NCBI GenBank assembly: GCA_028714455.1 | Contig: JAQTMG010000002.1 | Coordinates: forward strand, 38,047-102,046 | Direction of reading: 5' to 3' | Source of the DNA: Patescibacteria group bacterium | Lineage (GTDB): Bacteria > Patescibacteriota > Patescibacteriia > CAIXNZ01 | DNA length: 64,000 nt | Part shown: in pieces, positions 1 to 64,000 of the stretch | Position numbering within the stretch: position 1 is the first letter of the stretch | How the letters are laid out: every line of letters begins with the position of its first letter | The notes under the pieces: model-generated | Databases searched by the model: none | What the model saw: only the letters and a program-made list of their open reading frames with translations | What the model was told of the DNA's origin: nothing | Made by a program: the position numbers and the translations under genes

Positions 1-138
1 GCGGATTTTCGCCGGAGGAAATTAATTTGGCCTTGAGAAATAGTTTGGTTTCGGTAAGTTTGGGTAAAAGAATTTTAAGAGCTGAAACCGCGGCTATAGT
101 AAGTTGTGGAATAATCGGGAATTTTTATTATTAATTTT

Positions 139-693
139 TTGTGTATGAGATTTACGATAGGAGATTTTGACTCGTTAATTTCAAAAGATAAAATAAAAAT
201 TAGAAAAGTTGACGATAAACTTAAAAGTTTAATTAAAGAAATCTCTAAAGGATTAGATTATTTTTACGGTGTATATAAATATAAGAATCGATATTCTGGA
301 TTTTTTTCGAAGACTAGGGATAGAAAAATATTTTTTAATCTCCAAATTAACAGTGAGGACTTGAGTTTAGAGTTTCAAGTTGAAAGTAAGCCATTAATTT
401 TGAAATTTATAAAAAATGTAAAGATAGAAACAATAAAAAATCTTAAAGAAATAGGAGACTGCGAGATTGTCGTTTGGGATAATGGCAAAAAAGTAATTAA
501 ATTATATCCGGAATACCTAGATGATTTAACAATAAAATTTTTGATAAATAAAATTAAAACAACAAAAAATCCGATTATTAAGATTAGAAAGATTTATTCA
601 AGAGAAAATCAAGTCTTGAGATCAGATAAATTAGCAGATAGTATTTTGAAAGATATAAAGCAAATGGAAGATTTTTATAGTAAAATGTTTTAA
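139..693 (+). CDS. hypothetical protein (Lys/Ile-rich, no recognisable motif)
   Basis: Intact 184-aa ORF in an AT-rich context; no signature seen. Confidence 0.4.
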   Translation: MCMRFTIGDFDSLISKDKIKIRKVDDKLKSLIKEISKGLDYFYGVYKYKNRYSGFFSKTRDRKIFFNLQINSEDLSLEFQVESKPLILKFIKNVKIETIKNLKEIGDCEIVVWDNGKKVIKLYPEYLDDLTIKFLINKIKTTKNPIIKIRKIYSRENQVLRSDKLADSILKDIKQMEDFYSKMF

Positions 694-735
694 ACGACTA
701 TTCGTATATTAGTAATTATTCGTAATTCGTATCAC

Positions 736-990
736 ATGCATGATTTACACGAGGCGGATAAAATTTTAAAAGTAATTTTAGATTACGGCCAAAAGAATAA
801 TTTAAGAAAAATTACAAAAGCAGTGATTGATTTAGGCAGTATGGTTGAACACGGAGAAGAGCTTTTACCAGCTAATGTTGAATTTAATATCAAAATGCTG
901 GCGCAGGGCACGATTGCCGAAAATTTGGAAACTATTATAAACAAAACTCATGGCGATAGCTGGGTTCTGAAAGAGATAGAAGGGGAATAG
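736..990 (+). CDS. small protein resembling the HypA N-terminal (MHE) domain but lacking the C-terminal Cys4 zinc finger
   Basis: Starts MHDLHEADKIL, then an AVIDLGSM...VEFNIKMLAQGTIAE pattern like the HypA metallochaperone N-domain; no Cys present. Confidence 0.3.
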   Translation: MHDLHEADKILKVILDYGQKNNLRKITKAVIDLGSMVEHGEELLPANVEFNIKMLAQGTIAENLETIINKTHGDSWVLKEIEGE

Positions 991-1084
991 GTGATAAATT
1001 CCAAAACACAAATTCCAAATTCCAAAAAATTTGATTGCGAATTATTTGATATAATTATTATTTAATTTTTGCTATAATTAATAT

Positions 1085-2278
1085 ATGCAATTAAAAAGCA
1101 TTGAACAGATTAAAAACCTTAAAAATAAACGCGTTTTAGTGCGCGTTGATTATAATGTTGACATTGAAAAGGGAAAAGTAACTGAACCAGAAAGAATTAT
1201 CCGAAGTTTTCCGACAATAAATTTTTTAGTGAAAAATAAGGCCAAGGTGATTTTAATGTCGCACCTGGGTCGGCCTGATGGCAAGAAGAATTTAAAGTAC
1301 ACCTTAAAACCGGTTGCGATTTTTTTGGATCATCAGACGAAAAAGCCTGTCCATTTTGCCCACGACTGCATAGGTAATAGTGTTAAGGAGAGGATAGATA
1401 AAATGTTGCCCGGGCAAATTTTGCTTTTAGAAAATTTACGATTTTATAGCGGGGAAGAAAAAAATGACGCAAAATTTGCCCGCGAACTCGCTTCACTGGC
1501 TGACATTTACGTCAATGACGCTTTTGCGGTTTGTCACCGAGCCCACGCCTCGGTTGCGGCGATTACAAAATATTTGCCCTCTTACGCCGGCTATAATTTA
1601 ATTGATGAGGTGGAAAATTTGAGTAAAGTTCTCAAAGGGTATAACAGGCCGGCCGTAGCCGTGATTGGCGGCGTCAAGATTTCCACCAAAATTAAAGTCT
1701 TGGAGAATTTTTTGAAAAATTACGACAAAGTGTTAATTGGTGGCGCTCTGGCCAATAATTTTTTCGCCGCGCTCAAATATAAAATTGGCAGATCGGTTTA
1801 TGAACCGGATTACGTTAATTTTTCCAAGAGCTTGCTGGATAGATACAAGGGGAAGATAGTTTTGCCCCAGGATTTAATTATAACCAGTAAATTAGATAAA
1901 AATAGCAAAACAGAAAAAGTCAAAGTGTCAGAATTAAATAAATTGAAGAAAAAGAATTTTATAATCGCTGACATCGGCAATAGAACGGAACTTTATTTCG
2001 AGAGTTTCATTAAATCAGCCGAAACTTTTGTCTGGAATGGCGCCATGGGCGTTTTTGAAATTCCGCAATTTTCCCACGGCAGTGATTATTTGGCCAAGAT
2101 TATGGCCATGCAGGCGAGAGGCGATGCTTTTGGTGTGGTCGGCGGAGGTGAAACAATCATGTTAATTAAAAGAAATCATCTGGAATCCTGGTTTGATTTT
2201 GTTTCCACTGGCGGGGGAGCAATGCTGGAGTTTCTGGAAGGGAAGGTGCTTCCTGGTATTAAACCCCTGCTAAAATAA
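1085..2278 (+). CDS. pgk: phosphoglycerate kinase
   Basis: N-terminal KRVLVRVDYNVD, the MSHLGRP motif and GGGA near the C-terminus are typical of Pgk; 397 aa. Confidence 0.93.
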   Translation: MQLKSIEQIKNLKNKRVLVRVDYNVDIEKGKVTEPERIIRSFPTINFLVKNKAKVILMSHLGRPDGKKNLKYTLKPVAIFLDHQTKKPVHFAHDCIGNSVKERIDKMLPGQILLLENLRFYSGEEKNDAKFARELASLADIYVNDAFAVCHRAHASVAAITKYLPSYAGYNLIDEVENLSKVLKGYNRPAVAVIGGVKISTKIKVLENFLKNYDKVLIGGALANNFFAALKYKIGRSVYEPDYVNFSKSLLDRYKGKIVLPQDLIITSKLDKNSKTEKVKVSELNKLKKKNFIIADIGNRTELYFESFIKSAETFVWNGAMGVFEIPQFSHGSDYLAKIMAMQARGDAFGVVGGGETIMLIKRNHLESWFDFVSTGGGAMLEFLEGKVLPGIKPLLK

Positions 2279-2319
2279 GAGATGCGGAACCACTAATTTA
2301 TTTTCACTAATAACACGAA

Positions 2320-2694
2320 TTGATGGGGGAAATATTTTATAAAGATTTAAGTTACAGAATAATTGGATTAGTTTTTGAGGTATTTAATAATTTAGGATTT
2401 GGTTACAGAGAAAAGTATTATCAGCGGGCATTAGCTGAAGAATTAAAGAATTCAAAAATTAATTATAAAAAGGAGGTTCCCGTAAGACTTTTTTATAAAA
2501 ATAGATTGATTGGCAAATATATTATTGATTTCGTTATTGAAGATAAAATAATACTTGAAATTAAGATAGCGAAAGAATTTTACACTAAAGATATTAAACA
2601 GCTACTCGGATATCTTAAAGCGAAAAATTTAAAATTAGGGATGTTGATAATATTTACCAAAGATGGAATAAAATATCGAAGAATTGTCAATTGA
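2320..2694 (+). CDS. GxxExxY family protein (PD-(D/E)XK-like)
   Basis: GLVFEVFNNLGFGYREKYYQRAL is the hallmark N-terminal GxxExxY motif; 124 aa. Confidence 0.8.
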   Translation: MMGEIFYKDLSYRIIGLVFEVFNNLGFGYREKYYQRALAEELKNSKINYKKEVPVRLFYKNRLIGKYIIDFVIEDKIILEIKIAKEFYTKDIKQLLGYLKAKNLKLGMLIIFTKDGIKYRRIVN

Positions 2695-2746
2695 TGAGTA
2701 TATTAGTGTTATTCGTGATCTTGATTTGTGATCCATCAAACAATTT

Positions 2747-2971
2747 ATGGGCACAAGAAATTTAAAGGATCTCGAAAATATCGAAAAACATTTAGATCAC
2801 ATCAAGTCATTGTTAAATCCAGAAGATTCACCATATATTTGCGATACGATTGTTACAAATATTGGAGATGAGATGCTCGTTGATTTGATAATGGATATGC
2901 TGATTAATATGGGTTATAAGAATAAAATGATTTTAAAAGTAGCGAAAATAATAAAACAAATACAAGCTTAA
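2747..2971 (+). CDS. hypothetical small protein
   Basis: 74-aa ORF, no motif. Confidence 0.3.
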   Translation: MGTRNLKDLENIEKHLDHIKSLLNPEDSPYICDTIVTNIGDEMLVDLIMDMLINMGYKNKMILKVAKIIKQIQA

Positions 2972-3000
2972 TATTAAATTAAATAATTAATTAAAAAATT

Positions 3001-3777
3001 ATGAACACATGTTGCGTTAAATTTAAAGAGAATCCGGTTCTCTTTATCTTAATCACTGTTCTTCTAATTTGCGTGATCGCGGTTTTGATTTTTTGGGCCA
3101 TGAATCTGTACAAACAGAATTATTACATTGGCAAAAACCCCCAGATTGATCGCACCATTACAATCATGGGAGAGGGTAAGGTGACGGCGATTCCTGACAT
3201 AGCTAATGTCACGCTGGGAATGCAAAATACCAACCTAAATATTCAGGTTGCCCAGAAGAAAAATTCAGATACCATGAATGCTCTTATCGCGCAGTTGACC
3301 GCGCTTGGCATATCAAAAGATGATATTCAGACGACAAATTACAATATCTATCCGCAGTATGATTATTCAAGCTCCAGACAAACCTTAACCGGTTATACTG
3401 TCTCTCAAGATGTGACAGTTAAAATCAGACAAACTGATAAAGTTGACCAGGTTTTGAAAATCGCCGGCGATTTGAAGCTTAATCAAGTTGGTGGTTTGTC
3501 TTTTGCCATTGATAATCCCGAAACATACAGACAACAAGCCAGAATTTTGGCCCTGCAAAATGCCAAGGACAAGGCCGAAGCGCTTGCCAAAATTATGGGC
3601 GTGAATTTGGGTAAGGTAATTTCATTTGCAGAAAGTTCAAATGGCGTTACTCCTTATCCGATGATGGTTAGCGATAAAGCAGTTTCCGGAATTGGCGGAG
3701 GCGGGACAGCGCCGTCTGTTTCAGTTGGCAGCCAGGATATCATCATAGACGCTTCAATAGTTTACGAGTTAAATTAA
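3001..3777 (+). CDS. SIMPL-domain (DUF541/YggE-like) secreted protein
   Basis: N-terminal TM helix; TITIMGEGKVTAIPDIANVTLGM and a DVTVKIRQ pattern typical of DUF541. Confidence 0.7.
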   Translation: MNTCCVKFKENPVLFILITVLLICVIAVLIFWAMNLYKQNYYIGKNPQIDRTITIMGEGKVTAIPDIANVTLGMQNTNLNIQVAQKKNSDTMNALIAQLTALGISKDDIQTTNYNIYPQYDYSSSRQTLTGYTVSQDVTVKIRQTDKVDQVLKIAGDLKLNQVGGLSFAIDNPETYRQQARILALQNAKDKAEALAKIMGVNLGKVISFAESSNGVTPYPMMVSDKAVSGIGGGGTAPSVSVGSQDIIIDASIVYELN

Positions 3778-3782
3778 ACTGA

Positions 3783-5042
3783 ATGTTTAATAACAAAAGA
3801 ATAAAAAAAATTGAGGCACTGGAAATTTTGGATTCACGCGGCAATCCGACTCTTGAAGTTAAAGTTATTTTGAAAAATGGCTTGACAGGCACGGCCATGG
3901 TGCCTTCGGGCGCTTCAAAGGGCAGTCATGAGGCGATAGAATTGCGCGACAATGATAAGAAACGATATGGCGGTCAGGGCGTGCTAAAAGCGATCAAGCA
4001 CGTGAATGTCGAACTTAACGCTTTATTGAAAAATACTGACGTGACTGATCAACAAGATATTGACCGCCTGATGATTCATCTGGATGATACGGAGAATAAG
4101 GCAAATATCGGCGCTAACGCCATGCTTGGCGTTTCTCTGGCCTGTGCCAAGGCAGGTGCCAATTCAGAAAATATGCCGCTTTATAAATATCTGCGACACG
4201 TTTATAAAATCCATTACAAATCATTTCATTTACCCAGACCAATGATGAATGTGCTTAATGGCGGTAAGCACGCTGATTGGGCGACTGATGTTCAGGAATT
4301 CATGATTATACTCAAGGCCAATTCAATGGCCAAGAGGGTTCAGATCGGCAGCGAGATATTTCATTCTCTGGCTGGTATTCTCAAGGAGAAGGGGTATGAA
4401 AATTTAGTGGGTGACGAGGGCGGCTTTGCTCCCAAATTGAAAAAGAATGAGATGGCTTTGGATTTTTTGGTCGCGGCTATAAAGAAAGCAGGATATAAAC
4501 TGGGCAAGGAAGTTGATCTGGGCATTGATTGCGCGGCCTCTGAATTTTACACGCCGTCAAAAAAAATCTATAAGTTGAATGGCAAAAAGTTTACCTCAAC
4601 CCGACTCGTTAATTTGTATAGAAAATGGGTCAAGAAATATAAACTGATTTCGATCGAAGACGGACTTGCCGAAGATGATTGGCAATCGTGGCGAGTGCTC
4701 ACAAAAAAGCTGGGCGGAAAATGTATGTTAATCGGTGATGACCTTTTTGTGACAGACAGCGAGCGTCTGCAAAAGGGGATTAATATTCAGGCCGCCAACG
4801 CAATTTTGATAAAGCCGAACCAGATCGGTACCCTGACCGAGACAGTCGCGACTATTTACACCGCCAAGATGAATAATTATAAAGTTATTATTTCTCACCG
4901 AAGCGGCGAGACCTGCGACAGTTTTATTTCGGATTTAGCCGTGGCAGTTAATGCTGAATTTATAAAGGCGGGTTCATTGAGCCGAGGAGAAAGGGTAGCG
5001 AAATATAACCGGCTTTTGGAAATCGAGAAAGAATTAGCTTAA
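3783..5042 (+). CDS. eno: enolase
   Basis: ALEILDSRGNPTLEV, SGASKG..EA.ELRD and the IKPNQIGTLTET signature. Confidence 0.95.
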   Translation: MFNNKRIKKIEALEILDSRGNPTLEVKVILKNGLTGTAMVPSGASKGSHEAIELRDNDKKRYGGQGVLKAIKHVNVELNALLKNTDVTDQQDIDRLMIHLDDTENKANIGANAMLGVSLACAKAGANSENMPLYKYLRHVYKIHYKSFHLPRPMMNVLNGGKHADWATDVQEFMIILKANSMAKRVQIGSEIFHSLAGILKEKGYENLVGDEGGFAPKLKKNEMALDFLVAAIKKAGYKLGKEVDLGIDCAASEFYTPSKKIYKLNGKKFTSTRLVNLYRKWVKKYKLISIEDGLAEDDWQSWRVLTKKLGGKCMLIGDDLFVTDSERLQKGINIQAANAILIKPNQIGTLTETVATIYTAKMNNYKVIISHRSGETCDSFISDLAVAVNAEFIKAGSLSRGERVAKYNRLLEIEKELA

Positions 5043-5088
5043 TCAAATAGTAAAAAAGTCTGCCGTAAAAGCGGGCTTTTTTATTTAC

Positions 5089-5175
5089 GCCCATTGTCAT
5101 TCCGAATGTAATGAGGAATCTATAACATGTAGTGGATTCTTCGCTCCGCTCTGAATGACGGAGAGGGCAATGGGC
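5089..5175. repeat. palindromic repeat element family A, copy 1 (core GTCATTCCGAATGTAATGAGGAATCT ... GATTCTTCGCTCCGCTCTGAATGAC with variable outer stem GCCCATTG/CAATGGGC)
   Basis: Near-identical cores at 24041-24129 and 48335-48420; long imperfect hairpin. Confidence 0.8.
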
Positions 5176-5183
5176 TTGTCCTG

Positions 5184-5212
5184 TTGACAAAATCATATTT
5201 TTGCCCTATACT
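5184..5212 (+). promoter_or_regulatory. sigma70-like promoter TTGACAAAA-N17-TATACT
   Basis: TTGACA at 5184, TATACT at 5207, spacer 17; upstream of the 63-aa ORF. Confidence 0.55.
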
Positions 5213-5387
5213 GTAAAATCATGAACCTTAAAAATATCTCTTGAAAAAGGACAAGGGATTAGAAATATTGACCTCCGGTTATTGTTATTCCCAAACCCAA
5301 GTCGCCAAAAAAAAGAAGAGGCGAGAAAAGAAAGATGGGGAACGGGAACAATAACTCAAACCGGCATTAATTTGCCAAGGAGGTCTC

Positions 5388-5579
5388 ATGCTGAGATATT
5401 CCAAGCTAAGCAAAGAGGAGCTTAGGGAGTTGAAGGCTAAGTCGATGTCAGAAGAGGATGTAAAGAGAATGCGCAAACTTGATGAAGAGACTAGCTGGAT
5501 CCTTTCTATGCATCAAATCAGTGAAGTACACGGCGAAGAACGAGCGTCCGGTAAAGCGAAGCTAAAACGCAAGAGATAA
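5388..5579 (+). CDS. small highly charged hypothetical protein (63 aa)
   Basis: Strong SD (CCAAGGAGGTCTCATG), own promoter and terminator; ~180 nt structured leader. Confidence 0.45.
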   Translation: MLRYSKLSKEELRELKAKSMSEEDVKRMRKLDEETSWILSMHQISEVHGEERASGKAKLKRKR

Positions 5580-5592
5580 CTTTTGCGCTCAA

Positions 5593-5625
5593 GGCCTGCT
5601 GTAAAAAGCGGGCCTTTTTTATTTG
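5593..5625 (+). terminator. intrinsic terminator hairpin GGCCTGCTGTAAAAAGCGGGCC + T-run
   Basis: Stem-loop followed by TTTTTTATTT; near-identical 30-mer also at 5058-5088 after eno. Confidence 0.6.
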
Positions 5626-5865
5626 TGAAAATAGGAACTGTAGGAACTACAGGAGCTAAGGGTAGAAAAGGGCTATAAGAGCTGTATGAACTAAAGGCCA
5701 AAATGAGCTAAATGTTGATAGGTTAACAGGTCCTTTTGAACCTTTTAACCTATAGTTCCTATTATCATATAGCTCCCTTTTTCTTTTGGTTCCTATAGTT
5801 CCTATTACCCCTATTTCCATATAGTTCTTTTAGCTCATATAATCAAATGGGTTATTTGAAAATAT
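5625..5865. repeat. array of ~9-10 bp TAGGAACTA / TATAGCTCC motifs arranged as a long imperfect palindrome
   Basis: Left arm ATAGGAACTGTAGGAACTACAGGAGCT...; right arm CCTATAGTTCCTAT...GGTTCCTATAGTTCCTAT; central IR GATAGGTTAA/TTAACCTATAG; same motif vocabulary at 58890-58965. Confidence 0.6.
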
Positions 5866-5892
5866 GGGCAATTTGAGGTAAAATAAATACAT

Positions 5893-7464
5893 ATGAATAA
5901 GACAGAAAAAGTAAAAAATCTGCCTTTTGTTTTGGTTATTTTGGACGGCTGGGGTATTGCGCCAGCCAGCCCAAGTAATTCTATTTCCTTGGCTAAAAAG
6001 CCCAACGTGGACTATTTTTTGAAGCACTACCCAAATACGCAGCTCATCGCTTCGGGAGAAAAAGTCGGTCTTAAGAAAAATGAAGATGGAAATTCAGAAG
6101 CTGGGCATATGAATATCGGTGCTGGCAGAATTGTGAAGCAAGATCAGATCATGATTTCGGCAATGATAAAAAATAAAAGTTTCTTCAAAAATCCTGCTTT
6201 ACTTGAAGCGGTTAAGCATGCCCGCAAATTCAAATCAAACATTCATATAATGGGGCTTTTATCAAATGGCGAAAGCGCCCATTCTGATCCGGAACATCTT
6301 TTTGCGCTCCTGGAATTTTTACACAAACAAAAATTTCACAAGATTTATTTGCACATTTTTACTGACGGCCGCGATTCGCCGCCGCATGCGGCTGCGCGCC
6401 TGATGAACAAGCTGATTAATAATTTTAAAAATAGCGAGACCATTTCCACTGTCATGGGCCGATTTTACGCCATGGATCGCATTAAAAAATGGAATAGGAC
6501 AGAAGCAGCTTATAACGCCATGGTCATGGGTGACGGTTTGGTTTCTGATAATCCTTATAAAGCAGTTTCCGAAGCCTATAATCGTGGTGAGACAGATGAA
6601 TTCATTATTCCCACAATAATCAGAAATCCGAAAAAGAACCCGAAATTTATTAGTAATAATGATTCGGTTATATTTTTCAACCTGCGGTCTGATCGAGCGC
6701 GCCAAATCACCAAGCCATTTGTCCAGAAAAATTTTGAGAATGAAAATCCGGGCGCTTTCAAAAGGCATAAAGTTTTAAAAAATCTTAAATTCGTGGCGCT
6801 AACTAATTTCGGGCCAGACCTCGATGATATAAAAAATGTTTATGAGGGCCAGGAACTTGTTAATACTTTACCTTTCGCGCTAAAAGATATTAGGCAGGAA
6901 TACCTGGCCGAGCGCGAAAAATACGCACACGTAACTTACTTTTTTAATGGCGGCCATAATAGGCCTGTTAATGGCGAAATTTGGAGGCAAGTAAAATCAG
7001 AAGGCGCTCAAAATTACGAGACCTTTCCACAGATGTCAATTGTGACTTTGACTGATATAGTTTGCCAGGATGTTAAATCAAATGATTTTGATTTTATTAC
7101 AGTAAATTTTGCCAACGCCGACATGCTTGGTCATACTGGTAATATTGCGGCAGCTATTAAGGCGGTTGAATATATTGACAGTTGCTTGGGAAAAATTTAT
7201 AAAGCTTTAGAGAAAAAGAAAGGCACGCTAATGATTACGGCTGATCATGGCAATGCCGAAGAGATGATGAATATTAAAACACACGAGAAAGATACGGAAC
7301 ATAGTACAAATCCCGTGCCGCTGATAATTATTCATCCAGGTTTAACCAAGAAAAAATTAAAATTAAGAAAAGGTATATTGGGTGATGTGGCGCCAACAAT
7401 TTTGGCGTTGATGGGCCTAAAAGAGCCAAAGGAAATGACCGGGCGATCGCTGATTGTTAGTTGA
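5893..7464 (+). CDS. gpmI: 2,3-bisphosphoglycerate-independent phosphoglycerate mutase
   Basis: VLVILDGWGIAP, GNSEAGHMNIGAGR (catalytic Ser), ITADHGNAEEM. Confidence 0.9.
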   Translation: MNKTEKVKNLPFVLVILDGWGIAPASPSNSISLAKKPNVDYFLKHYPNTQLIASGEKVGLKKNEDGNSEAGHMNIGAGRIVKQDQIMISAMIKNKSFFKNPALLEAVKHARKFKSNIHIMGLLSNGESAHSDPEHLFALLEFLHKQKFHKIYLHIFTDGRDSPPHAAARLMNKLINNFKNSETISTVMGRFYAMDRIKKWNRTEAAYNAMVMGDGLVSDNPYKAVSEAYNRGETDEFIIPTIIRNPKKNPKFISNNDSVIFFNLRSDRARQITKPFVQKNFENENPGAFKRHKVLKNLKFVALTNFGPDLDDIKNVYEGQELVNTLPFALKDIRQEYLAEREKYAHVTYFFNGGHNRPVNGEIWRQVKSEGAQNYETFPQMSIVTLTDIVCQDVKSNDFDFITVNFANADMLGHTGNIAAAIKAVEYIDSCLGKIYKALEKKKGTLMITADHGNAEEMMNIKTHEKDTEHSTNPVPLIIIHPGLTKKKLKLRKGILGDVAPTILALMGLKEPKEMTGRSLIVS

Positions 7465-7541
7465 TTAGTTTATTGGTTTAATGGTAAAATTCGGACCAAT
7501 TTCCTAATTAACAAATAAACCAGTAAACAATTCGTTAAATT

Positions 7542-9131
7542 ATGACTAAACTAAAAAATAAACCCGTAGCGCTCTTAATACTTGATGGTTTTGGCATTGC
7601 GCCGCCAGCTCCGGGCAACGCCATTAGCCAGGCCAAAAAACCAAATATTGATAAATACATAGCCACCTATCCTTCAATGGCGCTGGTTGCTTCTGGCGAT
7701 TCGGTCGGTCTTTCCTGGGGGGAGATGGGCACTTCAGAAATCGGTCATCAAAATATAGGTTCAGGCATGATTGTCTATCAGTGGTTGCCCAGAATCAATA
7801 AAGCGATTTCTGACGGCACGTTTTTAAAAAACGAAGCATTTTTAAAAGCCGCGGCGCACGTTAAGAAAAATAAATCAAAGCTGCACCTCTTCGGCTTGGT
7901 CTCATCGGGCGGAGTTCATTCGCACATTGATCATTTATATTCTTTACTGCAATTTGCCAGCCGGCAAAAAATAAATGAAGTTTACATTCACGTGATTCTC
8001 GACGGCCGTGATAGCATTTACAACACGGGCAAAGGTTTTGTTGAAGAACTGTTAAATAAAATTAAAGAATTAAGAGTTAACGCGAAAATCGCCGACATAT
8101 CAGGCCGTTTTTACGCCATGGACCGCGATAATCATTGGGAAAGAACCGAAAAAGCCTTTAACGCCATGGTTAAGGGGGAGAGCGATGAAAAATTTGAAGA
8201 TCCGATTAAAGCCGTAGAGAGTTCTTACAAAAAAAAGGTTTACGATGAAGAATTTGTGCCGGCGGTAATTACAAAAAAAGGCAAACCAGTCGGTTTGATT
8301 GAAGATAAAGACGCCGTGATTTTTTTCAATTTCCGCGCCGATCGAGCCAGACAGATTTCCGAGGCGTTTATACTGCCGGAATTTGATAAATTTCCTCGTC
8401 CTGATTTTTCCAAATTGTTTTTTGTGGGCATGACGCAATACGATAAAGATTTACCACTTGACGCCTTTGCTTTCGCGCCGATTGAAATAAAAAAACCTTT
8501 GGCTAAAATTTTGAGCGACGCGGGTCTGAAGCAGTTGCATATAGCTGAAACAGAAAAATACGCTCACGTGACCTATTTTTTCAATGGCGGCGTGGAAGAG
8601 CCATTTCCTGGCGAGGATCGCATTGTTATTCCTTCGCCGCGCGTGCCCTCTTTTGATCAAAAACCCGAGATGTCCGCTTATAAAGTTACGGACGAAATCG
8701 TGAAAGCTGTTTCAGAAAACAAATATGATTTTATCGTGGCCAATTTTGCCAATACCGATATTGTGGCCCACACCGGTAACCTGAAAGCGACAATTGAGGC
8801 CGCCGAAGTGGTTGATAAATGCGTGGGCAAAATAATAAATTTGATTTTAAGCAAAAACGGCGTTGTTTTTTTGACTGCCGATCACGGCAATGGCGAAGAA
8901 TTACAAAACATCAAAACAGGGGAAATGGATAAGGAACACAGTACTAATCCCGTGCCGTTTATAATCATTGGTCATCAGTGGGAAGGCAAAAACCTTGGCC
9001 TGCCAGACAGCGTAGGCGGCGATTTAAGCTTAGTTACGCCTTCCGGTGTCTTAGCCGATGTAGCGCCCACGATTTTGAAGGTAATGGGCTTTAAACCCTC
9101 GAGTGAAATGACAGGAACGCCATTGATTTAG
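7542..9131 (+). CDS. gpmI: 2,3-bisphosphoglycerate-independent phosphoglycerate mutase, divergent tandem paralog
   Basis: LLILDGFGIAP, GTSEIGHQNIGSG, LTADHGNGEEL; roughly 40% identical by eye to the upstream copy. Confidence 0.88.
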   Translation: MTKLKNKPVALLILDGFGIAPPAPGNAISQAKKPNIDKYIATYPSMALVASGDSVGLSWGEMGTSEIGHQNIGSGMIVYQWLPRINKAISDGTFLKNEAFLKAAAHVKKNKSKLHLFGLVSSGGVHSHIDHLYSLLQFASRQKINEVYIHVILDGRDSIYNTGKGFVEELLNKIKELRVNAKIADISGRFYAMDRDNHWERTEKAFNAMVKGESDEKFEDPIKAVESSYKKKVYDEEFVPAVITKKGKPVGLIEDKDAVIFFNFRADRARQISEAFILPEFDKFPRPDFSKLFFVGMTQYDKDLPLDAFAFAPIEIKKPLAKILSDAGLKQLHIAETEKYAHVTYFFNGGVEEPFPGEDRIVIPSPRVPSFDQKPEMSAYKVTDEIVKAVSENKYDFIVANFANTDIVAHTGNLKATIEAAEVVDKCVGKIINLILSKNGVVFLTADHGNGEELQNIKTGEMDKEHSTNPVPFIIIGHQWEGKNLGLPDSVGGDLSLVTPSGVLADVAPTILKVMGFKPSSEMTGTPLI

Positions 9132-9165
9132 AAATAGGAAATATGAAATACGAAATACGGAAAAG
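9131..9165. repeat. heptamer tandem repeat (GAAATAN)x5, left inverted repeat of the four-helix-bundle gene
   Basis: GAAATAG GAAATAT GAAATAC GAAATAC GGAAAAG; reverse-complement array at 9551-9578. Confidence 0.7.
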
Positions 9166-9167
9166 GT

Positions 9168-9539
9168 ATGAATAATTATATAAAATTCGAAGATTTGGAT
9201 GTTTATAAAATATCAAGAGAACTTTCGGGGGTTTCATGGGAAATTTTTCAAGCGTTAAATTCAGAGCAAAAATATATATTCGGCAAGCAATTTGTTACGG
9301 CAGTTGATTCGATAGGGGCAAACATTGCCGAAGGTTATGGTAGATATCATTATTTGGACAAAATAAGATTTTATTACAATGCCAGAGCATCTCTTTTTGA
9401 ATCTAAACATTGGGTAGATTTATTGCATGAAAGAAAAGTGATAGATGTTTCGAATCATAATTTACTTTTAGAAAAATTTAATTTACTGAATGCTAAATTG
9501 AATAATTTCATTAAAGCTACTTTGGAAAAATCCAAATAA
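9168..9539 (+). CDS. four-helix-bundle protein (23S rRNA intervening-sequence protein family)
   Basis: IGANIAEGYGRY signature; 123 aa; flanked by inverted heptamer arrays. Confidence 0.8.
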   Translation: MNNYIKFEDLDVYKISRELSGVSWEIFQALNSEQKYIFGKQFVTAVDSIGANIAEGYGRYHYLDKIRFYYNARASLFESKHWVDLLHERKVIDVSNHNLLLEKFNLLNAKLNNFIKATLEKSK

Positions 9540-9550
9540 ATTATTCCATT

Positions 9551-9578
9551 CACTTATTTCTAATTTCGTATTTCATCG
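9551..9578. repeat. heptamer tandem repeat, reverse-complement partner (GATGAAA TACGAAA TTAGAAA TAAGTGA on the minus strand)
   Basis: Inverted relative to 9131-9165. Confidence 0.65.
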
Positions 9579-9580
9579 TT

Positions 9581-10444
9581 ATGCCAGAGCTGCCAGAGGT
9601 AGAAACAATAAAACGCGGTTTAGCAAAAAACATAGTGGGCAAAACCATAGCTGATTTTGATTGTGATTGGAAAAAAATGTTAAATAGACCACTTTCTGAA
9701 TATAAAAAGGTTTTGAAAAGTTTGAAAGTTGAAAATGTAAAAAGACGCGCCAAGTTAACAATCATAAATTTATCAAGGGACTGGAATATCTTGGTTCATT
9801 TGAAATTAACCGGCCAATTGGTTTTTGGCAGTAAGACTAGATGTGTGGTCGGCGGCCATCCGATCAAAGAAGGTTTTGATTGTCTGCCTAATAAATTTAC
9901 GCACGCCAATTTTACTTTTAGCGATAAAAGCCATTTATATTTTAATGATATTCGTAAATTCGGCTGGCTTCACCTTTTGACTGATACTGAATTGGAAAAA
10001 GAAATTGAAAAAATGAAGCTGGGCATTGAGCCATTTGATAAAAACTTTACTTTGGGATATTTGAAAATTTTATTAAAAAGAAGGCCGAATATGAAAATTA
10101 AGCAATTTTTACTTGACCAGTCATTGATTTCCGGGCTTGGCAATATTTATAGCGATGAAGTTGATTTTTACGCGCATGTGCGGCCCATGAGGCAGGTAAA
10201 AACTTTAAGTGAAAAAGAAATTAGTTTGATTTACGCGGGTATCAAAAAGATTTTAGCTGCTTCTATAAAAGCCCAGGGCACGACTTTTAGCAATTATCGC
10301 AATGCCAACGGGGAAGCGGGTGCTTATTCTAAGCAACTTAAGGTTTATGGCAAATATGGCGAGCCCTGCCCAGGCGGCGGCAAGATTGTGCGGGTGCGTA
10401 TAGCTGGTCGCTCCGCCTCATATTGCCCTAAGTGTCAGAAATAA
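9581..10444 (+). CDS. mutM: formamidopyrimidine-DNA glycosylase
   Basis: N-terminal MPELPEVE; C-terminal zinc finger CPGGGKIVRVRIAGRSASYCPKCQ. Confidence 0.9.
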   Translation: MPELPEVETIKRGLAKNIVGKTIADFDCDWKKMLNRPLSEYKKVLKSLKVENVKRRAKLTIINLSRDWNILVHLKLTGQLVFGSKTRCVVGGHPIKEGFDCLPNKFTHANFTFSDKSHLYFNDIRKFGWLHLLTDTELEKEIEKMKLGIEPFDKNFTLGYLKILLKRRPNMKIKQFLLDQSLISGLGNIYSDEVDFYAHVRPMRQVKTLSEKEISLIYAGIKKILAASIKAQGTTFSNYRNANGEAGAYSKQLKVYGKYGEPCPGGGKIVRVRIAGRSASYCPKCQK

Positions 10445-10496
10445 TTGTTTAAAATTAGCCAAATATTGTTGTTAACCTTGTGTTTTTGGTTAACAT

Positions 10497-10781
10497 ATGT
10501 TAACCTTTATCTATATGGAAAAGAATAATAAAAAACTATATTATACAACCGCGGAAGTGGCAAATTTGTTGGGCGTAAGCCGCATAGCGGTATTTAAAAA
10601 GATTAAGTCGGGTAAGATCAAGGCCTCTAAAATGGGTCGAAATTATTTAATTTCGAAAGATCAGCTTCCGGAAATTTTTGGAGAGAAACTTACCGATAGG
10701 CAGAAGCACTTAATAACCGAAGCTGTTTCAAAGACAGTCAAGGATTATGGAGAAACTTTAAGATTATTAGGTCAAGAATAA
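10497..10781 (+). CDS. HTH DNA-binding protein, putative antitoxin of a Doc/Fic module
   Basis: YYTTAEVANLLGVSRIAVFKKIKSGKI helix-turn-helix; 2-bp gap to the toxin gene. Confidence 0.55.
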   Translation: MLTFIYMEKNNKKLYYTTAEVANLLGVSRIAVFKKIKSGKIKASKMGRNYLISKDQLPEIFGEKLTDRQKHLITEAVSKTVKDYGETLRLLGQE

Positions 10782-10782
10782 T

Positions 10783-11211
10783 ATGATAATGCTCGATGTC
10801 GCAACGGTAGAATTTATGGCCTTTCGCCTGGCGAGAGAAATTATGAAATATAATGAGCCTATCCCAGATTTCGGCACTCGATTTCCTAATATTTTAGAGA
10901 GTTGTCTTGTTACGCCATTCCAAACTTTCGACGGAAAAGATCTATATGAAGGCTTGATCGGGAAATCAAGCTTTTTATTTTATTTAATGATTAAGAATCA
11001 TCCTTTTCAGAATGGCAACAAGAGAATCGCGATAACCACACTTTTAACTTTTTTATATTTAAACAGTAAGTGGATTGAGGTGGATAGCAAAGAATTATAT
11101 AATTTTGCAAGATGGGTGGCGGAAAGCAATCCGAAATTAAAAAATGAAACTGTTAAAGCGGTAGAAAAATTTATCGAGACATATTTAGTTGATTTTAGTT
11201 TGGCAAAATAA
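10783..11211 (+). CDS. doc: Doc/Fic-family toxin (death-on-curing)
   Basis: HPFQNGNKRIA matches the Doc variant of the Fic motif HxFx(D/N)GNKR. Confidence 0.75.
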   Translation: MIMLDVATVEFMAFRLAREIMKYNEPIPDFGTRFPNILESCLVTPFQTFDGKDLYEGLIGKSSFLFYLMIKNHPFQNGNKRIAITTLLTFLYLNSKWIEVDSKELYNFARWVAESNPKLKNETVKAVEKFIETYLVDFSLAK

Positions 11212-11215
11212 AAAT

Positions 11216-11608
11216 ATGCCTAAAATAAAAAAAACCGAAGAAGAGTGGAAAAAGAGTTTAACGCCGCAGCAATATCATGTTTTGCGCGAGTCAGGCACAG
11301 AGCCGCCGTTTACTGGCAAGTATGTAAAAACAAACGACAAGGGAATGTATATTTGCGCGGCTTGCGGCAATGAATTATTTCCCTCAAGCACAAAATTTGA
11401 ATCAGAGTGCGGTTGGCCCAGTTTTTATGAAGCGGTAGATAACAAAAAAATAATTTTACGCCCAGATACCAGTCATGGCATGAATAGAATGGAAGTTTTG
11501 TGCGCCAATTGCGGTAGCCATTTGGGTCATCTTTTTGAAGGCGAAAATACACCGACAGGGAAAAGATATTGCATTAATTCACTGGCGTTGGATTTTAAGA
11601 AAAAGTAA
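11216..11608 (+). CDS. msrB: peptide methionine-R-sulfoxide reductase
   Basis: CAACGNELF...GWPSF...CANCGSHLGHLFEGE; SD upstream of the MPKIKK start. Confidence 0.9.
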   Translation: MPKIKKTEEEWKKSLTPQQYHVLRESGTEPPFTGKYVKTNDKGMYICAACGNELFPSSTKFESECGWPSFYEAVDNKKIILRPDTSHGMNRMEVLCANCGSHLGHLFEGENTPTGKRYCINSLALDFKKK

Positions 11609-11632
11609 TTTTATTAATAATTAAATATATTT

Positions 11633-12250
11633 ATGAAAAAAATTATTTTCGTGCTCTGCCTTAGTTTGCTTTTAGCTGGCTGCGCAAATAACGGGTCCCA
11701 GACCAGTGCTCAAGGTCAGCCAGTTTCTGGCTCGATTGAGGATTTAATTAAATTGGGCAAAAATTACAGATGCGAGCTCCAATTTAAAGAAGGTGATCAG
11801 ATAACATCCGGCACTACCTATCTGTCAGGCAGTTCCGCCCGAACTGATTATCAGATGAAATCAGGCACCCAAACTATTAATAGCCACGCTATTATGACTA
11901 GTACAACCATTTATTCTTGGGTAGATGAAATGCCTGCTCAGGCGCTCAAAATCAGTCAAGCCGACTTAAAGCAGTTCCAGAGCCAGGCTCAAACAACCTC
12001 GCCGAGCGTCAGCAGCTATCAGAATAAATATGATTATAAATGCTATTCATGGACTCCCGATCAGTCCAAATTTACGCCGCCAGCCGGAATTAAATTTACT
12101 GATTATTCTGCTTTCCTCAAACAGCTTCAGGGTCAGCTGCCAAATTTAAATGTCAGCACACCAGGTACTTCTAATCTTTGCGCGAGTTGTAACGCTATCA
12201 CTGATACAAATACAAAAGCAATGTGTAAACAACAGTTAGGCTGTAAATAA
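11633..12250 (+). CDS. lipoprotein, hypothetical
   Basis: Lipobox LLLAGCANN after the signal peptide. Confidence 0.5.
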   Translation: MKKIIFVLCLSLLLAGCANNGSQTSAQGQPVSGSIEDLIKLGKNYRCELQFKEGDQITSGTTYLSGSSARTDYQMKSGTQTINSHAIMTSTTIYSWVDEMPAQALKISQADLKQFQSQAQTTSPSVSSYQNKYDYKCYSWTPDQSKFTPPAGIKFTDYSAFLKQLQGQLPNLNVSTPGTSNLCASCNAITDTNTKAMCKQQLGCK

Positions 12251-12261
12251 AAAACTGCCAA

Positions 12262-12300
12262 AATAAAAAGACCGCTGTCAATCAGCGGCCTTTTTTATTT
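12262..12300. terminator. bidirectional intrinsic terminator (CCGCTGTCAATCAGCGG hairpin flanked by A- and T-runs)
   Basis: Between convergent genes. Confidence 0.65.
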
Positions 12301-12305
12301 GTAAA

Positions 12306-12722
12306 CTAAATTATGAGCGCAATAATTATGCCGATTAGAATTCCAGCCAAGGCTTGCATGTAAGTATGGCCCAGCCGTTCTTCTAGATGAGGATATTTAT
12401 CTTCCTCATAATCTGGCAAATCTTTAATTAGCATATTCAGAACCTTGCCGTGGTTGCCTAAATATCTGCGCAAACCAACAGCGTCTCTGATGGTTATAAA
12501 AGCAAAAATTAAGGCAAGGGCAAAAGCGGCTGAAAGCCAGCCAGTTTGCAGGCCGACTTCTGTCGCCAAAGCCGCCACGATAGCTGAATGAGAAGAAGGC
12601 ATACCGCCATAAGAATTGAAATTGCTCCAGGAAAATTCGCCCTTAGCAGAATCAATAATCACTTTGATTAATTGGGCGATGATGAGGGCGAGAATTGGTG
12701 CGAGGAGAAGTTTGTAGGACAT
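12306..12722 (-). CDS. DUF212/YuiD-like membrane protein (acid phosphatase/haloperoxidase-related)
   Basis: GGMPSSHSA motif; 3-4 TM helices. Confidence 0.75.
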   Translation of the reverse strand: MSYKLLLAPILALIIAQLIKVIIDSAKGEFSWSNFNSYGGMPSSHSAIVAALATEVGLQTGWLSAAFALALIFAFITIRDAVGLRRYLGNHGKVLNMLIKDLPDYEEDKYPHLEERLGHTYMQALAGILIGIIIALII

Positions 12723-12729
12723 AGAATTA

Positions 12730-12764
12730 GAAATATGAAATATGAATTATGAAATATGGAATTG
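12730..12764. repeat. heptamer tandem repeat (GAAATAT)x5
   Basis: GAAATAT GAAATAT GAATTAT GAAATAT GGAATTG. Confidence 0.7.
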
Positions 12765-12860
12765 GATGGGCGAAAATGGCCATCCTGCGCCGTATCGCAG
12801 GATTGTAGAGACGCGGTGCACCGCGTCTCTACGGCGTTTTACGCCAGCCATTTTCGCCCT
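12764..12860. repeat. REP-like composite palindrome family B, copy 1 (outer IR GGGCGAAAATGGC/GCCATTTTCGCCC; inner GTAGAGACGCGGTGCACCGCGTCTCTAC)
   Basis: Perfect 28-bp GC-rich palindrome inside nested hairpins; related copies at 32085-32203 and 59968-59995. Confidence 0.8.
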
Positions 12861-12916
12861 TTTTGTTTGGATAAATTTATGATATTATGATTTCATTATA
12901 GCAAATATAATTTTAT

Positions 12917-13957
12917 ATGAAAAAATTTATAATTTTGTTAATTTTGGCGATTTTAGTGGCGGTCATTTTATGGACGCTTAAGATTACTTTCATTTCGCAA
13001 AGCGGTAGTGGTATAGTCAAACAATTTGATATTAAAGAAGGGGTAGGCGTGCATCAAATCAGTCATGACTTAAAAAAGGCCAAACTGATTGACAGCTCTT
13101 TTGTTTTTGAAACCTATCTGTGGTTTATTCACGGCGGCAATAAAATTTTGGCTGGCCAGCACTCAATTAATGATAAATGGAGCGCTAGAACATTGTGCCG
13201 AGCTTTAATTACGGGCAGCGATTTGGAAAATGAAACAACTATAAAAATTCTTGAGGGCTGGGATTTACGCGATATCGCTGACTATTTTGAAAAGCAAGGC
13301 ATTGCTAAACAAGAAGATTTTTATGATATTGTGGGAACACCAACAATAAATTATGATTTGAATAAAAGTTTGGAAAAGCCAGTTGATTTTTCAACAACTT
13401 ATCCGATTCTTTCGGCTAAGCCGAAAAATTATAGCTATGAGGGATTTTTGTTTCCCGATACTTATCGGATTTTCAAAAACTCCAGCGTAAAAGTAGTCGT
13501 GGAAAAAATGATCAGCAATTTTCAGAAAAAAATAAGTAGCCAGATGATTTCAGACATGAATGCGGCTGGCAGAAATCTTTATGATGTAATTACCTTGGCC
13601 TCAATAATTGAAAAAGAAGAAAAGTCGCTTGAAGATAAAAAAATAGTGGCTGGCATTTATTATAATCGTCTGAAAATCGGCATGGCATTACAAGCCGATC
13701 CGACAGTGAATTATATTACTGGCAAGCAAAGCGGCGGACCCAGCCAGGTTGATTTAGAAAGCAAAAATTTATATAACACTTACAAATACCGCGGTTTACC
13801 GCCCGGACCGATTTGTAATCCCGGCCTTGATTCGATTATGGCCGCCATTTATCCGACTAAAAGCAGCTATTTATATTTTTACAACGGACCAGACGGCAAG
13901 CTTTATTCGGCCAAGACGCTCGAGGAACACAATAATAACATCTGGCTTCATCATTAA
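12917..13957 (+). CDS. mltG: endolytic murein transglycosylase MltG (YceG-like)
   Basis: N-terminal TM; ADPTVNY, YNTYKYRGLPPGPICNPG. Confidence 0.85.
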   Translation: MKKFIILLILAILVAVILWTLKITFISQSGSGIVKQFDIKEGVGVHQISHDLKKAKLIDSSFVFETYLWFIHGGNKILAGQHSINDKWSARTLCRALITGSDLENETTIKILEGWDLRDIADYFEKQGIAKQEDFYDIVGTPTINYDLNKSLEKPVDFSTTYPILSAKPKNYSYEGFLFPDTYRIFKNSSVKVVVEKMISNFQKKISSQMISDMNAAGRNLYDVITLASIIEKEEKSLEDKKIVAGIYYNRLKIGMALQADPTVNYITGKQSGGPSQVDLESKNLYNTYKYRGLPPGPICNPGLDSIMAAIYPTKSSYLYFYNGPDGKLYSAKTLEEHNNNIWLHH

Positions 13958-13971
13958 TTTAATTTACAAAT

Positions 13972-14550
13972 ATGATTGATAAAAAATTTTTCACCAAATT
14001 AAAAAAAGAATACGATTCTTATGACATTGGCCGCCGCATAATCATACGACACTCCAATGATATCTTGAAATTTGCCAAGCAGGCGATTTTCGCCCTGCAT
14101 CGGGAAAATCTGAAAGAGGCCGACAAAACTTTAGCCGAAGCCGAAAAACTTTTTGAGTATTTGCAGACGAAAATTGACGAGGAGGAGGGTTTAAAATATG
14201 AGGGCGCTTATTTAGCGGCAGTCGAAGAATTTATTGAGGCTAAACTTTTTGAGCAATATATTAAGACCGGGAAAATTGGCGAGATTAAGGGTTATAAATT
14301 TGAAGCCGAAAGTTATCTGGGCGGCGTTTGCGATTTCACGGGCGAAGTTGTGCGCCGAGCCATATTTTTAGCTACTCATCGCCGTTATAAAGAAGTTGAG
14401 AAGTGCCAGCAAGTCATTGATGAGGTTATTCACGAATTGATTCAATTTAATTTGATCGGCAGTTTAAGGCCGAAGTATGATCAGGCCAAAAATAATTTGA
14501 GGAAAATTGAGGAGATTATGTACGATCTGGAAATAAAGAAAAGAAATTAG
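13972..14550 (+). CDS. translin-family protein (tentative)
   Basis: YLGGVCDFTGEVVRR resembles the translin C-terminal motif YLxGxADxTGELxR; 192 aa. Confidence 0.45.
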   Translation: MIDKKFFTKLKKEYDSYDIGRRIIIRHSNDILKFAKQAIFALHRENLKEADKTLAEAEKLFEYLQTKIDEEEGLKYEGAYLAAVEEFIEAKLFEQYIKTGKIGEIKGYKFEAESYLGGVCDFTGEVVRRAIFLATHRRYKEVEKCQQVIDEVIHELIQFNLIGSLRPKYDQAKNNLRKIEEIMYDLEIKKRN

Positions 14551-14610
14551 CCCTTCGACTTAGCTTAAGGCAGGATTAAGCACGGAAATTAGGTAGAAAA
14601 AATATAGAAA

Positions 14611-14640
14611 AAGGGCTCGACGATTGCGTCGAGCCCTTTG
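14611..14640. terminator. strong hairpin AAGGGCTCGACGATTGCGTCGAGCCCTT with flanking A/T runs (bidirectional)
   Basis: 12-bp perfect stem. Confidence 0.7.
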
Positions 14641-14643
14641 AGT

Positions 14644-15804
14644 TTATCTGGCAGTACAGATGGCCTTTTGGTGATCGTTGATGACGGCCAGGTCACCGCC
14701 CATTGCTGTCTGCAGAGCGTTCAGGGCGCCGTAGATAACGCCGATTTTGATATTGGCGTCATTCTGCTTATCCCTCCAGTTGTATTTCTTGCCATAGATC
14801 TTGATCAGATCGCAGATCAGGTGGTAGAAGGTGTTCAGCTTGTTCGGGCCAGTGCAGTAGACCTTTTTCAGCTTGGCCAGTTCTTCCTTAACTTTGGCGC
14901 GCAGTTCTTCATTCGATTTGAAACGGGGGATAAGCGCTTCTAGCCATTCGCAAAGACCCTCGGTTGTGAATTGAATTTTTTGCGATTCCGCAACCGGTTT
15001 TTGAATCTCAACGAGTTTTTGTTTGGCTTCGGCGCTGTTGGTCACTGATGCTTCGGCGGGTTGTTTGATAACTACTTCTTTGACCTCGACAGTTTCAATA
15101 ACTTTTTGCGTGGGCAAATCGGGCAGTGAAAGGACTTCCAGCTCAACCTTTTCCCCAAGGTCGAATTCTTTTGGCGTTATCTCTTGAAGTTTTCGAGCGA
15201 AGTGGGTATCAATTAGCGTGAGTAGGTAGGACGGCAGTTTGCTCATGCTCTGATGAATGTGATTTTTGAGTTCATCGGCCGAGCATTTGATTTGCCGTTC
15301 GATGAGCAGATTTACCACTGCCTGAAGCTCCTGATAAAAAACAAATTCAAGACGATCTGTTCTGCTAAAGTCCTGCATTTCCCGAGAGTCAGACATAAAC
15401 TCATCGATGAAAGCGCGAATGACCATGCCCCTATCTATTTCTTTCCTGGATTCCGCATCTGATGACTCCCTCTCTTTAATTAACTGATCTAGGGTGTTTA
15501 TCTGACCCCACATATAAAGGTCCTGGTCATCCTCAAACACGCTGGTAAATATGTCGGGGTTGGTGATGTTGTAGCCCTTTAGTAAAATTCCCGCGAGCTC
15601 AAGCGCCTCCCACATAGTCACCCAGCCGCCGTAATTGATAAGGTCTTGCTTAACCTTATCCCAGACGCGCCTGAAAGTATAAATAGCGAGCTTCTGGTCA
15701 TCATATTGTAGATCATTGAGGATTCTAGCGGCGTCACCATCTTCCATCCTGTCGCTGAAAAACTGTCCGAAAAGTTCGCGTCTGCTTCTATTGGTAAGTG
15801 CCAT
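14644..15804 (-). CDS. hypothetical protein, high-GC orphan (386 aa)
   Basis: GC visibly ~50% against an AT-rich background; conserved TTGACA-N17-TAAATT promoter at 15907-15912 (minus) and a ~70-nt leader with AAGGAGG. Confidence 0.5.
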   Translation of the reverse strand: MALTNRSRRELFGQFFSDRMEDGDAARILNDLQYDDQKLAIYTFRRVWDKVKQDLINYGGWVTMWEALELAGILLKGYNITNPDIFTSVFEDDQDLYMWGQINTLDQLIKERESSDAESRKEIDRGMVIRAFIDEFMSDSREMQDFSRTDRLEFVFYQELQAVVNLLIERQIKCSADELKNHIHQSMSKLPSYLLTLIDTHFARKLQEITPKEFDLGEKVELEVLSLPDLPTQKVIETVEVKEVVIKQPAEASVTNSAEAKQKLVEIQKPVAESQKIQFTTEGLCEWLEALIPRFKSNEELRAKVKEELAKLKKVYCTGPNKLNTFYHLICDLIKIYGKKYNWRDKQNDANIKIGVIYGALNALQTAMGGDLAVINDHQKAICTAR

Positions 15805-15999
15805 TTTCGCCTCCTTATGCAGCTAGGGTTTATGAACTATTAACTTTTATATTTTAAGGAACTCTTTTGATTCCTGATATACAAATTTATCACAAAATTT
15901 AAGTATTGTCAATAATGCAGATTGTTTGGAAAAAACGGCGGGATTGTGTTTTTTGCCCGATATTTGGTAAAATGTTGATATAATAAATAACGCAAATTT

Positions 16000-16347
16000 A
16001 TGGCAGAATTAACAAAAATAAGTCCCGACAGGATCGCTGGCGTAGACAAAGAAAAACTAATTATCTTGGAAGACATTTCAGATGACATAAGGAAGGTGCT
16101 GTTGAGCGCAGAGGCATTGGAAAAAGCGCAACTACTAGAGGTTGATAATCCGTTAAAGAGAAGAGAGGTGCTTGGTGACTGTCTAGTTAAATATCAGAAA
16201 GGTCTAGATATGATTAGGGAGCAAATTCGAAATAACACAAGATGGAAACTGCCTAAAGAGAGTTTAGCCAACGAAGAAATATATATCACGGAACGCATGG
16301 ATTACCTTGAGGGGATTTTGCACAAATTGCCAAAGCAGGTGCATTAA
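16000..16347 (+). CDS. hypothetical protein (115 aa)
   Basis: Intact ORF, first gene of the rSAM neighbourhood. Confidence 0.4.
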   Translation: MAELTKISPDRIAGVDKEKLIILEDISDDIRKVLLSAEALEKAQLLEVDNPLKRREVLGDCLVKYQKGLDMIREQIRNNTRWKLPKESLANEEIYITERMDYLEGILHKLPKQVH

Positions 16348-16361
16348 TAATTTAAGCTGAT

Positions 16362-16922
16362 TTGATGGACGAGAGGATAGAAAAATTACTTTTGGGGCTC
16401 GAAGAATTAAATAAAGCCGGCGGCCAGTGGAATATTTCTCACACGACTGGCCAGTTTTTGTATGATTTGATTATCGATAAAAAACCAGAAGTAATTGTTG
16501 AAGTCGGCGCTTCCAACGGCTATTCCACTATCTGGTTGGCTGTGGCTGCCAGAAAAATTAATGCCAAAGTCATAACCTTTGAATTCGTGCCAGAAAAAGT
16601 TCGTGATTTGGTTTCTAATTTGCAAAAAGCAGGACTCATTCAATACGTACAAACAGTTCCGGATGATGCCAATAAAAGATTGGGGGAGTTGGAAGAAAAA
16701 ATTGATTTTGTTTTTTTAGATGGCAGAAAAAATGAATATCTGCAACAACTAAAAATGCTTGAACCAAAATTAAATTCAGGTGCGATAATTGCTGCTGATA
16801 ATGTGATTTCACATAAACACGCGCTAGAAGATTATCTTTATTATGTTACCAATGAAAATAAATATCGGAGCGAGCTAAAAGATATCGGGACTGGACTGGA
16901 AATTAGTTATTTATTATCTTGA
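16362..16922 (+). CDS. class I SAM-dependent O-methyltransferase (family 3, COG4122-like)
   Basis: VIVEVGASNGYST, IDFVFLDGRKNEY, AADNV. Confidence 0.75.
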   Translation: MMDERIEKLLLGLEELNKAGGQWNISHTTGQFLYDLIIDKKPEVIVEVGASNGYSTIWLAVAARKINAKVITFEFVPEKVRDLVSNLQKAGLIQYVQTVPDDANKRLGELEEKIDFVFLDGRKNEYLQQLKMLEPKLNSGAIIAADNVISHKHALEDYLYYVTNENKYRSELKDIGTGLEISYLLS

Positions 16923-16980
16923 CACACTTCAATATAGTTGTTAACTTTAAGTTAATGAGTCACATAAAAAGGAGGGAAAA

Positions 16981-17313
16981 ATGGGAGAGCAAAAGAAAGA
17001 ACCGACTATTGAAGAGCTCATGAAAATCATTGAGGATCAAGGAGAGCAGCTCAAAGCACTTAGGGAAGAAGTGGAAAAACTTAAAAATCGGCCTCCCCGG
17101 ATTGAGGAGCATCACCATCACAACGAAGGAGGCGGAGGAGACCTAGTAATTGAGTATGGTCTGCCCAATGCGCCACGTAAACATCTGATTATTTTCAAAA
17201 ACGGCACCGTGTCCATCTGTGACGGTGAGGAACTAGCTTCAAATCGCATCAAGCAAGCCAAGCCAGGTGAAATTGAAAGCGTTTGGGAAATGAAAAAGCG
17301 GACAGTAAAATAA
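16981..17313 (+). CDS. small protein, candidate precursor/partner of the adjacent rSAM-SPASM enzyme
   Basis: Strong SD GGAGGGAAAAATG; coiled-coil N-terminus, then EEHHHHNEGGGG; own terminator at 17324-17351. Confidence 0.45.
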   Translation: MGEQKKEPTIEELMKIIEDQGEQLKALREEVEKLKNRPPRIEEHHHHNEGGGGDLVIEYGLPNAPRKHLIIFKNGTVSICDGEELASNRIKQAKPGEIESVWEMKKRTVK

Positions 17314-17323
17314 TTGCTATGAA

Positions 17324-17351
17324 GGGCTCGAATTAACCGAGCCCTTTTTCT
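17324..17351 (+). terminator. hairpin GGGCTCGAATTAACCGAGCCC + TTTTTC
   Basis: Perfect 7-bp stem. Confidence 0.65.
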
Positions 17352-17412
17352 TTACAAAAAATTTATTATATGTTAAGTTAGGATATAAATTTGTTCCTTG
17401 AAAGGAGAAAAA

Positions 17413-18396
17413 ATGGAAAGATATATTCCAAAGCATTGCGTTTGGGAAACGACGTTAAGATGTAATTTGAAATGCTTGCATTGCGGTTCAAGAGCAGGCA
17501 AATGTCGCGATCAAGAGCTAAATCATGACGAAGCCATCTTGTTGATCAATGACTTGAAAGAACTTGGTTGCGAGAGAATTATTCTTGGCGGCGGCGAGCC
17601 GCTACTGCGCAAAGATTTTGCCAATTTGGTTTGGCATATTAAAGAAATGGGTATGAGACCCTGCTTGATTTCGAATGGTTTGATTTTGCCCCAGAAAATT
17701 AAATTGCTGGCAAGTTTGCCGCTTTATGCCGTAGCCATTAGCTTAGACGGTTTAGAAAAAACGCATAATTATTTGCGGCAGAATCAAAAAAGTTTTAGCC
17801 AGGTCATTAAGTCGTTTCACTCTCTATCTAATTTGTTTATTGATGTTTATGCCATTAGCCAGATTAATCGTTTCAATTTTTCAGAACTGGAAGATCTTTA
17901 TGAACTTATTTCGCATTTGCATATTGATGGCTGGCAAATCCAATTGACCAATGACATGGGCAGGGCCGAGGATTTAAAGGATTTTAGGCTTAGTCGCAAA
18001 CAGCTCGTTAAATTGGTTGATTTCATTGTCAGGTACAAAAATGGTCCGCTGAAGATTTATCCTGGCGATGACATTGGCTATTATTGCCGCGGCCAATTTC
18101 AATTCCAAGGTTGTCAGGGTGGAATTCAAGTTATTGGCGTTGAGGCCAATGGCAATGTCAAGCCATGTTTAAGCATGCAAAAAGACAACCGATTTGTCGG
18201 CGGAAACATTCGCGAAAAAAGTCTGAAAGAAATTTGGCACGATCCCAATTTCGCGGCCATCAATCGTAAAGCACACAAGCTCGCTGGTAAATGCGCTTCT
18301 TGCGCACATGCCCGCCAATGTCGGGGTGGTTGCGTGGGCACGGTCATGTCATTTGATTCTTTGGGAACTTATCCATTTTGCATAAGGACAAGGTAA
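17413..18396 (+). CDS. radical SAM / SPASM-domain protein (peptide- or cofactor-modifying maturase family)
   Basis: CNLKCLHC (Cx3Cx2C); C-terminal CQGG...KPC...CASCAHARQCRGGC SPASM cysteines; likely start at the MERYIPK ATG, 6 nt after AGGAG. Confidence 0.8.
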   Translation: MERYIPKHCVWETTLRCNLKCLHCGSRAGKCRDQELNHDEAILLINDLKELGCERIILGGGEPLLRKDFANLVWHIKEMGMRPCLISNGLILPQKIKLLASLPLYAVAISLDGLEKTHNYLRQNQKSFSQVIKSFHSLSNLFIDVYAISQINRFNFSELEDLYELISHLHIDGWQIQLTNDMGRAEDLKDFRLSRKQLVKLVDFIVRYKNGPLKIYPGDDIGYYCRGQFQFQGCQGGIQVIGVEANGNVKPCLSMQKDNRFVGGNIREKSLKEIWHDPNFAAINRKAHKLAGKCASCAHARQCRGGCVGTVMSFDSLGTYPFCIRTR

Positions 18397-18416
18397 AATC
18401 TTGTCCTTTTTTATTT
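18385..18416 (+). terminator. hairpin AGGACAAGGTAAAATCTTGTCCT + T-run
   Basis: Overlaps the stop codon. Confidence 0.65.
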
Positions 18417-18435
18417 AAACAAGTATGATTAAAGT

Positions 18436-18903
18436 ATGAAAATAAAAATAATTGCCATTTCCAAAGATAAATTTGATTACATTAATGACGGTGTAATCGA
18501 TTATGTGGCGCGCCTGAAAAAGTATGCTGATGTGGACATTTTGAATTTGAAAGAAGAAGCGATAAAGAGTCAGCCAATTGATGATATTTTAGAAAAAGAA
18601 GGCGAAAAGATTTTAGCCAAATTAGATGATGAATATTATAATATCGCTTTGCACAGAATGGGCCAGGGAAAAACCAGTTTTGAATTTGCCAAATTAATTG
18701 AAGATGTGCGCGATTTTAAGGGCGGCAAGATTTGTTTTATTATCGGCGGTCCGCTCGGACTTTCACAAAAAGTTTTGGCGAGCGTTGATTTGACCCTTTC
18801 ATTATCAAGAATGACGCTTACTCATCAGATGACGCGGCTGGTACTTTTAGAACAAATCTATCGTGGGTTTGAAATTTTGGCTGGCACTGAATATAATAAA
18901 TAA
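18436..18903 (+). CDS. rlmH: 23S rRNA (pseudouridine1915-N3)-methyltransferase
   Basis: SPOUT fold; IIGGPLGLS; 155 aa. Confidence 0.85.
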   Translation: MKIKIIAISKDKFDYINDGVIDYVARLKKYADVDILNLKEEAIKSQPIDDILEKEGEKILAKLDDEYYNIALHRMGQGKTSFEFAKLIEDVRDFKGGKICFIIGGPLGLSQKVLASVDLTLSLSRMTLTHQMTRLVLLEQIYRGFEILAGTEYNK

Positions 18904-18917
18904 ATTCTTCATATTTT

Positions 18918-19499
18918 ATGGCTATTAATAATATCGAAATTGAAATACAAGTTAATATTGGAAATATCAAACCACTATTGAATTTTCTTGAGTTAAGGGC
19001 GATTTTTCAGGCCGAAAAAAGACAGATTGATGAATATTTTTCCCCAATCCATGATGATTTTTTAGCAGTCAGGCCAGTTAGGGAATGGCTACGTTTGCGC
19101 GATGCCAACGGCAAATGTTCATTAAATTATAAAAATTGGCATTTTGATGCTAGCGGAAAAAGCAACTATTGCGATGAATTTGAAACCGGAATTGACAAAT
19201 TTGAGCCGGTTAAGAAGATGTTGAATGTTCTCAATTTTAAATCAATCATTACGGTTGAAAAGTTGAGAAAAATTTGGACTTTTAAGGACTATGAAATTGC
19301 CATAGATTCCGTTAAGAATTTGGGTGATTTTGTGGAGATTGAATATATTGGGAATGATGATCGTGTTGAACCGCAAAAAATAACAGATGAAATGATTAAC
19401 TTTTTGAAAAATTTAGAATGCGGAAAAATTACTAGAAACTATGTTGGGTATCCTTTTCAATTGCTTTTTCCTGATGAAGTAAAATACGATATTTTATGA
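18918..19499 (+). CDS. CYTH-domain protein (CyaB / thiamine-triphosphatase-like)
   Basis: N-terminal EIEIQ beta-strand pattern; 193 aa. Confidence 0.6.
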   Translation: MAINNIEIEIQVNIGNIKPLLNFLELRAIFQAEKRQIDEYFSPIHDDFLAVRPVREWLRLRDANGKCSLNYKNWHFDASGKSNYCDEFETGIDKFEPVKKMLNVLNFKSIITVEKLRKIWTFKDYEIAIDSVKNLGDFVEIEYIGNDDRVEPQKITDEMINFLKNLECGKITRNYVGYPFQLLFPDEVKYDIL

Positions 19500-20188
19500 G
19501 AAAATTTAACCAGACAATTGTAATTTCAGTTGGCGGATCATTAATTTGTCCCGAGAGTATTGATGTGGATTTTTTAAAAGATTTTAAAAAGGTTATTTTA
19601 GATTACATCAAAGAAGATAATCGGGTGATTTTGGTTGCCGGTGGAGGAAAAATTTGCCGAAAATATAATGAGGCAGTCAAACAATTAGAAGATAATTTAT
19701 TAGCCGAACAACTCGATGCCATGGGAATTAGAGCCACAAAATTAAATGCCGAGCTGGTCAGATTGGCTTTTGGCGAATTAGCTTATAATAAAATTTTAGA
19801 TGCACCAGATGAAAAAGTTATTAGCGATAAACAAGTTATTGTGGCTGGCGGCTGGAAACCTGGCGCCTCTTCAGACAATATGGCCGTGAATTTGGCTAAA
19901 TTTTTTGGCGCTAAAAAAGTCATTAACTTGAGCAATATAGATTATGTTTATGACAAAAATCCCAAAGAGTTTAAAGACGCCAAGCCGATTCCGAAAATGA
20001 CTTGGCCTGAATTTTTTCAACTAGTGGGTGAAGATTGGAAACCTGGCATGAACGCGCCATTTGATCCGATTGCCAGCAAATTAGCGCAAGAATTAAAATT
20101 GGAAGTGGCTGTTTTAAACGGAAAGAATACTAATAATCTTATGAGTTATTTGAAAGAGGAAAAATTTATAGGAACGATAATATCTTAA
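19496..20188 (+). CDS. pyrH: amino-acid-kinase family protein, probably UMP kinase
   Basis: VISVGGSLI, ILVAGGG, LDAMGIRAT, NIDYVYDKNP. Confidence 0.55.
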   Translation: MRKFNQTIVISVGGSLICPESIDVDFLKDFKKVILDYIKEDNRVILVAGGGKICRKYNEAVKQLEDNLLAEQLDAMGIRATKLNAELVRLAFGELAYNKILDAPDEKVISDKQVIVAGGWKPGASSDNMAVNLAKFFGAKKVINLSNIDYVYDKNPKEFKDAKPIPKMTWPEFFQLVGEDWKPGMNAPFDPIASKLAQELKLEVAVLNGKNTNNLMSYLKEEKFIGTIIS

Positions 20189-20196
20189 GAAAAAAT

Positions 20197-21078
20197 TTAT
20201 AACAATGAGTTAGCATCAAATTTCGGCGTGTAATTTTTGTCAGCCGATTCCAGTTCCTGAAAGTAACCGCCAGCAAATTTTAAATCTTCATAATATTTTT
20301 TAATCTCATTATATTCTACGGATGAGATTTTTTTATTTAGTTCAGGATATTGATCGGCTAAATACATCGGGTAGTATTGGCTCATTAAACTAACCCAAAC
20401 TTTATCGCCAAAATTTTCCTTGATTGATTTCAGAATCCGTTTGGAATCTTCAATCTGGTCCGGCAAAATTAAGTGTCTGATGATAACGCCTTTTTTGATT
20501 AAGCCGTTTGAACCTAGTTTAACCTCGCCAATCTGATTTACCATCTCGGTAATGGCGTTAAGGGCGGTTTTAAGGTAGTTTGGGGCCTTGGAATAGCGAA
20601 TGGCTAATTCATTATTATAATATTTAAAATCAGGCAAATAAATGTCGACCAAACCGTTTAGTTGTTTTAAGGTTTCAACTTTTTCATAAGCATTGGAATT
20701 CCAAACGATTGGCAATTTTGTCTTGGCTTTTATTTCAGGTAGTAGCTTAATTAGCAGATGAGAATAGGGTGTCGGGGTGACAAAGTTTAAATTATGAGCG
20801 CCCTGTTTTTTTAATTTTAAACAAAGATCGATAAAATCATTCTCGCTAACTATTTTTCCTTGTCCCAATTGGGAAATTTGGTAATTTTGGCAATAAACAC
20901 ACTTGAGGTTGCAATGGGAAAAGAAAATCGCGCCAGAACCAATAGCGCCGGAAATGCATGGTTCTTCCCATTTATGAAGCTGAATATGGGCAATTTTAAA
21001 ATCAGCCGGGGCCTGGCAGACACCGAAAGAGTTTATTCTATCGGCACTACAGTTGTGCGGGCAAAGGTTACATTTCAT
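20197..21078 (-). CDS. radical SAM protein, PflX-like (COG1313)
   Basis: N-terminal CNLCPHNC...GVC plus CNLKCVYC. Confidence 0.7.
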   Translation of the reverse strand: MKCNLCPHNCSADRINSFGVCQAPADFKIAHIQLHKWEEPCISGAIGSGAIFFSHCNLKCVYCQNYQISQLGQGKIVSENDFIDLCLKLKKQGAHNLNFVTPTPYSHLLIKLLPEIKAKTKLPIVWNSNAYEKVETLKQLNGLVDIYLPDFKYYNNELAIRYSKAPNYLKTALNAITEMVNQIGEVKLGSNGLIKKGVIIRHLILPDQIEDSKRILKSIKENFGDKVWVSLMSQYYPMYLADQYPELNKKISSVEYNEIKKYYEDLKFAGGYFQELESADKNYTPKFDANSLL

Positions 21079-21117
21079 ATTTATTTAGTATAAAGCTTTA
21101 AATATTTTTGTAAACTT

Positions 21118-21146
21118 GCCAAAATAATTAAAAAGCCTTAAGATTA
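21118..21146 (+). promoter_or_regulatory. promoter TTGCCAAAA-N-TAAGAT, member of the conserved motif family
   Basis: Spacer 17. Confidence 0.5.
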
Positions 21147-21219
21147 AGGCGCCGAAAGGCTTGATAATAAAGAATTCCAGTTCGGACCTTGAAAATAAAA
21201 TAATAAAAAGGAGGAAGTA

Positions 21220-22722
21220 ATGGGAAAAGGAAGTAGGGGTAATAGAGGGAGAGGAAAGTTCAGTCTGCCGCCTTCGTTGAGAGCTCTTCCGCCCAGATTT
21301 GACAGAAAGCCAGATCTTGTTTTGGTAAGTGAACCTAAGTCGAGGATATTCAAACCGCTGAAGATAGACAGTTCGCCAAAAAAAGTTTTTATTTTGGATA
21401 CCTCGGTTCTTATCCACGATCCTGAATCAATCGAATATCTGGCCGGTAACGGCAATCTGGTGGTGGTCTTGTCCTGCGTTATTCAGGAGCTGGATCATTT
21501 AAAGATGTCGGAGAATGATGCCGTGGCGCGGGCATCTCGGGAAGCGACCCGAAAAATGGAAAAATATCAGTTGAGAGGTAATTGCCGGCGCGGCGTAAAA
21601 GCCGACAGAGGCGGTTACATCATTTTCGTGGAAGCCGATTTGGATAATCTTTTTGTGGCCGATTCGATCTTGATTGAATACGCCCGATCGCAAGTCATCA
21701 AGGAATTAAGGGCGCAGTCGGTCATCATCGTCAGTAAAGACACCAACTTGCGCTTGGCGGCCAGAACCAAGGGCGTAACCGCGGAAGATTACAACACTGA
21801 CAAGGTATCGAATCCCGAGAGCTTGTTGCCCGGCTTCTCTGAATTTAAAGTTCCCCTGAATGAGGTAGAGTTTAAAAAAGGAGAATGCGGTCGTGAAAAA
21901 GAAAGGAAATTTGTCTTGATGCTGGACGACAGTATCCTCGCGCAGCACATTGACGTGAACAAGCTCAAGGAAAATAACTGCTGTAAAATAATTCTGGCCA
22001 ATGGAAATGTATTGTATACGATTTTCAAGAAAAGCCTGGGCGCCTTTTCGCTTTTTCACAGAGATTTCAAAAGGATAAAGCCGAAAAATGACGAACAGAC
22101 ATTTGCTCTGGCCCTGCTTTTCGACCCGACCATAGAGCTGGTGGCTTTGCCGGGTCCAGCCGGCACGGGCAAAACTTTACTGTCGCTTTTGGCGGGCTAT
22201 GTACAGCTTGACGATCTTTATCGCAAAATACTAGTGCTTCGCCCGATTGAGACAGTGGGCCGAGATCTCGGTTCTTTGCCCGGCGACCAGAGTGAAAAAT
22301 TCGCGCCTTGGCAGCTGCCGATTATTGACAATTTTAATTTAATTCTGGGCGTGAATGAGAATGAAAGGCCGAGGAAGGGTAGAGAAACCAGGAGTGATGA
22401 TTTTGAGCAATACAACCAGCTGGAGATTTCGCCCTACATCTATATCAGGGGCAGAAGCATAAAGGGTGAATTCATGATCGTTGACGAGGCTCAAAATATT
22501 CCGCCCAAAGATCTTAAGACAATCGTGTCCCGAGCCGGACAGAACACCAAGGTCGTGGTTATCGGTGACCCGGAACAAATCGATCACCATTATCTTGACC
22601 GGAGTTCCAACGGTTTGATCGTATTGATAAAGAAGATGATCGGCTTGCCGCTTTTTGGCTCGGTCACTTTGAAAACAAGCGAAAGGTCAGAGCTTTCTGG
22701 CCTGATAGCTAGCTTAATGTAA
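21220..22722 (+). CDS. PhoH2-type protein (N-terminal PIN domain fused to PhoH ATPase)
   Basis: VFILDTSVLIHD (PIN); GPAGTGKT Walker A; SD AAAGGAGGAAGTAATG; higher GC. Confidence 0.8.
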   Translation: MGKGSRGNRGRGKFSLPPSLRALPPRFDRKPDLVLVSEPKSRIFKPLKIDSSPKKVFILDTSVLIHDPESIEYLAGNGNLVVVLSCVIQELDHLKMSENDAVARASREATRKMEKYQLRGNCRRGVKADRGGYIIFVEADLDNLFVADSILIEYARSQVIKELRAQSVIIVSKDTNLRLAARTKGVTAEDYNTDKVSNPESLLPGFSEFKVPLNEVEFKKGECGREKERKFVLMLDDSILAQHIDVNKLKENNCCKIILANGNVLYTIFKKSLGAFSLFHRDFKRIKPKNDEQTFALALLFDPTIELVALPGPAGTGKTLLSLLAGYVQLDDLYRKILVLRPIETVGRDLGSLPGDQSEKFAPWQLPIIDNFNLILGVNENERPRKGRETRSDDFEQYNQLEISPYIYIRGRSIKGEFMIVDEAQNIPPKDLKTIVSRAGQNTKVVVIGDPEQIDHHYLDRSSNGLIVLIKKMIGLPLFGSVTLKTSERSELSGLIASLM

Positions 22723-22728
22723 TCATAA

Positions 22729-22758
22729 GCCCTTCCGCAAAAACGGAAGGGCTTTTTC
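22729..22758 (+). terminator. hairpin GCCCTTCCGCAAAAACGGAAGGGC + TTTTT
   Basis: 10-bp stem. Confidence 0.7.
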
Positions 22759-22790
22759 TATATCCGCAGCAGCTTTTGGCGCAGGCGGAT

Positions 22791-22819
22791 TTGACAAAAA
22801 TTATACTCCTGCTATACTG
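22791..22819 (+). promoter_or_regulatory. promoter TTGACAAAA-N17-TATACT for the rplJ-rplL operon
   Basis: Followed by a ~200-nt leader, a possible L10 autoregulatory leader. Confidence 0.55.
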
Positions 22820-22977
22820 TATTTATAACCGCAGACAATAGGTTTTCGCAAGATGTAAATCCTATCGAGGTTGTAAAATCAATAATTGATTTTTTATCGT
22901 ATTGTCTGTGGGAAACCGCAGATTTTTTTGTTTTAGATATTGGAGATTGGTGACTGGAGATTAGCGAAAGGAAAAAT

Positions 22978-23011
22978 CCATTCCCTAATCTCTAATCCCT
23001 AATAAACTAAT
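22978..23011. repeat. heptamer tandem repeat (CTAATCN-like)
   Basis: CCATTCC CTAATCT CTAATCC CTAATAA ACTAAT. Confidence 0.55.
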
Positions 23012-23022
23012 ATCAAATAAAT

Positions 23023-23547
23023 ATGCCAAAAACTAAAGTACAAAAGAAGGAAATATTAGACGAACTAGTGGAAAAGCTCGGCAAGTTTAAGGCCGCTGTT
23101 TTTACTGATTATAAGGGCCTAACCGTGGCCGAAGCCAAAGAAGTTCGTAAGATGGCCAAGAAACAAAATGCCGAATACATCGTGGCCAAAAAGACCCTGA
23201 TTCAAAAAGCATTAGAACAAGTAGGCATTAAGGATATTGATGTAAAGAAAATGCAGGGTAATGTTTCATTAATCATTGGTTTTGAAGATGAAATCGGACC
23301 AGCCAAGGTTGCGGCTGAATTTGGCAGAAAACACGAGAGCCTGAAAATGATCGGCGGTATCATGGAAAACAAGTTTATTGATTTGGATCAGGTAATCGCT
23401 TTATCAAAGATTCCGCCCAAGATGGAATTGCTGACTCAATTAGTTGGCAGTCTGCAATCGCCGATTCGTGGTTTTGCCACTGTCTTGGCAGGCAATCTGC
23501 GCGGACTTTTAACCGCTTTGAACGCGATTAAAGAACAAAAAGTTTAA
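23023..23547 (+). CDS. rplJ: 50S ribosomal protein L10
   Basis: KKEILDELVEKLGKFKAAVFTDYKGLTVAE. Confidence 0.9.
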   Translation: MPKTKVQKKEILDELVEKLGKFKAAVFTDYKGLTVAEAKEVRKMAKKQNAEYIVAKKTLIQKALEQVGIKDIDVKKMQGNVSLIIGFEDEIGPAKVAAEFGRKHESLKMIGGIMENKFIDLDQVIALSKIPPKMELLTQLVGSLQSPIRGFATVLAGNLRGLLTALNAIKEQKV

Positions 23548-23548
23548 A

Positions 23549-23594
23549 CGGCTTTGGGCTTAGAGCCTTGAGCTCGGTGCCCTTAGCTCGTAGC
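23549..23594. repeat. heptamer (GCTC-type) tandem repeat between rplJ and rplL
   Basis: CGGCTTT GGGCTTA GAGCCTT GAGCTCG GTGCCCT TAGCTCG TAGC, period 7. Confidence 0.6.
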
Positions 23595-23628
23595 ATTCAA
23601 TTATTATTAATAATTTATAAATAAAACT

Positions 23629-24027
23629 ATGGCAGAAAAAAAAGAAGTTACTGTCCCAGCTAAATTTAAATCTTTAGTTGAGGAAATCGAAAAAATGTCA
23701 GTGCTTGACCTCGCTGAATTAGTCAAAATTTTGGAAGACAAGTTCGGCGTTTCAGCCGCTGCGCCAATGGCAGTCATGGCCGGCCCGGCAGCCGCCGCTC
23801 CAGCCGCCGAAGCTAAATCAGAATTCAATGTTGAACTGGCTTCAGCCGGTGACAATAAGATCGGCGTGATTAAGGCCCTGAAAGACATTACCGGTCTTGG
23901 ACTGAAAGAGGCAAAAGATATGGTTGACGGCGCTCCAAAGATGATTAAGGAAAAGGTGAAGAAAGACGAGGCAGAAGCTATGAAGAAAAAGCTTGAAGAG
24001 GCTGGCGCTAGTGTTAATCTGAAATAA
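23629..24027 (+). CDS. rplL: 50S ribosomal protein L7/L12
   Basis: Ala-rich hinge AAAPAAEA; C-terminal [12 protein letters not shown]...LEEAGA. Confidence 0.95.
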
Positions 24028-24040
24028 AAAGTACAAAAAA

Positions 24041-24129
24041 CCACCCTGTCATTCCGAATGTAATGAGGAATCTAGAACTTAATAATAAAAGTAATAGATC
24101 CTTCGCTACGCTCTGGATGACAGGGTGGT
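24041..24129. repeat. palindromic repeat element family A, copy 2 (outer stem CCACCCTG/CAGGGTGG), doubling as the rplL terminator
   Basis: Followed by TTTTATTTT. Confidence 0.8.
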
Positions 24130-24130
24130 T

Positions 24131-26368
24131 TTATTTTATATGTGTGAGGTCGATTGAGTAGATTTGGTTGTTATTGACCAGATACATTTTTTTGTCTTTT
24201 TCTGACACATCAAAAGCTCGCAGGCCGTCAAATTTTGAACTGTAGTATTGGGTAATCAACTGGCCCTCTTTATCCAGCACGACAACTCTATTATTTTTCG
24301 GTTCCATGACGTAAATGTAATTTGTGCCATCGCTGGTTAAAAGCTGGGTTGGCGCTTCAAGGCCCGGGTCAAGGTTTTTTATGTCAAAAGTTTTTTGCGC
24401 GCCCTTGTTGAATTTATCAATCTTGCCCGTAGAATCAAGCAGCCAGATATTTGAATCAATGCCTAGCGACAAGATATTTTTCATGTCAAAAGGATTTTTT
24501 AGCCAGGTAGCGCCCGCGTCGTAGCCGGTTTCGCTCGAGGTGTATCTGTAAATTTGATTGTTAGACAAGTCAGCGGCATAGAGTCGGCCATTGTAAAAGG
24601 CAAAAGCAATAATTTTTCCTTTGGCCGGCAAGGTTAGGTCGATGGGCATGAAAGAACCGTTTTTGTGTTCCACAAAGCCGTTTTTATCCTGATAGGCGAG
24701 TATCTGATTGCCCGCGACTTTCACTTTAGTAATTTTGCCGATAGCTGACAAATTAGAAGTAAACGCATCTTGTTGTTTATTGGCTAAATTATATCGAAAG
24801 ACAGAGTTATTGTTGGAATCAAAGGCCAAGAGGAAGCCACTATAAAAAATTAGATTGGCGATGTTGGGTTTATTTTCCTCGCTCAAGTTAGCCAGTAGAG
24901 TCGGTTCTTCAATATCAACGATGTGGCGAAGTTTGGCAATGACCGCCTGGATTTCAGAATTTAAATTTTGATAGCTTTCTTTTTGCTTTTGCGAATTGAT
25001 GGGCAGGGTGGCCAGAATATTTTGCGCCTCCTCGATTTCGGTTCTGGCCTTGGCCTCGTCACCGATAATGATGTCTGACTCGGCCTGGGCCTTTTTTATC
25101 TCTATCTGGTCAACTATGCTTTGAAAAGCCGGATTATCAGTCGAATTATTTTTCACTTGTTTGAAATAAGCGGTTGAAAAAAGGAAGAGAATGACAAAAG
25201 CGATAACCACGGCTATGAGCAGTTTGGAAAAACGCGGTATTTTGGCCAATTGAGTTTTGAGATAAATAAGTTTTAAACGCAGCCAGAGCTTGGTTTTTTC
25301 CATTTTTTCGCCGTAGAAAGGAGTTCTCTGCAATGTTTTTCGAAACGACTTATTTAATTTCAGTTTGAGACTGCCCAGAGGCGCTTTGGTGGCTTCAAAG
25401 GCGCCGGTTTCGTCGTTCAAACTGGGCAGAGCCGGTTGCTTAGCAGCCATTTTACGCTCCTGCAGATTTTTTTCCATTGAATCCCACATTTTTTTGAGCG
25501 GAATCATGATGGCTCCGCCAAAACCCTTGGCAATCGACCAGAACGAGGGCGAGAGTAGTTTTTCGGTCGAGCTCTCTGTCTTGGTCAGATCGGAAATGGA
25601 AGTCACTGATTTTGGTATGGCTGATTGCGCTTCGTGTTCGCTGGAAGAATTTTTTACGATAATGGCCGCGAAGTTTTGGCCCTCGGTTTGGAGCAAAGAA
25701 TTTTTAAAATATTCAGCGGCCTTGTGAATGGGCAGGGAAGTGATGGTCTTTTGAATTCTTTCCAGCGTGACAAAATTCAGGAAACTGCTGTTGGAAAGAA
25801 ATAAATAGTCGGGCGGGTTTAATTCGCCTTCCATGAAATTGGAAAAGAGTTTGTGCGCGTTATCTGTTTTAATTTCATCGGAACTTTTTGTTTGCCTCAA
25901 GTCAATGGTCTTGTAATCCTGCTTGGTTTTATGAACCAGGTATAAAGAGATGTCATTGGAATAGGAAACGCAGAGCTTATTATGGTGCAGCACGCCCACG
26001 GCCAGATTTATTTTTTCCTTGATCGTGTTTTCATTCAAACTGCCGACCAGATAAAATTTCTTTTCCGCGATCAGCTGGTTAAATCTTTGGTTCACGCGTT
26101 CCAGGGCGCTCTCAAACGCGGCCGCGATGTCCTCACTATTTTCATCTGTCTCGCCGTAATACGATTCTTCCAGCGCGTCAATCAGCTGCGTGATAATGTA
26201 GGGGTTTTCCCGGCTGGGTACATTAATTTCAATAATGCCAAAAAGACGACCCATTTGGTCTTCCAGCGCCAGATTCGGCTCACTAATAAAAAGCTTGCAG
26301 GTCGAAGCCGCCCTGCTGCCGTAATAATTTATAAATATGTTGGCAAACTGACTGCTAAATTCAGGCAT
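24131..26368 (-). CDS. large hypothetical membrane-anchored protein (745 aa; single TM ~aa 380, beta-rich C-terminal domain)
   Basis: Intact ORF; LLIAVVIAFVILFLF TM helix; no enzymatic motif seen. Confidence 0.5.
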   Translation of the reverse strand: MPEFSSQFANIFINYYGSRAASTCKLFISEPNLALEDQMGRLFGIIEINVPSRENPYIITQLIDALEESYYGETDENSEDIAAAFESALERVNQRFNQLIAEKKFYLVGSLNENTIKEKINLAVGVLHHNKLCVSYSNDISLYLVHKTKQDYKTIDLRQTKSSDEIKTDNAHKLFSNFMEGELNPPDYLFLSNSSFLNFVTLERIQKTITSLPIHKAAEYFKNSLLQTEGQNFAAIIVKNSSSEHEAQSAIPKSVTSISDLTKTESSTEKLLSPSFWSIAKGFGGAIMIPLKKMWDSMEKNLQERKMAAKQPALPSLNDETGAFEATKAPLGSLKLKLNKSFRKTLQRTPFYGEKMEKTKLWLRLKLIYLKTQLAKIPRFSKLLIAVVIAFVILFLFSTAYFKQVKNNSTDNPAFQSIVDQIEIKKAQAESDIIIGDEAKARTEIEEAQNILATLPINSQKQKESYQNLNSEIQAVIAKLRHIVDIEEPTLLANLSEENKPNIANLIFYSGFLLAFDSNNNSVFRYNLANKQQDAFTSNLSAIGKITKVKVAGNQILAYQDKNGFVEHKNGSFMPIDLTLPAKGKIIAFAFYNGRLYAADLSNNQIYRYTSSETGYDAGATWLKNPFDMKNILSLGIDSNIWLLDSTGKIDKFNKGAQKTFDIKNLDPGLEAPTQLLTSDGTNYIYVMEPKNNRVVVLDKEGQLITQYYSSKFDGLRAFDVSEKDKKMYLVNNNQIYSIDLTHIK

Positions 26369-26484
26369 ACTATAATAATTGACTTGTTTTTTATAAATGT
26401 ATTATACTAAAGATAGGGAAAATTTGAAAGGGTTTTACGCCTTTTCCGCCCATAATCATTGGCGCGGTAAAAAGACCTCAAAAT

Positions 26485-27075
26485 ATGCTTGAACAATTAT
26501 TTGGTTCACAATCTCGAGTCCGGCTCTTACAGATATTTTTGGCTAATCCGGATGAGAAATATTTTGTCAGAGAGCTGACCCGTTCTTTGAATTCCCAGAT
26601 AAACGCTGTCCGAAGGGAGCTGGAAAATCTGGAAGATTTAGGCGTGATTAAAATTTCTGAAGAAATTGAGGAAAAAAAGAATCAAAAAAAGAAATATTAT
26701 AAGGTGAACACTGATTTTATACTTTATCATGAATTGAAATCTATTTTTCAAAAGGCCCAATTTTTATTGGAAAAGAGATTCGCCAAATCAGTGCGCAAAA
26801 TCGGCAAGGTTTACTTTTTGGCCCTCACTGGCTCATTTGTGGGCAAAAAAGATGTGCCTATTGATATCATCGCCGTAGGTAGTCTGGGCAAGAAGAAATT
26901 TGAAAAGATAATTAGGAGTTTTCAAAAAGATCTGAAGAGGGAACTAAACTACACGCTTTTGGACAGGGAAGAATTTGATTACCGCCGCAGCGTGGCCGAC
27001 AGATTTTTGTACAACATTTTAGACAGCGACAAGATTGTTTTGATTGATGAGATTTTTAACCCGACTGAAGAATAA
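26485..27075 (+). CDS. hypothetical protein with N-terminal winged-helix-like region
   Basis: RVRLLQIFLANPDEKYFVRELTRSL pattern. Confidence 0.4.
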   Translation: MLEQLFGSQSRVRLLQIFLANPDEKYFVRELTRSLNSQINAVRRELENLEDLGVIKISEEIEEKKNQKKKYYKVNTDFILYHELKSIFQKAQFLLEKRFAKSVRKIGKVYFLALTGSFVGKKDVPIDIIAVGSLGKKKFEKIIRSFQKDLKRELNYTLLDREEFDYRRSVADRFLYNILDSDKIVLIDEIFNPTEE

Positions 27076-27079
27076 AGCC

Positions 27080-27493
27080 ATGGTTTTATTTATCAATGCC
27101 GCCAAGGAAAAAGAACTTTCAGTTTATTTAATTGATAGGACTAAGATAAAAAATCGCCTCAAGCAAAAAGGCGATTTTAAAGTTTCAGAATATCTTTTGC
27201 TTTTGGTTGATAAACTGCTTAAGAAAAATAAAATTGGTTTTGGCGATCTAACTGGCATCATCACAGTCAGCGGCCCAGGACCTTTTACTTCAGTCAGAAT
27301 TGCAGTGGCAGTTGCCAACACTTTATCGTATTCGTTAAAAATTCCAGTTGTTGGTATAGAGTTTAAAAAACGTCAAAGCGAAGAGCAAATTATTAAGCAG
27401 GGTTTATCAGCACTTAAAAAAACCAAAATTGGTTCATATATAAAACCGGTTTACGGGGGAGAGGCAAACATAACCAGACCAAAGAAAAGATAA
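27080..27493 (+). CDS. tsaB: tRNA threonylcarbamoyladenosine biosynthesis protein TsaB (short form)
   Basis: GIITVSGPGPFTSVRIAVAVAN motif; start moved to the internal ATG (MVLFINA). Confidence 0.65.
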   Translation: MVLFINAAKEKELSVYLIDRTKIKNRLKQKGDFKVSEYLLLLVDKLLKKNKIGFGDLTGIITVSGPGPFTSVRIAVAVANTLSYSLKIPVVGIEFKKRQSEEQIIKQGLSALKKTKIGSYIKPVYGGEANITRPKKR

Positions 27494-27503
27494 GGAGGTA
27501 CTA

Positions 27504-27692
27504 ATGGCGATTGAGATCGATTGTGATTGCGGTAAAAGCTATTTAGTCGGACCACAAATGCTGACCGTTGAGAAAACAAAAGATGGTCCAATAGTCACAT
27601 TTACTTGTCCGCATTGTAGGGAAAAGCAGATGGCCCTCGCTAGAGAGATCAAGGAAAAGGAGGAATATAAAAATGGCAAGAAAAAGACCTGA
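27504..27692 (+). CDS. small zinc-ribbon protein
   Basis: Perfect SD TAAGGAGGTACTAATG; CDCG...CPHC. Confidence 0.5.
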   Translation: MAIEIDCDCGKSYLVGPQMLTVEKTKDGPIVTFTCPHCREKQMALAREIKEKEEYKNGKKKT

Positions 27693-27915
27693 TCAAACAG
27701 CGAGTTCATTATTGAAAGGCAGACAGAGAATAAAAGACATACTTCTGAAGGCAGGAAAAGAGAGGAGGGTCGTTGATGCATCTGAGCTTTTTCCCGATTG
27801 CGGAGCTGATCGGGATAATGACATTTTAAGAACAGAAGTTCCACCAAAAATTCCATGCTGCATCGGTGTTAATGGGCCGCCATATAAACGCCTATTCCCA
27901 AAGCCAAGTTGTTAA
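27673..27915 (+). CDS. small hypothetical protein
   Basis: SD AGGAGGAATATAAAAATG. Confidence 0.4.
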   Translation: MARKRPDQTASSLLKGRQRIKDILLKAGKERRVVDASELFPDCGADRDNDILRTEVPPKIPCCIGVNGPPYKRLFPKPSC

Positions 27916-27935
27916 CAGCTTGGCTTTTTTATTTG
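27901..27935 (+). terminator. hairpin AAGCCAAGTTGTTAACAGCTTGGCTT + T-run
   Basis: Perfect 10-bp stem. Confidence 0.7.
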
Positions 27936-27968
27936 ATTCCAAGTTAATTTTGCCTGTGGATAGAGTGG

Positions 27969-27997
27969 TTGACGCGTATATTGCGGTGGGGTATAAT
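27969..27997 (+). promoter_or_regulatory. mraZ promoter TTGACG-N17-TATAAT
   Basis: Canonical -10. Confidence 0.65.
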
Positions 27998-28015
27998 GTA
28001 ATCAATGAGGGGAAA

Positions 28016-28056
28016 AGTGGATAAATGTGGGGATAACCCCGAAGAAGTGTGGATAA
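28016..28056 (+). promoter_or_regulatory. putative MraZ operator: GTGG(A/G) direct repeats at 10-11 bp spacing, including a perfect DnaA-box-like 9-mer TGTGGATAA
   Basis: AGTGGATAAATGTGGGGATAA...GTGTGGATAAG lies between the -10 and mraZ, as for MraZ-binding repeats. Confidence 0.45.
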
Positions 28057-28078
28057 GTCACTTTAGCTTAAAATCTTT

Positions 28079-28510
28079 ATGTTTATCGGCGAATATCAGC
28101 ACAATTTGGACGAGAAGGGACGACTGGCAGTACCAGCCAAGTTTCGCGCAACATTGGCTAAAGGCGCCGTGGTGACCAGGGGATTGGATAACTGTTTATT
28201 TGTCTACACTGCTTCTGAATGGGAAAAGCTGGCCGTTAAATTGGCTGCTTTGCCAATTAATAAAGCTAACACCCGCGCTTTTGCCCGCTTCATGCTAGCC
28301 AGCGCCATGGACGTACAGTTGGATAAACAGGGCAGAATAATTTTGCCAGAGTATTTGAGGCAGTACGCTTATCTCCGAAAAAAATCAATTGTGGCCGGTT
28401 TATATAATCATCTGGAAATCTGGGACGAAGATACTTGGAATAAATATAAGAAGGGAACTGAAAAGCAGAGTGGCAAGATCGCTGAAGCACTGGACGGACT
28501 GGGTGTTTAA
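28079..28510 (+). CDS. mraZ: transcriptional regulator MraZ
   Basis: MFIGEYQHNLDEKGRLAVPAKFR plus a second DxxGR repeat. Confidence 0.9.
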   Translation: MFIGEYQHNLDEKGRLAVPAKFRATLAKGAVVTRGLDNCLFVYTASEWEKLAVKLAALPINKANTRAFARFMLASAMDVQLDKQGRIILPEYLRQYAYLRKKSIVAGLYNHLEIWDEDTWNKYKKGTEKQSGKIAEALDGLGV

Positions 28511-28725
28511 TTTCTTTACAAATTATTGCAGTCGCGGAATATTCTATTTTTCGCTCCGCGCTGAATAAATATAATGTTTGTTTACGGCATTCATTATAGG
28601 CATCATTTCGATGTCTTAACAAAGTAATAATTTGCCAAAAACAAGCAGGGTTTTATCCAGGAGAGAAATGGCTATGCTTATCCTATTTCTCTCCTGTAAA
28701 AGCTTTTGTAAATTTTAGGAAAACA

Positions 28726-29655
28726 ATGTCTTTAAACCACACGCCGGTTTTACTCGAAGAAGCAATAAGGTATCTTGACCCCAAACCGGGTGAAAATTTT
28801 ATTGATGGCACTCTGGGCGCCGGCGGACACGCGCGAGCGATTTTAGAACACACAACGCCAGGCGGCAAACTTTTGGCCATTGATCTAGATATCAAAGCGA
28901 TTGAGCTGGCTAAAAATAATTTAACAGAATTCGCGGACAGAGTTTTATATACCAATGACAACTTTAAAAATTTAGAGAAGATAGCCAATGAATCTGAAAT
29001 TTCTGAATTTGACGGCATCTTGCTGGACCTCGGCTTATCAAGTATGGAACTCAATGACGAGAAAAGGGGATTTTCTTTCTCTAAAGATTCATTTCTGGAC
29101 ATGCGCTTTGGCAGCGGCGGTTTAACCGCGGCTGATGTCATTAATAAATATTCCGAGAATGAATTGATTAGAATTTTCAAGACTTACGGCGAAGAGAGGC
29201 ATGCCAAATTGATTGCGGCTGAAATCGTCAGACAGAGAAAAATCGGAAAAATTACCACCACGAATCAGCTAGTTAACATAATTGAAAAAGTTTATCAGGG
29301 AAAAGCCCGTCCGAAAATAAACGTGGCGACCAAAGTTTTTCAGGCCTTGAGAATAGAAGTGAACGGAGAACTAGAGAATTTGAAGCAAGTCTTACCCGTA
29401 GCTCTGAAGATTTTAAAAAAGGGCGGACGACTCGGCGTGATTTCCTTTCACTCGCTTGAAGACAGAATTGTCAAAGAATTTTTCAAAAAAGAAGCAAAAG
29501 ATTGTCTTTGTCCGCCGCAGGTTCCGGTTTGCGTCTGCGGTCACAAAGTAAGTTTGAAAATTTTAACCAAGAAAGTAATTATTCCATCAAACAAGGAATT
29601 AATAAATAATCCCAGAAGCAGAAGCGCCAAATTGCGCGCGGCCATTAAGCTCTAA
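28726..29655 (+). CDS. rsmH: 16S rRNA (cytosine1402-N4)-methyltransferase
   Basis: HTPVLLEE...DGTLGAGGHA. Confidence 0.95.
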   Translation: MSLNHTPVLLEEAIRYLDPKPGENFIDGTLGAGGHARAILEHTTPGGKLLAIDLDIKAIELAKNNLTEFADRVLYTNDNFKNLEKIANESEISEFDGILLDLGLSSMELNDEKRGFSFSKDSFLDMRFGSGGLTAADVINKYSENELIRIFKTYGEERHAKLIAAEIVRQRKIGKITTTNQLVNIIEKVYQGKARPKINVATKVFQALRIEVNGELENLKQVLPVALKILKKGGRLGVISFHSLEDRIVKEFFKKEAKDCLCPPQVPVCVCGHKVSLKILTKKVIIPSNKELINNPRSRSAKLRAAIKL

Positions 29656-29659
29656 ATCT

Positions 29660-30019
29660 ATGACGAAATTTATGCTGGGCGGCAGATTTTCACATCTGGA
29701 TCGCACTACCAAAACTAGCGTGTTTAGCGAACAGGTACACAACAAGATGATTTTAGTTTTGCTCGTGGCCGCGATTTTTATGTGCTTTTTTGTTTATCTC
29801 TGGCAGGTTAATGGCATGGCTACCAAGGGTTATAAGATAAAAGATCTACAGACGAGAGTCTATGATTTGAAAGACCAGAATAAAAAATTAGAATTGCAAG
29901 TCGCTGATTTGCGCTCCAGCGCCAGAATTTCGGAGAAAATTAAGGAAATGAATTTAGTAGAAGTGGTCAGAATTGAATATCTTATTGATAATAGCGGTTC
30001 AGTGGCGGTTAATCGATAA
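29660..30019 (+). CDS. ftsL: cell division protein FtsL-like
   Basis: dcw position; single TM followed by a coiled coil. Confidence 0.55.
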   Translation: MTKFMLGGRFSHLDRTTKTSVFSEQVHNKMILVLLVAAIFMCFFVYLWQVNGMATKGYKIKDLQTRVYDLKDQNKKLELQVADLRSSARISEKIKEMNLVEVVRIEYLIDNSGSVAVNR

Positions 30020-30039
30020 ATTAAATACTCAAATAAAAA

Positions 30040-30068
30040 TCGCCGAGAAAATCGGCGGTTTTTTTTGT
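30040..30068 (+). terminator. hairpin TCGCCGAGAAAATCGGCGG + T8
   Basis: Immediately after ftsL. Confidence 0.7.
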
Positions 30069-30090
30069 CATCAAGTGATGGAATTGAATT

Positions 30091-30395
30091 GTTTTGAGCT
30101 TTTAATATACTTTTTGCTAAATATTGTTCGTACTGATTATCTGTTCTTTTTGTAACCAAAAAGAACCAAAAAGTTTTGGGGTCGCAAATGCGCTAGTGCA
30201 TATAGCTCGTTTTATCGCGACGCCCGTGACGCTTAGTTGCGCCCCCAAACCCCAGGGAGCTTTTAACAACTTTCTTTCGACAAAATTATTATTAGCTTGT
30301 ACTGAGCGAATAAAAAGCGCCGAAGGGCTCCCCAGACCCCTCCGGAGCTTTTAATACGTTTTCACGGGGCTTTATTTTATGCAAAAATAAAAAAT
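30091..30395 (+). ncRNA. candidate structured non-coding RNA (class unknown), bounded by a promoter-like TTGAAT-N16-TATACT and terminators
   Basis: ~300 nt with no credible ORF and GC well above its flanks; repeated motif CCCCAAACCCCAGGGAGCTTTTAA / CCCCAGACCCCTCCGGAGCTTTTAA; strand uncertain. Confidence 0.3.
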
Positions 30396-30431
30396 ACCGC
30401 CGGTTGTTAGCCAGCGGTATTGTTTTTATTT
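30394..30431 (+). terminator. hairpin ATACCGCCGGTTGTTAGCCAGCGGTAT + T-run
   Basis: 7-bp stem. Confidence 0.6.
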
Positions 30432-30473
30432 CATCCCAATGTAATAATGGTAACGAAACTTTTTTATAATTAA

Positions 30474-31589
30474 ATGCTGACTAACTTAAAAAAATCAAAT
30501 AAATCAGGCGCGCGCCTCGGCAGATTAAAAACAGCTCACGGCCCCATCAAGACGCCATTTTTTATGCCCATCGCCACCAAGGCTGCCGTGAAGAATCTGT
30601 CAGTCGAGGATTTAAATTGCCTCGGCGCGCCAATCATCTTGGCCAACACTTATCATCTGTATCTGCAGCCAGGCGAAAAGCTGATTAAAAAGGCTGGTGG
30701 CCTGCACAAGTTCATGAATTGGCCGCATCCGATTTTAACCGACTCCGGCGGTTATCAGGTTTTTTCTTTGTCAAAAATAAATAAAATTAAAGCCGACGGC
30801 GTGGAATTCCAGTCGCATCTGGACGGCTCGAAACATTTTTTAACGCCAGAAAAATCAATTCAGATTCAGCAGGATTTGGGCTCTGACATCATGATGGCTT
30901 TTGACGTTTGTCCGGCTGGCGAGGCCAAACAAAAAATAATCAGCGAAGCCTGTGCCACAACTTTTGACTGGGCCAAGCGCTGTTTTAAAACCTGGCAAAA
31001 AACAAAAAAGAAGCAGCAACTTTTTGGCATAATTCAGGGCGGGATTTATAAAAAGTTGCGCGATCAAAGTTTAAAACAAATAACCGGCTTGGATTTTTCC
31101 GGCTTTGCCATTGGCGGTTTGGCCGTGGGCGAAGAGAGAAAGGATATGTATAAAATTTTGGAATATATCGCGCCAAAATTGCCTGAAAATAAACCGCGCT
31201 ATCTGATGGGCCTGGGTCGGCCAGAAGAAATTGTTTTCGCGGTCAAGCAGGGGATTGACATGTTTGATTGCGTTATCCCGACTCGCGAAGCGCGCCATGG
31301 CCGGCTCTACCAATTTTGTTCGCTAAAACAAAAAGGCGCCATCAAACTTTTCGACAACCTGGCTTATCAGACATTGAATATAAAGAATGAAAAATATAAA
31401 ATGGAATTTTCCCCGATTGATAAAAATTCTAAAAATGAGTTACTTAGAAAATACTCCAAATCATATTTGCACCATTTATTTAAAACACAAGAGGGCTTGG
31501 GCTTGAGATTGGCTACGTTGAATAATCTGGAATTTTATTTGCGTCTAATGGATCAAGTCCAAGGGGCAATAAAAAATGACAGGCTTTAA
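30474..31589 (+). CDS. tgt: queuine tRNA-ribosyltransferase
   Basis: TPFFMPIATKAAVK, LTDSGGYQVFSL, CVIPTR. Confidence 0.9.
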   Translation: MLTNLKKSNKSGARLGRLKTAHGPIKTPFFMPIATKAAVKNLSVEDLNCLGAPIILANTYHLYLQPGEKLIKKAGGLHKFMNWPHPILTDSGGYQVFSLSKINKIKADGVEFQSHLDGSKHFLTPEKSIQIQQDLGSDIMMAFDVCPAGEAKQKIISEACATTFDWAKRCFKTWQKTKKKQQLFGIIQGGIYKKLRDQSLKQITGLDFSGFAIGGLAVGEERKDMYKILEYIAPKLPENKPRYLMGLGRPEEIVFAVKQGIDMFDCVIPTREARHGRLYQFCSLKQKGAIKLFDNLAYQTLNIKNEKYKMEFSPIDKNSKNELLRKYSKSYLHHLFKTQEGLGLRLATLNNLEFYLRLMDQVQGAIKNDRL

Positions 31590-31591
31590 TA

Positions 31592-31620
31592 TTGACAAAA
31601 AAATATTTTATTGCTAAGTT
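31592..31620 (+). promoter_or_regulatory. conserved promoter TTGACAAAA-N-TAAGTT
   Basis: Spacer 17; drives the 31652 gene. Confidence 0.5.
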
Positions 31621-31651
31621 GAAGTCAAACTTCAAAAAGGAGGAGCTTAAA

Positions 31652-32026
31652 ATGAATGGAGAAGAAGGATTGAAATTGCAATTACTTTGTGCGCTGAAGC
31701 ACATCAGAACTTTAAAAGCGAGAACGGACGATGGGGAATCGTACAAAACTGGCGACATGACTAGAGTGGCTAACACCATCGGAATTGTCGTTGAAGATGT
31801 GGGCCCGAACGAAGATTTCGTGCTTGTTTACATGGCCAAAAAAATTGTCGCGCCCAAAATTTCCGGTTCGGGAACCAATTTTGTCCCGGGAGAAAACGTT
31901 TACTACGATTCGCAGGCGCACAAAGTGACGACTTCGAGCTCGGGCAACGTTCTCTGCGGCAAAGCCCTGGAGTCAGCCAGTGATTCGGCAAGCGAAGTTC
32001 TGATCGAGCTCATCGTGTTTGCGTAG
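31652..32026 (+). CDS. small protein, DUF2190-like (tentative; two-lobed Gly/Val-rich beta pattern)
   Basis: SD AAAAAGGAGGAGCTTAAAATG; GIVVEDVGPNEDFVLV ... SGNVLCGKALESASDSASEVLIEL; higher GC. Confidence 0.4.
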   Translation: MNGEEGLKLQLLCALKHIRTLKARTDDGESYKTGDMTRVANTIGIVVEDVGPNEDFVLVYMAKKIVAPKISGSGTNFVPGENVYYDSQAHKVTTSSSGNVLCGKALESASDSASEVLIELIVFA

Positions 32027-32084
32027 AATCGCAATTTATCAAACCAAGGCGGAGCAGAAATGCTTCGCCTTTTAATTTTAGGAG

Positions 32085-32203
32085 AGGCGAAAACGGCCCA
32101 TTACGTAGAGACGCGACATGCCGCGTCTCTACAACGGTTTTTTTGCACGCCGTAGAGACACGGCGCGCCGTGTCTCTACAACGGTCGTGGGCCGTTTTCG
32201 CGA
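32085..32203. repeat. REP-like composite palindrome family B, copy 2 (outer IR CGAAAACGGCCCA/TGGGCCGTTTTCG; two inner palindromes GTAGAGACGCGACATGCCGCGTCTCTAC and GTAGAGACACGGCGCGCCGTGTCTCTAC)
   Basis: Perfect 28-bp palindromes at 32105-32132 and 32152-32179. Confidence 0.85.
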
Positions 32204-32212
32204 ATCGATTAT

Positions 32213-32245
32213 TGACTTTTTTTATTTTTTGAATTATGCTAAGTT
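32213..32245 (+). promoter_or_regulatory. promoter-like TTGACT ... TATGCT/TAAGTT
   Basis: Upstream of the 32307 gene. Confidence 0.4.
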
Positions 32246-32306
32246 ATTAAGATGTTCTCTAATAAAAGTCCCATCCAGGGGCAATAAAAAAGGGGGTGAT
32301 AATTTG

Positions 32307-32747
32307 GTGAATGAAAAGTTGAAGTTGAGACAGCAGGCTTTGTTTTTGGTGGGCGGTTCGTATAAGGGAGAAAACGCTAAATTGATTTTGGCAAAGATCA
32401 GACAAGCGCTGGAAGATGGCTCGATTCATATTGAAGAGTTGGGCGTAACGCTGGAACAACTCAAGGAAGCCGAAGAGAAAATCAAAAAAGAGACTCTGCC
32501 CCGCGTTCAGGAAATGTCAGAAGCAGAGGCTAAGGATTTGGCCAGTGGTTTTGGCAAGTTGTGGCAGCAATATCAAACCGAAGCGGACGCGGATCAGAAA
32601 AAAGAGATTTTGGCTCTAATGAAAACCATGTGGCCACGCCTGGTTCATGGGGTTAAGGCTCGCCTGATTGTTTACGCCGATCTTGGCCTCGAAGACGCCG
32701 GAGAATATTTCGTAATTTCAGACGTCATGCACCAAGGCGGAAAATAA
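32307..32747 (+). CDS. hypothetical protein (~146 aa, GTG start 7 nt after AGGGGGTGA)
   Basis: The track ORF from 32118 begins inside the REP element; the SD-supported start is the in-frame GTG at 32307; higher GC. Confidence 0.45.
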   Translation: MNEKLKLRQQALFLVGGSYKGENAKLILAKIRQALEDGSIHIEELGVTLEQLKEAEEKIKKETLPRVQEMSEAEAKDLASGFGKLWQQYQTEADADQKKEILALMKTMWPRLVHGVKARLIVYADLGLEDAGEYFVISDVMHQGGK

Positions 32748-32777
32748 AGTCCTCTTAATCTTGAGAGGACTTTTTAT
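32748..32777 (+). terminator. hairpin AAGTCCTCTTAATCTTGAGAGGACTT + T-run
   Basis: 10-bp stem. Confidence 0.7.
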
Positions 32778-32778
32778 A

Positions 32779-32807
32779 TTGACAAAAATAGAATAATTTG
32801 TTAAGTT
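32779..32807 (+). promoter_or_regulatory. conserved promoter TTGACAAAA-N-TAAGTT
   Basis: Spacer 17. Confidence 0.5.
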
Positions 32808-32829
32808 TTTGTTATCAAGGGAGGTCAAA

Positions 32830-33009
32830 ATGGTACACGAAAAAGATCTTATTCTGGCGATCAAGCAAGTTGTCGGGTTGGATCGGCGAGAAATCCTTTT
32901 GAGCAGGCTGAAGGGCATCCATCCGGTTGATGACAAATTTTCCGGAGAACAGCTTGACAAAATCTTCGACGGTATGCCCGATTTAAGAAAGATTTTTCGC
33001 GAAGGATAA
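32830..33009 (+). CDS. small hypothetical protein (59 aa)
   Basis: SD AAGGGAGGTCAAAATG; own promoter and terminator (33009-33038). Confidence 0.4.
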   Translation: MVHEKDLILAIKQVVGLDRREILLSRLKGIHPVDDKFSGEQLDKIFDGMPDLRKIFREG

Positions 33010-33065
33010 GTTCCCGGTTTTACTGGGAACTTTTTTTATTGCCTGAAATTTGATAAAATTAAGCC

Positions 33066-33428
33066 ATGGCAAAGGAGTCGATTTTTAAACTTATTGGCCT
33101 GCTTTTACTCGACGAGTTAAAAGCGATTTTGTATTTTCCGCTCTGGTGGTATTCAAGGGGTTTTTTAAATTTAATCAAAGCGGGCGGCAGCTGGATAATA
33201 AATTTTGACAAGACGCTGGGTTTCACCATCTGGCTGAAAAATCTGTTTGTGCCTATGTTTGGCCAGCGCGACCTCGCGGGCCGTCTCATCAGCTTTCTAC
33301 TGCGTCTGGTGCAGATTATTTTCAGGGGGATTTTATTGTTGATATTTATCATGATCGTTATCATTATATTTATCTTGTGGCTGGCTTTGCCGTTTTTTAT
33401 TATCTATGAAATAATTCTTCAGCTCTAA
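33066..33428 (+). CDS. small integral membrane protein
   Basis: Three hydrophobic helices. Confidence 0.4.
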   Translation: MAKESIFKLIGLLLLDELKAILYFPLWWYSRGFLNLIKAGGSWIINFDKTLGFTIWLKNLFVPMFGQRDLAGRLISFLLRLVQIIFRGILLLIFIMIVIIIFILWLALPFFIIYEIILQL

Positions 33429-36166
33429 TGCCAAACAACGAAGAAAATTTAAAGTTTCTAAGCTGCGGTCAGTGCGGAGGCTTAGGCGTTTATAACGGCA
33501 AAAAATGCCACCTCTGCATGAGCCGGGGAATTGTCGCTTATCTGGACGGCTATATTTTGTACTGGGGCGAGAAAATAGATTCTGGCTTTTTAGCGCTTTA
33601 TAAAGTTGAACGGTTTATCACCAAAGCCGTTTACGTTATTTTATTCGCGCTGGCTTTGCTCGGGATTTTGTCACTAGTCTCTGCCGTCTACTCTGTCGGC
33701 TATCTAAATATTTTGAGCCTTATTTTCTGGGAAAGCAGAAGCGTTTACTTGCTTTACTTTTGGCTTTCTCTGCTGGTTGATTTTTATCTTATTTATTATT
33801 TTTCGCTGGGGAGAGAGAGTAGGGACAAGATTAAACCTAAAAAATTTAAAGAATCAAAAGAAGCTTTTGGTCCGCTCATTTTAGATTGGAGCGAGATAGC
33901 GAAGATGAATAAAAGATTTTTGATTGACGTATCCAAATCAATGAGTGAGGAGGCCATGAGCGTGGTTGAAAAATCTTTTGAACTGGCCAGAAAGTACAGG
34001 GCCAAAGAGGTGCAGCCGATTCATTTTTTGATTGCCTGCCTGGTCGTTTCCGACGAGGCGCAGAAAATGTTTGTGCGCCTGGGCGTAGATTTTCCCGCTC
34101 TCTCGCAAAAGCTCGGCGCGGTCGCTTCGGCCGAAGCTCACGAACAAGGGCAAGCGATTTTTTCACCTAATTCGGAGAAAGTGCTTTTACGCTCATACAG
34201 ACGCGCCTATTTTTATGGTGGAGCGGAAGTGTCTGTGCGTGATATCGCGGTGGAAGCGATTTTTGCCGACCAGCTGATCGCGGACGCTCTTTCTGACCTG
34301 AACGTGACGGCGCAAAAAGTGGAAAACGTTTCACTCTGGTTTGCCATGAACAAGGAGCTGAAAAAGCAGTGGTTTATTTATCGCGCTTCCAGCCGTTTGA
34401 AATCCAAGGCGGGCATTGACAGGGCCATGACCGCTTTACAAACCCCACTTCTTAATCGTTTTTCGGAAGATTTAACCAGACTGGCCAAAATGGCCTATCT
34501 ACCTTTGTGCGTTGACCGCGAGAAAGAGTTTAATAGTATTTTCCAGGTGCTTGAAGGCAGTTCGCAAAAAGGCATCATTTTAGTCGGCGAGGCGGGCGTG
34601 GGCAAAACCGCCATGATCGAGGGCTTGGCCCAGAGAATGATTGCCGACGACGTGCCTAAATTTTTGGCTGACAAAAGACTGGTTAGTTTGAGCGTGTCCA
34701 GAATTTTAGCCGGCGCTTCCTTGAGTCAAGCGCAGGAGCGCATGTATCTGTGCCTGAATCAGATTATCAGAGCGCGCAACGTGGTTTTATTTATCGACAA
34801 CATTCACGAATTAGTGCCCGAGCTGATCGAAATTTTAGCCGAAGCCATTTCTAAGAATTTATTTATTTGTCTGGCCAGCACCAATCCGCTGGATTATAAA
34901 AGGGTGATCGAGCCAACCGGACTTGGGCATTTTTTGAAAAAAATCCAGATCAATGAGCCGGAAGAAAACGTGGCCATCCAGATTTTGGAAGGCAGAGTGG
35001 GCTATGTCGAAGCGAAAAATAACGTCTTTTTTTCTTATGACGCGATTGAACAGGCTGTGAAGCTTACTGACCGATACGAGCACGATCAATTTTTGCCTTT
35101 TAAGGCGTTAAATTTAATTGAGGAGGCTGGAGTTTGGGCTAAAAATAATAAAGGCGCTAACGCTATGGTGACTGGCAATGACGTGGCCACCTTGATTTCC
35201 GATAAGCTCGGAGTTAAGGCGGCCGAAATAACCCAGAGCGAGGGCGAGAGATTGGAGCGTCTCGAACAAGTCATTCATGAAAGAATTGTGGGCCAGGCTG
35301 AAGCCGTGAACGCCGTGGCCAACAGTTTGCGCCGAGCCAGGGCAGAACTGCGCGAGGTGAACAGGCCGATTGCCAATCTTTTATTTTTGGGTCCCACTGG
35401 CACGGGCAAGACAGAACTCGCCAAAACTATTGCCGAGGTTTATTTTGGCAATGAAGATAATATGATTCGCCTGGATATGTCAGAGTATCAGGAACAAAGC
35501 GGCTTAAACCGTTTAATCGGCGCGCCGCCCGGCTATGAGGGCGCCGCTTCTGGCGGTCAACTGACCGAAGCCGTGCGGCAAAAACCTTTTAGCATCGTGC
35601 TCTTGGATGAATTGGAAAAAGCGCATCCTGACATTTTAAATTTGTTTTTGCAGGTGATGGAAGACGGCCGCCTGACTGATGCCAGTGGCAAAACAATTGA
35701 TTTTACTAATGTAATTTTAATCGCCACTTCTAACGCTCAAACTTCATTTATCCAGGAAAAAATAAAAGAGGGCGTTTCACTCGAAGAAATTAAAAAAGAG
35801 CTTTTGGAATCGGAATTAAAAAAATATTTTAAACCCGAATTCATCAACAGATTTGACAATATCATCGTGTTTAAGCCGCTGGATATTGATGATGTTAAGC
35901 AGGTAGCCAGGCTCATGCTGGCCAAGGTGGCCAAACAACTTGAGGCCAAGGGCATTAATTTTAGCGTGACCGAAGTGGGGATTAGCGAACTAGCCCGGGC
36001 CGGTTTTGATCCGCAATACGGCGCTAGACCGCTGCGCCGCGCTATCTCGGAAAAAGTCGACAATGCCTTGGCAAGCTATCTGATTGCTGGTAAAATCGGA
36101 AAAAGAGATAACGTGATTTATGACCAGGGGGGAATAATTCGGGTGGAGAAAGCCAGAGAAATATAA
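33428..36166 (+). CDS. clpC: ClpC/ClpB-like AAA+ chaperone with an unusual N-terminal extension (CxxC...CxxC zinc-ribbon-like plus two TM helices)
   Basis: Clp_N-like region from ~aa 160; two AAA modules (GEAGVGKTA; LFLGPTGTGKTELAK); N-terminus CGQCGG...CHLC then hydrophobic helices. Confidence 0.8.
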   Translation: MPNNEENLKFLSCGQCGGLGVYNGKKCHLCMSRGIVAYLDGYILYWGEKIDSGFLALYKVERFITKAVYVILFALALLGILSLVSAVYSVGYLNILSLIFWESRSVYLLYFWLSLLVDFYLIYYFSLGRESRDKIKPKKFKESKEAFGPLILDWSEIAKMNKRFLIDVSKSMSEEAMSVVEKSFELARKYRAKEVQPIHFLIACLVVSDEAQKMFVRLGVDFPALSQKLGAVASAEAHEQGQAIFSPNSEKVLLRSYRRAYFYGGAEVSVRDIAVEAIFADQLIADALSDLNVTAQKVENVSLWFAMNKELKKQWFIYRASSRLKSKAGIDRAMTALQTPLLNRFSEDLTRLAKMAYLPLCVDREKEFNSIFQVLEGSSQKGIILVGEAGVGKTAMIEGLAQRMIADDVPKFLADKRLVSLSVSRILAGASLSQAQERMYLCLNQIIRARNVVLFIDNIHELVPELIEILAEAISKNLFICLASTNPLDYKRVIEPTGLGHFLKKIQINEPEENVAIQILEGRVGYVEAKNNVFFSYDAIEQAVKLTDRYEHDQFLPFKALNLIEEAGVWAKNNKGANAMVTGNDVATLISDKLGVKAAEITQSEGERLERLEQVIHERIVGQAEAVNAVANSLRRARAELREVNRPIANLLFLGPTGTGKTELAKTIAEVYFGNEDNMIRLDMSEYQEQSGLNRLIGAPPGYEGAASGGQLTEAVRQKPFSIVLLDELEKAHPDILNLFLQVMEDGRLTDASGKTIDFTNVILIATSNAQTSFIQEKIKEGVSLEEIKKELLESELKKYFKPEFINRFDNIIVFKPLDIDDVKQVARLMLAKVAKQLEAKGINFSVTEVGISELARAGFDPQYGARPLRRAISEKVDNALASYLIAGKIGKRDNVIYDQGGIIRVEKAREI

Positions 36167-36167
36167 T

Positions 36168-37751
36168 ATGTCATACGCCATAGGATTTATAGCCGCTTTT
36201 ATTCTGTCGATAGCTTTTACTCTTTTAGTAAAAAAAATAGCGCTCAAAATAAAGCTGATAGATTTTCCCGACTTCAAAAGGAAAATTCACAAAACCCCGA
36301 TTCCGCTTCTGGGCGGGCTGGCGGTTTTTTTTAGTTTCGCGCTCATTTTAGTCTACTACGCTTTTTTTACAGATTTGATTTTATTTGATTTTATCGTGCC
36401 CAAATACGTGCTGGGCATAATCTTGGCCGGTCTGGTTGTCATAGCCGGGGGAATTTTAGATGATAAATTTAATTTAAAACCAAGATACCAAATCATTTTT
36501 CCGATTGTCGCCACGCTAATAATAATCGGGAGCGGAATCGGCATCTCGCACATCAGAAATCCGTTTGGTGGCATCATCAGTTTTAACAACTGGCAATTGA
36601 TTTTGTTCTGGCTGCATGGCACGCCGTATAAAATTACTCTCCTGGCCGATCTTTTCACTTTTATCTGGCTTTTGGGCATGATGTACACCACCAAACTCTT
36701 GGACGGTCTTGACGGTTTGGTTTCCGGAGTCACGGTTATCGGTTGCCTGGTGATTGCTTTTGTGGCCTTGAGCAAAACCGTCGCTCAACCCAATACGGCT
36801 TTAATCGCGTTAATTCTGGCGGGGGCGTTCGCGGGTTTTTTACTTTTTAATTTTAATCCGGCCAAGATATTTTTAGGCGAAGGCGGCAGTTTGTTTGCCG
36901 GCCTGATGCTCGGCACCCTGGCCATCATCTCCGGTTCCAAAGTCGCCACCACTCTTTTAATTCTCGGCGTGCCGATTCTGGATGTGATCTGGGTAATTTT
37001 GAGAAGAATTTTTTATCACCGACCAATCAGTTTTGCCGATAAAACACATCTGCACTTCCGCCTGCTGGACATTGGTTTTTCCCAGCGCCAGGCCGTCATA
37101 TTTATTTACGTCCTGACCGCTTTATTTGGCGGCGCATCTCTGTTCTTGCAATCCTTTGGGAAAATGATAGAATTAATTATACTCTCGGTGTTCATGCTGG
37201 TTTTAGCCGTTACTTTAGTTGTGATTTATAAAAATAAGAATAATAATCTCGGGCCTGTCTCGAAAAGCAAGTCCGTAACTTTAAGAAAAAATATGAATAA
37301 AAAAAATTTAAAAATCCTGGTTCCAGTTGCCGTTGTTTTGATTTTTATCGCGCTGGTCGCGTGCGTCTATTTTTATTATGTCCAATCGGCCATGGCCACG
37401 GTTACGATTCGGGGACACGTGATAAAGGCGCAGGTAGCTGACAGTCCCGAAGAGCAAGCGCTAGGATTGTCCGGTAAGAAAAACTTGGGCGACAATAGCG
37501 GCTTGCTTTTTGTTTATTCGGACAGTCGCTACAGGACTTTCTGGATGAAAGACATGAAATTCCCCATAGACATAATTTGGATTAACGACAATAAAATTGT
37601 CTACATCGAAAAAAATGCTCCGGTCCCGGCCGATCCTGAAAACCCAGCTATTTTTACCAAGGGCGAGGTGAATAGGGTTCTCGAAGTCAAGGCCGGCTGG
37701 ACTGATAAAAATAACATTCAGGTCGGCGATGAGGTTGGTATAAAGTTTTAA
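36168..37751 (+). CDS. polyprenyl-phosphate N-acetylhexosamine-1-phosphate transferase (MraY/WecA family) fused to a C-terminal DUF192 domain
   Basis: LDDKFNL and LLDGLDGLVSG motifs; C-terminal FPIDIIWI...LEVKAGWTDKN typical of DUF192. Confidence 0.7.
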   Translation: MSYAIGFIAAFILSIAFTLLVKKIALKIKLIDFPDFKRKIHKTPIPLLGGLAVFFSFALILVYYAFFTDLILFDFIVPKYVLGIILAGLVVIAGGILDDKFNLKPRYQIIFPIVATLIIIGSGIGISHIRNPFGGIISFNNWQLILFWLHGTPYKITLLADLFTFIWLLGMMYTTKLLDGLDGLVSGVTVIGCLVIAFVALSKTVAQPNTALIALILAGAFAGFLLFNFNPAKIFLGEGGSLFAGLMLGTLAIISGSKVATTLLILGVPILDVIWVILRRIFYHRPISFADKTHLHFRLLDIGFSQRQAVIFIYVLTALFGGASLFLQSFGKMIELIILSVFMLVLAVTLVVIYKNKNNNLGPVSKSKSVTLRKNMNKKNLKILVPVAVVLIFIALVACVYFYYVQSAMATVTIRGHVIKAQVADSPEEQALGLSGKKNLGDNSGLLFVYSDSRYRTFWMKDMKFPIDIIWINDNKIVYIEKNAPVPADPENPAIFTKGEVNRVLEVKAGWTDKNNIQVGDEVGIKF

Positions 37752-37763
37752 AAATAAACAGAA

Positions 37764-37792
37764 AAGGCCGCTCGATATCGGGCGGTTTTTTT
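37764..37792 (+). terminator. hairpin + T-run after the transferase gene
   Basis: GCCGCTCGATATCGGGCGG TTTTTTT. Confidence 0.5.
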
Positions 37793-37860
37793 ATCCGCCG
37801 AAGCTTTCTCGTACGCCGTAGCTTTAGCAAAGGCGTAAGCGGAGGCGGAATTTGACAATT
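37790..37860. repeat. 70-bp direct repeat, copy A (TTTATCCGCCGAAGCTTTCTCGTACGCCGTAGCTTTAGCAAAGGCGTAAGCGGAGGCGGAATTTGACAATT), ending in a -35 TTGACA
   Basis: ~95% identical to 39190-39258; internal palindrome TACGCC..GGCGTA. Confidence 0.85.
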
Positions 37861-37880
37861 ATTGTAATTTTTGATATATT
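37852..37880 (+). promoter_or_regulatory. promoter TTGACA-N17-TATATT (extended TGATATATT), with the -35 supplied by repeat copy A
   Basis: Drives the 37919 gene. Confidence 0.5.
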
Positions 37881-37918
37881 TTGCCATTGGTTATTAAAAA
37901 CAAAAAAGGAGGAAGAAA

Positions 37919-38545
37919 ATGAATGTCATCGCCTTCTTGGTTCTGCTTTTGTTCTACGTTCTCATCTTCGCGCGGCTCGAGGCGGAGATTGAGGGAGAAT
38001 TTGGCTGGGCAGCCAAACTGCCGACGGCCAGATATCGCCTGAAAGGCGAGGCGCTCGAATATCGCGCGTTTGCGTCGGCTGACACCAGCTGGGTTGAGAT
38101 TGACAGATCCACGATGCGGGGCAAATTCTTTTCAGCTTATATCGGATTCCTTGGCGGCAAGGATTTTACCTGGTATCACCGAGTCGTCGATCTACTTCAG
38201 CTCTTTGTCGCCCACCTGATTATTTATCTGTGCTTTGGTTCTGAACCCAAGTGGGTCTTGGAAGTCCGCGCCGTGGCCACGCTTTTTCTGATCTGGAGTT
38301 TGGAAGATACGTTCTATTTCTTTGTGAACCCGAGGTTTGGGTTTAAGAAGTACAATCCGGAAAGCATCGGATGGCATAAAGATTGGCTGACCATCGGCGG
38401 AATCAGGATTGGAGACAAAGGCATGATGGGTTTGCTGGCTGGCGGCGCCATCCTATTTGTTCTTTCCCTTTTCCTCCACTGGCTTGTCGTCAACGTCATG
38501 CCGGCCGCCCTGTATATTAATGAGGCGGTGAAAAATATTTTTTGA
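37919..38545 (+). CDS. hypothetical membrane protein (208 aa), high GC
   Basis: SD AAAAGGAGGAAGAAAATG; several TM helices. Confidence 0.45.
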   Translation: MNVIAFLVLLLFYVLIFARLEAEIEGEFGWAAKLPTARYRLKGEALEYRAFASADTSWVEIDRSTMRGKFFSAYIGFLGGKDFTWYHRVVDLLQLFVAHLIIYLCFGSEPKWVLEVRAVATLFLIWSLEDTFYFFVNPRFGFKKYNPESIGWHKDWLTIGGIRIGDKGMMGLLAGGAILFVLSLFLHWLVVNVMPAALYINEAVKNIF

Positions 38546-38586
38546 TCGCGCTTGATAAACCGTTCGAACCTTCGGGCGGTTTTTTA

Positions 38587-38615
38587 TTGACAAAAATGGA
38601 AATTTAAGTTAAGTT
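38587..38615 (+). promoter_or_regulatory. conserved promoter TTGACAAAA-N-TAAGTT
   Basis: Spacer 17; ~100-nt leader. Confidence 0.5.
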
Positions 38616-38714
38616 GTTTTTATATAAACAGGGGCTTTTTCCGCGTGGCGGAAGAAGAAACAATGGCTCTTTAAAACATTCAGACCCGGACGGGTCAAAG
38701 AACGGAGGTTCAGA

Positions 38715-39149
38715 ATGGACAAGAAGGCGAAGGCGTTGAAGAGGATTTTAAGCGAGTTTCCCTGGCTTTGGGCGCTAAGCAACGTTTGGTCCGCAAAACA
38801 CGATAGTGTCACGGTTTATCGTGGCGGAAACCCAGGCGAAGAAAAGTTTCGCAGATTTATCTTTGAAATGTTTTTCTTCTGCCAGGAAGAACATAAAAAT
38901 CTTGTCTCCGAATTCAAAATCTTCATCAAATACGACGGTTGTAGCGAGAGCTTTGTTATGATTACTCCGACCCAGGGAATGCCGTTGTTTTTGGGTTATT
39001 ACGATTCTTTTTTTGCAAGAGCCTCTGTACCGGGTGCGCATTGCGTATGTATTACATACAAAGATGGAAACGAGAGAAAATATATGCTATTCCTGCTTCC
39101 CGAAAATTGGCGGGGAATCGCTAAAGCCGCCTGCGAAGTTTGCTGCTAG
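38715..39149 (+). CDS. hypothetical Cys-containing protein (144 aa), high GC
   Basis: SD GGAGGTTCAGAATG. Confidence 0.4.
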   Translation: MDKKAKALKRILSEFPWLWALSNVWSAKHDSVTVYRGGNPGEEKFRRFIFEMFFFCQEEHKNLVSEFKIFIKYDGCSESFVMITPTQGMPLFLGYYDSFFARASVPGAHCVCITYKDGNERKYMLFLLPENWRGIAKAACEVCC

Positions 39150-39189
39150 AATTTATAAACCGCTTGGCTTATGCTGGGCGGTTTTTTCT

Positions 39190-39258
39190 TTATCCGCCGT
39201 AGCTTTCTCGTACGCCTTAGCTTTAGCAAAGGCGTAAGCGGAGGCGGAATTTGACATT
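39190..39258. repeat. 70-bp direct repeat, copy B
   Basis: TTTATCCGCCGTAGCTTTCTCGTACGCCTTAGCTTTAGCAAAGGCGTAAGCGGAGGCGGAATTTGACATT. Confidence 0.85.
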
Positions 39259-39279
39259 ATTTTTAAAATACGCTATCAT
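39251..39279 (+). promoter_or_regulatory. promoter TTGACA-N17-TATCAT for rplU, with the -35 supplied by repeat copy B
   Basis: Spacer 17. Confidence 0.5.
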
Positions 39280-39332
39280 ATTTTCATAAGATTTAGCTCG
39301 GTACTAATCTTTTTTATTTTTAATTTAAGGTT

Positions 39333-39653
39333 ATGTCTAGAATAGCTGTGATTAAAACAGGCGGCAAACAATACAAGGTGAAAGAAGGCGATAAATTTGA
39401 TATTGAAAAACTTATTGGCAAGGAGGGCGATAAAGTCAGCTTTGACCAGATTTTATTGATTGCTGATGAAGATGGCAAAAGCGTTGAACTCGGTAAGCCA
39501 TTTTTAAGCGGCAAAAAAGTTGAAGCCAAAATTGAAAAACAATTTAAAGATGACAAAGTAATGGTGATAAAGTTTAAGAATAAGACCAGATACCGCAGAA
39601 AAAAAGGTCATCGCCAAAATAAAACCCTGATTACGATAAGCAAGATCTCGTAA
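39333..39653 (+). CDS. rplU: 50S ribosomal protein L21
   Basis: MSRIAVIKTGGKQYKVKEGD. Confidence 0.95.
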   Translation: MSRIAVIKTGGKQYKVKEGDKFDIEKLIGKEGDKVSFDQILLIADEDGKSVELGKPFLSGKKVEAKIEKQFKDDKVMVIKFKNKTRYRRKKGHRQNKTLITISKIS

Positions 39654-39654
39654 A

Positions 39655-39686
39655 AAAACGCCCCGCTCCGCGGGGTGTTTTTATTT
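39655..39686. terminator. bidirectional hairpin CCCCGCTCCGCGGGG flanked by A/T runs
   Basis: Between convergent rplU and recR. Confidence 0.7.
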
Positions 39687-40284
39687 ACATTTCTTTTCTA
39701 TTTTTAATGGCGCTGGAAAGGGTGATTTCGTCTGTATATTCCAGATCAGAGCCGACTGGCATACCGCGCGCCAGGCGGGTTATTTTTACTTTAAACGATT
39801 TTAAAAGATTATTCAGATAAATCATGGTGGCTTCGCCCTCCATATCGGGATTAAACGCCAAAATAATTTCAGCCACCTTGTTTTTTTGCAGTTTGGCCAA
39901 TAAGTCATCAAATTTTAGGCGGTCAGGTGTCATGCCCGAGAGCGGATCAAGCACGCCGCCCAAGACATGATAAACGCCCTTGAATTCTCCAGTATTTTCC
40001 ACGGCCGCCAGATCATGCGGCTCGGCTATGATGCAGATTAACTTATGGTCCCGATTTTTGTCAGCACAAATAGCGCAAGGATCTTTTTCCGAGATATTAT
40101 GGCAGATCGAACATTTAACAACAGAATTATTAATCTGGTTTAGAGAAAGAGCAAATTCGTCAATCTCATTTTTATTTTGTTTCAGCAAAAAATAAACCAG
40201 GCGCTCGGCTGTCTTGGGTCCGATGCCAGGCAGTTTGCAAAACTGATCGATTAAATCTTGAATTGGTTTGGGAAACTTGATCAT
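39685..40284 (-). CDS. recR: recombination protein RecR
   Basis: LPGIGPKTAERL helix-hairpin-helix; CxxC..CxxC; Toprim. Confidence 0.95.
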   Translation of the reverse strand: MIKFPKPIQDLIDQFCKLPGIGPKTAERLVYFLLKQNKNEIDEFALSLNQINNSVVKCSICHNISEKDPCAICADKNRDHKLICIIAEPHDLAAVENTGEFKGVYHVLGGVLDPLSGMTPDRLKFDDLLAKLQKNKVAEIILAFNPDMEGEATMIYLNNLLKSFKVKITRLARGMPVGSDLEYTDEITLSSAIKNRKEM

Positions 40285-40650
40285 GGTTGAGGGTTAATGG
40301 TGGAGAGTAGAGAGTTTGGTTGAGAGTGATTGGTTGAGCGAACCCAATATCTAATAACCAATTACTCAACGCCTCACGCTCCACTCTGTACGCTCTACTA
40401 TTTCATTATTTTATCTGAAAAAAATCATTTTTACAAGCTGGTCCTTGATATATTTTTAATTATTTGATAATATTTGAGACATAAAATCAAAACGAGGGGG
40501 TTTAAAATGAAGTACGCACTTATTGGTTTGTTTGGTGGGAGCGCACTCGTCATCATTTTCTTTATTGCCAGGCGCATCAAAGAGAGCGGCAAATATAATG
40601 ACCTGGTAAAATGAACCCGCGGCTCTGGGCTTAGCCCAGAGCTTTTCTTA

Positions 40651-40679
40651 TTGACAAAATTATTTATCTGTGATACATT
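40651..40679 (+). promoter_or_regulatory. promoter TTGACAAAA-N-TGATACATT
   Basis: Upstream of the 40749 gene. Confidence 0.45.
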
Positions 40680-40748
40680 TTTATATTCAGTTTTTTAAAA
40701 GAAAGAATAATAATTTTAAACCGCCCAAAAGGGCAAAGGAGGCATTCG

Positions 40749-41198
40749 ATGACCCTGGTTTTGTTGATGGTTTTCGCAATCGGCTTGGTTACGCTGATGG
40801 TGGTCACTCGCAAAAAGCGCGGCATCAACCAGGTCAGCGGGTTTTCCGCGACCAATCTTTACCGCGCGGTGGTTGACCCGGCCGAGCTCAAAGAGCGGGC
40901 CCGGACCATCAAAATCATGAACAAACGCCTGCGCTGGGCCAGACATCGGTTGGAACAGCCGCACCTGTGCAAAAAGGCCAAGCTGAAACGCGCCCTTCGG
41001 TATATCCAGGAAGCGCATCGGCATGAATTGTCCGAGATCCGATCCTGCGCTCGCACGCTGGTGAACCTGTTTGGCCGGTATGCCGATGCCAAGATCAGGC
41101 ACCAGCTGGACATGACGCTGAAACCGTCCGCACCCGCCCCGCTGACCAGCAAAAGCAAAGTCGAGGAACTCATCGTTTCCCTGGCCAACGCGGCCTAA
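40749..41198 (+). CDS. hypothetical protein with N-terminal TM helix, Arg/Lys-rich, high GC
   Basis: SD AAAGGAGGCATTCGATG. Confidence 0.4.
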   Translation: MTLVLLMVFAIGLVTLMVVTRKKRGINQVSGFSATNLYRAVVDPAELKERARTIKIMNKRLRWARHRLEQPHLCKKAKLKRALRYIQEAHRHELSEIRSCARTLVNLFGRYADAKIRHQLDMTLKPSAPAPLTSKSKVEELIVSLANAA

Positions 41199-41208
41199 TC
41201 TCAACGTA

Positions 41209-41241
41209 AAGAGGGTTGAATCTTCAACCCTCTTTTTTTGT
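41209..41241. terminator. bidirectional hairpin AAGAGGGTTGAATCTTCAACCCTCTT + T-run
   Basis: 11-bp stem. Confidence 0.7.
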
Positions 41242-42645
41242 TTAAAATTGTATTTCCGGAGCAAAGTTCGGCGGCGGCGAGTTAAAGCTTTTGTGCTCCA
41301 AATCGCGGAAGCTGACTTTTTGCTCATCAAAGAATAATTTTATAATGCCAGTCGGGCCGTTTCGGTGTTTGGCAATATGAATCTCGGCCACATTTTTTCT
41401 GTCTAGCTCTAGGTCGGGTTTATAAACTGATTCGCGGTAAATAAACATGACAATGTCAGCGTCTTGTTCAATTGAGCCAGATTCTCGCAGATCAGATAAT
41501 TTTGGGATAGGCGGATTTCTTGATTCCACGCCTCGATTTAACTGCGAGAGCGCTAGAACAGGCACGTTTAATTCCTTGGCGATCTGTTTTAAGCCGCGGG
41601 AAATTTCAGAAATTTCCTGGACTCGATTATCTGTTCTAAAGGCGCCTTCCATTAATTGCAAATAATCAATGACAATTAAGCCCAGACCGTGTTCCATTTG
41701 CAAACGTCGAGCCTTGGTTCGGATATCCATAATCGTGGCTACGGCCGTGTCATCAATATAAATAGGGGATTCTGACAAAACGCCCATGGCGTGTCCGATT
41801 CTGGGAAAATCATCATCTTCATCTCGGTCAGAAAGCTTGCCAGTTCTCATTTTCCATAAATCAACGTTGGCTTCGGCGCAAAGCAAGCGGTCAACCAGCT
41901 GCTCCTTGGACATTTCCAGTGAAAATAAGCCGACTGGCACTTTATGTTTGGTCGCCACGCCTCGGGCGATATCCAGGGCTAAAGAAGTTTTACCGACAGA
42001 AGGTCTGGCTGCCAAAATAATCAAATCGGATTTTTGCAAGCCGGCCAGATGATTGTCTAGATCCTTGAAGCCGGTGGGAATACCGCGCAACTTGCCTCTC
42101 TCTTTGTGCAGTTCGTCGATTCTTTCAAATGTTTCATTTAAAATATTTGTAATCGGCACAAACATCTGTTTCTGATGACTTTGGGAAACGGAAAATATTT
42201 TCTGCTCGGCTTTATCCAAAATATTTCTAACCTCGTCTTCTTCGTTATAGCCCATCTCCGCCATCTCGCTGGCCGCTTTGATCAAGTTGCGCAAGGTGGC
42301 TTTTTTTTGAACTATCTCGGCGTAATTAACCACGTGGCTTGAGGTCGGCACGGCATTGCTCAAAGAAATCAAATAGGTTCGACCGCCGATTTCTTCCAGC
42401 TTGCCTTTTTCTTCCAAGCGATTGGCCAGAGTCAATAAATCAATGGGTTCGCGTTTAGCATACAAATCAATCATGGCCTCAAAAATTATTCTGTGTTTGT
42501 CAAAATAAAAATCTTCAGCCTCAACAATGTCAGCCACTCTGATGATGGCGTCTTTATCAATTAAAAGCGAGCCGATTAATGATTGCTCGGCTTCACCGTT
42601 TTGAGGCGGTAATTTTTGGAGTATTTCCTGGTCTTTCTTGGACAT
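41242..42645 (-). CDS. dnaB: replicative DNA helicase DnaB
   Basis: N-terminal PPQNGEAEQSLIGSLL; Walker A ARPSVGKTS. Confidence 0.95.
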   Translation of the reverse strand: MSKKDQEILQKLPPQNGEAEQSLIGSLLIDKDAIIRVADIVEAEDFYFDKHRIIFEAMIDLYAKREPIDLLTLANRLEEKGKLEEIGGRTYLISLSNAVPTSSHVVNYAEIVQKKATLRNLIKAASEMAEMGYNEEDEVRNILDKAEQKIFSVSQSHQKQMFVPITNILNETFERIDELHKERGKLRGIPTGFKDLDNHLAGLQKSDLIILAARPSVGKTSLALDIARGVATKHKVPVGLFSLEMSKEQLVDRLLCAEANVDLWKMRTGKLSDRDEDDDFPRIGHAMGVLSESPIYIDDTAVATIMDIRTKARRLQMEHGLGLIVIDYLQLMEGAFRTDNRVQEISEISRGLKQIAKELNVPVLALSQLNRGVESRNPPIPKLSDLRESGSIEQDADIVMFIYRESVYKPDLELDRKNVAEIHIAKHRNGPTGIIKLFFDEQKVSFRDLEHKSFNSPPPNFAPEIQF

Positions 42646-42792
42646 AAGATATGGATAACCACGAAATTTTATTCACGAAAAACACTAAATTTTCGTGAGT
42701 TTTTGTGTAATATTTTCGTGGTTCATCTTTCAGCTATTTTATCTTAACCATTTTAGCAAACTTTGACAAGTAATTAAATGTTTAGAAGTTGT

Positions 42793-42821
42793 TGACAAAA
42801 ATGTGGATTTTGGATAAGCTT
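42793..42821 (+). promoter_or_regulatory. conserved promoter TTGACAAAA-N-TAAGCT
   Basis: Spacer 16-17. Confidence 0.45.
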
Positions 42822-42850
42822 TTTTTATCAATAAAGTATAAGGAGGACAG

Positions 42851-43240
42851 ATGAGTGAATGTCAGAATTTGGCCTTGAATTTAAGCCAGGAAGTGTTACT
42901 CGAGAAGCAAAGAGAGGCAAGGAAGCGACAGGAAAAGGTCGGTAAGCTCTTTGAGAAGGCGACGAAAATTCTGCGTAAGGCCGGATACGATGGCAAAACG
43001 GCGCGGGAATTGGTGTTATTCATCACGAACCTGATTGTTCACCTTGGAATATCCAGAAGCAGTTTTGAAAAGGCTCATTTCAAGTTGAGTGATCAGGGCG
43101 CAACGCGCATGGGAAAAAAAATTATTTTCCAGATACTTGATTTGATCGAGGAAGGGAAAAAAAATGGGAAGCTTCTTGAGAAGCTCGAGGTGGAGATCGA
43201 TGAGCTGAAAGCGGTAATCGAAAAATTAGGGCAGATGTAA
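42851..43240 (+). CDS. hypothetical helical protein (129 aa)
   Basis: SD AAGGAGGACAGATG; terminator at 43229-43257. Confidence 0.4.
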   Translation: MSECQNLALNLSQEVLLEKQREARKRQEKVGKLFEKATKILRKAGYDGKTARELVLFITNLIVHLGISRSSFEKAHFKLSDQGATRMGKKIIFQILDLIEEGKKNGKLLEKLEVEIDELKAVIEKLGQM

Positions 43241-43255
43241 TTCTGCCCTTTTCAT

Positions 43256-43284
43256 TTGACAAAAATGACATTTTTAGATAAGAT
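43256..43284 (+). promoter_or_regulatory. conserved promoter TTGACAAAA-N-TAAGAT
   Basis: Spacer 17; drives purB. Confidence 0.5.
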
Positions 43285-43322
43285 TTTTCTAGCTCTTTTA
43301 AAAAAAGAAAAAAGGAGGAAAG

Positions 43323-44807
43323 ATGATTAAAAGGTATGTTAACAAAAAAATCGAGGAAATCTGGGCACTTGGGAAAAAGTATGAGCTGTGGCTCATGCTT
43401 GAGCTGACTGTTATCAGGATCAGGTGCGCAATGGGTATGTTTCCAAAATATACCCATGAAAAAATTTGTGACGCCTTAGGTGAGATTGAATTTGGTGACA
43501 AGCAAATCGCCGAAATTGCAGAGATTGAGAAAAAGACAAAGCATGACCTCAATGCTTTTATCGAGTGGATAAAAGCACGTCTGCCCGTTGATCTTCGCAT
43601 GTACATACATTGGAAGATGACATCATATGATACTGAAGAAGCGCCGTTTAGCCTGATGCTGCTCGAATCCTTTGATCTTGTAATTCAGCAATGTGATCAT
43701 CTTTGCGACGTGCTTCATGAAATGGTCTATAAATACCGCTATGTGCCCATGCTTGGACGCACGCACGGTCAGGAAGCCAAACTCCAGTCCTTTGGTCTGC
43801 GCGCTCTGCGCTGGTACCTTGCGCTGGATGAAGCACGACAGCAGCTTCTTGATTCGCAGAAAGAAATTAAGCTTTCAAAGCTAAGCGGTGCGATCGGCAA
43901 CTACCAGGGGATCACTCCAGAAGAAGAGGACGCAGTGCTGCGTTCGCTCGGACTCAAGCCTTTTGTTGGCGCATCACAGATTATGCCTCGTATTTTGCAC
44001 CAACCTCTTGTCAATGCCTTGCTTATGATCGTGGGCAGTTTGACTCAGATTGCCGAAGATATCAGAATCGCGGCGCGCAGCGGACTGCCGCTCATGCAGG
44101 AATTTTTTGACAAGGGCCAGATGGGATCATCGGCCATGCCCCACAAAAAAAATACCATCACCTGTGAAAATCAAATCGGCACGTGGCGCATGGCCAAAGG
44201 CTATGGCAATATGCTAAGAGATTGCATGTTAACTTGGGAAGAGCGTGCTATTGAGCAATCCTGTGTCGAGCGTGTTGCCTGGCCAGATCTTTTCCATGTA
44301 GTTATGCAGTCTTTCAAAAACATGGCAAGCGTGCTCGAACGCCTGCAGGTTTTCCCAGATCATATGATGCTGGAAATCGACAACTCGCACGGCTGCTATG
44401 CCTCGGAAGAAGCAAAAGAGCTGCTCAAGGAATTTGGCCTGATCGATGAGGCTTACAAAATTGTGCAGCTCGCCGCGGCCAATGTCCATGAGCATGGCCA
44501 GGTTCTGAGCGATTACAGAAAGCAGCTGCAGGCCAGTTCGGTCGAAGGATATCCGGATATCGATGATGCTGTGCTGCTCGGCAAGCATTACCGAAGTGAA
44601 GAAGTCGACTCGATCAATCGAGTGATCTCGCAGGGCGATCTGCGCCCCGCAGAGGCGCTTGGGCACAGCGAAGAGACAGTCAGCGCCTGGAATAAAAAAC
44701 TCAAGGAAATCTTTGCTGACCCGAAAAAGCTGGAAAAGTGGAACGAGGTTTTTACCATCACCTTCCAGCTGCGTAACGAATCATTTATTTTTGAAACGCA
44801 CAAGTAA
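43323..44807 (+). CDS. purB: adenylosuccinate lyase
   Basis: N-terminal RY...IW...KYELWLMLE; fumarate-lyase signature GSSAMPHKKN; GC ~50%. Confidence 0.85.
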   Translation: MIKRYVNKKIEEIWALGKKYELWLMLELTVIRIRCAMGMFPKYTHEKICDALGEIEFGDKQIAEIAEIEKKTKHDLNAFIEWIKARLPVDLRMYIHWKMTSYDTEEAPFSLMLLESFDLVIQQCDHLCDVLHEMVYKYRYVPMLGRTHGQEAKLQSFGLRALRWYLALDEARQQLLDSQKEIKLSKLSGAIGNYQGITPEEEDAVLRSLGLKPFVGASQIMPRILHQPLVNALLMIVGSLTQIAEDIRIAARSGLPLMQEFFDKGQMGSSAMPHKKNTITCENQIGTWRMAKGYGNMLRDCMLTWEERAIEQSCVERVAWPDLFHVVMQSFKNMASVLERLQVFPDHMMLEIDNSHGCYASEEAKELLKEFGLIDEAYKIVQLAAANVHEHGQVLSDYRKQLQASSVEGYPDIDDAVLLGKHYRSEEVDSINRVISQGDLRPAEALGHSEETVSAWNKKLKEIFADPKKLEKWNEVFTITFQLRNESFIFETHK

Positions 44808-44819
44808 AAAATAAGCCCC

Positions 44820-44855
44820 CGTACCAAGTGGTAGGGGGCTTTTTAGTTTGTTCAG
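44820..44855. terminator. bidirectional hairpin AGCCCCCGTACCAAGTGGTAGGGGGCT + T-run
   Basis: Between convergent purB and purH. Confidence 0.7.
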
Positions 44856-46627
44856 TGTTTGGCAAAACCGCGGTTGATTTTGTCGACAAAGATGACTGAA
44901 AGTCCTGTCTGGCCAAAGAGCTCGATGACTTTGGGAAGTTCTTTCCCGTCAGCCACCACCACTCCGCCTTTGCAGCCCGCGTCAATCAGCAGCTCCGTGC
45001 CTTCGCGGTTGTCATATTTGGCAATAAAGAGGCTCAAACCTCCCAGCGTAGCCAATACTCCTTTCGGTTTGCCAACTTTCTGACAATAGTATGCGTATTC
45101 GATGAATTCCCCGTCTGCATTATCAATGAAATCAGACATATCTTCCAGGTTTGGTTCCGGGCTGCTTGCGTATGGGAAAAACGCATCAGAGGCAAACATG
45201 GAACCGTCCGTGTCATGTCCTGCTCGGGTCGCTCTTTCCAGGCAGAGGCGCACGCAAGTGATTCTATCCTGTTGGCCGCAACCGAGCGCGATGAGCGCGC
45301 TGTCCTTGGCCAGGGCTACGGTGTTGGAACTCGCGTTCCAACAGATTGCCCAGGCGATGAGCAGGTTTTCGAGGTCAGCAGCTTCGACGGCTGGTCCGAC
45401 AGATGTCTCGTATGAATCCATGGTTAGGACGTAAGGATAGACTCTCTGGCGCAGGAACCCGCCACGTACCGGCTTATACATCCAGGCGTCGTTCGGCAGA
45501 GTCGGGTTGATCAAGGCCGGGTTGGAAAGTAGGCGCCTTTTTTTGGCTTTCATGAGTTCGCAGGTGTTTGCGGAAAATTCAGGCGCGATGATCAGGTCAA
45601 GACCCCAACGCTCGCGGCCGAGATTGAAATCGGCCGGCGGCTTGTGCAGGGCCTTGCCGAGTTCGTCACTGATAGGGAAGTTGGTGATGACCTCGCCGCC
45701 CATGACAGCGACTTTGTCGCCGATGAGCGCTTTGAAAATGGCTCGTGCCGGATCATGCCAGTCGATGGCCGCACCACATGGGTTGCCGTGTTTGCCGGCA
45801 ATGACGATGTAGGGCACTTTGCCGAAATTCCGGCGAAATGCCTCGACCAACACGCACATAATCTGGAGTACGCCGTTGCCGTCGGCCATGGCAATGTAGC
45901 TGGGATCACCGACCTCGACTTTGAATTTGTCCAGAGCCAGCGGATCGTCATTGCCAAAGGAAAAAAGCGTGGCCGGATTTTGGCATTTGTTCTCGCCATA
46001 GGCCAGATCGAGCGCTTTTTTGCCCACATTTCCGTCGATATCACCGTCGCTGTGATAGCGCGCCGAATCCAGGCAATATTTGGCGACTTCGCCTTCTGCC
46101 TTGGCGCGCAGGCGCTGAATGCTTTCGGGCTTGAGTTCGTTGTTGTTGGCCCGAAGTTCGTCCAGCACCCAGCCTCTGTCCGCCGGGTCGCAGATGACGA
46201 TGCGACCGCCTTTGGCAGCCGAACGCACCATGGTCGGCCCGCCGATGTCAGTCATCTCAATGACCGATTCAATGGTTGCATCTGGCTTGGCGATGGCGTT
46301 AGCCAGCGGATAAAAATCGCAGCAGACCAGATCGATGTAGGGCAGCCCGAGATTTTCCATTTCTTCCAGGTCAATATTATAACGTGCCAGCAGACTGGCA
46401 TGGAGTTCTCGCGAGAGCGTGACCACACGGTGACCCAGGATTGCTTTGCCACCGACTAATTCGGCCACATCAGTGACTTTGAGACCAGCTTCTTTTAGAA
46501 CCTTGGCCGTGCCGCCCGAAGAAAGAATTCTCCAGCCCATTATGCTTAGATCTTGGGCAAACCCCTTAATTCCGGCTTTGTTGAAAACCGAGATCAAAGC
46601 AAACTTATCTCCTTTTTCAAAAATCAT
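44852..46627 (-). CDS. purH: bifunctional AICAR transformylase / IMP cyclohydrolase
   Basis: N-terminal MGS-like ALISVFNKAGI...LSSGGTAK...GHRVVTLS; 591 aa; high GC. Confidence 0.85.
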   Translation of the reverse strand: MIFEKGDKFALISVFNKAGIKGFAQDLSIMGWRILSSGGTAKVLKEAGLKVTDVAELVGGKAILGHRVVTLSRELHASLLARYNIDLEEMENLGLPYIDLVCCDFYPLANAIAKPDATIESVIEMTDIGGPTMVRSAAKGGRIVICDPADRGWVLDELRANNNELKPESIQRLRAKAEGEVAKYCLDSARYHSDGDIDGNVGKKALDLAYGENKCQNPATLFSFGNDDPLALDKFKVEVGDPSYIAMADGNGVLQIMCVLVEAFRRNFGKVPYIVIAGKHGNPCGAAIDWHDPARAIFKALIGDKVAVMGGEVITNFPISDELGKALHKPPADFNLGRERWGLDLIIAPEFSANTCELMKAKKRRLLSNPALINPTLPNDAWMYKPVRGGFLRQRVYPYVLTMDSYETSVGPAVEAADLENLLIAWAICWNASSNTVALAKDSALIALGCGQQDRITCVRLCLERATRAGHDTDGSMFASDAFFPYASSPEPNLEDMSDFIDNADGEFIEYAYYCQKVGKPKGVLATLGGLSLFIAKYDNREGTELLIDAGCKGGVVVADGKELPKVIELFGQTGLSVIFVDKINRGFAKH

Positions 46628-46755
46628 TGTCCCTCCTTTTGGTTTTGATTTAGTTTTCCAAACACTTTATATTTTAACTTTAGTTTTTAGCTAAAGATTG
46701 TAAAGAACCGATGGCTGTACCTTAAACAAAATTTTGATAAATGTCAATGTTTATA

Positions 46756-46784
46756 TTGACAAAACACATTAGAGTTGGTAAGGT
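46756..46784 (+). promoter_or_regulatory. conserved promoter TTGACAAAA-N-TAAGGT
   Basis: Spacer 17. Confidence 0.5.
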
Positions 46785-46831
46785 CATTTCAGATTTTGTT
46801 CTATAAAAAAAGGAAAAAAGGAGGAAAAAGA

Positions 46832-48289
46832 ATGGCAAAGATCCCAAAGGGGCTTGAGTCCCCGGAATTCGGTGGTCTAAAATTGATTTCAGACGGTAAG
46901 GTCAGGGGCACGTATGTTTTTAAGGATCAACATCCAAGCCCTTTAGTGCAATTGGCGACTGACCGCATTAGCATTTTTAATTTCATCCTCAACGCCAAAG
47001 TGCCACAAAAGGGAGAGATTCTGACGGCTATGACTATTTTCTGGCTGGAAAAGGTGCTGAAAAATTTCAAATCGCATCTTGATTTTTTTGGATCGTCTTG
47101 CGGAATTATGCTGCCTGTCGGCGCATATCGTGAGGATCCCGACTTGTGGAAAAGGGTCTTGATAATCCAAAATTTGATTCTGCCGCCGATTGAGGCCATT
47201 GTCCGCGGTTATTTGACCGGCTCTGGCTGGAAATCGTACCAAAAGTCAGGTGAATGCTACGGCCACAAGTTGCCCGAGGGACTCTGGGATGGAGCTAAAT
47301 TGCCATTTCCCATTTTTACGCCCACGGAAAAATCCGAGGACGATGCGCCAATCAGCCATGAAGAAGTGGTCAAGCGGTTTGGCGGCACCATGGAAAGAGT
47401 GTCCATGCAGGCCTACTGGCAGGCATTGGACTTCGCCATTTCGCGTGGCATTATCCTGGCCGATACTAAATTCGAGATGACCAACGATGGCATCATCGGC
47501 GATGAGGTAATCACACCTGATTCCAGCCGCTTCTGGGATTTGAAGGAGTGGCAGAAACTCGTCGCGGAAAAGAAATCGCCGACCTCATTGGACAAAGAGT
47601 TTGTCCGGAAGTGGGGCAAGAGCGTGGGCATTCATGAGCTTGATCCCAAAAGCCTGGAACACATCGCTCGGGTGGAATCAATCCTTGTACCCACGGACGT
47701 CATTGAGAACACCAGGCGCATCTATCGCTACATTTTCTGGCGCTTGACTGGCAAAAAATTGGAAGTCTTCCAGAGCGAAGTGATGAACATTCCCGACGTC
47801 AGTATGCCCAGGGTCAAGATCGCTATCGTCATCGGCAGCCAATCAGATCTTCTTCAGTGCCAACCAGGCAGGGATTTTCTGCTCGGCCAAATGCAGAGGG
47901 GAAATTGCAACGTTGATTTCAATATCATCAGCTGCCACAGAAATCCAAAAGAGCTGCTCGGCTTTGTTCAAGAAGAGTCGACACCAGATGTTGTTATCGC
48001 CGGAGCTGGCATGGCCGCGGCTTTACCCGGTATCTTAAAATCTCTGTACGTCTCTGGAGGAAAGGCTGTGCCAGTCATCGGTGTAGCCTTTGAAGGCAAG
48101 AATAATGCCGAAACATTGGCAGCCCAACTCTCAATCGAAAAGCTGCCCGGCAGTCCAGTAATTCTCGGTCCGGATGGAGTATTTACCGGAGGGGAAGGAT
48201 TTATGGCTGCTTGCAAGTACGCGCTGGAAAGTGAATTTCAGCCCGAGGCGCCGAAAGAACAGAAGAAGGCATGCCTTCACATGAAATAA
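46832..48289 (+). CDS. purCE: PAICS-like bifunctional SAICAR synthetase (N-terminal PurC) / N5-CAIR mutase-type PurE (C-terminal) fusion
   Basis: N-terminal GKVRGTY...TDRISIFNF...PQKGEIL (PurC); C-terminal KIAIVIGSQSDL...SCHRNP...AGMAAALPG (PurE); start at MAKIPKG after AAAGGAGGAAAAAGAATG. Confidence 0.8.
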   Translation: MAKIPKGLESPEFGGLKLISDGKVRGTYVFKDQHPSPLVQLATDRISIFNFILNAKVPQKGEILTAMTIFWLEKVLKNFKSHLDFFGSSCGIMLPVGAYREDPDLWKRVLIIQNLILPPIEAIVRGYLTGSGWKSYQKSGECYGHKLPEGLWDGAKLPFPIFTPTEKSEDDAPISHEEVVKRFGGTMERVSMQAYWQALDFAISRGIILADTKFEMTNDGIIGDEVITPDSSRFWDLKEWQKLVAEKKSPTSLDKEFVRKWGKSVGIHELDPKSLEHIARVESILVPTDVIENTRRIYRYIFWRLTGKKLEVFQSEVMNIPDVSMPRVKIAIVIGSQSDLLQCQPGRDFLLGQMQRGNCNVDFNIISCHRNPKELLGFVQEESTPDVVIAGAGMAAALPGILKSLYVSGGKAVPVIGVAFEGKNNAETLAAQLSIEKLPGSPVILGPDGVFTGGEGFMAACKYALESEFQPEAPKEQKKACLHMK

Positions 48290-48297
48290 AGAATCTT

Positions 48298-48333
48298 AAA
48301 ACGGCGATCATCTGGTCGCCGTTTTTTCTTTTT
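48298..48333 (+). terminator. hairpin AAACGGCGATCATCTGGTCGCCGTTT + T-run
   Basis: Perfect 8-bp stem. Confidence 0.7.
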
Positions 48334-48334
48334 G

Positions 48335-48420
48335 CGCGCTCCGTCATTCCGAATGTGATGAGGAATCTATTACTCCAAAAAGTCATAGATCCTTCGCTTC
48401 GCTCTGGATGACGGAGCGCG
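48335..48420. repeat. palindromic repeat element family A, copy 3 (outer stem GCGCGCTCC/GGAGCGCG)
   Basis: Core GTCATTCCGAATGTGATGAGGAATCT...GATCCTTCGCTTCGCTCTGGATGAC. Confidence 0.8.
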
Positions 48421-48440
48421 TTTCTGTTAAAATAAAGTTC

Positions 48441-50519
48441 ATGAAAGAATATAAACTCAAAAAAGAAAATACTTGCCCGCTTAATTCCAAAATTGATTAT
48501 AAAAATGAATTAAATGAGGAACAATTAAATGTAGTTTTGAATGGGGAAGGGCCATGTTTGGTTTTGGCTGGGGCTGGCAGTGGCAAGACCAGAACCCTGG
48601 TTTATCGCGTGGCCTATCTGGTTGAAAAGGGGATTGACCCGAAAAATATTTTGTTGGTTACTTTTACCAATAAAGCGGCTCGGGAAATGCTTAATCGCGT
48701 GGAAACTCTTTTGAAATGCCAGCCCAAGGGACTCTGGGGCGGGACTTTTCATCACATCGGCAACATGATTTTGCGTCGTTATGCCAAGATTTTGGGTTAT
48801 GCTAATAATTTTAATATCTTAGACGAAGAAGATTCTAAGAATTTGCTCAAAGCCGTGATGGGTGAGATGCAGATTAATTACAAAGAAAAATATTTTCCCA
48901 AAGCCGATTTGATTTTAAACATTATTTCTTTTGCTTCTAATTCCCAGAAACCAATTTTGGATGTGATTACTGACAAATATAATTATCTGGACCCAAAGTT
49001 AATTCCGGTTATCGAAGCTATTGAAAGAGAATACCAGAAAAAGAAGCTCAAAAGTAATGTCATGGATTTTGATGATTTACTGACCAACTGGCTTAAGCTT
49101 TTGAAAAAAGATAAAAACGCCAAGGAAAAATTGTCAGCCCAATTCAAATATATTTTGGTCGATGAATATCAGGATACCAATAAAATCCAGAGCGAAATTA
49201 TTTATGAACTTTCGTCCGCTCACAATAATGTTTTAGTGGTGGGTGATGATTGTCAGAGTATTTATTCTTTCCGCGCCGCTGATATAAATAATATCTTGGA
49301 TTTTCCAAATAGATTACCGAAAACAAAGATTTTCAAATTAGTAACTAATTATCGTAGCTCGCACCAGATTTTGGATTTGGCTAATCACAGCATCGGTAAC
49401 AATTTAAACCAGTACAAAAAAGAATTGCAGACAATCAGAGAGGGCGCGGTTAAACCGGCGCTGGTGCCAACCAAAGATTCTTATCAGCAGGCGGATTTTA
49501 TTTGCCAACGAATTTTAGAACTTCAAGAAGAGGGTGAGTCGCTTAATGACATGGCGATTTTGTTCCGCTCCTCGTTTCAAGTCATGGAAATGGAATTGGA
49601 ATTAAATAAAAGAAATATACCTTATGTCATGCGCGGCGGCATCAGGTTTTTTGAACAGGCGCATATTAAGGATGTGGTGGCCTATTTAAAGATCTTTGCC
49701 AATTTTAAGGATGAACTCTCCTGGAAACGCGTTTTATTGCTTTATGAAGGTATTGGGCCGTCAAATGCCGAGAGAATCTGGCAGGAAGTCATTAAGTACA
49801 GTGATTTGAAAAAAGCCGTGGCCGAACTTCTAAACTTACCGTTTTCAGTCAAAGTCACGCGCAGTTTAGAGCAATTAAATTTTCTTTTGGAAATTTTGCT
49901 CAAGCAGGAAAAAGATTTTATTGCCACAGCCATTAGGCAGATTTTGAAAAATAATTACGAAGATTACATTAAGAATAATTTTGAAAATGCCAAAGATAGA
50001 ATTGAGGACCTGGTCCAACTGGCCAATTTTGCTTTGACTTATGAAAAACTGGAGGACTTTTTGTCTGATGTCACGCTGTCTGAAAGTTTTAAGGGCGAGA
50101 CAGTGGAAAATTATGGAGAGGGTCCCGATGAACAAATTGTTTTGAGTACAATTCACCAGGCCAAGGGTTTGGAATGGAAGCATGTTTTTATTCTGGGCTT
50201 GGTTGAGGGACAATTTCCGCATTACAAAATTTATGATCGGCCGCAGGAGATTGAAGAGGAGCGCAGATTATTTTATGTGGCTGTCACGAGAGCCAAGGAT
50301 GAACTTTATTTAACTTATCCGATTATTTCCACTTCGTATTTAACTGGCACAAATATAAACCGACCTTCAATTTTTGTGACAGAATTAGATTCAAAATTAT
50401 TTGAGGAATGGCGGGTGGATGATGATAACGATTATACCGATGACGATATTGATTATGACGCGGAAAATCCGTTTTCAGGACACGAGTTTCTGAAAACAAT
50501 TAGATATGATGATAAATAA
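48441..50519 (+). CDS. pcrA: ATP-dependent DNA helicase PcrA/UvrD
   Basis: LVLAGAGSGKTRTL, DEYQDTN, VTNYRSS; start moved past the repeat to MKEYKL. Confidence 0.9.
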   Translation: MKEYKLKKENTCPLNSKIDYKNELNEEQLNVVLNGEGPCLVLAGAGSGKTRTLVYRVAYLVEKGIDPKNILLVTFTNKAAREMLNRVETLLKCQPKGLWGGTFHHIGNMILRRYAKILGYANNFNILDEEDSKNLLKAVMGEMQINYKEKYFPKADLILNIISFASNSQKPILDVITDKYNYLDPKLIPVIEAIEREYQKKKLKSNVMDFDDLLTNWLKLLKKDKNAKEKLSAQFKYILVDEYQDTNKIQSEIIYELSSAHNNVLVVGDDCQSIYSFRAADINNILDFPNRLPKTKIFKLVTNYRSSHQILDLANHSIGNNLNQYKKELQTIREGAVKPALVPTKDSYQQADFICQRILELQEEGESLNDMAILFRSSFQVMEMELELNKRNIPYVMRGGIRFFEQAHIKDVVAYLKIFANFKDELSWKRVLLLYEGIGPSNAERIWQEVIKYSDLKKAVAELLNLPFSVKVTRSLEQLNFLLEILLKQEKDFIATAIRQILKNNYEDYIKNNFENAKDRIEDLVQLANFALTYEKLEDFLSDVTLSESFKGETVENYGEGPDEQIVLSTIHQAKGLEWKHVFILGLVEGQFPHYKIYDRPQEIEEERRLFYVAVTRAKDELYLTYPIISTSYLTGTNINRPSIFVTELDSKLFEEWRVDDDNDYTDDDIDYDAENPFSGHEFLKTIRYDDK

Positions 50520-50557
50520 AAACCCGCCTTTGCAATTAAGCATTGGCGGGCATTTGC

Positions 50558-51247
50558 TTATTCAGGTTTTGGAATATGAACGGGGACTTCGGAGAGCATT
50601 TCGGAAAGCATCCAGCCGGCCACGGCTTCCTTATCTTCATGCGAAACACCCCATGTGCCGAGGAATCCATGAAAGCAAGCTCTTTGGCTGACCTGAACAT
50701 TTTCATCTGGGTTTTTGAATTTCCAATTACTGATATTGCCTCCGCAATAAAAGAGCTTCATGGCATATTCGGTCCAGGGGTTCCTGTGCCTAAACTCGTC
50801 AGGACAGGCTCTGGTCAGAGCAACTTCGTTGGTCAGGCCGCCGAGCGGCTGTGGCACACCTTCAAAAAGCATTTTTTTGTTTTGTTCCACGATTTCTTTC
50901 TCTCGTAGCTCCGCTCTCTTCAGTGCCTCGCCATCGGCCAGGCCGTTTTCTCTTGCATAGTTGATGAAATCAAGGCCGGCGACTTCGAGCAGCTTGTCGA
51001 TTTTGACCAGAAAGATTCGTCTTTTGCGGTTATCTCTCATGGACGTCACGGCATTAAGCTCGTCTTTGTTCACTGCAATAAAAGCAATGGGCGAAACTTG
51101 ATTTGTAACCAGCACGACAGGGAAGAATCCTTGGGGAACGCTTTCCCAGTCCAGCTTGAGGTCAAAAGGTGAGGCAAGCGCTTCTTTTTGGAGCCACTGT
51201 TCAACTGTTTGGTCTGATGGTCCGATCACAAAGTCCTTCATTTTCAA
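50558..51247 (-). CDS. hypothetical protein (229 aa), high GC
   Basis: SD AAAAAGGAGGAGATTGAAAATG; TTGACA promoter on the minus strand. Confidence 0.45.
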   Translation of the reverse strand: MKMKDFVIGPSDQTVEQWLQKEALASPFDLKLDWESVPQGFFPVVLVTNQVSPIAFIAVNKDELNAVTSMRDNRKRRIFLVKIDKLLEVAGLDFINYARENGLADGEALKRAELREKEIVEQNKKMLFEGVPQPLGGLTNEVALTRACPDEFRHRNPWTEYAMKLFYCGGNISNWKFKNPDENVQVSQRACFHGFLGTWGVSHEDKEAVAGWMLSEMLSEVPVHIPKPE

Positions 51248-51304
51248 TCTCCTCCTTTTTTATTTTGATTTTAAATACTAACATAATATAATTGCAATGT
51301 CAAT

Positions 51305-51772
51305 ATGGCTCTAGAAAAATATAAGCAAAAAAGAAAATTCAAATCCACGCCAGAACCAAAGGGCAAAGCACTCAAAAAGCTTCAGCAACGTTTTGTGATT
51401 CATGAACATCATGCCAGCCATTTGCATTATGATTTTCGCCTGGAAATGGAATCAAAAATTGACAGCGGCGAGATTGTCTTGAAATCCTGGGCCGTGCCCA
51501 AGAATTTGCCGGAAAAGGTAGGGGAGAGGCGCTTGGCTGTTGAAGTTGAAGATCATCCAGTTGATTACATAAATTTTTATGGAGTAATACCTGAAGGTAA
51601 TTATGGCGCTGGCACTGTTAAAATTTGGGACAATGGTAAATATGATTTGATTCGGCGGACAGAAAAAGAAATTGAATTTATTTTGCATGGCAAAAAACTT
51701 AATGGGCCTTATGTTTTGGTCAAAACGCATTTTAGCAAAAATTCCTGGTTGATAATCAAATTGAAAGAATAA
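51305..51772 (+). CDS. stand-alone LigD-type 3'-phosphoesterase domain protein
   Basis: FVIHEHHASHLHYDFRLE...SWAVPKNLP...VEDHPVDY...GVIPEGNYGAGTVKIWDNGKY matches the LigD-PE His/Asp/Tyr core. Confidence 0.8.
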   Translation: MALEKYKQKRKFKSTPEPKGKALKKLQQRFVIHEHHASHLHYDFRLEMESKIDSGEIVLKSWAVPKNLPEKVGERRLAVEVEDHPVDYINFYGVIPEGNYGAGTVKIWDNGKYDLIRRTEKEIEFILHGKKLNGPYVLVKTHFSKNSWLIIKLKE

Positions 51773-51934
51773 AAAAATTGTCACCCTGAGCTTAGTCGAA
51801 GGGCGACAATTTTTATTGCCAGATTGATGCTTTAGTTCGGCTACGCTCACTATAAACTTTTAGGCTTGTCCTGAACATGCCGAGGACTTCAGCATGACAA
51901 TCTGGGCAGAAATTAGTATAATATAGATATAAAT

Positions 51935-51970
51935 TCATAATTTCATATTTCTTATTTCATAATTTATATT
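51935..51970. repeat. heptamer tandem repeat (TTTCATA-type)
   Basis: TTCATAA TTTCATA TTTCTTA TTTCATA ATTTATA. Confidence 0.55.
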
Positions 51971-51971
51971 T

Positions 51972-52472
51972 ATGCTCAATATTGAAATCCAACACGGCAA
52001 TTTAATTAAAGTTCAAGCCGATGCCATTGTCAATCCAACCAATTCTTTCGGCTGGATGGGCGGAGGTTCGGCCAGTGCTATTAAGAAAGCAGAGGGAAAT
52101 AAAATTGAGGACGAGATTAAGGCCCAAGCGCCGCTGGAAATCGGCACGGCCATTGCCACGCCAGCCGGCGAATTGCCTTACAAAGCGATTATTCACTCGC
52201 CAGTTGTTGTTTCGCCGACTGATACGGCTAAGCCTTATGATGTGGCCATGGCGGTTTCTGGCGCTTTACTTTTAGCCGATGACAAAGGTTTTAAAACCAT
52301 TGCCATGCCGGGCATGGGCACCGGTGTGGGCAATTTTCCGATTAAAGACGCGGCCAAAGTCATGATCGCTGAAATAAAAAAGTTTAAGCCGATTAATTTA
52401 GAAAAAATAATTTTGATTGATGAAAATGACGAATTGGCCAAGGCCTGGAAAGATGAACTGGAGAAAAAATAA
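51972..52472 (+). CDS. macro-domain protein (ADP-ribose binding / hydrolase)
   Basis: ADAIVNPTNSFGWMGGGSASAIKKAEG. Confidence 0.8.
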   Translation: MLNIEIQHGNLIKVQADAIVNPTNSFGWMGGGSASAIKKAEGNKIEDEIKAQAPLEIGTAIATPAGELPYKAIIHSPVVVSPTDTAKPYDVAMAVSGALLLADDKGFKTIAMPGMGTGVGNFPIKDAAKVMIAEIKKFKPINLEKIILIDENDELAKAWKDELEKK

Positions 52473-52487
52473 AATTTTACAAATAAA

Positions 52488-52517
52488 AAGCGGGTGCCTA
52501 GCGTCCGCTTTTTTATT
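52488..52517. terminator. bidirectional hairpin AGCGGGTGCCTAGCGTCCGCT flanked by A/T runs
   Basis: Between convergent genes. Confidence 0.55.
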
Positions 52518-53049
52518 ATTTATATGATAATTTTTTTCCTCTAATTACCGCGCACTCGCTATATTTATGTAAGCTTTTACGCTTTTGATTTTGAATATGA
52601 ATAACTTTATAGCCAAGTGATTTTAATTTATCAGAAAGCAGCATACGATGGCAATTCCAGTATAATAATTCGGCGCACATAATGGCCGCGTTGCCTCCTT
52701 TAACTTCTTTTAGCAATTTTTTGAAGCCGTTTTGAAATCCCTTGGTTTGCATGTAAATTGCGTAATTGCGGAACCAGCTGGAGCGCCAGCAAGCGCCTTG
52801 TTTATTTTTTACTTTGGCTAATTCTTTTTTGGCGCGATAGCCACCCAATTCTTGGCCGAGCCAGAGATATTTTATTTCATTTTTTTTCAGAGTTCGTTTG
52901 AGAATGTACTGGTTGAATTGGGGGTTATAAGCTGAACCAGGGAATCGGCGCACGTCAATCAATTCTGAAATTTTATATGCCTTAAGAATGTCAATGAATT
53001 CTTTCATCGGATGGGTTGAGTGACCGATTGTGAAAACCGTTTTTGTCAT
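52516..53049 (-). CDS. DUF488-family protein
   Basis: VFTIGHSTHPMKEFIDILK; 177 aa; TTGACA promoter on the minus strand (-35 at 53070-53075; -10 TAAGTT would sit at a short 14-bp spacing, 17-18 bp to GTTATG/TTATGA). Confidence 0.7.
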   Translation of the reverse strand: MTKTVFTIGHSTHPMKEFIDILKAYKISELIDVRRFPGSAYNPQFNQYILKRTLKKNEIKYLWLGQELGGYRAKKELAKVKNKQGACWRSSWFRNYAIYMQTKGFQNGFKKLLKEVKGGNAAIMCAELLYWNCHRMLLSDKLKSLGYKVIHIQNQKRKSLHKYSECAVIRGKKLSYK

Positions 53050-53071
53050 AACTTAATTTTAACATAATTTG

Positions 53072-53103
53072 TCAAAGAAAAAAGTCCCGCGGAGCGGGAC
53101 TTT
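53072..53103 (-). terminator. hairpin AGTCCCGCTCCGCGGGACT + T-run on the minus strand
   Basis: 7-bp stem. Confidence 0.65.
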
Positions 53104-53111
53104 GAATTTGG

Positions 53112-53567
53112 CTACATCGCTCGATAAGCCTTAGCGAACTTGCGAAGCCTTTTCAGTCTTTTCTCGATGTTTCTGGCATCTGCCCTGTTCATTTTTAGAG
53201 CGGCTTTGAGTGCCTGTATTTCACCGTACAGAGAATCCGCCTTTTCTTTCAGCGCTATTGCCCAGGCTTCTTTTTCAGTCAGCAGGTCTTTTGCCTGGCA
53301 GTAGTACTTGATATTCTGCCAGTATTCTTTGATTACCTTTTTGTGGTAATCGTATTTCACCATCCTTATTTCCAATTCATAATACCAAACCTTGTTTTCC
53401 CACATCTTGCCGATGATCTTTCCCATCTTGAAGGCGTCGCCCAATTGTTTAAGCGATAGCTCTTGGCGTATTAATCCGATAGATGGGTCGTCGTAGTCAT
53501 AGCCTTTTTGAAAAATCGCCCTGTCTCCGATTTTGAATTGCCGCCTCTTAGCCTTCTTACTCGCCAA
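53112..53567 (-). CDS. hypothetical protein (151 aa, TTG start)
   Basis: SD GGAGGTGTAAATTG; minus-strand promoter TTGACA-N16-TATACT at 53594-53621. Confidence 0.4.
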   Translation of the reverse strand: MASKKAKRRQFKIGDRAIFQKGYDYDDPSIGLIRQELSLKQLGDAFKMGKIIGKMWENKVWYYELEIRMVKYDYHKKVIKEYWQNIKYYCQAKDLLTEKEAWAIALKEKADSLYGEIQALKAALKMNRADARNIEKRLKRLRKFAKAYRAM

Positions 53568-53619
53568 TTTACACCTCCTTTAATTTTTTCTTTAGTATAT
53601 CATTTGAAAAATTATTGTC

Positions 53620-53652
53620 AAAAGAAAAAAAGCGTCCCGATGAGCGGGGCGC
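53620..53652 (-). terminator. hairpin GCGCCCCGCTCATCGGGACGCT + T-run on the minus strand
   Basis: Downstream of the 53662 gene. Confidence 0.5.
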
Positions 53653-53661
53653 TTTTTGATT

Positions 53662-54000
53662 TTACGCTTCATGCCTTTTTAATTCCTTGAGCCTGCCTTT
53701 AGCCAGAATTTTCAGTTCATCGGTCGGGGCATGAATGATCCAGTATTGGAGACGAATCGGGTCGTCTGCGGCGGAAATTGCCTTTTGCGCGGCTTGCTCT
53801 TGCAATTTTTGGTCGCACGAGATCATGCCCACCAAAATAGCTTCTTCATAAAACCGAGCAAGCGCCAGAGCTTTTTTAAGCGCTTCCTCTCTCTGCGGAC
53901 CAGTAACACCCTCGGTCAGTTCGATACACTTGGTAAAATTATCAGCCTGTTCGAGTATGTTATGAAAAGCGGCTATCTCCGGACTTATCTCCGATCCCAT
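53662..54000 (-). CDS. hypothetical protein (113 aa)
   Basis: SD AAAGGAGGGCAAAATG; minus-strand conserved promoter TTGACAAAA-N-TAAGGT at ~54027-54061. Confidence 0.4.
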   Translation of the reverse strand: MGSEISPEIAAFHNILEQADNFTKCIELTEGVTGPQREEALKKALALARFYEEAILVGMISCDQKLQEQAAQKAISAADDPIRLQYWIIHAPTDELKILAKGRLKELKRHEA

Positions 54001-54110
54001 TTTGCCCTCCTTTGTTTTAAAATCTATATCACACCTTAGCAAAAATAGAGATTTTGTCAAGTGAGTTTTTGCAAAAGAAAAACCCCCGCGAGATCGCGAG
54101 GGTTGGGGGA

Positions 54111-54686
54111 TTAAAGTTTGGGAAGCTGTTTTGGCACTGGTTCGCCAATTTGGGCCCAGATCCGTTCCTCTGCTTCTAGCGCGAGAGGCGTTAAACTCGC
54201 CGGAGCATGTTTCACTGCCCCGCGAATCTGCCTTGCGTTTCCCGCTGCCGCTGCCAGCTCGATGAACTTTTTCCAGTAGATTTCGGGAGTGGACAGCATG
54301 TAAAGAGAGTCGTCAAGCTTTTCCATGCTCGGCGCTCTCTTGACGCACTCATCCGCCGCCCGGCGCCTTTTCTCCGCCGCTTTAAAATAATCGTGTTCGG
54401 GGACGTCCTGTCCCGGCAGCATTTGAACCAGCCAATGCCAGAATTCAAATCCAAGATCCGGTTCTTCGTAGTTTTCGAGCAGGGAAAGACATTTTTGCCT
54501 GGCCATAAACTGCATTTTGTCGGTTACGTAATGGCGCTTTGTTTGCTCGTACGCCCAGCGCGCTTCGAGCGGAGTGGTCGCGGCATTGATGCACGCCCAC
54601 AGAGCATTGATATAGGTCGCCTCGAGCTGCAATTTTCTTTCCTCCAGGTTAAGAATCTCTTGCTTCAGCTCATCGAAATTCGACAT
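54111..54686 (-). CDS. hypothetical protein (191 aa), high GC
   Basis: SD AAAAGGAGGATAAAAATG; minus-strand conserved promoter TTGACAAAAC-N-TAAGTT at 54725-54753. Confidence 0.45.
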   Translation of the reverse strand: MSNFDELKQEILNLEERKLQLEATYINALWACINAATTPLEARWAYEQTKRHYVTDKMQFMARQKCLSLLENYEEPDLGFEFWHWLVQMLPGQDVPEHDYFKAAEKRRRAADECVKRAPSMEKLDDSLYMLSTPEIYWKKFIELAAAAGNARQIRGAVKHAPASLTPLALEAEERIWAQIGEPVPKQLPKL

Positions 54687-54749
54687 TTTTATCCTCCTTT
54701 TATTTTAGGAACAATTGATTTAATAACTTATCAGAAAATTTTCGTTTTG

Positions 54750-55550
54750 TCAACCGCGCGCCATTTTATAGACGTTGGCCAGCAGCATGGCGATGGTCAT
54801 GGGTCCGACGCCGCCGGGGACAGGGGAACGATAGGCGACAACCTTATCAACTTCCGGATCAACGTCACCCACGGTTTTACCAGCGATTTTATTAATGCCA
54901 ACATCGATGATTGTCGAATTTTTCTTGACCATGTCGGTTTTGATAGATTTTGGTTTGCCTACGGCGACGATGAGAATATCGGCACTTGAGCTCTGAGCTT
55001 TGAGCTCTGAGCTCGAAGCTTTGGGCGAAAGGTAAGAAACATTACATTCGCGCATTAACGGTTTAAACGGTTCAGCGAATTTTTCAGAGTTTGATAAAAT
55101 CACAACTTTTTTATTTTTCAAATTTTCACCAGTACTTTTAATCAGTTCAATAATGCCCGAAACCGTCGGTGAAATAATTTTTGACTGCGGTTGAAAGCCA
55201 TCCACGTCTTTTTCCGGCGAAATCCTGGCTATTATTTTATCAGTGTCAAAGTTTTTGGGCAGAGGCAGCTGAATCAAGATGCCGGTAATCTGCTCATCCT
55301 TATTTAAAAAATCAATGACTTCAAATATTTTTTCTTCGCCGCAATCCTCTGACAAAAAATAACTGGAAAATTCAATGCCAACCTCAAGGCAGGCTTTGGC
55401 TTTTAATTTTATATAAAGTTCAGATGAGGGATCATTGCCAATTAAAATAGAAGCCAGAGCTGGTTTTTTGTCCATTTGAATTATTTTGCCGCGAAGTTCT
55501 AATTTAATTTTTTCGGCCAGAATTTTGCCGTCAATGAGTTTGGCTGACAT
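54750..55550 (-). CDS. folD: bifunctional methylenetetrahydrofolate dehydrogenase / methenyl-THF cyclohydrolase
   Basis: AKLIDGKILAEKIK...; GVGPMTIAML; start at the internal MSAKL; contains an in-frame heptamer-repeat insertion (54988-55026) encoding ...KASSSELKAQSSSAD... Confidence 0.88.
   Translation of the reverse strand: MSAKLIDGKILAEKIKLELRGKIIQMDKKPALASILIGNDPSSELYIKLKAKACLEVGIEFSSYFLSEDCGEEKIFEVIDFLNKDEQITGILIQLPLPKNFDTDKIIARISPEKDVDGFQPQSKIISPTVSGIIELIKSTGENLKNKKVVILSNSEKFAEPFKPLMRECNVSYLSPKASSSELKAQSSSADILIVAVGKPKSIKTDMVKKNSTIIDVGINKIAGKTVGDVDPEVDKVVAYRSPVPGGVGPMTIAMLLANVYKMARG
54988..55026. repeat. heptamer GAGCTCN tandem repeat inside the folD coding sequence
   Basis: GAGCTCT GAGCTTT GAGCTCT GAGCTCG AAGCTTT GGGC. 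Confidence 0.65.
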
Positions 55551-55551
55551 A

Positions 55552-55607
55552 GGGCTTTTGGCTTTGGGCTCTGGGCAAAAAGCTCTATGCTCTATGCTCG
55601 TGGCCCA
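55552..55607. repeat. heptamer GGGCTNT tandem repeat array (8 units) in the glyA-folD spacer
   Basis: GGGCTTT TGGCTTT GGGCTCT GGGCAAA AAGCTCT ATGCTCT ATGCTCG TGGCCCA. Confidence 0.65.
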
Positions 55608-55612
55608 TGGCA

Positions 55613-56857
55613 TTAATATTTTAAATCCTTATAGATAGGGAATTGGTGCGTGAGTTGTGCCACCTGTTTTTTGGCTTTTTCCTGAATTATCGCATCTTCA
55701 TGATTTTTTAGAAGTTCAGAGATTAAATTTCCGATTATCTTCATCTCTTTTTCTTTCATGCCTCGCGTGGTCAGAGCTGGCGTGCCCAGGCGCAGACCAG
55801 AGGGGTCGGCGGCTTTTCTCGCGTCAAAAGGAATCAGATTTTTATTAGTGTAAATGCCGACTCGAGCCAGAATTTCCTCGGCCTGCTGTCCGCCAAGACG
55901 CAGATTTGTCAGTTTTAGCAAAATCAGATGCGTGTCTGTGCCGCCCGAAACAAGTTCAAAGCCGTTATTAATCAGAGTGGCGGCCAAAACACTGGCATTT
56001 TTTATGACCTGCTGTTGATATTTTTTAAAGGTCGGTTTCATGGCCTCCGCAAAACAAACGGCTTTAGCCGCGATAATATTTTCCAGCGGACCGCCCTGAA
56101 TACCAGGAAAAACGGCCTTGTCTATTTTTTCAGCCAAATATTTTTTGCACAAGATAAATCCGCCGCGCGGACCGGCCAGCGTTTTGTGCGTGGTGCTGGT
56201 AATAACATCGGCGTAGGGAATAGGATCGGGATGAAGTTTGGCCACGACCAGTCCGGCAAAATGCGCCATGTCAACCATTAATTTGGCGTTGACCGCGTCA
56301 GCTATTTTTTTAAATTTTTCAAAATCAATCTGGCGCGCGTAAGCGGAACCGCCGGCGATGATCAGCTTTGGCGCCTCGCGCTGGGCGATTTCCAAAACAT
56401 TACCATAGTTTATTTCTTCGGTGTTTTTATCAACGCCATAAAAAGCAACTTTGTAGATTTTGCCTGAAAAATTTAAATGCGAGCCGTGGGAAAGATGGCC
56501 GCCTTGCGCCAGATTCATGGCCAAAATCTTGTCGCCTGGATTTAAGAGCGCCAGATAAACCGCCATATTGGCCTGACTGCCAGAATGCGGCTGAACATTG
56601 ACATGCTCGGCGCCAAAAAGTTTTTTGGCTCGTTCGATAGCCAAACTCTCGGCTTCATCAATGAATTGATTGCCGCTGTAATATCTTTTGCCGATTTGTC
56701 CCTCTGAATATTTATTCATCAAAACACTGCCGCTCGCTTCTAAAACCGCTTGCGAGGCGTAGTTTTCAGAGGCGATCATTTCCAGCCCGTCTTTTTGGCG
56801 AGCCAGCTCTTTTTGAACCGCGGCGTAAACCTGTTTGTCTGTTTTTAGATATTTCAT
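55613..56857 (-). CDS. glyA: serine hydroxymethyltransferase
   Basis: [14 protein letters not shown] (PLP lysine region); 414 aa. Confidence 0.95.
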
Positions 56858-56879
56858 AATTTTTAAAATTATATCCTAA

Positions 56880-57245
56880 AATTAGGCAAAATAAAAGGGG
56901 CATCACGATGATGCCCCGGGAGACGAGGAACCCTATATTGATCAACCAGCTTAGCTGGCTTATTTCGGGGAGGGTGTGGTCGCACCCTCCTCACCAAAAA
57001 GAAGAACGAGTACAGGGAGGTGAACGAACCTATTTTAACCAGCTTTGGCTGGCTTGTTTTCGGGAGGGTGGTTTGGTTCACCCTCCCGCCTTTGAAGAGA
57101 GACTGAAAAAGACCGAACTTATTCGAACCTGCATTCGCAGGATTGCTTTCGGCCCGAACTGGCGTTCGGGCCAGATACCCGAGAGGCAAGAGCTAACCAA
57201 GTCACCACCCAGGACCGGATAGCTTTATTATAGCAAAAGTTTATC
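56880..57245 (-). ncRNA. candidate structured RNA / tandem ~80-nt repeat element upstream of glyA (class unknown), ending in the hairpin GGGGCATCATCGTGATGCCCC + T-run on the minus strand
   Basis: GC-rich and ORF-free; two tandem units each with GAGGGTG..CACCCTC and AACCAGCT..AGCTGGTT hairpins; terminator-like hairpin at 56885-56915. Confidence 0.35.
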
Positions 57246-57250
57246 CACAG

Positions 57251-58825
57251 CTACAAGCTTTTCATCATGTATGTATTTTGTCGGCGATAACCAAGCTTCT
57301 TGTAATATTGTCGCACACCAATGCCAGAAATGACAGCGATTTTTTTAAAGCCTGCTTTTTTGGCGATTTTTTCCGCAGCAGCGATCAATTGGCGTCCTAA
57401 ACCAGCGTGTTGAACCGCGTGCCCTTTGCTTTTTAGCGGAATCAGTTCGCCATAGGTGTGAACTTCACGAATTAAGGCAACGTCTTTTAATTCGGGCAAC
57501 GCGTCTGATAATTTTTCATCAACATTTTTTGGCAATCTTAAACGCAGGAAAGCGAATAATGTTTTTTTATCTTTTGATTCGCAGCTCAAAAAATATTCCA
57601 GACCCTCGGAAGCTTTGTACTTCTTAATTCTATATTCTATATTCTTTATTCTAAATTCTTTATTTCTCGCTTCGCGGCAACGAATGCATTGGCAGAATTC
57701 GCCTGTTTTTTGAAAGCGTTCGTTAATGAGCTGGCGCAGATTGGAAATTTTATTGCCAGCCACAATGCTCTCGGAAGGAATGTCGCGGATAATTCTGCTT
57801 AGGCGCACATAAGGCGGAATTATTTTTTTTATCTTAACTAAAAGATTTAAAAGTTGTTTGTCAGAATAAGGCTTGAATTTGCCGGCTTTGTACCATTTAT
57901 AAATCTTGGCAGTATCAGTCACGACGCAAGGATAAATTTTTAACATGTCTGGCTGATAATTTTGGTCACGAAATAATTGATTGAACATTTTGAAATCTTT
58001 GGCAGGAGTTGAAGTCGGCAAATTTGGCATCATGTGGTAAGAAATTTTAAAACCCGCATCCTTGAGTAATTTTGTCGCCTCAATTATTTCTTTGGTTAAA
58101 TGACCGCGTTTTGTTAATTTTAATATTTTATCGTCAATGGTTTGCACACCCAATTCCACTCTGGTGGCGCCCAGTTCGCGCATTCTTTTGATTTCGGGAA
58201 TGGAAATATAATCAGGCCGAGTTTCCAGAGTTATGCCAATAACTCGAAACTTCGCCGTTTCATTCAATTTTTGGGCTGAAGCTAGGTTTTTGGCAGTTCT
58301 CTGGTTAAAAGCCTCAAAACATCTCTTAATAAACCAAGTCTGATATTTATGCGGCAAATAAGTCCAGGTGCCGCCCATGATAATTAATTCGCATTTGTCA
58401 GTATCATGCCCGGTCATGGCTAAAGCTCTTAAACGCATTTGCACCTGCTTGAAAGGATCGAATCGGCATAAAATTGCCCTCATAACTGCTGGTTCATTAG
58501 ATAAATAAGATTTAGGCATTTTCTTTTCATTGGGGCAAAAAACACATTCGCCCGGGCACTTGTAGGGTTTGGTTAAAATGGCCACGACTGCCACGCCAGA
58601 AAGTGTGCGTATTTCGCGCTTTTTAAGCAGCTTTTTCAGGGCTAAATGCCCATTTCCAGATTTGACTAATTTGTGATAAGCTGAAAGGAGTTTGATGCGC
58701 TTTGGCGAGGGGATTTTAAAGCCACTTGCTAGTTTTTTAACTAAATAATTTAACTCCCGCTGGGTGGTGGGTCTGGATTTGATTAACTGCTGAACAATAA
58801 TTTTTTCTATATTGGATTGTTTCAT
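57251..58825 (-). CDS. elp3: Elp3-family radical SAM + GNAT acetyltransferase (tRNA wobble-uridine modification homolog)
   Basis: CPGECVFC radical SAM motif; C-terminal GNAT HAGLGRQLIAAAEKIAKKAGFKKIAVISGIGVRQYY; in-frame heptamer repeat at 57622-57668. Confidence 0.85.
   Translation of the reverse strand: MKQSNIEKIIVQQLIKSRPTTQRELNYLVKKLASGFKIPSPKRIKLLSAYHKLVKSGNGHLALKKLLKKREIRTLSGVAVVAILTKPYKCPGECVFCPNEKKMPKSYLSNEPAVMRAILCRFDPFKQVQMRLRALAMTGHDTDKCELIIMGGTWTYLPHKYQTWFIKRCFEAFNQRTAKNLASAQKLNETAKFRVIGITLETRPDYISIPEIKRMRELGATRVELGVQTIDDKILKLTKRGHLTKEIIEATKLLKDAGFKISYHMMPNLPTSTPAKDFKMFNQLFRDQNYQPDMLKIYPCVVTDTAKIYKWYKAGKFKPYSDKQLLNLLVKIKKIIPPYVRLSRIIRDIPSESIVAGNKISNLRQLINERFQKTGEFCQCIRCREARNKEFRIKNIEYRIKKYKASEGLEYFLSCESKDKKTLFAFLRLRLPKNVDEKLSDALPELKDVALIREVHTYGELIPLKSKGHAVQHAGLGRQLIAAAEKIAKKAGFKKIAVISGIGVRQYYKKLGYRRQNTYMMKSL
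57622..57668. repeat. heptamer TATTCTN tandem repeat inside the elp3 coding sequence
   Basis: AATTCTA TATTCTA TATTCTT TATTCTA AATTCTT TATTTCT; encodes NKEFRIKNIEYRIKKY. Confidence 0.6.
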
Positions 58826-58889
58826 AATTAAGATGAGCTATTTTAGAAGAGCTAAAAGAGCTAAATGTCGAGAAGAGCTATAGGTTTAA

Positions 58890-58965
58890 AGGTTAATAGG
58901 CAAGAATAAACCTTTTAGCCTATCACCATATAGTTCCTATAATCCTATAGCTCCTGTAGCTCCTA
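58890..58965. repeat. 9-mer TATAGYTCC tandem repeat array
   Basis: TATAGTTCC TATAATCC TATAGCTCC TGTAGCTCC TATAAACGC; same vocabulary as 5625-5865. Confidence 0.6.
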
Positions 58966-58972
58966 TAAACGC

Positions 58973-59674
58973 ATGAAGGAAGAAATCGCGTTAAAAATTT
59001 TAGCCAAGAACAAGGAGCTTTATAATGATATCGCTTCTGATTTTTCGCGCACGCGCGGCGCGGTCTGGCCTGAATTTGAGTATTTTAAAGGATATATCGC
59101 TAACGGTCAAGATATTCTGGATCTGGGTTGCGGCAATGGCCGGCTCTTGGAACTGCTTAAAGAATATCAGATTAATTATTTGGGTATTGATTACAGTCAG
59201 AAACTAATCGGTCAGGCCCAGCGTCTCTGGCCCGATAGCAAATTTTTAGTGGCGGATATTTTGAATCTGCCGCCGCTTAAGAAAAAGTTTGATTTGATTT
59301 TTTGCGTGGCGGTCTTGCACCACATTCCCTCAAAAAAATTTCGTTTGCAGGTTTTGAAAGAGATGAAAAATCTTTTGAAACCGGGCGGGAAATTGCTCAT
59401 GATCAATTGGAATTTATGGCAGACGCGCTACCTGAAATATATCATCAAATACACGCTTTTAAAAATGACTGACCCGCTCAATGAGGCAAACGGAATTAAA
59501 CACATGAATTTGGATTTGGGCGATGTTTTCATTCCCTGGCAGAAAAAACATTTGCGCTATGTCCATGCTTTTACCGAAATGGAAGTTGAATCGTTATTGA
59601 AAAAATCTGGGTTTGAAATTATAAAAAATGTTTCCAATAACAGAAACATAATTACGGTGGCGAAAGTAAAATAG
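58973..59674 (+). CDS. class I SAM-dependent methyltransferase
   Basis: ILDLGCGNGRLLE motif I. Confidence 0.7.
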   Translation: MKEEIALKILAKNKELYNDIASDFSRTRGAVWPEFEYFKGYIANGQDILDLGCGNGRLLELLKEYQINYLGIDYSQKLIGQAQRLWPDSKFLVADILNLPPLKKKFDLIFCVAVLHHIPSKKFRLQVLKEMKNLLKPGGKLLMINWNLWQTRYLKYIIKYTLLKMTDPLNEANGIKHMNLDLGDVFIPWQKKHLRYVHAFTEMEVESLLKKSGFEIIKNVSNNRNIITVAKVK

Positions 59675-59680
59675 AAAACA

Positions 59681-60247
59681 ATGGGGGATGAGTATTTTAA
59701 AAATAAATATCGTGTGCCATCAACACGTTTGGGTCATTGGAATTACGCGGATGGGGGATTTTATTATGTCACCATTTGCACAAAGGATAGGAAATGTTGT
59801 TTAGGCGAAATAAGAGGTAATAATGTTTATTTATCAAAAATTGGAGAGATTGTTTTGGATGAATGGTTGAAAACACAAAAATTAAGGCCAAATGTGGTTT
59901 TGGATGATTTTATTATCATGCCAAACCATATTCACGGAATTATTGTAATTAAAAATAACCAAACCGCCGTAGAGACGCATTGCAATGCGTCTCTACAACG
60001 AACGGAACAGAGACAAAACGCATTTGGCCCGCAAAGAAATAATTTGTCGTCAATTACTCGCGGCTTTAAAGGTTCTGTGGTGAGAAATTGTCGCGAGAAT
60101 AATTTTGATTTTGAATGGCAACCGCGATATTACGAACACATTATCAAAAACGACGAGGATTACGCTCGGATAAAAGGATATATTGCCAATAATCCGGTGA
60201 ATTGGGAATTTGATCGTGATAATCCCAAAACCTTTAAAATATCTTGA
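59681..60247 (+). mobile_element. REP-associated tyrosine transposase (RAYT, IS200/IS605 TnpA-like) with a family-B REP palindrome embedded in-frame
   Basis: HUH motif PNHIHGIIV, catalytic Tyr region RYYEHIIKN; GTAGAGACGCATTGCAATGCGTCTCTAC at 59968-59995 encodes ...AVETHCNASLQRT... Confidence 0.8.
59968..59995. repeat. REP family B palindrome, copy 3 (inside the RAYT ORF)
   Basis: Perfect 28-bp palindrome with the same GTAGAGACGC arms as 12806-12833 and 32105-32179. Confidence 0.85.
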
Positions 60248-60267
60248 ATTTTTGCTAAAATTAACAC

Positions 60268-61707
60268 ATGGAACTCAATAAAATCAAAAAAGTCCACATC
60301 ATCGGCATAGGCGGCATTGGTATTTCAGCTGTGGCCAAATTGCTTTTAAGTTTGGGTAAAAAAGTCAGCGGTTCTGATTTGGTTTCTTCTGACATTACTA
60401 GCACCCTAAAGAATTTTGGCGCTAATATCGTTATTGGGCCGCATAAAGCCATAAATGTGCCCAAAGATGTTGATTTGGTGTTATTTAGTGATGCTGTTCC
60501 ACTAGAAAACCCGGAACGAGCTCGGGGCTCGGGGCTCAAAGCTCAAAGCCTAAGTTATTTTCAATTTTTAGGCGAATTTAGTAAAGATAAATACACCATT
60601 GCCATTTCCGGTTGTCACGGCAAAACCACAACCACAGCTTTAGTTGGTTTGCTTTTGGAAGCAGGCGGTTTGGATCCGACCGTGATTGTGGGCAGTAAAG
60701 TGAAAAATTGGGATGGCAATTTGCGCCTTGGCGCCAGTAAATATTTTGTGGTTGAGGCCGATGAATACAAGGCCCATATGCTGCAACTAAATCCCAAAGC
60801 GATTATTTTAAACAACATTGAATTTGACCATCCGGATTTTTATAAGGACTTAAATCAATATATTGACGCTTTTAACCATTTCGTTTATAAACTGCCCGAG
60901 GATGGAATTTTTATTTACAACGCTGATGACCATAATATCGTTGACCAGATTGAAAAACCCGCCTGCGAGGTCCTGACTTTTGGTCTAGAAAATCCCTCGG
61001 TTGATTTAACCGTGAAAAGTATTAAGGTGGACCATGGCCGCCAGATTTTTAAACCGCTCTATAAAAATCAGGAACTGCGTGATTATAATTTGCAAGTGCC
61101 TGGCCGATTCAATATTTTGAACGCGCTTGGCGCAACCCTGTTAGCCCTGGAACTTGGCGTTAATCCTGACGTGATTAAAGATACCTTATCCAGATACACT
61201 GGCGCCTGGCGCAGATTTGAAGTAGTTGGCACAATTGATAATCTGACTGATGATAAAAACGGCGCCATTGTTATTTCTGATTATGCTCATCACCCGACTG
61301 AAATTGCCAAGACCATCAAAGCCACCAAAGAATTTTATCCAGACAGAAGACTGCTGGTTGCTTTCCAACCCCACCAGATTCAGCGAACAAAAGCTTTGTT
61401 CAATGAGTTTATTAAAACCTTTGCCCAAAGTCCGGCTGACATTGTTATTCTTTCGGAGATCTATGATGTGAGGGGTAGGGAAGAAAAAGATGTGACCAAA
61501 AGAGTCAGTTCGCAAGATCTTTTGGAAAAAATCGTTTTGGCTGAATCAAAAAAGCTCGTTGAAGGCGTCAAGGTTTCAGAATACTATTATGCCGCTGATT
61601 TAGTTGAAACCAAGGCCAAGATTTTGGAACTCGTGCAATCCAATGATGTGGTTTTGGTTTTGGGCGCTGGTGACATTGATAAAGTTGCCAGGGAACTTAT
61701 AAAATAA
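60268..61707 (+). CDS. murC: UDP-N-acetylmuramate--L-alanine ligase
   Basis: VHIIGIGGIGISAVA, AISGCHGKTTTT; in-frame heptamer repeat at 60517-60550. Confidence 0.9.
   Translation: MELNKIKKVHIIGIGGIGISAVAKLLLSLGKKVSGSDLVSSDITSTLKNFGANIVIGPHKAINVPKDVDLVLFSDAVPLENPERARGSGLKAQSLSYFQFLGEFSKDKYTIAISGCHGKTTTTALVGLLLEAGGLDPTVIVGSKVKNWDGNLRLGASKYFVVEADEYKAHMLQLNPKAIILNNIEFDHPDFYKDLNQYIDAFNHFVYKLPEDGIFIYNADDHNIVDQIEKPACEVLTFGLENPSVDLTVKSIKVDHGRQIFKPLYKNQELRDYNLQVPGRFNILNALGATLLALELGVNPDVIKDTLSRYTGAWRRFEVVGTIDNLTDDKNGAIVISDYAHHPTEIAKTIKATKEFYPDRRLLVAFQPHQIQRTKALFNEFIKTFAQSPADIVILSEIYDVRGREEKDVTKRVSSQDLLEKIVLAESKKLVEGVKVSEYYYAADLVETKAKILELVQSNDVVLVLGAGDIDKVARELIK
60517..60550. repeat. heptamer GGGCTCN tandem repeat inside the murC coding sequence
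   Basis: GAGCTCG GGGCTCG GGGCTCA AAGCTCA AAGCCTA; encodes ...RARGSGLKAQSLS... Confidence 0.65.
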
Positions 61708-61713
61708 TTATTT

Positions 61714-62196
61714 ATGAAGGAAAAATTTGGACAAGAACCAAGATTTGTCAAAGATAAAGATAATCTTTTAATGCTACAAGAAGCTTTGAGATCTAAGAAT
61801 ATCGATAAAGATATTAAGCCCATTCTTGAGAAATTTTTTACTTTACCAATAACACCTCACCAAAGCTGCTATGGACATCCGGAAAAAGATAAAAGCCCAT
61901 ATTTAAGTTATGTCGAAGATGAAGCGCGAAATGAAAAAGATAAGCGTTTTCAGCAATTGCTTAAAGAAAAAATTTTAGAATTAACCAAGATAATCAATGG
62001 CAAAATCGGCGGAGAGGTTGTAAATATAGCCTTGGAAGAAGTTGATCATGGTGGTAGGGGCCCCAAAGATTATACGCTAAAGTTTGACGTCATTGATAAA
62101 AAGTTTTTTAAAGAAAACGGCAAGGAAATCCTGGACATTATTTGGCAAGAATTTTCAAAATATCTTGATAAAGCAGCGAGAGAATTAATTAAATAA
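61714..62196 (+). CDS. hypothetical protein (160 aa)
   Basis: Intact ORF; no motif. Confidence 0.4.
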   Translation: MKEKFGQEPRFVKDKDNLLMLQEALRSKNIDKDIKPILEKFFTLPITPHQSCYGHPEKDKSPYLSYVEDEARNEKDKRFQQLLKEKILELTKIINGKIGGEVVNIALEEVDHGGRGPKDYTLKFDVIDKKFFKENGKEILDIIWQEFSKYLDKAARELIK

Positions 62197-62219
62197 ATTA
62201 AATAATTTAATTCAAACTT

Positions 62220-62717
62220 ATGAAAACCAAATTACTTTTAGTCGCATTTGCCTGCGTGATTTTGGCTGGTTGCTCACTGATTCAGCCGGTCAATGTCAAT
62301 GTTAATGTGCCAGCCACTAACAATGTTGTCACCATTCCCAGTAACACTGTGCTGGATTTGAGCAATCAGGGTTTCACCAAAGTTCCGGATTATGTTTTTA
62401 ACATGACAAATTTGCAAGAGCTGAATATTTCCAATAATCAGATTACGGGTGCCATTCAATCTCAAATTGGACAACTTAAAAAACTTAAAATTCTTAATGC
62501 CAGCAACAATTTAATGACTGGCGTGCCAGCCGAAGTTGGCCAGCTCACAAATCTACAAATCCTAGATTTATCCAACAACCAGTTAACCGGTTTGCCCAAT
62601 GAACTTGGCAATTTGAAGAATTTGAAAACATTTAATATTTCAGGCAATAATTATTCTACTCAAGATCTGAATGGGATTATCCAGAAACTGCCAGCTAGCG
62701 TGAACATAATTAAATAA
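62220..62717 (+). CDS. leucine-rich-repeat lipoprotein
   Basis: Lipobox ILAGCS; LxxLxLSNNQLTG repeats. Confidence 0.6.
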   Translation: MKTKLLLVAFACVILAGCSLIQPVNVNVNVPATNNVVTIPSNTVLDLSNQGFTKVPDYVFNMTNLQELNISNNQITGAIQSQIGQLKKLKILNASNNLMTGVPAEVGQLTNLQILDLSNNQLTGLPNELGNLKNLKTFNISGNNYSTQDLNGIIQKLPASVNIIK

Positions 62718-62824
62718 AGTTTAATAATAAATAATCAAATTCCAGCCTTCGTTGGCTTGTGATTTGGTCATTATCGTTGAGTAAGTTAATTTTATTTTTT
62801 ATATAAATAACTAACAATCTTTTT

Positions 62825-63301
62825 ATGTCAGAGGATAGAAAAATGTTTAAGGCGGTTTGCACAGAATGCGGGCAAGCGTGCGAGGTGCCGTTTGAACCAA
62901 CAGGTGAAAAGCCGGTTTATTGCGCGGCTTGTTTTGCGAAAAGGCGAGGACAGCAACAAGGCCAGTCACAAGGCGGTCGCAAAATGTATTCTGCTGTTTG
63001 CGCTAAATGCGGCAAGCCCTGCCAGGTTTCATTTCAACCCACCCAAGGCAAACCAGTTTACTGCAGTCAGTGCTTTGGCCGAGGCAATGAAAGAGGCGGC
63101 GCAGGCAATCGTCCTGATCAATTGCAAATGATAAATTCCAAACTTGATAAAATCATCAATGCTTTGATTGTAGCCAAGATTATTAAGCCAGCTAAAGAAG
63201 TTAAGCCAGAAGTTAAGAAAGTGGAAGTGAAGAAATCAGCCAAAAAAGCGGCTAAGCCAGCGGCTAAAAAAATAGCTGCGAAAAAGAAAGGGAAGAAATA
63301 G
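62825..63301 (+). CDS. tandem CxxC-x17-CxxC zinc-ribbon protein with a Lys/Ala-rich basic tail
   Basis: CTECGQAC..PVYCAACF and CAKCGKPC..PVYCSQCF, then KKSAKKAAKPAAKKIAAKKKGKK. Confidence 0.5.
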   Translation: MSEDRKMFKAVCTECGQACEVPFEPTGEKPVYCAACFAKRRGQQQGQSQGGRKMYSAVCAKCGKPCQVSFQPTQGKPVYCSQCFGRGNERGGAGNRPDQLQMINSKLDKIINALIVAKIIKPAKEVKPEVKKVEVKKSAKKAAKPAAKKIAAKKKGKK

Positions 63302-63313
63302 GTTATTGTTAAT

Positions 63314-64000
63314 ATGAAAATAGGTAGATGTTTGAATACAACCAAAGAGGAAATAGAAGCTAAAAAATTCAATATATTTATTGGCATTTCGCTTGGTAAT
63401 AAATATTTTACTAGGGAGAATATAAAAGGATATATTGACTGGGCCTTGGCAAATACCAAAGAAAAGGTTGCTATTTTAATTCCCGACAAAATTCACTCGG
63501 TAAATTATGAAGTTAAATCTGGCTACAAAAAAGAGCGAGCGGAAAAACTTGCCCATAAAGAAGGGGATAAGGTTTTGAAAATAGTTGAAAGTATTCTTGG
63601 TGAATTTGATAAAGCCCGACGCGGAATTGTAGACATCTTGACTTGGGACAAAATAGAGACGGAAGAGTATAAAAGGATGGTTAATGTTTTGCGCCAAGAA
63701 TTTTCAATCGATGATAAATTTAGAAGTTTGATTTTGGAAATTGTAAAAGAAAATGTTAAATCTGATAAATTAACTGAATCAGATTACGAAAAATTAGCAT
63801 CTTATCCACTTGAAGAACTGCCTATGCTCATAAGCGGGTTTGAATATAATGGCGTTAAATATGATTTGTTGCCATATCCCGGAATCTCAAAAATTGATTA
63901 TTTAGTACTTGATCTGCAAGAGGGCAAGAGCTTCCCAGATATTACCAGGAAATTAAATATTAAAAACAGGCTGGGACTTATTGAGGCATATGCAGAATAA
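63314..64000 (+). CDS. putative tRNA-dependent cyclodipeptide synthase (CDPS, AlbC-like)
   Basis: IFIGISLGNKYFT matches the CDPS catalytic-serine region (AlbC ALIGISAGNSYFS, Ser37); 228 aa is CDPS-sized; a LEELP region lies at the position of the AlbC catalytic Glu; intact ORF ending exactly at the window edge. Confidence 0.55.
   Translation: MKIGRCLNTTKEEIEAKKFNIFIGISLGNKYFTRENIKGYIDWALANTKEKVAILIPDKIHSVNYEVKSGYKKERAEKLAHKEGDKVLKIVESILGEFDKARRGIVDILTWDKIETEEYKRMVNVLRQEFSIDDKFRSLILEIVKENVKSDKLTESDYEKLASYPLEELPMLISGFEYNGVKYDLLPYPGISKIDYLVLDLQEGKSFPDITRKLNIKNRLGLIEAYAE

Follow-up and report, generated by a model that had tools for sequence, protein, structure and literature searches.

A Patescibacteria PurC-PurE fusion whose PurE half matches neither textbook class

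A Patescibacteria chromosome carries purB, purH, and a purC-purE fusion side by side, three genes of de novo purine synthesis. Are they an imported fragment of a pathway or a resident part of the genome, and how might the PurE half of the fusion act on AIR? We addressed these questions in a 64 kb stretch of DNA, referred to here as the window.

The three genes and their signals

Pfam, NCBIfam, and PDB comparisons showed that purB, purH, and the purC-purE fusion are all intact and keep their catalytic motifs. The first-pass annotation had placed these genes together, and domain searches bore out their positions and functions (Table 1). All three proteins score below the NCBIfam equivalog cutoffs. 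The purB product matched Pfam Lyase_1 (1.8e-32) and TIGR00928 (297.8 bits, under the 326.2 cutoff), and its best PDB match was the T. maritima ASL (1C3U, 235 bits). It carries the fumarase/aspartase-superfamily signature SSxMPxKxN and the catalytic His residues, with TKHD, GRTHG, and GSSAMPHKKN conserved; Pfam detected no ADSL_C domain in this product, and its C-terminus is divergent and longer. The purH product contains both domains of a bifunctional PurH, the MGS-like IMP cyclohydrolase and the AICAR transformylase, including the catalytic Lys-His (KHGNPCG). It scored 280 bits with NF002049 (under the 402 cutoff) and 172 bits with its best PDB match, C. jejuni PurH (4EHI). SVxxK, SGGT, DIGGP, and SDAFFP are also conserved, and lineage-specific insertions occur, one of them after DAFFPY. 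Domain searches of the neighbourhood found no purine salvage gene near the cluster, contrary to the earlier label "purine-salvage".

Table 1. Features of the purine locus (positions refer to the window)
Feature	Position	Strand	Remark
purB promoter, TTGACA, 17-nt spacer, TAAGAT	43256..43284	+	10/12 consensus matches
purB, adenylosuccinate lyase, 494 aa	43323..44807	+	Lyase_1, TIGR00928
G+C-rich hairpin GCCCCC...GGGGGC with A-run/T-run flanks, likely bidirectional terminator	44810..44846	.	convergent purB/purH; inferred from sequence
purH, AICAR transformylase / IMP cyclohydrolase, 591 aa	44852..46627	-	MGS + AICARFT_IMPCHas
purH promoter, TTGACA, 17-nt spacer, TAAGGT	46719..46747	-	divergent from purC-purE promoter
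purC-purE promoter, TTGACA(AAA), 17-nt spacer, TAAGGT	46756..46784	+	sequence
purC-purE fusion, whole gene	46832..48289	+	SAICAR_synt aa 19-265, AIRC aa 329-440
PurC part, aa 1 to ~313	46832..47770	+	SAICAR synthetase, long yeast/mycobacterial type
PurE part, aa 328-485 + stop codon	47813..48289	+	class-I-like PurE, GSQSD, SCHRNP, AGAGMAAALPG
Intrinsic terminator after purC-purE, 12-bp stem then T-run	48298..48325	+	sequence + scan
folD + glyA, methylene-THF dehydrogenase/cyclohydrolase + serine hydroxymethyltransferase	54750..56857	-	Pfam

A promoter of the form TTGACA-17-TAAG(A/G)T precedes each of the three genes, as had been noted in the first-pass annotation, but the purH promoter reads TTGACATTT and not TTGACAAAA. 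A scan of the window indicated that TTGACA-17-TAAGxT is the house promoter of this genome, used also by folD and other genes; the purine genes use the house ribosome-binding site as well. The purB promoter resembles the one at 42792 (81% identity over 36 nt), and the purC-purE leader (46800-46827) is 89% identical to that of purB (43294-43321). The hairpin between purB and purH gave only a weak terminator-like sRNA match in Rfam and was not listed in the terminator scan, probably because its loop is too long for the scan rule. For riboswitches and leader control, no Rfam family was matched at gathering or relaxed thresholds, and folding of the 84-nt purH leader is not stronger than that of shuffled sequences.

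The fusion and its relatives

The fusion starts at ATG 46832, which is preceded by AGGAGG and agrees with the N-termini of homologues. The listed TTG start at 46775 was rejected because it would enclose the -10 box (46779-46784) within the ORF. The product is a single polypeptide with a long-type SAICAR synthetase at the N-terminus, a linker of ~14 residues, and PurE at the C-terminus; both domains are well folded in the AlphaFold model (pLDDT 93.4, pTM 0.92). The PurC part contains a SAICAR_synt domain (Pfam, 8e-44) with ATP-grasp-like motifs, and its GKVR, DTKFE, TPDSSRFW, and DKxxVR are invariant in 38 aligned family members. Its best PDB match was the yeast SAICAR synthase Ade1 (1A48, 154 bits), and its predicted structure aligned with 2CNQ at a TM of 0.85 normalised to the target (Foldseek); the fusion scored 235 bits with NF010568, slightly below the cutoff of 251. 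Yeast Ade1 and mycobacterial PurC share with it 33-34% identity, a TM of 0.80-0.85 (target-normalised), and all ATP- and CAIR-binding motifs. These are single-domain proteins, whereas the fusion continues beyond the last PurC helix into a PurE domain. Public annotation names the window's own fusion and most named relatives "SAICAR synthase" only, and omits the second activity.

The first-pass annotation described the fusion as PAICS-like and its domain order as rare in bacteria. The order itself, PurC N-terminal and PurE C-terminal as in animal PAICS, was confirmed. It is not rare in this phylum: clustering at 90% identity gives at least 120 groups with both domains, and clustering at 50% identity ~45. 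The best 120 matches, at 44-62% identity, carry both domains without exception, and every named relative among the matches listed belongs to Patescibacteria. Nor is the protein a PAICS orthologue: with the profile of the fusion family, human PAICS reaches 33.5 bits and that of B. mori 36 bits, versus 247 bits for yeast Ade1. Animal PAICS and the fusion both join SAICAR synthetase (N-terminal) and PurE (C-terminal) in one chain for two consecutive steps, and Foldseek aligned the predicted model with PAICS over ~480 columns. However, identity is 16% and the rmsd is 14 Å, and the domain packing is therefore different. In addition, the PurC half of the fusion is of the long yeast/mycobacterial type, and animal PAICS has the class II SAHK and SNGLGP where the fusion has SCHR and AAALPG; the class II signature (His-Lys in the 40s loop, S-N-G-L-G-P in the 70s loop) was absent from the 38 aligned members. 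The fusion is thus a member of a large Patescibacteria-wide family, independent in origin from animal PAICS. A fusion of the true PAICS type, scoring 139-155 bits on PAICS, was found in Berkelbacteria (locus L175) and is a protein distinct from that of the window.

The PurE half

The PurE part matched Pfam AIRC weakly (3e-15, 56 bits), over positions 1-104 of the 148-position profile. Its 34 PDB matches (E<=0.01) all belong to microbial PurE/N5-CAIR mutases; PAICS and the class II PurE of T. denticola are absent from them. The fusion-family profile scored 53-73 bits on class I PurEs versus 12 bits on the T. denticola protein, and in hhalign it scored 106 with E. coli PurE and 19 with the class II type. 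In the 40s loop, all 38 aligned sequences have C368, and at least 90% of them keep H369 and R370; Lys versus Arg in this loop is a difference between the classes (PMC10484210). The position of the 70s-loop histidine is mostly occupied by Ala, in a few members by Gln or Arg, and never by His. The region around SCHRNP, which the first-pass annotation had proposed for assigning the class, is therefore class-I-like (SCHR), but the class I 70s-loop histidine is missing. By sequence and fold, the PurE half stands on the class I side yet lacks this histidine, and it matches neither textbook class.

Two kinds of PurE are instructive for comparison. With class I PurE (E. coli, S. aureus, A. aceti), the fusion shares the fold, 30% identity, the GSxSD loop, the catalytic His-Arg of the 40s loop, LPG, PVIGV, and SI..LP; Foldseek placed the predicted PurE part on the A. 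aceti and S. aureus enzymes at an rmsd of 2.2 Å. It differs from class I in being joined to PurC, in having Cys for Ala ahead of the catalytic His, in a 70s loop of AGMAAALPG instead of AGGAAHLPG, in an insertion of 5-6 residues after that loop, in a divergent C-terminal third, and in the lack of a nearby purK. The other kind is the histidine-less stand-alone PurE of gut Firmicutes (Veillonellaceae, Lachnospiraceae, and Erysipelotrichaceae). This protein has the 70s loop AG(M/L)AAALPG, gives the top profile score with the fusion family (135 for the Veillonellaceae PurE, 45% identity), and likewise has no adjoining purK; it differs in being a stand-alone protein of ~165 aa with SAHR, whose gene precedes purC (E-then-C) as the first of a full pur operon. 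The common loop may reflect either common descent or convergence.

The absence of the class I histidine from every family member, together with the weak and partial AIRC match, might mean that the PurE-like half has lost its catalytic function and is just an oligomerisation scaffold for PurC. We regard this as highly improbable, given that 38 diverged sequences show little or no variation in the His and Arg of SCHR, the phosphate loop GSxSD, and LPG/PVIG, that the predicted domain superposes closely on class I PurE, and that stand-alone PurEs with the same loop occupy the purE position in complete pur operons.

Neither the window nor any of 20 Patescibacteria loci yielded a PurK. Genome and metagenome scans for relatives gave at least 6 and at least 4 Patescibacteria loci, respectively, amid many Firmicutes PurE and generic PurC. 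PurK was also found in none of 99 loci within 10 kb of the stand-alone same-loop PurEs that head pur operons. These loci were chosen by the loop motif itself, and the in-sample positive control for the PurK search was detection of the E. coli paralogue PurT only. By hhalign, the PurE profile of the fusion family is closest to these purK-less stand-alone PurEs. The sequence comparisons suggest that CAIR is probably made without PurK; it could arise directly from AIR and CO2, or via N5-CAIR formed spontaneously in bicarbonate-rich water. We further propose, tentatively, that the histidine-less class-I-derived PurE of Patescibacteria fusions and Firmicutes stand-alone proteins could be a third functional kind of PurE, producing CAIR from AIR and CO2/bicarbonate with neither PurK nor ATP; we see this as possible rather than likely.

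Supply of AIR and probable residence of the locus

The first-pass annotation held that the three genes cover the steps from AIR to IMP, and their domains and motifs agree with this. The PurE domain would make CAIR, which the attached PurC domain would turn into SAICAR; PurB would then yield AICAR, and PurH would convert AICAR via FAICAR to IMP. PurB acts on SAICAR to give AICAR, and on adenylosuccinate to give AMP. The 10-formyl-THF for PurH may be drawn from folD/glyA, 6 kb off. These genes, which have a house promoter at 54753 (-), keep their linkage to the purine genes in three other loci (L084, L086, and L007) and are the likely source of this cofactor. As for AIR, a tblastn search for purF/D/N/T/L/M/K found none of these genes anywhere in the window, in agreement with the earlier remark that the window holds no source of AIR, and most Patescibacteria loci have no upstream pur genes within 10 kb of the fusion. 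In locus L173, however, the C-terminus of PurM lies 10 kb from purH-purB-purCE, and in L175 purF adjoins the purine genes. A complete pathway elsewhere is therefore the likely source, and AIR would be supplied by purF/D/N/L/M encoded elsewhere in the genome. With the Berkelbacteria PurF as the query, the matches listed were mainly Armatimonadota-type PurFs of ~50% identity.

Alternatively, the genome may hold only the AIR-to-IMP half; an intermediate (AIR, AICAR, or their ribosides) would be obtained from the environment or a host, and purB would double for AMP synthesis. This would fit the missing upstream genes and the recurrence of purB, purH, and purCE together, in several arrangements, among Patescibacteria loci. 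It would also fit the literature, which describes most Patescibacteria as host-dependent and without de novo synthesis. The first-pass statement that reduced genomes usually lack the pathway holds for most of the phylum, but complete IMP modules or pathways are reported in 7-32% of Patescibacteria (CPR) genomes (PMC11608272; bioRxiv 10.64898/2026.06.21.733656); literature searches on CPR with pur gene names found nothing gene-specific. We consider the half-pathway improbable. In two lineages purM and purF lie near the same genes, and neither a riboside kinase nor a dedicated transporter was found adjoining the cluster. Because pur genes are dispersed in these genomes, their absence from 64 kb says little. 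Moreover, AIR is labile and is not known to be an exchanged metabolite. A complete pathway encoded elsewhere in the genome thus remains our preferred source of AIR.

The region is likely a resident part of a Patescibacteria (Parcubacteria-type) chromosome and carries the genes for AIR to IMP, the second half of de novo purine synthesis. The order recR-ybaB-dnaB-purB-purH-purCE-pcrA...folD-glyA is kept in two other Patescibacteria (L084 and L086), so the purine genes are present, not absent, at the same site in relatives. Between the window and these loci, DnaB, RecR, and PcrA are 70-82% identical, PurH and PurCE 52-64%, and FolD and SHMT 56-62%. PurB in the same slot of L086 is only 30% identical to that of the window; this mismatch, and the greater divergence of the purine genes than of the flanking replication genes, indicate gene replacement at the locus at least once. 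The dnaB-pcrA placement in two relatives and the house promoter argue for residence rather than recent import. The window contains no tRNA, no integrase or transposase adjoins the cluster, and no flanking direct repeats were found, the repeats present being short and chance-like.

The first-pass annotation had taken the trio for an island through which a partial pathway entered the genome by lateral acquisition, citing ~50% GC against a ~35% background. The genes do reach 48.1, 54.1, and 49.7% (purB, purH, and purC-purE; GC3 0.55-0.62), but the background is 41.3% for the whole window. Against the window's genes (mean GC 41.3%, sd 6.0; mean GC3 0.44, sd 0.09), GC of the trio is +1.1 to +2.1 sd above the mean, and its codon-choice residual (z = 1.4-2.2) lies in a range that other native genes overlap. 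The trio has the highest GC3 of any three-gene run in the window (0.580), with an unrelated run at 0.553, and single genes, such as that at 37919-38545, have GC3 as high. About half of the excess is driven by amino-acid composition (+2.6 to +6.4 points, with codon choice contributing +4.1 to +6.5 points). In other AT-rich relatives, the orthologues are likewise GC-richer than their neighbours, which is not so in a relative of 59% GC; raised GC thus appears to be a property common to orthologues in AT-rich relatives and not a mark of recent import. Antisense ORFs within purH and purB (e.g., 45644-46459, +) were taken as by-products of high GC.

Apart from composition, an imported island would accord with the divergence of the purine genes relative to their flanks, the differing PurB type in syntenic relatives, and the scattered phylogenetic distribution of nucleotide synthesis genes reported for the phylum in a preprint. 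It would also accord with the Berkelbacteria genome CP011213.1, where the GC3 of purH, purB, and a PurC-PurE fusion exceeds that of the neighbouring genes by 5-7 sd and a syntenic relative (L176) lacks all three. This set is a clear compositional insertion and gives some support to the movement of purine genes within the phylum. That the trio moves as one cassette among CPR was rejected as stated: the Berkelbacteria set shares the PurH family only, and its PurB and fusion are of types different from those of the window. For the window itself import is unlikely. Insertion point and gene order are the same in three genomes with diverged flanks, so any acquisition predates their split; the promoters and ribosome-binding site are those of the house, mobility features were not found, the GC excess is modest, and close homologues, where named, are all Patescibacteria.

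In sum, slightly GC-rich purine genes in a reduced genome are not necessarily imported, and the steps from AIR to IMP are retained and clustered in a minority of Patescibacteria. The PurC-PurE architecture has at least two origins within the phylum, that of the window and the true PAICS type of Berkelbacteria. Interest in PurE/PurK as an antibacterial target stems from its supposed difference from the human enzyme; PurE variants that may dispense with PurK therefore bear on the generality of that difference. The histidine-less variants also bear on the evolution of AIR carboxylation. If they are indeed a third kind of PurE, the direct-carboxylase activity of animal class II would have evolved again, this time within class I, and in Patescibacteria PurE would have been welded to PurC so that the labile product is handed over.

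The three purine genes and their expression signals

Positions 43323-48289 are filled by three long open reading frames (ORFs), encoding PurB, PurH and a PurC-PurE fusion (PurCE). The three-gene observation of the first-pass annotation is borne out, with corrected numbers, by Pfam and NCBIfam matches and by solved relatives. PurB has its best solved relative in the adenylosuccinate lyase of Thermotoga maritima (235 bits) and retains the histidines of TKHD and GRTHG as well as the GSSAMPHKKN signature; the ADSL_C domain was not detected in it, and its final ~100 residues are divergent. PurH matches the Campylobacter enzyme, keeps the SVxxK, SGGT, DIGGP, KHGNPCG and SDAFFP motifs, and contains lineage-specific insertions. 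The true start of the fusion is the ATG at 46832, which has AGGAGG upstream, and every homologue starts with MAxIP. The TTG at 46775 in a mechanical ORF list was rejected as the start, since the -10 box at 46779-46784 would fall within the ORF.

A Patescibacteria-type PurH, 48% identical to that of the window, is also encoded in a DPANN genome (L174, 10001-11686; Aenigmatarchaeota CP070801.1), where the surrounding genes are archaeal-type; a second Aenigmarchaeota match is P0189. This suggests that the PurH subfamily is shared across domains.

Features of the window with coordinates, strand and characteristics
Feature	Position	Strand	Characteristics
purB	43323-44807	+	494 aa; Pfam Lyase_1; NCBIfam purB 297.8 bits (below cutoff of 326.2); GC 48.1%, GC3 0.545
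purH	44852-46627	-	591 aa; MGS-like IMP cyclohydrolase and AICARFT domains (Pfam); GC 54.1%, GC3 0.618
purCE	46832-48289	+	SAICAR_synt aa 19-265, AIRC aa 329-440 (Pfam); GC 49.7%, GC3 0.576
purB promoter	43256	+	TTGACA/TAAG type
purCE promoter	46756	+	TTGACA/TAAG type
purH promoter	46747	-	TTGACA/TAAG type
purB leader	43294-43321
purCE leader	46800-46827
Small ORF before purB	42851-43240		promoter 42792-42827
Palindrome	48335-48420		40-nt arms, imperfect
folD	54750-55613	-
glyA (SHMT)	55613-56857	-
Non-coding gap	5043-5892		850 nt
Phosphoglycerate mutase, copy 1	5893-7464		cofactor-independent
Phosphoglycerate mutase, copy 2	7542-9131		cofactor-independent
Small ORF	31592-32026		Pfam Phage_cement_2, 4e-10

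The window has 12 occurrences of TTGACAAAA (2.1 expected). At 10 TTGACA sites, TAAG(T/G/A)T or a near variant comes 16-17 nt later. As the first-pass annotation had stated, a conserved promoter of this type lies upstream of each of the three genes; other window genes, among them the folD-glyA operon (54753, minus strand), have the same type. Over 28 nt the leader of purB is 89% identical to that of purCE, and both end in AAAAAAGGAGGAAA. A G+C hairpin sits between the convergent purB and purH, and purCE is followed by a 12-bp terminator. An Rfam scan revealed no riboswitch or other Rfam family, and no structure was found on folding the purH leader.

Other features of the window were recorded alongside these signals. 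Across 36 nt (43256-43291), the purB promoter region is 81% identical to the promoter of the small ORF before purB. The palindrome, located between the purCE terminator and pcrA, folds as RNA at -47 kcal/mol (z = -8.2), and its 3' arm spans the pcrA start codon at 48408; the window holds one full copy and a partial match at 5153-5166. The first nine bases of the Phage_cement_2 ORF are a TTGACAAAA match. The tandem phosphoglycerate mutase genes lie downstream of pgk and eno and are preceded by the non-coding gap.

Relation of the fusion to PAICS and PurE classes

The fusion represents a family spread through the phylum. A protein identical to it is deposited in GenBank from a 'Patescibacteria group bacterium' MAG, where its contig measures 188,654 bp. 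All of the best 120 matches in a set of 5.8 billion proteins have both Pfam domains (44-62% identical; 483-526 aa, with one shorter at 422 aa), and the named entries among them are Patescibacteria, Parcubacteria or Buchananbacteria. In a 50%-identity representative library, ~45 clusters match the fusion full-length, ranked before single-domain PurCs dominate.

The description of the fusion as PAICS-like holds for the PurC-then-PurE order; PAICS identity is not supported. Against PDB entries, the family profile scored 247 bits with yeast Ade1 and 233 bits with mycobacterial PurC, 53-73 bits with class I PurEs, and only 36 bits with Bombyx mori PAICS, 33.5 bits with human PAICS and 12 bits (E = 0.47) with the class II PurE of T. 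denticola. The AlphaFold model of the fusion is confident (pLDDT 93.4, pTM 0.92). In Foldseek comparisons, its N-terminal half resembles yeast and mycobacterial PurC (TM 0.80-0.85, target-normalised) and its C-terminal half the PurEs of A. aceti and S. aureus (rmsd ~2.2 A, 30% identity), whereas PAICS could be aligned across both halves only at an rmsd of 14 A and 16% identity. Profile-profile comparison of the PurE region gave a score of 135 (45% identity) with a histidine-less Veillonellaceae PurE, 106 with E. coli class I PurE, and 19 with the class II type domain. GSxSD is conserved, and in SCHRNP the catalytic His is followed by Arg, which is the class I state; human PAICS has Lys (PMC10484210). 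The 70s-loop histidine is missing: class I PurEs in PDB alignments read AGGAAHLPG in this loop, whereas the fusion reads AGAG(M/K/L/W)AA(A/Q/R)LPG, with the histidine in 0 of 38 aligned members. The PurE of the fusion is class-I-derived without the class I histidine and fully fits neither textbook class. The profile, structure and motif results therefore indicate a PAICS-like domain order that arose by an independent fusion event.

A distinct protein of 442 aa is encoded at 13256-14584 of L175, which belongs to a complete Berkelbacteria genome (CP011213.1). It matches PAICS in both domains (B. mori 155 bits, human 139 bits), and carries the class II motifs SGHK and GMSNGLGP. It is another PurC-PurE fusion, unrelated to that of the window, and of the true PAICS kind.

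Resident or imported genes

The first-pass annotation had proposed a laterally acquired island of high GC against a background of ~35%; the measured GC of the window is 41.3%. The trio is indeed raised over the means of the window genes (GC 41.3%, sd 6.0; GC3 0.44, sd 0.094) and forms the top three-gene GC3 run (0.580; an unrelated run reaches 0.553). However, the single genes at 37919-38545 and 54111-54686 are equally extreme, and the excess is partly amino-acid composition. When each protein was recoded with window-average codon choice, the predicted GC was 43.9% for purB, 47.7% for purH and 45.8% for purCE; thus +2.6 to +6.4 points of the excess are due to amino-acid composition, with a further +4.1 to +6.5 points (z 1.4-2.2) due to codon choice. 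High expression does not explain the trio's GC, because GC3 is ordinary (0.43-0.47) in the genes for ribosomal L10 and L7/L12, enolase and PGK. The orthologues in AT-rich related Patescibacteria are also GC-richer than their neighbours (z 1.1-2.4 in L084, 0.8-1.4 in L086 and 1.3-2.1 in L173); in a relative of 59% GC, the GC of the fusion gene is not raised.

The other window genes include pgk, eno, two iPGM genes, fpg, mltG, rsmH, tgt, recR, dnaB, pcrA, folD, glyA and murC, and genes for a ClpB-like ATPase, a LigD phosphoesterase and a macro-domain protein. The order recR-ybaB-dnaB-purB-purH-purCE-pcrA-macro...folD-glyA is the same in the window, L084 and L086, whose fusions are 52% and 62% identical to that of the window, respectively. 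Identity among the three genomes is 70-78% for RecR, 72-74% for PcrA, 54-64% for PurH and 52-62% for PurCE. The clade's metabolic enzymes are far more diverged (FolD 56-62%, SHMT 59%) than its replication proteins (DnaB 81-82%). At the syntenic slot, the window PurB is 50% identical to that of L084 and only 30% to that of L086 (3936-5291, an ADSL_C-bearing type), which indicates that purB was replaced at this position in one lineage; DnaB and PcrA around the slot are 72-82% identical. In remoter relatives the fusion is solitary or adjoins guaA or purB, in varying orientations. Neither a tRNA nor an integrase was found at the cluster, and no direct repeats flank it. Together, the synteny, the absent mobility marks and the GC excess shared by orthologues argue against a recent island in the window, and the lateral-island reading is not supported here; the trio may have entered the common ancestor by an ancient transfer.

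A real insertion is pictured by the Berkelbacteria cluster purH-purB-fusion-purF, and the window's cluster is unlike it. There, GC3 of the trio is 0.52-0.59 vs 0.315 (sd 0.039) in neighbours (z 5-7), the adjoining purF is native-like (0.35), and a syntenic relative (L176) has purF and lacks the trio at the site. The trio in the window is a resident part of a Patescibacterium's purine synthesis and covers the half from AIR to IMP.

Supply of AIR and probable independence from PurK

As first read from the sequence, the window holds no obvious source of AIR: tblastn searches for PurK, PurM, PurN, PurT, PurF, PurD and PurL (E. coli and Veillonellaceae queries) gave no match across the 64 kb. The Patescibacteria contig L173 carries purH-purB-purCE, and a fragment at the edge of that locus matches TIGR00878 purM only; in the Berkelbacteria genome purF (42% identity to Veillonellaceae PurF) directly follows the purine genes. 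Complete IMP modules were reported in 32% of 399 CPR MAGs (PMC11608272); among Patescibacteria genomes of high quality, ~7% were reported to have de novo nucleotide synthesis (bioRxiv 10.64898/2026.06.21.733656). Therefore, AIR is most likely supplied by a complete pathway encoded elsewhere in the genome.

PurK was seen at none of the Patescibacteria loci examined, the window included. Scans of genome and metagenome collections yielded at least 99 loci with a stand-alone PurE bearing the same histidine-less loop (L052, L079, L070-L083, L097-L172; gut Firmicutes). These proteins have SAHR and the 70s loop AG(M/L)AAALPG, and many of them lead complete pur operons (purE-purC-(purF)-purM-purN-purH-purD-purL). 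A PurK match within 10 kb was found at 0 of 99 such loci with queries that picked up the 25%-identical paralogue PurT. For anaerobic archaea, the literature already considers class-I-like PurE without PurK; in E. coli, purK mutants can be rescued by an excess of PurE or by high CO2 (PMC3261824; PMC10912719). The PurK-less loci, along with these archaeal and E. coli precedents, suggest PurK-independent formation of CAIR, and the PurE of the fusion probably works without PurK.

Follow-up and report, generated by a model that had tools for sequence, protein, structure and literature searches.

How does a bacterium come to carry tandem arrays with a period of seven nucleotides, both between its genes and, in frame, within three genes for housekeeping enzymes (folD, murC and elp3)? 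The arrays occur in a contig of a Patescibacteria group bacterium, of which we analyzed a stretch of 64,000 nucleotides, referred to as the window in the following. To our knowledge, non-triplet tandem repeats are thought to be kept out of essential genes, or to serve there only as on/off switches. Here, however, three housekeeping enzymes carry in-frame heptamer arrays whose codon positions are unchanged throughout a clade, and whose sequence turns over in concert.

Arrays were detected with Tandem Repeats Finder (TRF) and our own lag scans, with 40 dinucleotide-preserving shuffles as a control (Table 1). The lag scan finds nine strong period-7 arrays in the window versus 0.1 expected from the shuffles, and between zero and three arrays for each other period, the multiples 14 and 21 being set apart. 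Likewise, 14 lag-7 windows reach at least 15 of 21 matches, compared with 0–8 for the other periods between 4 and 15, but 11 at the multiple 14; for 54987–55014, TRF also gives a period of 14, with 100% match. Two arrays score weaker in the lag scan yet are real (15/21 at 9551–9578 and 14/21 at 23549–23594). The signal is not confined to this contig: close relatives have 27 period-7 arrays in 170 kb (at most nine for any other period) and distant relatives 40 in 268 kb (at most 13), the multiple 14 aside in both cases, so that the excess extends over ~440 kb from related Patescibacteria in total. Since the window shows no lag-7 surplus in its overall autocorrelation once the arrays are masked, the signal is limited to discrete arrays, and a diffuse mutational bias was rejected. 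The arrays thus have two properties of heptanucleotide long simple sequence repeats, namely head-to-tail units (within the 5–11 nt that define the class) in runs longer than chance and a period of 7 that is commoner than its neighbors.

It might be argued that chance or base composition produced such runs in an AT-rich genome, or that they are assembly artefacts, as several units are A/T-rich and the source is a metagenome-assembled genome. However, apart from their excess over the shuffles, GC-rich units exist although the genome has 40% GC, and the same arrays recur in independent assemblies and at orthologous codons in more than ten other genomes. We give this reading next to no credence.

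An earlier note on this DNA had listed such arrays and proposed to check them with TRF or autocorrelation, and these methods bear out a heptamer periodicity at essentially all of its coordinates. Two points need correction. The array at 55552–55607 is not a part of folD, whose true start is the ATG at 55550 (MSAKLIDGK, matching residue 1 of PDB FolD), but constitutes the glyA–folD spacer; and the elp3 unit WAGAATW does not belong to the GAAATAN family, its best match to it being 4/7. The note's idea of a single repeat-generating process is favored, as the arrays exceed chance and the period of 7 holds whatever the unit sequence. This independence of period from sequence points to one process, and a slipped-strand type would agree with what is known of heptanucleotide simple sequence repeats.

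Table 1. Period-7 arrays and associated features of the window, with the corresponding TRF calls of period 7.
Feature	Position	Strand	Context	Detection	TRF period-7 calls
AATTCCA-type array	997..1031		Spacer between HypA-like ORF and pgk (genes by Pfam)	TRF (4.4 copies), lag scan	996-1026
ORF-less hairpin of inverted period-8 arrays, GTTTATTG / CAATAAAC	7465..7541	+	gpmI1–gpmI2 spacer		
Cassette 5' arm, (GAAATAN)x4	9131..9165	+	From gpmI stop to 2 nt before cassette ATG	TRF, lag scan	9131-9163
PF05635 gene (23S rRNA intervening-sequence protein, four-helix bundle)	9168..9539	+		Pfam, E=2e-24	
Cassette 3' arm, (NTATTTC)x3	9551..9578	+	Ends 2 nt before fpg ATG	Lag scan	
Solo array, (GAAATAT)x5	12730..12764		7 nt upstream of minus-strand DUF212 gene	TRF (score 52)	12730-12762
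Hairpin 5' arm, (ATTGGAG)x3.4	22939..22962	+	Between L10 leader and rplJ	TRF	
Hairpin 3' arm, (CTAATCY)x3-4	22978..23011	+	Ends 11 nt before rplJ ATG	TRF	22982-23003
RGCYYNN array, ~6.5 units, self-complementary	23549..23594		Fills spacer after rplJ	Lag scan	
(ATTTCAT)x5	51935..51970		Ends 1 nt before ATG of Macro-domain gene	TRF	51934-51971
folD array, (RAGCTCA)x5	54988..55026	-	Codons ~175-188, encodes SPKASSSELKAQSSS	TRF	54987-55014
glyA–folD spacer array, sub-arrays GAGCATA and RAGCCNA	55552..55607	-	Fills glyA stop to folD ATG	TRF	55552-55576; 55582-55599
elp3 array, (WAGAATW)x6	57622..57668	-	Codons ~386-402, radical-SAM/acetyltransferase linker	TRF (score 55-67)	57627-57664
murC array, (RRGCTCR)x5	60517..60550	+	Codons ~84-95, encodes RGSGLKAQS	TRF	60520-60537; 60534-60549

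The arrays within folD, murC and elp3 had been taken for in-frame insertions that could make the three enzymes variable in length, and alignment with solved structures and with 9–13 relatives per gene contradicts the first part of this claim and, between species, the second. The array segment of FolD aligns gaplessly with 'CHRFTTDLKSHTTK' of PDB entry 3L07, that of MurC with 'VASALERRIPV' of a PDB MurC chain (29zm/8dof), and the Elp3 linker is six residues shorter than in 6IAD. Neither folD nor murC carries an array in three relatives (L007, L009 and L030), whose proteins are of equal or nearly equal length there. As such repeat-free orthologs carry segments of the same length, the genic arrays are not insertions, and the ortholog comparison proposed by the earlier note speaks against it. 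The arrays retain the same codons, unit number and register in relatives down to 60–70% identity (the tblastn identity for FolD is 73%), and within their proteins they fall among the lowest 0.4% (FolD), 1% (Elp3) and 8% (MurC) of windows by conservation. They encode a normal, poorly conserved segment at fixed length.

Length variation within the arrays is indeed nearly absent. There are no indels in murC (12 relatives) or among the aligned relatives in elp3, and the only exceptions in folD are a two-residue deletion in L019 and an 11-residue insertion in L020, which is an in-frame GC-rich hairpin unrelated to the array; a frame-changing difference in unit number was found in none of the 9–13 relatives per gene. 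Contingency loci, at which slipped-strand mispairing varies or switches FolD, MurC and Elp3, would lead one to expect otherwise. Heptamer tracts are in principle substrates for slippage, and in the spacers the number of units does vary from species to species, but the constancy of unit number and frame in the genic arrays contradicts this reading at the between-species level; moreover, the enzymes are single-copy housekeeping proteins in which a 7-nt change is a frameshift, and an independently assembled contig (L042), which differs from the window only in its last 70 nt, is identical to it over 49368–59889, a region spanning the folD and elp3 arrays. We consider contingency loci highly improbable. 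The two available contigs from the same population, L042 and L044, are identical, and look-ups of exact proteins retrieved no contigs other than ones that equal the window or L043. As classifications, a phase-variable locus was rejected on the constant unit number and frame of the aligned relatives, and an in-frame insert resembling the Rickettsia palindromic elements because the genic arrays add no residues compared with repeat-free orthologs.

At this constant length, the unit sequence changes in parallel. In folD, where eight relatives have the array at the same codons, five units have shifted from CTCAAAT to CTCAAAG: position 7 is G in the first 5/6 units of the window and L001, whereas the other relatives, L004 excepted, have T there in the majority of units. 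The murC unit is AAGCTCA in the window versus AAGTTGA in relatives, and the elp3 array is built, depending on the relative, from WAGAATW, WRAGATT or AACAATT, in a single register throughout (L001–L005 have this register with different units). In the window/L001 lineage, the arrays of murC and folD set out from distinct ancestral units and have both arrived at RAGCTCA, which encodes LKAQS in both genes; as DNA, the two arrays are 78% complementary in a repeat-pair scan. Across genes, the mean number of shared 6-mers is 2.57 within genomes versus 1.35 between clades, for sequences that are not phylogenetically independent, and the sharing of units between genes of a genome is suggestive only. 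The genic arrays evolve in concert while their length stays constant, each in the least conserved part of its enzyme. They offer a natural system in which to measure how repeats are converted without a change in length and how much protein loops tolerate.

The intergenic arrays, by contrast, vary among relatives, both in copy number and in whether they are present at all. They fill the spacers from stop codon to ATG, which measure 0–5 nt in operons where no array is found, and may be present or absent at the same spacer between relatives that are 80–90% identical. Upstream of the DUF212 gene, for example, there are ~5–5.5 units in the window, four in L043 and none in L045. At the glyA–folD site, L001 has no spacer (TAACATG), while L002 and L004 have a different family; the inverted pair of L002 (ATGGCWW/ATATGCC) includes, in its unit ATATGCC, the ancestral folD start context ATGCCAG, so a repeat unit can be seeded from local sequence. 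Furthermore, L001 has a CACGAAA element where the window has a TAGCTCC element. The arrays in spacers are thus both dispensable and dynamic. As a practical aside, the folD ORF was called 21 codons too long; gene callers run ORFs on through the arrays.

Units recur between distant loci of one genome. Two genome-specific families, GAAATAN and RGCTCNN, have four members each within the 64 kb, and ten pairs of units match at 6/7 or more positions versus 2.7 expected (maximum 8 in 300 trials); L023 even has four multi-member families in 19 kb. The arrays share this property, few heptamers at many loci of a genome, with repeats of the STRR and TAACTGA type. The consistent orientation to the downstream gene seen for TAACTGA is not found, as GAAATAN runs sense to transcription at 9131 and antisense at 9551, 12730 and 51935, where ATTTCAT represents the GAAATAT family as its reverse complement. 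No further members emerged, beyond the known arrays, from searches with 14-mer dimers at up to three mismatches.

Intergenic arrays are often inverted pairs able to form hairpins. Those between the L10 leader and rplJ are an inverted pair, of which the 5' arm was missing from the earlier list, and 22930–23025 folds with −31 kcal/mol (z −6.1). The leader itself (Rfam match at 22811–22939) is the only known RNA family in the window, which has no rRNA or tRNA genes. The array after rplJ has the dinucleotide GC at the same position in 7/7 units and folds on both strands (−22.6 and −19.7 kcal/mol). In general, GC-type and paired arrays fold well (z −2.3 to −6.1), and AT-type arrays have a folding energy of ~0.

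Alternatively, the arrays could be cis-elements under selection. Within polycistronic RNA, those that are paired or palindromic would then make stems that serve as processing sites of the RNase III type or as stability sites, like those of 23S rRNA intervening sequences, and solo A/U-rich arrays would act as structure-free, Shine-Dalgarno-independent leaders or as binding sites for a repeat-reading protein. The exact placement of a hairpin between the L10 leader and rplJ would fit, as would the unit families common to several loci, the folding contrast between array types and the persistence of complementary arms despite differing units. So would the arrays that end 1–11 nt before seven start codons lacking a Shine-Dalgarno motif, a geometry known from TAACTGA repeats (PMC4679880), but the contrast with other genes (0/7 versus 16/67 with the motif) is not significant and gives no sign that the arrays replace it. 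One family occurs in both orientations to transcription, close relatives have or lack arrays at the same spacer, and that the arrays of murC and folD are palindromic is not a conserved feature among relatives. Selection at the RNA level was rejected on the symmetry of folding energies and G-U counts between sense and antisense in 11 hairpins and 7 cassettes; because the hairpins fold equally well in both senses, there is no specific pointer to RNA. Overall, we regard cis-elements as possible but rather unlikely.

Between gpmI and fpg, an inverted pair encloses a PF05635 gene. Its arms are 80% complementary and form a duplex of −20 kcal/mol (z −3.0). The gene is absent in L043, L045 and the P0003 contig and present at the same site in L046, where the 3' arm has four units instead of three; it is the ORF of an inserted cassette, and we regard such small genes as selfish. 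Such an arrangement is found for 9/9 PF05635 genes with both flanks in view (seven from CPR, plus Omnitrophica and Deltaproteobacteria), at six genomic sites. In the CPR examples, the arm duplexes have energies between −15 and −28 kcal/mol; those of L051 and L052 have −19 and −79.5 kcal/mol, respectively. The arms can have periods other than 7 (8 in L050, 10 in L052), and they retain complementarity though their units differ (L050 versus the others). Complementary arms also enclose an inserted PDDEXK_3 gene in one case, and ORF-less hairpins share unit families with cassette arms; that of the hairpin at 7465–7541 also forms the arms round the PF05635 gene in L050. This bracketing of PF05635 genes and one PDDEXK_3 gene by tandem arms offers a lead on the nature and movement of intervening-sequence cassettes.

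All arrays might even be copies or remnants of mobile hairpin elements, that is, of intervening-sequence-like cassettes with PF05635 or PDDEXK_3 genes and their MITE-like ORF-less derivatives, whose insertion sites would lie between genes but also, in frame, within them, as for Rickettsia palindromic elements. Besides the bracketed genes, the missing cassette in three relatives and the ORF-less hairpins, the exchanged element in L001 and the GC-rich hairpins inserted in frame within the folD array (L020) and at the site of the elp3 array (L009) are consistent with this. However, the genic arrays, orthologous throughout the clade, do not lengthen their genes, and the L002 unit derives from a local start-codon context. 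The cassette junctions show no target-site duplication, the window's 75 ORFs include neither a transposase nor a reverse transcriptase, and mobility leaves the internal period of 7 nt unaccounted for, which makes this origin distinctly unlikely. A diversity-generating retroelement (DGR) was rejected as well for the window, which is part of a 189-kb contig, as there is neither a reverse transcriptase among these ORFs nor a template/variable repeat pair in a long-repeat scan. The four-helix-bundle proteins of PF05635 are, we assume, the family of the DGR accessory protein Avd. It is conceivable, if very unlikely, that they form one system with the flanking tandem-repeat arms, which would copy unit sequence from array to array in a templated, possibly RNA-mediated manner. 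If true, it would cover the unit families, the length-neutral rewriting of folD, murC and elp3 and the convergence of murC and folD on RAGCTCA, and would be the first function for the widespread, uncharacterized PF05635 family and for 23S rRNA intervening sequences.

We prefer to interpret the arrays as heptanucleotide simple sequence repeats that are made and homogenized by 7-nt misalignment or gene conversion and tolerated only in unconstrained sequence, an explanation to which we give about even chances. The arrays are a DNA-level trait common to the whole clade of Falkowbacteria-like Patescibacteria to which the organism belongs, and would arise and remain homogeneous through misalignment of strands by one unit in replication or repair, as well as through short-patch gene conversion between neighboring units and occasionally between arrays. 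They would survive only at sites free to vary. In operon spacers, they would expand across the entire gap from stop to ATG, with units gained, lost and swapped between relatives, often as inverted pairs that are potential hairpins and arms of inserted PF05635 or PDDEXK_3 ORFs and of ORF-less derivatives; in part, the arrays would have spread with hairpin cassettes. In FolD, MurC and Elp3, they would lie in the most variable surface segment, with frame and length fixed by purifying selection, so that only length-neutral conversion events survive; codons and unit number would consequently be long-lasting, while the unit sequence turns over in parallel. Misalignment and conversion are what we infer as the mechanism, and no function seems needed to account for the arrays.

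Several observations do not sit easily with this preferred explanation. Local slippage alone does not explain the unit families common to distant loci or the convergence of murC and folD on RAGCTCA, and complementarity that is held in the arms while their units change looks like constraint. Clade-wide persistence would be unexpected if the arrays were purely neutral, because a slippage-prone non-triplet array in an essential gene is a mutational burden. Nor does the explanation account for the preference for a period of 7 over 6 or 8.

How do the arrays compare with known repeats? REP and REPIN sequences are short, intergenic, hairpin-forming repeats in genome-specific families, sometimes arranged as inverted doublets, and Rickettsia palindromic elements can sit in frame inside genes, where they add residues. 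Unlike the arrays, both lack an internal tandem periodicity, and the window has no RAYT-like transposase gene of the REP/REPIN kind. The phase-variable contingency loci of Haemophilus and Neisseria resemble the arrays as short tandem repeats in or just upstream of genes with the same mispairing chemistry, but they have 1–5-nt units of strain-variable number in surface or restriction genes, whereas the genic arrays have a fixed unit number and lie in housekeeping enzymes. Closer to the arrays are the cyanobacterial heptanucleotide repeats called STRR, which Mazel is said to have described in 1990. With these and the GGGAATC/GGGGAYT repeats of Xanthomonas and Nostoc (PMC4692102), the arrays share that a few genome-specific heptamer families occupy many intergenic loci, and a recurrence between the same gene pairs of related species with variable length and sequence. 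The units of the arrays described here, however, are mostly A/T-rich or contain a GAGCTC palindrome and none forms G-quadruplexes, and inverted pairs and an association with PF05635 cassettes are found only here, relative to those repeats as described.

The TAACTGA direct repeats of marine Beggiatoaceae, cyanobacteria and Bacteroidetes (MacGregor, 2015, PMC4679880) likewise end one to a few nucleotides before start codons. They comprise 2–6 heptamer copies in spacers where Shine-Dalgarno sequences are rare, a protein reading the repeat has been proposed, and the few copies inside ORFs lie in peripheral protein segments (PMC4679880). They involve one heptamer in one preferred orientation, as opposed to several families in both orientations here, and unlike them, our genic arrays lie in the interior of the proteins, are orthologous and do not vary in length. 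The cassettes, in turn, resemble 23S rRNA intervening sequences, stem-loops excised by RNase III that contain a PF05635 ORF (bioRxiv 10.1101/2024.02.27.582315): in both, the ORF sits in the loop of a long stem, here between stem-capable complementary flanks, and the distribution is sporadic and insertion-like. In contrast, our cassettes lie in mRNA spacers (the one in the window is found between gpmI and fpg instead of in an rRNA helix), and their predicted stems consist of tandem 7-, 8- or 10-nt units. In a literature search of incomplete coverage, we found no description of heptamer repeats in Patescibacteria, CPR or Parcubacteria, or of tandem-repeat arms round PF05635 genes.

The closest match is offered by the heptanucleotide repeats, the most abundant class of long simple sequence repeats in many prokaryotes (Mrazek, 2007, as cited in PMC4679880 and PMC4692102), for which polymerase slippage has been proposed (Mrazek, Guo and Shah, 2007, as cited there). 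As far as that survey is rendered in the citing papers, its repeats are, like ours, 7-nt tandems beyond chance, with an over-represented period of 7 and mostly in non-coding sequence; the units of its coding repeats mainly measure a multiple of three, and Patescibacteria are not covered. Here, by contrast, non-triplet arrays lie in frame at orthologous codons of three housekeeping genes. The arrays are a variant of a known repeat class that remains without explanation. Why bacteria have 7-nt repeats in excess has called for an explanation since 2007, and the ultra-small genomes of Patescibacteria, with their near-zero spacers, show the phenomenon unusually cleanly.

The heptamer arrays (runs of tandem 7-nt units) reported in the earlier note are real and non-random. 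Tandem Repeats Finder places period-7 arrays at nearly all coordinates given there, and a lag-match scan finds nine in the window against 0.1 expected from dinucleotide shuffles, with zero to three arrays at other periods, the multiples 14 and 21 excepted; a window-count test agrees that period 7 is dominant. As no lag-7 excess is found in the rest of the window once the arrays are masked, they are discrete elements and not a diffuse bias. Coding sequence makes up about 90% of the window, most operon spacers measuring only 0-60 nt, and all relatives of its Elp3, MurC, FolD and GpmI are metagenome-assembled Patescibacteria, the nearest carrying the label Candidatus Falkowbacteria (Elp3 identity 89% and 82%). 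Close relatives (170 kb) hold 27 period-7 arrays versus at most nine at any other period except 14, and distant Patescibacteria (268 kb) hold 40 versus at most 13. Abundance differs by lineage: one relative's contig, L023, carries 15 over 19 kb, so that almost every spacer has one, and three others (L025, L028, L030) carry none.

Three arrays lie within genes, where they had been taken for in-frame insertions that could render the enzymes length-variable. Translated, the array inside folD reads SPKASSSELKAQSSS and pairs with 'CHRFTTDLKSHTTK' of the FolD structure 3L07 without a single gap; the murC array encodes RARGSGLKAQS, gapless against 'VASALERRIPV' of a PDB MurC chain (29zm/8dof). The elp3 array falls in the linker that follows the CIRCRE motif; compared with its counterpart in the Elp3 structure 6IAD, this linker is six residues shorter. 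Because these segments are, in addition, equal or nearly equal in length in repeat-free orthologs (L007, L009, L030), insertion is ruled out on the earlier note's own criterion. Between species, phase variation is refuted as well, since in relatives down to 60-70% identity the unit number is constant and frame-changing indels at these arrays are absent. The folD ORF as called starts 21 codons too early; the genuine start codon is the ATG at 55550 (MSAKLIDGK), so that 55552-55607 is the glyA-folD spacer.

In every relative to 60-70% identity, the genic arrays occupy identical codons in identical register, and unit sequence differs though position and unit number are fixed. The folD unit is CTCAAAT or CTCCAGT in six relatives (L002, L003, L015, L016, L019, L020) and CTCAAAG or CTCAGAG in the window and the related contig L001, with a T-to-G change at one unit position in five units. 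Relatives have AAGTTGA or AAAGTAN as the murC unit, against AAGCTCA in the window and L001; each unit thus differs by two changes, of which one is the synonymous pair TTG to CTC. The elp3 unit is WAGAATW, WRAGATT or AACAATT, depending on the relative. The genic arrays evolve in concert at unchanged length: independent events cannot account for the same substitution arising in parallel in five units along a single branch. Within each protein, the segment encoded by the array is where variability is highest (lowest 0.4% for FolD, 1% for Elp3, 8% for MurC), yet it is nearly gap-free. Exactly at the array site, and in frame, folD of L020 (within 14119-14946) carries a 33-nt GC-rich palindrome adding 11 residues (TYLSAKARRAK), and elp3 of L009 (within 789-2477) one of ~66 nt; hairpin elements may insert preferentially at such sites. 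In an Omnitrophica MAG (L051), (GCGATAC) and (AGACCAT) arrays lie in frame in an NAD-dependent epimerase gene and in manC (2204-2235, 4204-4236), and in-frame heptamer arrays are therefore not restricted to Patescibacteria.

Within one genome, the units group into families, in the window GAAATAN (arrays starting at 9131, 9551, 12730 and 51935) and RGCTCNN (23549, 54988, 55552 and 60517). Ten unit pairs in the window match at six or more of seven positions versus 2.7 expected. The arrays of murC and folD in the window and L001 have both reached RAGCTCA from different ancestral units, and LKAQS is now encoded by each; a general-purpose repeat search lists the two as an inverted repeat of 37 nt (78%). 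Similar sharing links elp3 and murC in L019 and elp3 and folD in L002, and in L023 the unit AATTACT is common to elp3 and an ORF matching folD. The arrays are not independent of each other; statistically, unit sharing between different genes is only suggestive. The earlier suggestion of a single repeat-generating mechanism is supported, the period being 7 whatever the unit sequence.

Intergenic arrays span whole spacers, from the stop codon to 1-11 nt short of the next ATG, and they are dispensable. Between glyA and folD, the window carries an RGCYY array and L001 has none (TAACATG); L002 has an inverted ATGGCWW/ATATGCC pair there, and L003 an unrelated element. Upstream of a DUF212 gene, a GAAATAT array runs to 5.5 units in the window and four in L043, and L045 lacks it. 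The L002 unit ATATGCC includes the ancestral folD start context, so units can be seeded locally. AT-type arrays have no structure at all; GC-type units contain an AGCT or GAGCTC palindrome and are self-folding. At rplJ, a heptamer-array hairpin in place of a U-rich terminator follows the Rfam L10_leader match (22811-22939; 52.3 bits, over the gathering threshold). Just upstream of folD, the distant relative L007 has an 89-nt array (14461-14549) of ACCCTAA, ACCCCAT and ACCCTAT units, resembling the plant-type telomere repeat.

The arrays at 9131-9165 and 9551-9578 flank a PF05635 gene (23S rRNA intervening-sequence protein, four-helix bundle) at the gpmI-fpg junction; three relatives lack this gene there, and L046 has it. 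Eight further PF05635 genes have both flanks in view (L043, 3508-3876; L046-L050; L051; and L052, a Deltaproteobacteria MAG). All nine, at six genomic sites, lie between inverted tandem-repeat arms of period 7, 8 or 10, no period being scored for the AT-rich L051 pair; in all eight further cases one arm fills the stretch between the preceding stop codon and the gene's ATG, and the other that between the gene's stop codon and the following ATG. The units of the arms are family-specific (GAAATAN, GTAATAN, GAAATTN, and GGTTTATT of period 8), and L052 has a 170-220-nt pair of period 10 (duplex energy -79.5 kcal/mol). In L046-L048, the two flanks are the only period-7 arrays scoring at least 11 within 6.4 kb; in L049 the 5' flank passes the score threshold, and the 3' flank, though recognizable in the sequence, falls short of it. 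A PDDEXK_3 gene has complementary flanking spacers (duplex -21.8 kcal/mol, z -3.5; motifs CACTAAT / CACGAAT), and in L043 pgk and the next ORF abut without it.

Repeats, hairpins and duplicated or inserted genes (window coordinates unless a contig is named)
Feature	Coordinates	Characteristics
Array hairpin	22939-22962 / 22978-23011	-31 kcal/mol, z -6.1; exactly between L10 leader and rplJ
ORF-less hairpins, same unit families as PF05635 arms, other spacers	7465-7541; L043 9916-9997; L045 1046-1140	
PDDEXK_3 (PF13366) nuclease-family gene	2320-2694 (region 2279-2746)	inserted exactly between pgk stop and next ORF
MITE-like palindromic element, ~100 nt, 3 copies	5077-5176, 24029-24138, 48324-48429	..GTCATTCCGAATGTRATGAGGAATC .. 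GATCCTTCGCTNCGCTCTGRATGAC..
35-nt palindrome, 4 copies	12803-12840, 32104-32138, 32151-32185, 59961-60002	(C/T)GTAGAGACGCG......CGCGTCTCTAC
Related spacers with inverted period-8/9 arrays	5633-5860, 58826-58972	TATAGGAGC / GCTCCTATA; 68 nt at 72% identity
Direct repeat, 82 nt, 91% identity	37786-37867, 39185-39266	GC-rich hairpin, then TTGACA
Tandem paralogous gpmI genes (cofactor-independent phosphoglycerate mutase), 2	5893-7464, 7542-9131	
23-nt unit, tandem duplicate	1040-1084	just upstream of pgk; extended -10-like box (TGATATAAT)

Several other repeats accompany the arrays. A relative of the MITE-like element fills the L003 glyA-folD spacer. One copy of the 35-nt palindrome lies within ORF 59681-60247, and ORF 32118-32747 overlaps two others at its start. 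Contig L042, which comes from an independent assembly and differs from the window only in its last 70 nt (59890-59954), terminates in this palindrome, which may mark a strain-variable insertion point. One of the period-8/9 spacers is the divergent elp3 / methyltransferase promoter region, where L001 has an unrelated CACGAAA inverted-array element like that at 42646-42730 in the window. The 82-nt direct repeat, upstream of two genes including rplU (L21), looks like a duplicated terminator-promoter module. The tandem gpmI arrangement is kept in L043, L045 and L046.

The most economical reading is that the arrays are DNA-level simple-sequence repeats, which fits four observations: the period is independent of sequence, spacer arrays are dispensable, folding shows no strand asymmetry (sense versus antisense, hairpins and cassettes) and heptanucleotide repeats are over-represented in prokaryotes (Mrazek 2007, as cited in PMC4679880 and PMC4692102). 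Misalignment in a 7-nt register and short-patch conversion would generate and homogenize them; selection would let arrays survive only in spacers, whose length is free to vary, and in protein loops that are unconstrained, where nothing but length-neutral events would persist. The unit families, the convergence between loci and the kept complementarity of arms are not fully explained by this process. They leave room for a stem or processing role under selection, for spreading together with hairpin cassettes and, least likely, for templated copying with an Avd-like PF05635 protein (Avd being the DGR accessory protein). Genes for reverse transcriptase, transposase or RNase III are absent from the window.

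We could not find a description in the literature of in-frame arrays in housekeeping genes that are orthologous, locked in length and evolving in concert, nor of tandem-repeat arms around PF05635 cassettes. Compared with the heptanucleotide repeats STRR, TAACTGA and GGGAATC known from other bacteria, the arrays described here are a variant in a new phylum.

Follow-up and report, generated by a model that had tools for sequence, protein, structure and literature searches.

At positions 59681 to 60247 of the window (the whole 64-kb stretch of Patescibacteria DNA analysed here), a gene encoding a 188-aa protein of the RAYT/TnpA_REP type is wedged between a methyltransferase gene ending at 59674 and a MurC-type Mur ligase gene starting at 60268, leaving spacers of only 6 bp on the methyltransferase side and 20 bp on the Mur ligase side. 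The gene carries a perfect 28-bp palindrome within its reading frame, and repeats of the same family are found in two intergenic composites of the window:

59681..60247, plus strand: RAYT gene, 188 aa, very probably a TnpA_REP of subclass 2.4 / Group 4 (ORF list, profile and structure matches)
59927..59935, plus strand: codons of the HuH motif, H83-I-H85 within PNHIH; H83 and H85 are invariant in a 43-sequence alignment and fit NH[IFV]H
59969..59996, unstranded: in-gene 'double foot' REP, perfect 28-bp palindrome GTAG-AGACGCATTG/CAATGCGTCT-CTAC, encoding V97-Q106
60116..60121, plus strand: WQ motif, W146-Q147; invariant in the 43-sequence alignment and identical to the subclass 2.4 W motif 'WQ'
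60179..60196, plus strand: Y motif Y167-I-A-N-N-P, in which Y167 is presumably the catalytic tyrosine; matches YIxNNP of subclass 2.4
12768..12859, unstranded: Composite 1, outer inverted repeat GGGCGAAAATGGC/GCCATTTTCGCCC around three hairpins (ssDNA fold -43.6 kcal/mol, z = -11.35)
12805..12832, unstranded: intergenic double-foot REP GTAGAGACGCGGTGCACCGCGTCTCTAC, with four central differences from the in-gene copy that are compensated, so that pairing is kept
32087..32201, unstranded: Composite 2, outer inverted repeat GGCGAAAACGGCCCA/TGGGCCGTTTTCGC around two REPs (ssDNA fold -43.3 kcal/mol, z = -7.5)
32105..32132, unstranded: intergenic double-foot REP, imperfect at its centre, GTAGAGACGCGACATGCCGCGTCTCTAC (pattern search)
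32152..32179, unstranded: intergenic double-foot REP, perfect palindrome GTAGAGACACGGCGCGCCGTGTCTCTAC, 1 nt from the in-gene REP of one homolog (L085)

Motifs, profile searches and a predicted structure identified the gene as a REP-associated HUH-Tyr transposase. The protein combines an HUH motif with a single tyrosine in a Y-x-x-x-NP helix and a WQ in between, which is the combination that defines RAYT/TnpA_REP proteins, the Y1 HUH nucleases forming class 2 of Quentin et al. 2018. Across the 43-sequence alignment, Y167 and N171 never vary and P172 reaches at least 90% conservation, and YIANNP aligns with 'YIYINP' of 4er8. A profile search against the PDB returned a single match, 4er8 TnpA_REP (E = 3e-8), and the AF2 model of the protein (pLDDT 82, pTM 0.76) likewise recovered 4er8_A as the top Foldseek match (E = 4.6e-8, TM 0.58/0.66), followed by ISDra2 and IS608 TnpA. 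Scores for NCBIfam REP_Tyr_transpos (NF047646, 57.7 bits) and Pfam Y1_Tnp (PF01797, 20.9 bits) fell below the respective cut-offs of 80 and 23, which we attribute to the splitting of the domain by the REP-coded loop; many close homologs carry a precomputed PF01797 match. The preliminary description, made from the DNA letters, had already called the gene an HUH/Tyr RAYT, and the motifs, the 4er8 profile match, the Foldseek result and the NCBIfam family all bear this out. An autonomous IS200/IS605 TnpA (subclass 1.1) was rejected: such an element is recognised by DH[VI]H, W[TS] and Y[IV]ENQ, by subterminal hairpins at its ends and by several copies, whereas the protein has NHIH, WQ and YIANNP. 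Moreover, there are no hairpins at the ends of the RAYT gene, and the TnpA proteins of IS608 and ISDra2 are weaker structural matches than 4ER8. A repeat search and ORF scan found one copy of the gene within the window, and the neighbourhoods of its homologs vary among CPR genomes. Judged from the window sequence and the ORF list, neither the 6-bp nor the 20-bp spacer holds a REP, so that the arrangement is not a classical REPtron.

The in-gene palindrome reads GTAGAGACGCATTGCAATGCGTCTCTAC, with GCATTGCAATGC at its centre, and is translated in frame as V97-E-T-H-C-N-A-S-L-Q106 between H83-I-H85 and Y167, just where the preliminary description had placed it. Its coordinates had initially been given as 59968-59995 and are one base further to the right, and the figure of about 14 added residues was approximate, with the palindrome alone accounting for 10. 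The stretch from HuH to WQ measures 73 aa in the window protein, as compared to 53-65 aa in palindrome-free homologs. When folded in silico, the hairpin reached -14.6 kcal/mol as ssDNA (z = -6.65) and -20.9 kcal/mol as RNA (z = -4.8). A surface loop, for which a structure prediction had been recommended as a check, is indeed what the AF2 model suggests: residues 91-121 are modelled as coil and residues 97-107 have a pLDDT below 50, placing the palindrome-coded peptide in a predicted disordered loop at the surface. Rfam at gathering thresholds assigned no RNA family to the RAYT gene or the composites, the sole match being an L10 leader elsewhere, and literature searches with the strings GTAGAGACGC and VETHCNASL returned unrelated primer matches only.

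Searching the window for GTAGAGACGC-N8-GCGTCTCTAC with up to three mismatches yielded four matches (12805-12832, 32105-32132, 32152-32179 and 59969-59996), as compared to 0.00 expected from shuffled sequences. The RAYT gene hence shares its genome with GTAG-tagged palindromic repeats, at four units in 64 kb. The repeat unit of the family has the form GTAGAGAC...GTCTCTAC, and all four units in the window are of the double-foot type with 5' GT[AG]G and 3' C[TC]AC. In the same line, GTAGRGRC occurs ten times in the window versus 1.8 times expected, and eight of these ten occurrences are arms of the four REP units. Composite 1 sits between divergent DUF212 and YceG genes and comprises a hairpin at 12782-12803, the REP at 12805-12832 and a further hairpin at 12833-12845. 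Composite 2 lies downstream of the ORF at 31592-32026 and holds two REPs in the same flank orientation, each followed by AACGG. Common to both composites is the outer inverted repeat GGCGAAAAYGGCC, which encloses one REP at the first site and two at the second; both fold into long hairpins, whose long stem is formed by this outer repeat and is unrelated to the REPs. GGCGAAAAYGGCC was absent from the 100 homolog loci searched for it, and the outer-repeat family was thus untraceable there. Composites with nested outer inverted repeats and one or two cores, as described beforehand, are therefore real by repeat matches and ssDNA folds, and pattern search and copy comparison agree with the preliminary description that the internal palindrome and the intergenic copies belong to one family, namely GTAG-footed REPs. 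The in-gene copy differs from the three intergenic copies of the window at 4-8 central positions, so that its cognate status within the window rests on the shared 10-nt arms.

We then compared these features with the RAYT classification of Quentin et al. 2018 (BMC Genomics 19:475; PMC6006769), in which subclass 2.4 corresponds to RAYT Group 4 of Bertels et al. 2017 (PMC5581495). Members of this subclass show the signatures NH[IFV]H, WQ and YIxNNP, have a mean length of 194 aa, and carry, between beta3 (HuH) and alphaC, an insertion that varies in both length and sequence; their REPs have a 'double foot' (5' GT[AG]G, 3' C[TC]AC), and Table S1 of the study gives GTAGAGACAAGGCATGCCTTGTCTCTAC for the subclass (PMC6006769). 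With PNHIH, WQ, YIANNP and 188 aa, the window protein agrees with these signatures and this length, whereas the Y motifs of subclasses 2.5, 2.6 and 2.7 are a mismatch. The variable insertion is found as the low-pLDDT coil at residues 91-121 and as a HuH-to-WQ stretch ranging from 53 to 129 aa among homologs, and an in-gene, in-frame REP is present at 59969-59996 of the window and in other sources (51 in all). Two homolog loci (L056 and L077) hold the REP that Quentin et al. 2018 list for a 2.4 member. [quoted passage not shown] The in-frame REP had been considered unusual for a RAYT in the preliminary description; as it was published in 2018 as a hallmark of this subclass (PMC6006769), and is seen across phyla, it is not. 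Taken together, the gene very probably encodes a subclass 2.4 / Group 4 RAYT, whose in-gene palindrome is one of its family's double-foot REPs, most likely originating from a REP insertion and kept as DNA. Two aspects go beyond the published description, namely the membership of a Patescibacteria gene without flanking REPs, and the conservation of the in-gene REP at the DNA level. No paper linking RAYTs to Patescibacteria was found in the searched literature.

To place the in-gene REP in a wider context, its distribution was assessed across homologs. The palindrome-coded peptide is present in 117 of the 120 closest proteins, with 68 using the VET..SL frame, 40 the RD..VST frame and 9 being degenerate. 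Among 93 sources, that is homolog loci from many phyla plus the window, limited to those with an intact HuH-to-WQ stretch, 51 carry an in-gene GT[AG]G..C[TC]AC palindrome of either 28 nt (43 sources) or 29 nt (8 sources). These comprise 27 distinct in-gene 28-mers, in which every change at positions 5-13 is compensated. Counting all double-foot units of 28-29 nt in the fetched loci and the window, 52 are in-gene and 58 lie elsewhere. The palindromes use their frames in a ratio of 29 : 23 : 0, meaning that only the two stop-free frames occur; the third is unused since it would read TAG. A reading in which all three frames were used was discarded, as re-indexing on the G of GTAG left two frames only. 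Loop-length medians of 81 aa and 75 aa for genes with and without a double-foot REP, respectively, are uninformative, as many of the genes 'without' hold other palindromes or repeats. Flanking REPs were seen at three homolog loci (L101, L106 and L108). In loci that have an in-gene REP as well as intergenic ones nearby, the copies either match exactly or differ by 1-2 nt, with no difference in L028, L057, L061 and L070 and a single one in L018, L077 and L083. Orthologs carrying the peptide without palindromic DNA had been named as evidence against a REP; the peptide VETHCNASL is indeed present in orthologs, but so is the palindromic DNA. The REP reading hence stands, whereas that of a one-off insertion falls.

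Conservation of the DNA itself was evaluated in ten VETHCNASL-encoding genes with 52-64% pairwise protein identity to the window gene, including a Sericytochromatia gene. A metagenome scan with the single protein had returned 20 loci, mostly on short contigs, and the DNA for this codon test was therefore taken gene by gene. The 28-mer is identical in nine of the ten genes and 1 nt off in the remaining one; eight homologous genes besides that of the window carry it, unchanged, at the equivalent place. Identical residues are encoded by identical codons at a fraction of 0.978 inside the REP, as compared to 0.550 outside, despite 36,864 possible synonymous encodings of VETHCNASL. The in-gene REP of this lineage is thus conserved as DNA far past coding constraint, and may accordingly represent a cis element under selection instead of an insertion that is tolerated.

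In analogy to E. coli TnpA_REP, the single-domain HUH/Y1 nuclease would bind GTAG-footed hairpins on single-stranded DNA and then cleave and rejoin them, by which REPs would spread through the genome. No assay of a Group 4 / subclass 2.4 enzyme was found in the searched literature, so that this action on double-foot REPs is extrapolated from Groups 2 and 3. With its double foot, the REP has a GTAG at one end and the complementary CTAC at the other, so that the same GTAG-hairpin is offered by either strand. The REP occupies the loop after the HUH strand. This loop varies in length, is thus far modelled as disordered and lies outside the well-predicted AF2 core, so that the ten extra residues are tolerated there. 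Most likely, the in-gene REP arrived by REP insertion, and it appears to have been retained as DNA, not as peptide; this view is suggested by the use of both stop-free frames, the paired, compensating changes in the centre and the almost invariant codons of VETHCNASL. Along the lines of the same analogy, the window enzyme may act on the in-gene hairpin, which could be kept either as an enzyme site, that is a cis-linked substrate copy or autoregulatory site, or by renewal from the genomic REP pool. The data fit both selection on the hairpin and repeated renewal from a REP pool in which this variant predominates.

The question of how the hairpin is kept leads to two readings. First, it may be a passive passenger without a role of its own, inserted neutrally into a loop that tolerates it, as suggested by Quentin et al. 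(PMC6006769); its apparent conservation would then result from repeated replacement or homogenisation by the REP pool or from hairpin-templated repair. We regard this as a genuine possibility, albeit one falling a little short of an even chance. RAYT genes of this family harbour REPs at several different places (behind the HUH strand, within the beta-hairpin that follows 'YFGEI', and C-terminally), in-gene copies equal the flanking ones in L028, L057, L061 and L070, and partial-arm and short tandem expansions adjoin the REP in relatives. Furthermore, the loop is predicted to be disordered, about a dozen short-loop homologs without any palindrome keep every motif, and a decayed VET-frame remnant lies beside a fresh RD-frame copy in L083, indicating turnover. 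A passive passenger is harder to reconcile with the identical 28-mer in nine of ten VETHCNASL genes, in which synonymous sites elsewhere are only 55% identical, and with the retention of the palindrome peptide in nearly all of the closest homologs. In addition, the centres of nearby intergenic REPs differ from the in-gene one in the window, L102, L104 and L106, and local homogenisation would therefore not yield the observed in-gene identity.

Second, the hairpin may be a selected cis element, either bound or nicked for autoregulation, maintained as a resident substrate copy, or acting as an mRNA hairpin that curbs expression; in the latter form, it could keep down a nuclease with genotoxic potential that is encoded in the methyltransferase-RAYT-murC transcription unit. 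The codon identity inside the REP, the two stop-free frames with different peptides but the same arms, the stability of the hairpin both as DNA and as RNA, and the retention of the REP in the closest homologs even where local intergenic REPs have diverged all speak for such an element, as do the short spacers, which leave no room for flanking REPs and make the internal copy the sole gene-linked one. A down-regulation of RAYTs by REP hairpins was previously proposed by Di Nocera et al. (PMC3733652), lending this reading further support. In contrast, the palindrome is missing in some family members, and the RD..VST lineage shows a variable centre with a conserved C/A mismatch in several copies. 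HUH Y1 enzymes (IS200/IS605 TnpA, TnpA_REP) are, moreover, known to bind ssDNA and not RNA. On balance, we find a selected element quite conceivable, though not quite an even bet. The broader proposal derived from these sequence comparisons, that the in-gene REP of subclass 2.4 RAYTs is a selected cis-acting DNA or mRNA hairpin replacing flanking REPs in the compact genomes of Patescibacteria, is likewise offered tentatively, with slightly less than half of our confidence behind it. Finally, a functional peptide VETHCNASLQ, for instance as a His/Cys metal site, with an incidental DNA palindrome was rejected as highly improbable: the motif recurs in many homologs and contains His and Cys, but in 40 of 120 close homologs these DNA arms are translated in another frame, as xRDxxxxVST, a two-frame usage that contradicts it, the codons are invariant, the same sequence family is also present in intergenic DNA, the segment has a pLDDT below 50, and homologs without it retain all catalytic motifs.

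A subclass 2.4 RAYT carrying one of its family's own REPs, the reading we favour, has several implications. The in-gene REP need not be singled out as odd: it is what one expects from a RAYT subclass already published, and gene calling and domain models should be prepared for a REP-coded loop. The gene extends REP/RAYT systems to the Patescibacteria, whose streamlined genomes are not known as hosts from the searched literature. The comparative data also sharpen a question about domesticated transposases, namely the role of the RAYT Groups beyond 2 and 3. If the hairpin is selected as DNA, subclass 2.4 would represent a simple test case for the linkage between a nuclease and its substrate, with one gene and one hairpin that can be recoded while leaving the protein unchanged.

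Among known systems, subclass 2.4 itself (PMC6006769) shares with the window gene the HuH, W and Y signatures, a length of about 190 aa, the variable post-HuH insertion, a 28-nt double-foot REP in frame and, in relatives, short repeats beside the REP. The window differs from the published members in its Patescibacteria (CPR) host and the lack of flanking REPs, and, whereas internal REPs were considered tolerated insertions, the DNA conservation within the VETHCNASL lineage suggests constraint. E. coli TnpA_REP (PDB 4ER8; Ton-Hoang 2012; Messing 2012, PMC3479197; Corneloup 2021, PMC8266576) has the same HUH/Y1 fold and GTAG-tagged hairpins, but belongs to subclass 2.2 / Group 2 and is only about 21% identical in sequence to the window protein; the E. 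coli REPs are single-footed with a bulge in the stem and are arranged in BIMEs flanking the gene, with none located within it. The REPIN-RAYT system of Pseudomonas (Bertels and Rainey 2011, PMC3116915) likewise pairs a transposase gene with short palindromes forming larger intergenic hairpin composites. REPINs, however, are inverted REP doublets that flank RAYT genes of Groups 2/3 and number in the hundreds, whereas each of the four units in the 64-kb window is palindromic alone (perfectly so, apart from the imperfect centre at 32105-32132), and the outer repeat is unrelated to them. Finally, in Rickettsia RPEs and in-gene GTAG/CGTC REPs (Di Nocera et al. 2013, PMC3733652), an in-frame palindrome similarly adds a short peptide and the protein survives; these elements reside in unrelated host genes at non-homologous sites, whereas the type found in the window resides in the gene of the REP's own enzyme, at a mostly homologous site across phyla.

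Within the open reading frame at 59681-60247 (+, 188 aa), we located a perfect 28-bp palindrome, GTAGAGACGCATTGCAATGCGTCTCTAC, at 59969-59996, where it is read in frame as V97-ETHCNASL-Q106. The preliminary description had recognized this palindrome and placed it one base too far left, at 59968-59995; its proposal that the in-gene copy and the REPs of two intergenic composites form one family holds, the common pattern being GTAGAGACGC-N8-GCGTCTCTAC with 10-nt arms. Allowing up to three mismatches, this pattern occurs four times in the window, versus 0.00 expected:

12805-12832, REP unit, intergenic, pattern match
32105-32132, REP unit, intergenic, pattern match
32152-32179, REP unit, intergenic, pattern match
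59969-59996, REP unit, in-gene, pattern match

The three intergenic units have the 10-nt arms in common with the in-gene unit and differ from it at 4-8 central positions; the one at 32152-32179 differs by a single nt from the in-gene REP carried by another Patescibacteria homolog (locus L085). The 8-mer foot GTAGRGRC was observed 10 times in the window versus 1.8 expected, with eight of the ten being arms of the four units. A mechanically called ORF at 32118-32747 (+), without a match in Pfam, takes its start ATG from the loop of REP 32105-32132 and runs through REP 32152-32179; it is probably extended spuriously in its 5' part by the REPs, an artefact type that brings REP-coded peptides into protein databases.

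The intergenic REPs lie inside two nested structures, each closed by a common outer inverted repeat, GGCGAAAAYGGCC (12768-12859 and 32087-32201), with folding energies as single-stranded DNA of -43.6 kcal/mol (z = -11.3) and -43.3 kcal/mol (z = -7.5). This outer repeat is unrelated to the REP arms, carries no GTAG foot and had zero copies among the 100 homolog loci searched. Just upstream of the second composite, ORF 31592-32026 (+) matches Pfam Phage_cement_2 (E = 4e-10) and may represent phage-derived DNA; by reading the sequence, we noted a terminator-like hairpin after its stop, at ~32045-32075. The sole Rfam family detected in the window was the ribosomal protein L10 leader (RF00557) at 22811-22939 (+), scoring 52.3 bits versus a gathering score of 44.

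The protein encoded by the palindrome-bearing gene carries the motifs PNH-I-H (H83, H85), W146-Q147 and Y167-IANNP, and H83, H85, W146, Q147, Y167 and N171 are invariant in a 43-homolog alignment. It scores under the cut-offs of Pfam Y1_Tnp (20.9 bits, cut-off 23) and NCBIfam REP_Tyr_transpos (57.7 bits, cut-off 80). A family profile matched solely E. coli TnpA_REP in the PDB (4er8, E = 3e-8), and an AlphaFold model (pLDDT 82, pTM 0.76) with a confident core gave 4er8_A as best Foldseek match (E = 4.6e-8), followed by ISDra2, IS608 and IS200 transposases, confirming the RAYT call. Residues 91-121 of the model are coil, and the palindrome-coded segment (residues 97-107) has pLDDT <50, in line with the suspected loop. 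An identical protein is recorded from a Patescibacteria MAG. The neighbouring genes encode a SAM-methyltransferase and a MurC-type Mur ligase, and the spacers are just 6 and 20 bp, leaving the gene without flanking REPs.

Palindrome-type peptides were present at the same place in 117 of the 120 closest proteins (44-100% identity, mostly Patescibacteria), comprising 68 of type [VI]E[TM]...S[LP], 40 of type RD....VST and 9 slightly degenerate ones; in the remaining three, the HuH or WQ motif was unrecognisable in the scan. Scanning species-representative genomes yielded 80 loci, spanning Bacteroidota, Cyanobacteria/Sericytochromatia, Gammaproteobacteria, Ignavibacteriota, Chloroflexota, Planctomycetota, Patescibacteria and others, and a metagenome scan added 20 more. 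The stretch from HuH to WQ was intact in 93 sources (92 loci and the window), 51 of which contained a total of 52 GT[AG]G...C[TC]AC palindromes (28 nt, n=43; 29 nt, n=8; 34 nt, n=1), 42 with perfectly complementary arms. The G of GTAG occupies codon position 1 in 29 cases (VE...) and position 2 in 23 (RD...), but never position 3, as TAG would then be a stop; this two-frame restriction goes beyond the published description. Palindrome positions 1-4 are set by the search definition GT[AG]G and position 8 is invariant, and across 27 distinct 28-mers positions 5-13 change solely as complementary pairs. Given this paired-only variation and the two reading frames, the conserved object is the DNA palindrome rather than the peptide. 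The palindrome is absent in about a dozen short-loop homologs (53-65 aa from HuH to WQ).

The in-gene REPs of four Patescibacteria homologs in the RD..VST frame (L085-L088) have a common C/A stem mismatch, GACACG...CATGTC, giving His in RHVST, a conserved imperfection which may reflect a peptide-level or strand-specific constraint. Two paralogous RAYT genes ~10 kb apart on a Jacksonbacteria contig (L048, 52-279 and 10229-10486) each contain two internal AGACGC...GCGTCT hairpins without a GTAG foot. More distant homologs (L094, L096-L098; 34-37% identity) carry other GC-rich palindromes in the same loop, for example GGGCAGGTCCGCGACCTGCCC and GGGCGATTCACGAATCGCCC, encoding peptides such as VGAGPRPALT and VGAIHESP, so that in other branches, too, this loop accommodates hairpins not of the GTAGAGAC type.

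TnpA_REP enzymes bind the GTAG foot and hairpin on single-stranded DNA (4ER8; Ton-Hoang 2012; Corneloup 2021) and then cleave and rejoin nearby. By analogy, the window enzyme would recognise GTAGAGAC-footed hairpins, its own gene's copy included; the in-gene unit would have come by REP insertion and would persist because the loop tolerates it. Its retention by selection, be it on an enzyme-targeted cis site or on an mRNA hairpin, and its renewal from the REP pool are about equally probable. In favour of selection, the in-gene hairpin has a folding energy as RNA of -20.9 kcal/mol (z = -4.8). Moreover, the 28-mer is identical in nine of ten independent VETHCNASL genes (the window gene, L001 from Sericytochromatia, L082, L101, L102 and L104-L108), differing by one synonymous base in the tenth, so that these genes do not carry the peptide without palindromic DNA, the outcome named beforehand as adverse. 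Their protein identity to the window gene is 52-64%, and their immediate flanks of the palindrome all differ. Identical residues use identical codons in 396/405 cases within the REP (0.978) versus 2120/3855 outside it (0.550). The in-gene REP is conserved at the DNA level, which speaks against pure turnover. Nearby intergenic REPs with other centres occur in the window, L102, L104 and L106.

Regarding renewal, in-gene and nearby intergenic units are 0 nt apart in L028, L057, L061 and L070, 1 nt apart in L018, L077 and L083, and 2 nt apart in L029 and L045. Many of these intergenic units sit directly up- or downstream of the gene, the classical REPtron layout. In-frame REPs also occur in the beta-hairpin after 'YFGEI', ~116 nt upstream of the HuH codons (L025, L030, L074, L075, L076), and at the extreme C-terminus of L030, into the stop codon (1083-1110). 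Together with L083, in which a decayed VET-frame remnant lies next to a fresh RD-frame unit, these extra sites argue for recurrent insertion and turnover of in-gene REPs. Partial arms or 12-24-nt units are tandemly duplicated beside the in-gene REP in the HuH-to-WQ region of L001, L031, L036, L043, L054, L074 and L078, for example (GRDVAADD)x3, (SHLQ)x8, (GNGG)n and (PPAQPSAQ)n, which suggests slippage or repeated cleavage/joining at the hairpin. The reading of VETHCNASL as a peptide motif is excluded by two-frame usage and invariant codons.

In Patescibacteria loci, the gene's neighbours are unrelated housekeeping genes, separated from it by spacers of a few bases, and flanking REPs are present at L101, L106 and L108 and absent at the window, L102 and L107. 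This layout, the additional in-gene REP sites and the codon-level conservation, like the two-frame restriction, extend what has been published. What remains of interest is that the in-gene hairpin is conserved as DNA and that the REPtron is pared down to a gene with an internal REP only.

The finding of the preliminary description is real and correctly interpreted, but not unusual: Quentin, Siguier, Chandler and Fichant (2018; PMC6006769) described REPs inside the gene as a 'unique feature' of TnpA_REP subclass 2.4, equated with Bertels' RAYT Group 4. Insertions of this kind keep the reading frame, mostly fall between HuH and Y, and are peripheral in their structural model; Di Nocera et al. 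2013 (PMC3733652) reported GTAG REPs within unrelated genes. According to Bertels et al. 2017, whose consulted passages describe no internal palindrome for it, Group 4 is common in Cyanobacteria, Chlorobia and Caldilineae. In the literature searched, we found no paper linking RAYTs to Patescibacteria or following up the internal REPs of subclass 2.4, and RAYT biochemistry covered Groups 2 and 3 only. Among the 28-nt units given for subclass 2.4 in Table S1 of PMC6006769 is GTAGAGACAAGGCATGCCTTGTCTCTAC, and this unit recurs beside the L077 gene, whose in-gene copy is 1 nt off. The same work lists a 'canonical long REP' for subclass 2.4, which the composite stem bottom GGGCGAA.../...TTCGCCC resembles; in the composites, double-foot REPs may therefore sit within the loop of a long REP. 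Published subclass 2.4 signatures are NH[IFV]H as HuH, WQ as W motif, YIxNNP as Y motif, a mean length of 194 aa, 'double foot' REPs (5' GT[AG]G, 3' C[TC]AC) and, between beta3 and alphaC, an insertion that varies in length and sequence and contains short DNA repeats. The window protein displays every one of them; our analyses show an HUH/Y1 gene of this subclass whose double-foot REP is read in frame and falls in a disordered loop, and the gene is a Patescibacteria member of the already published subclass 2.4.
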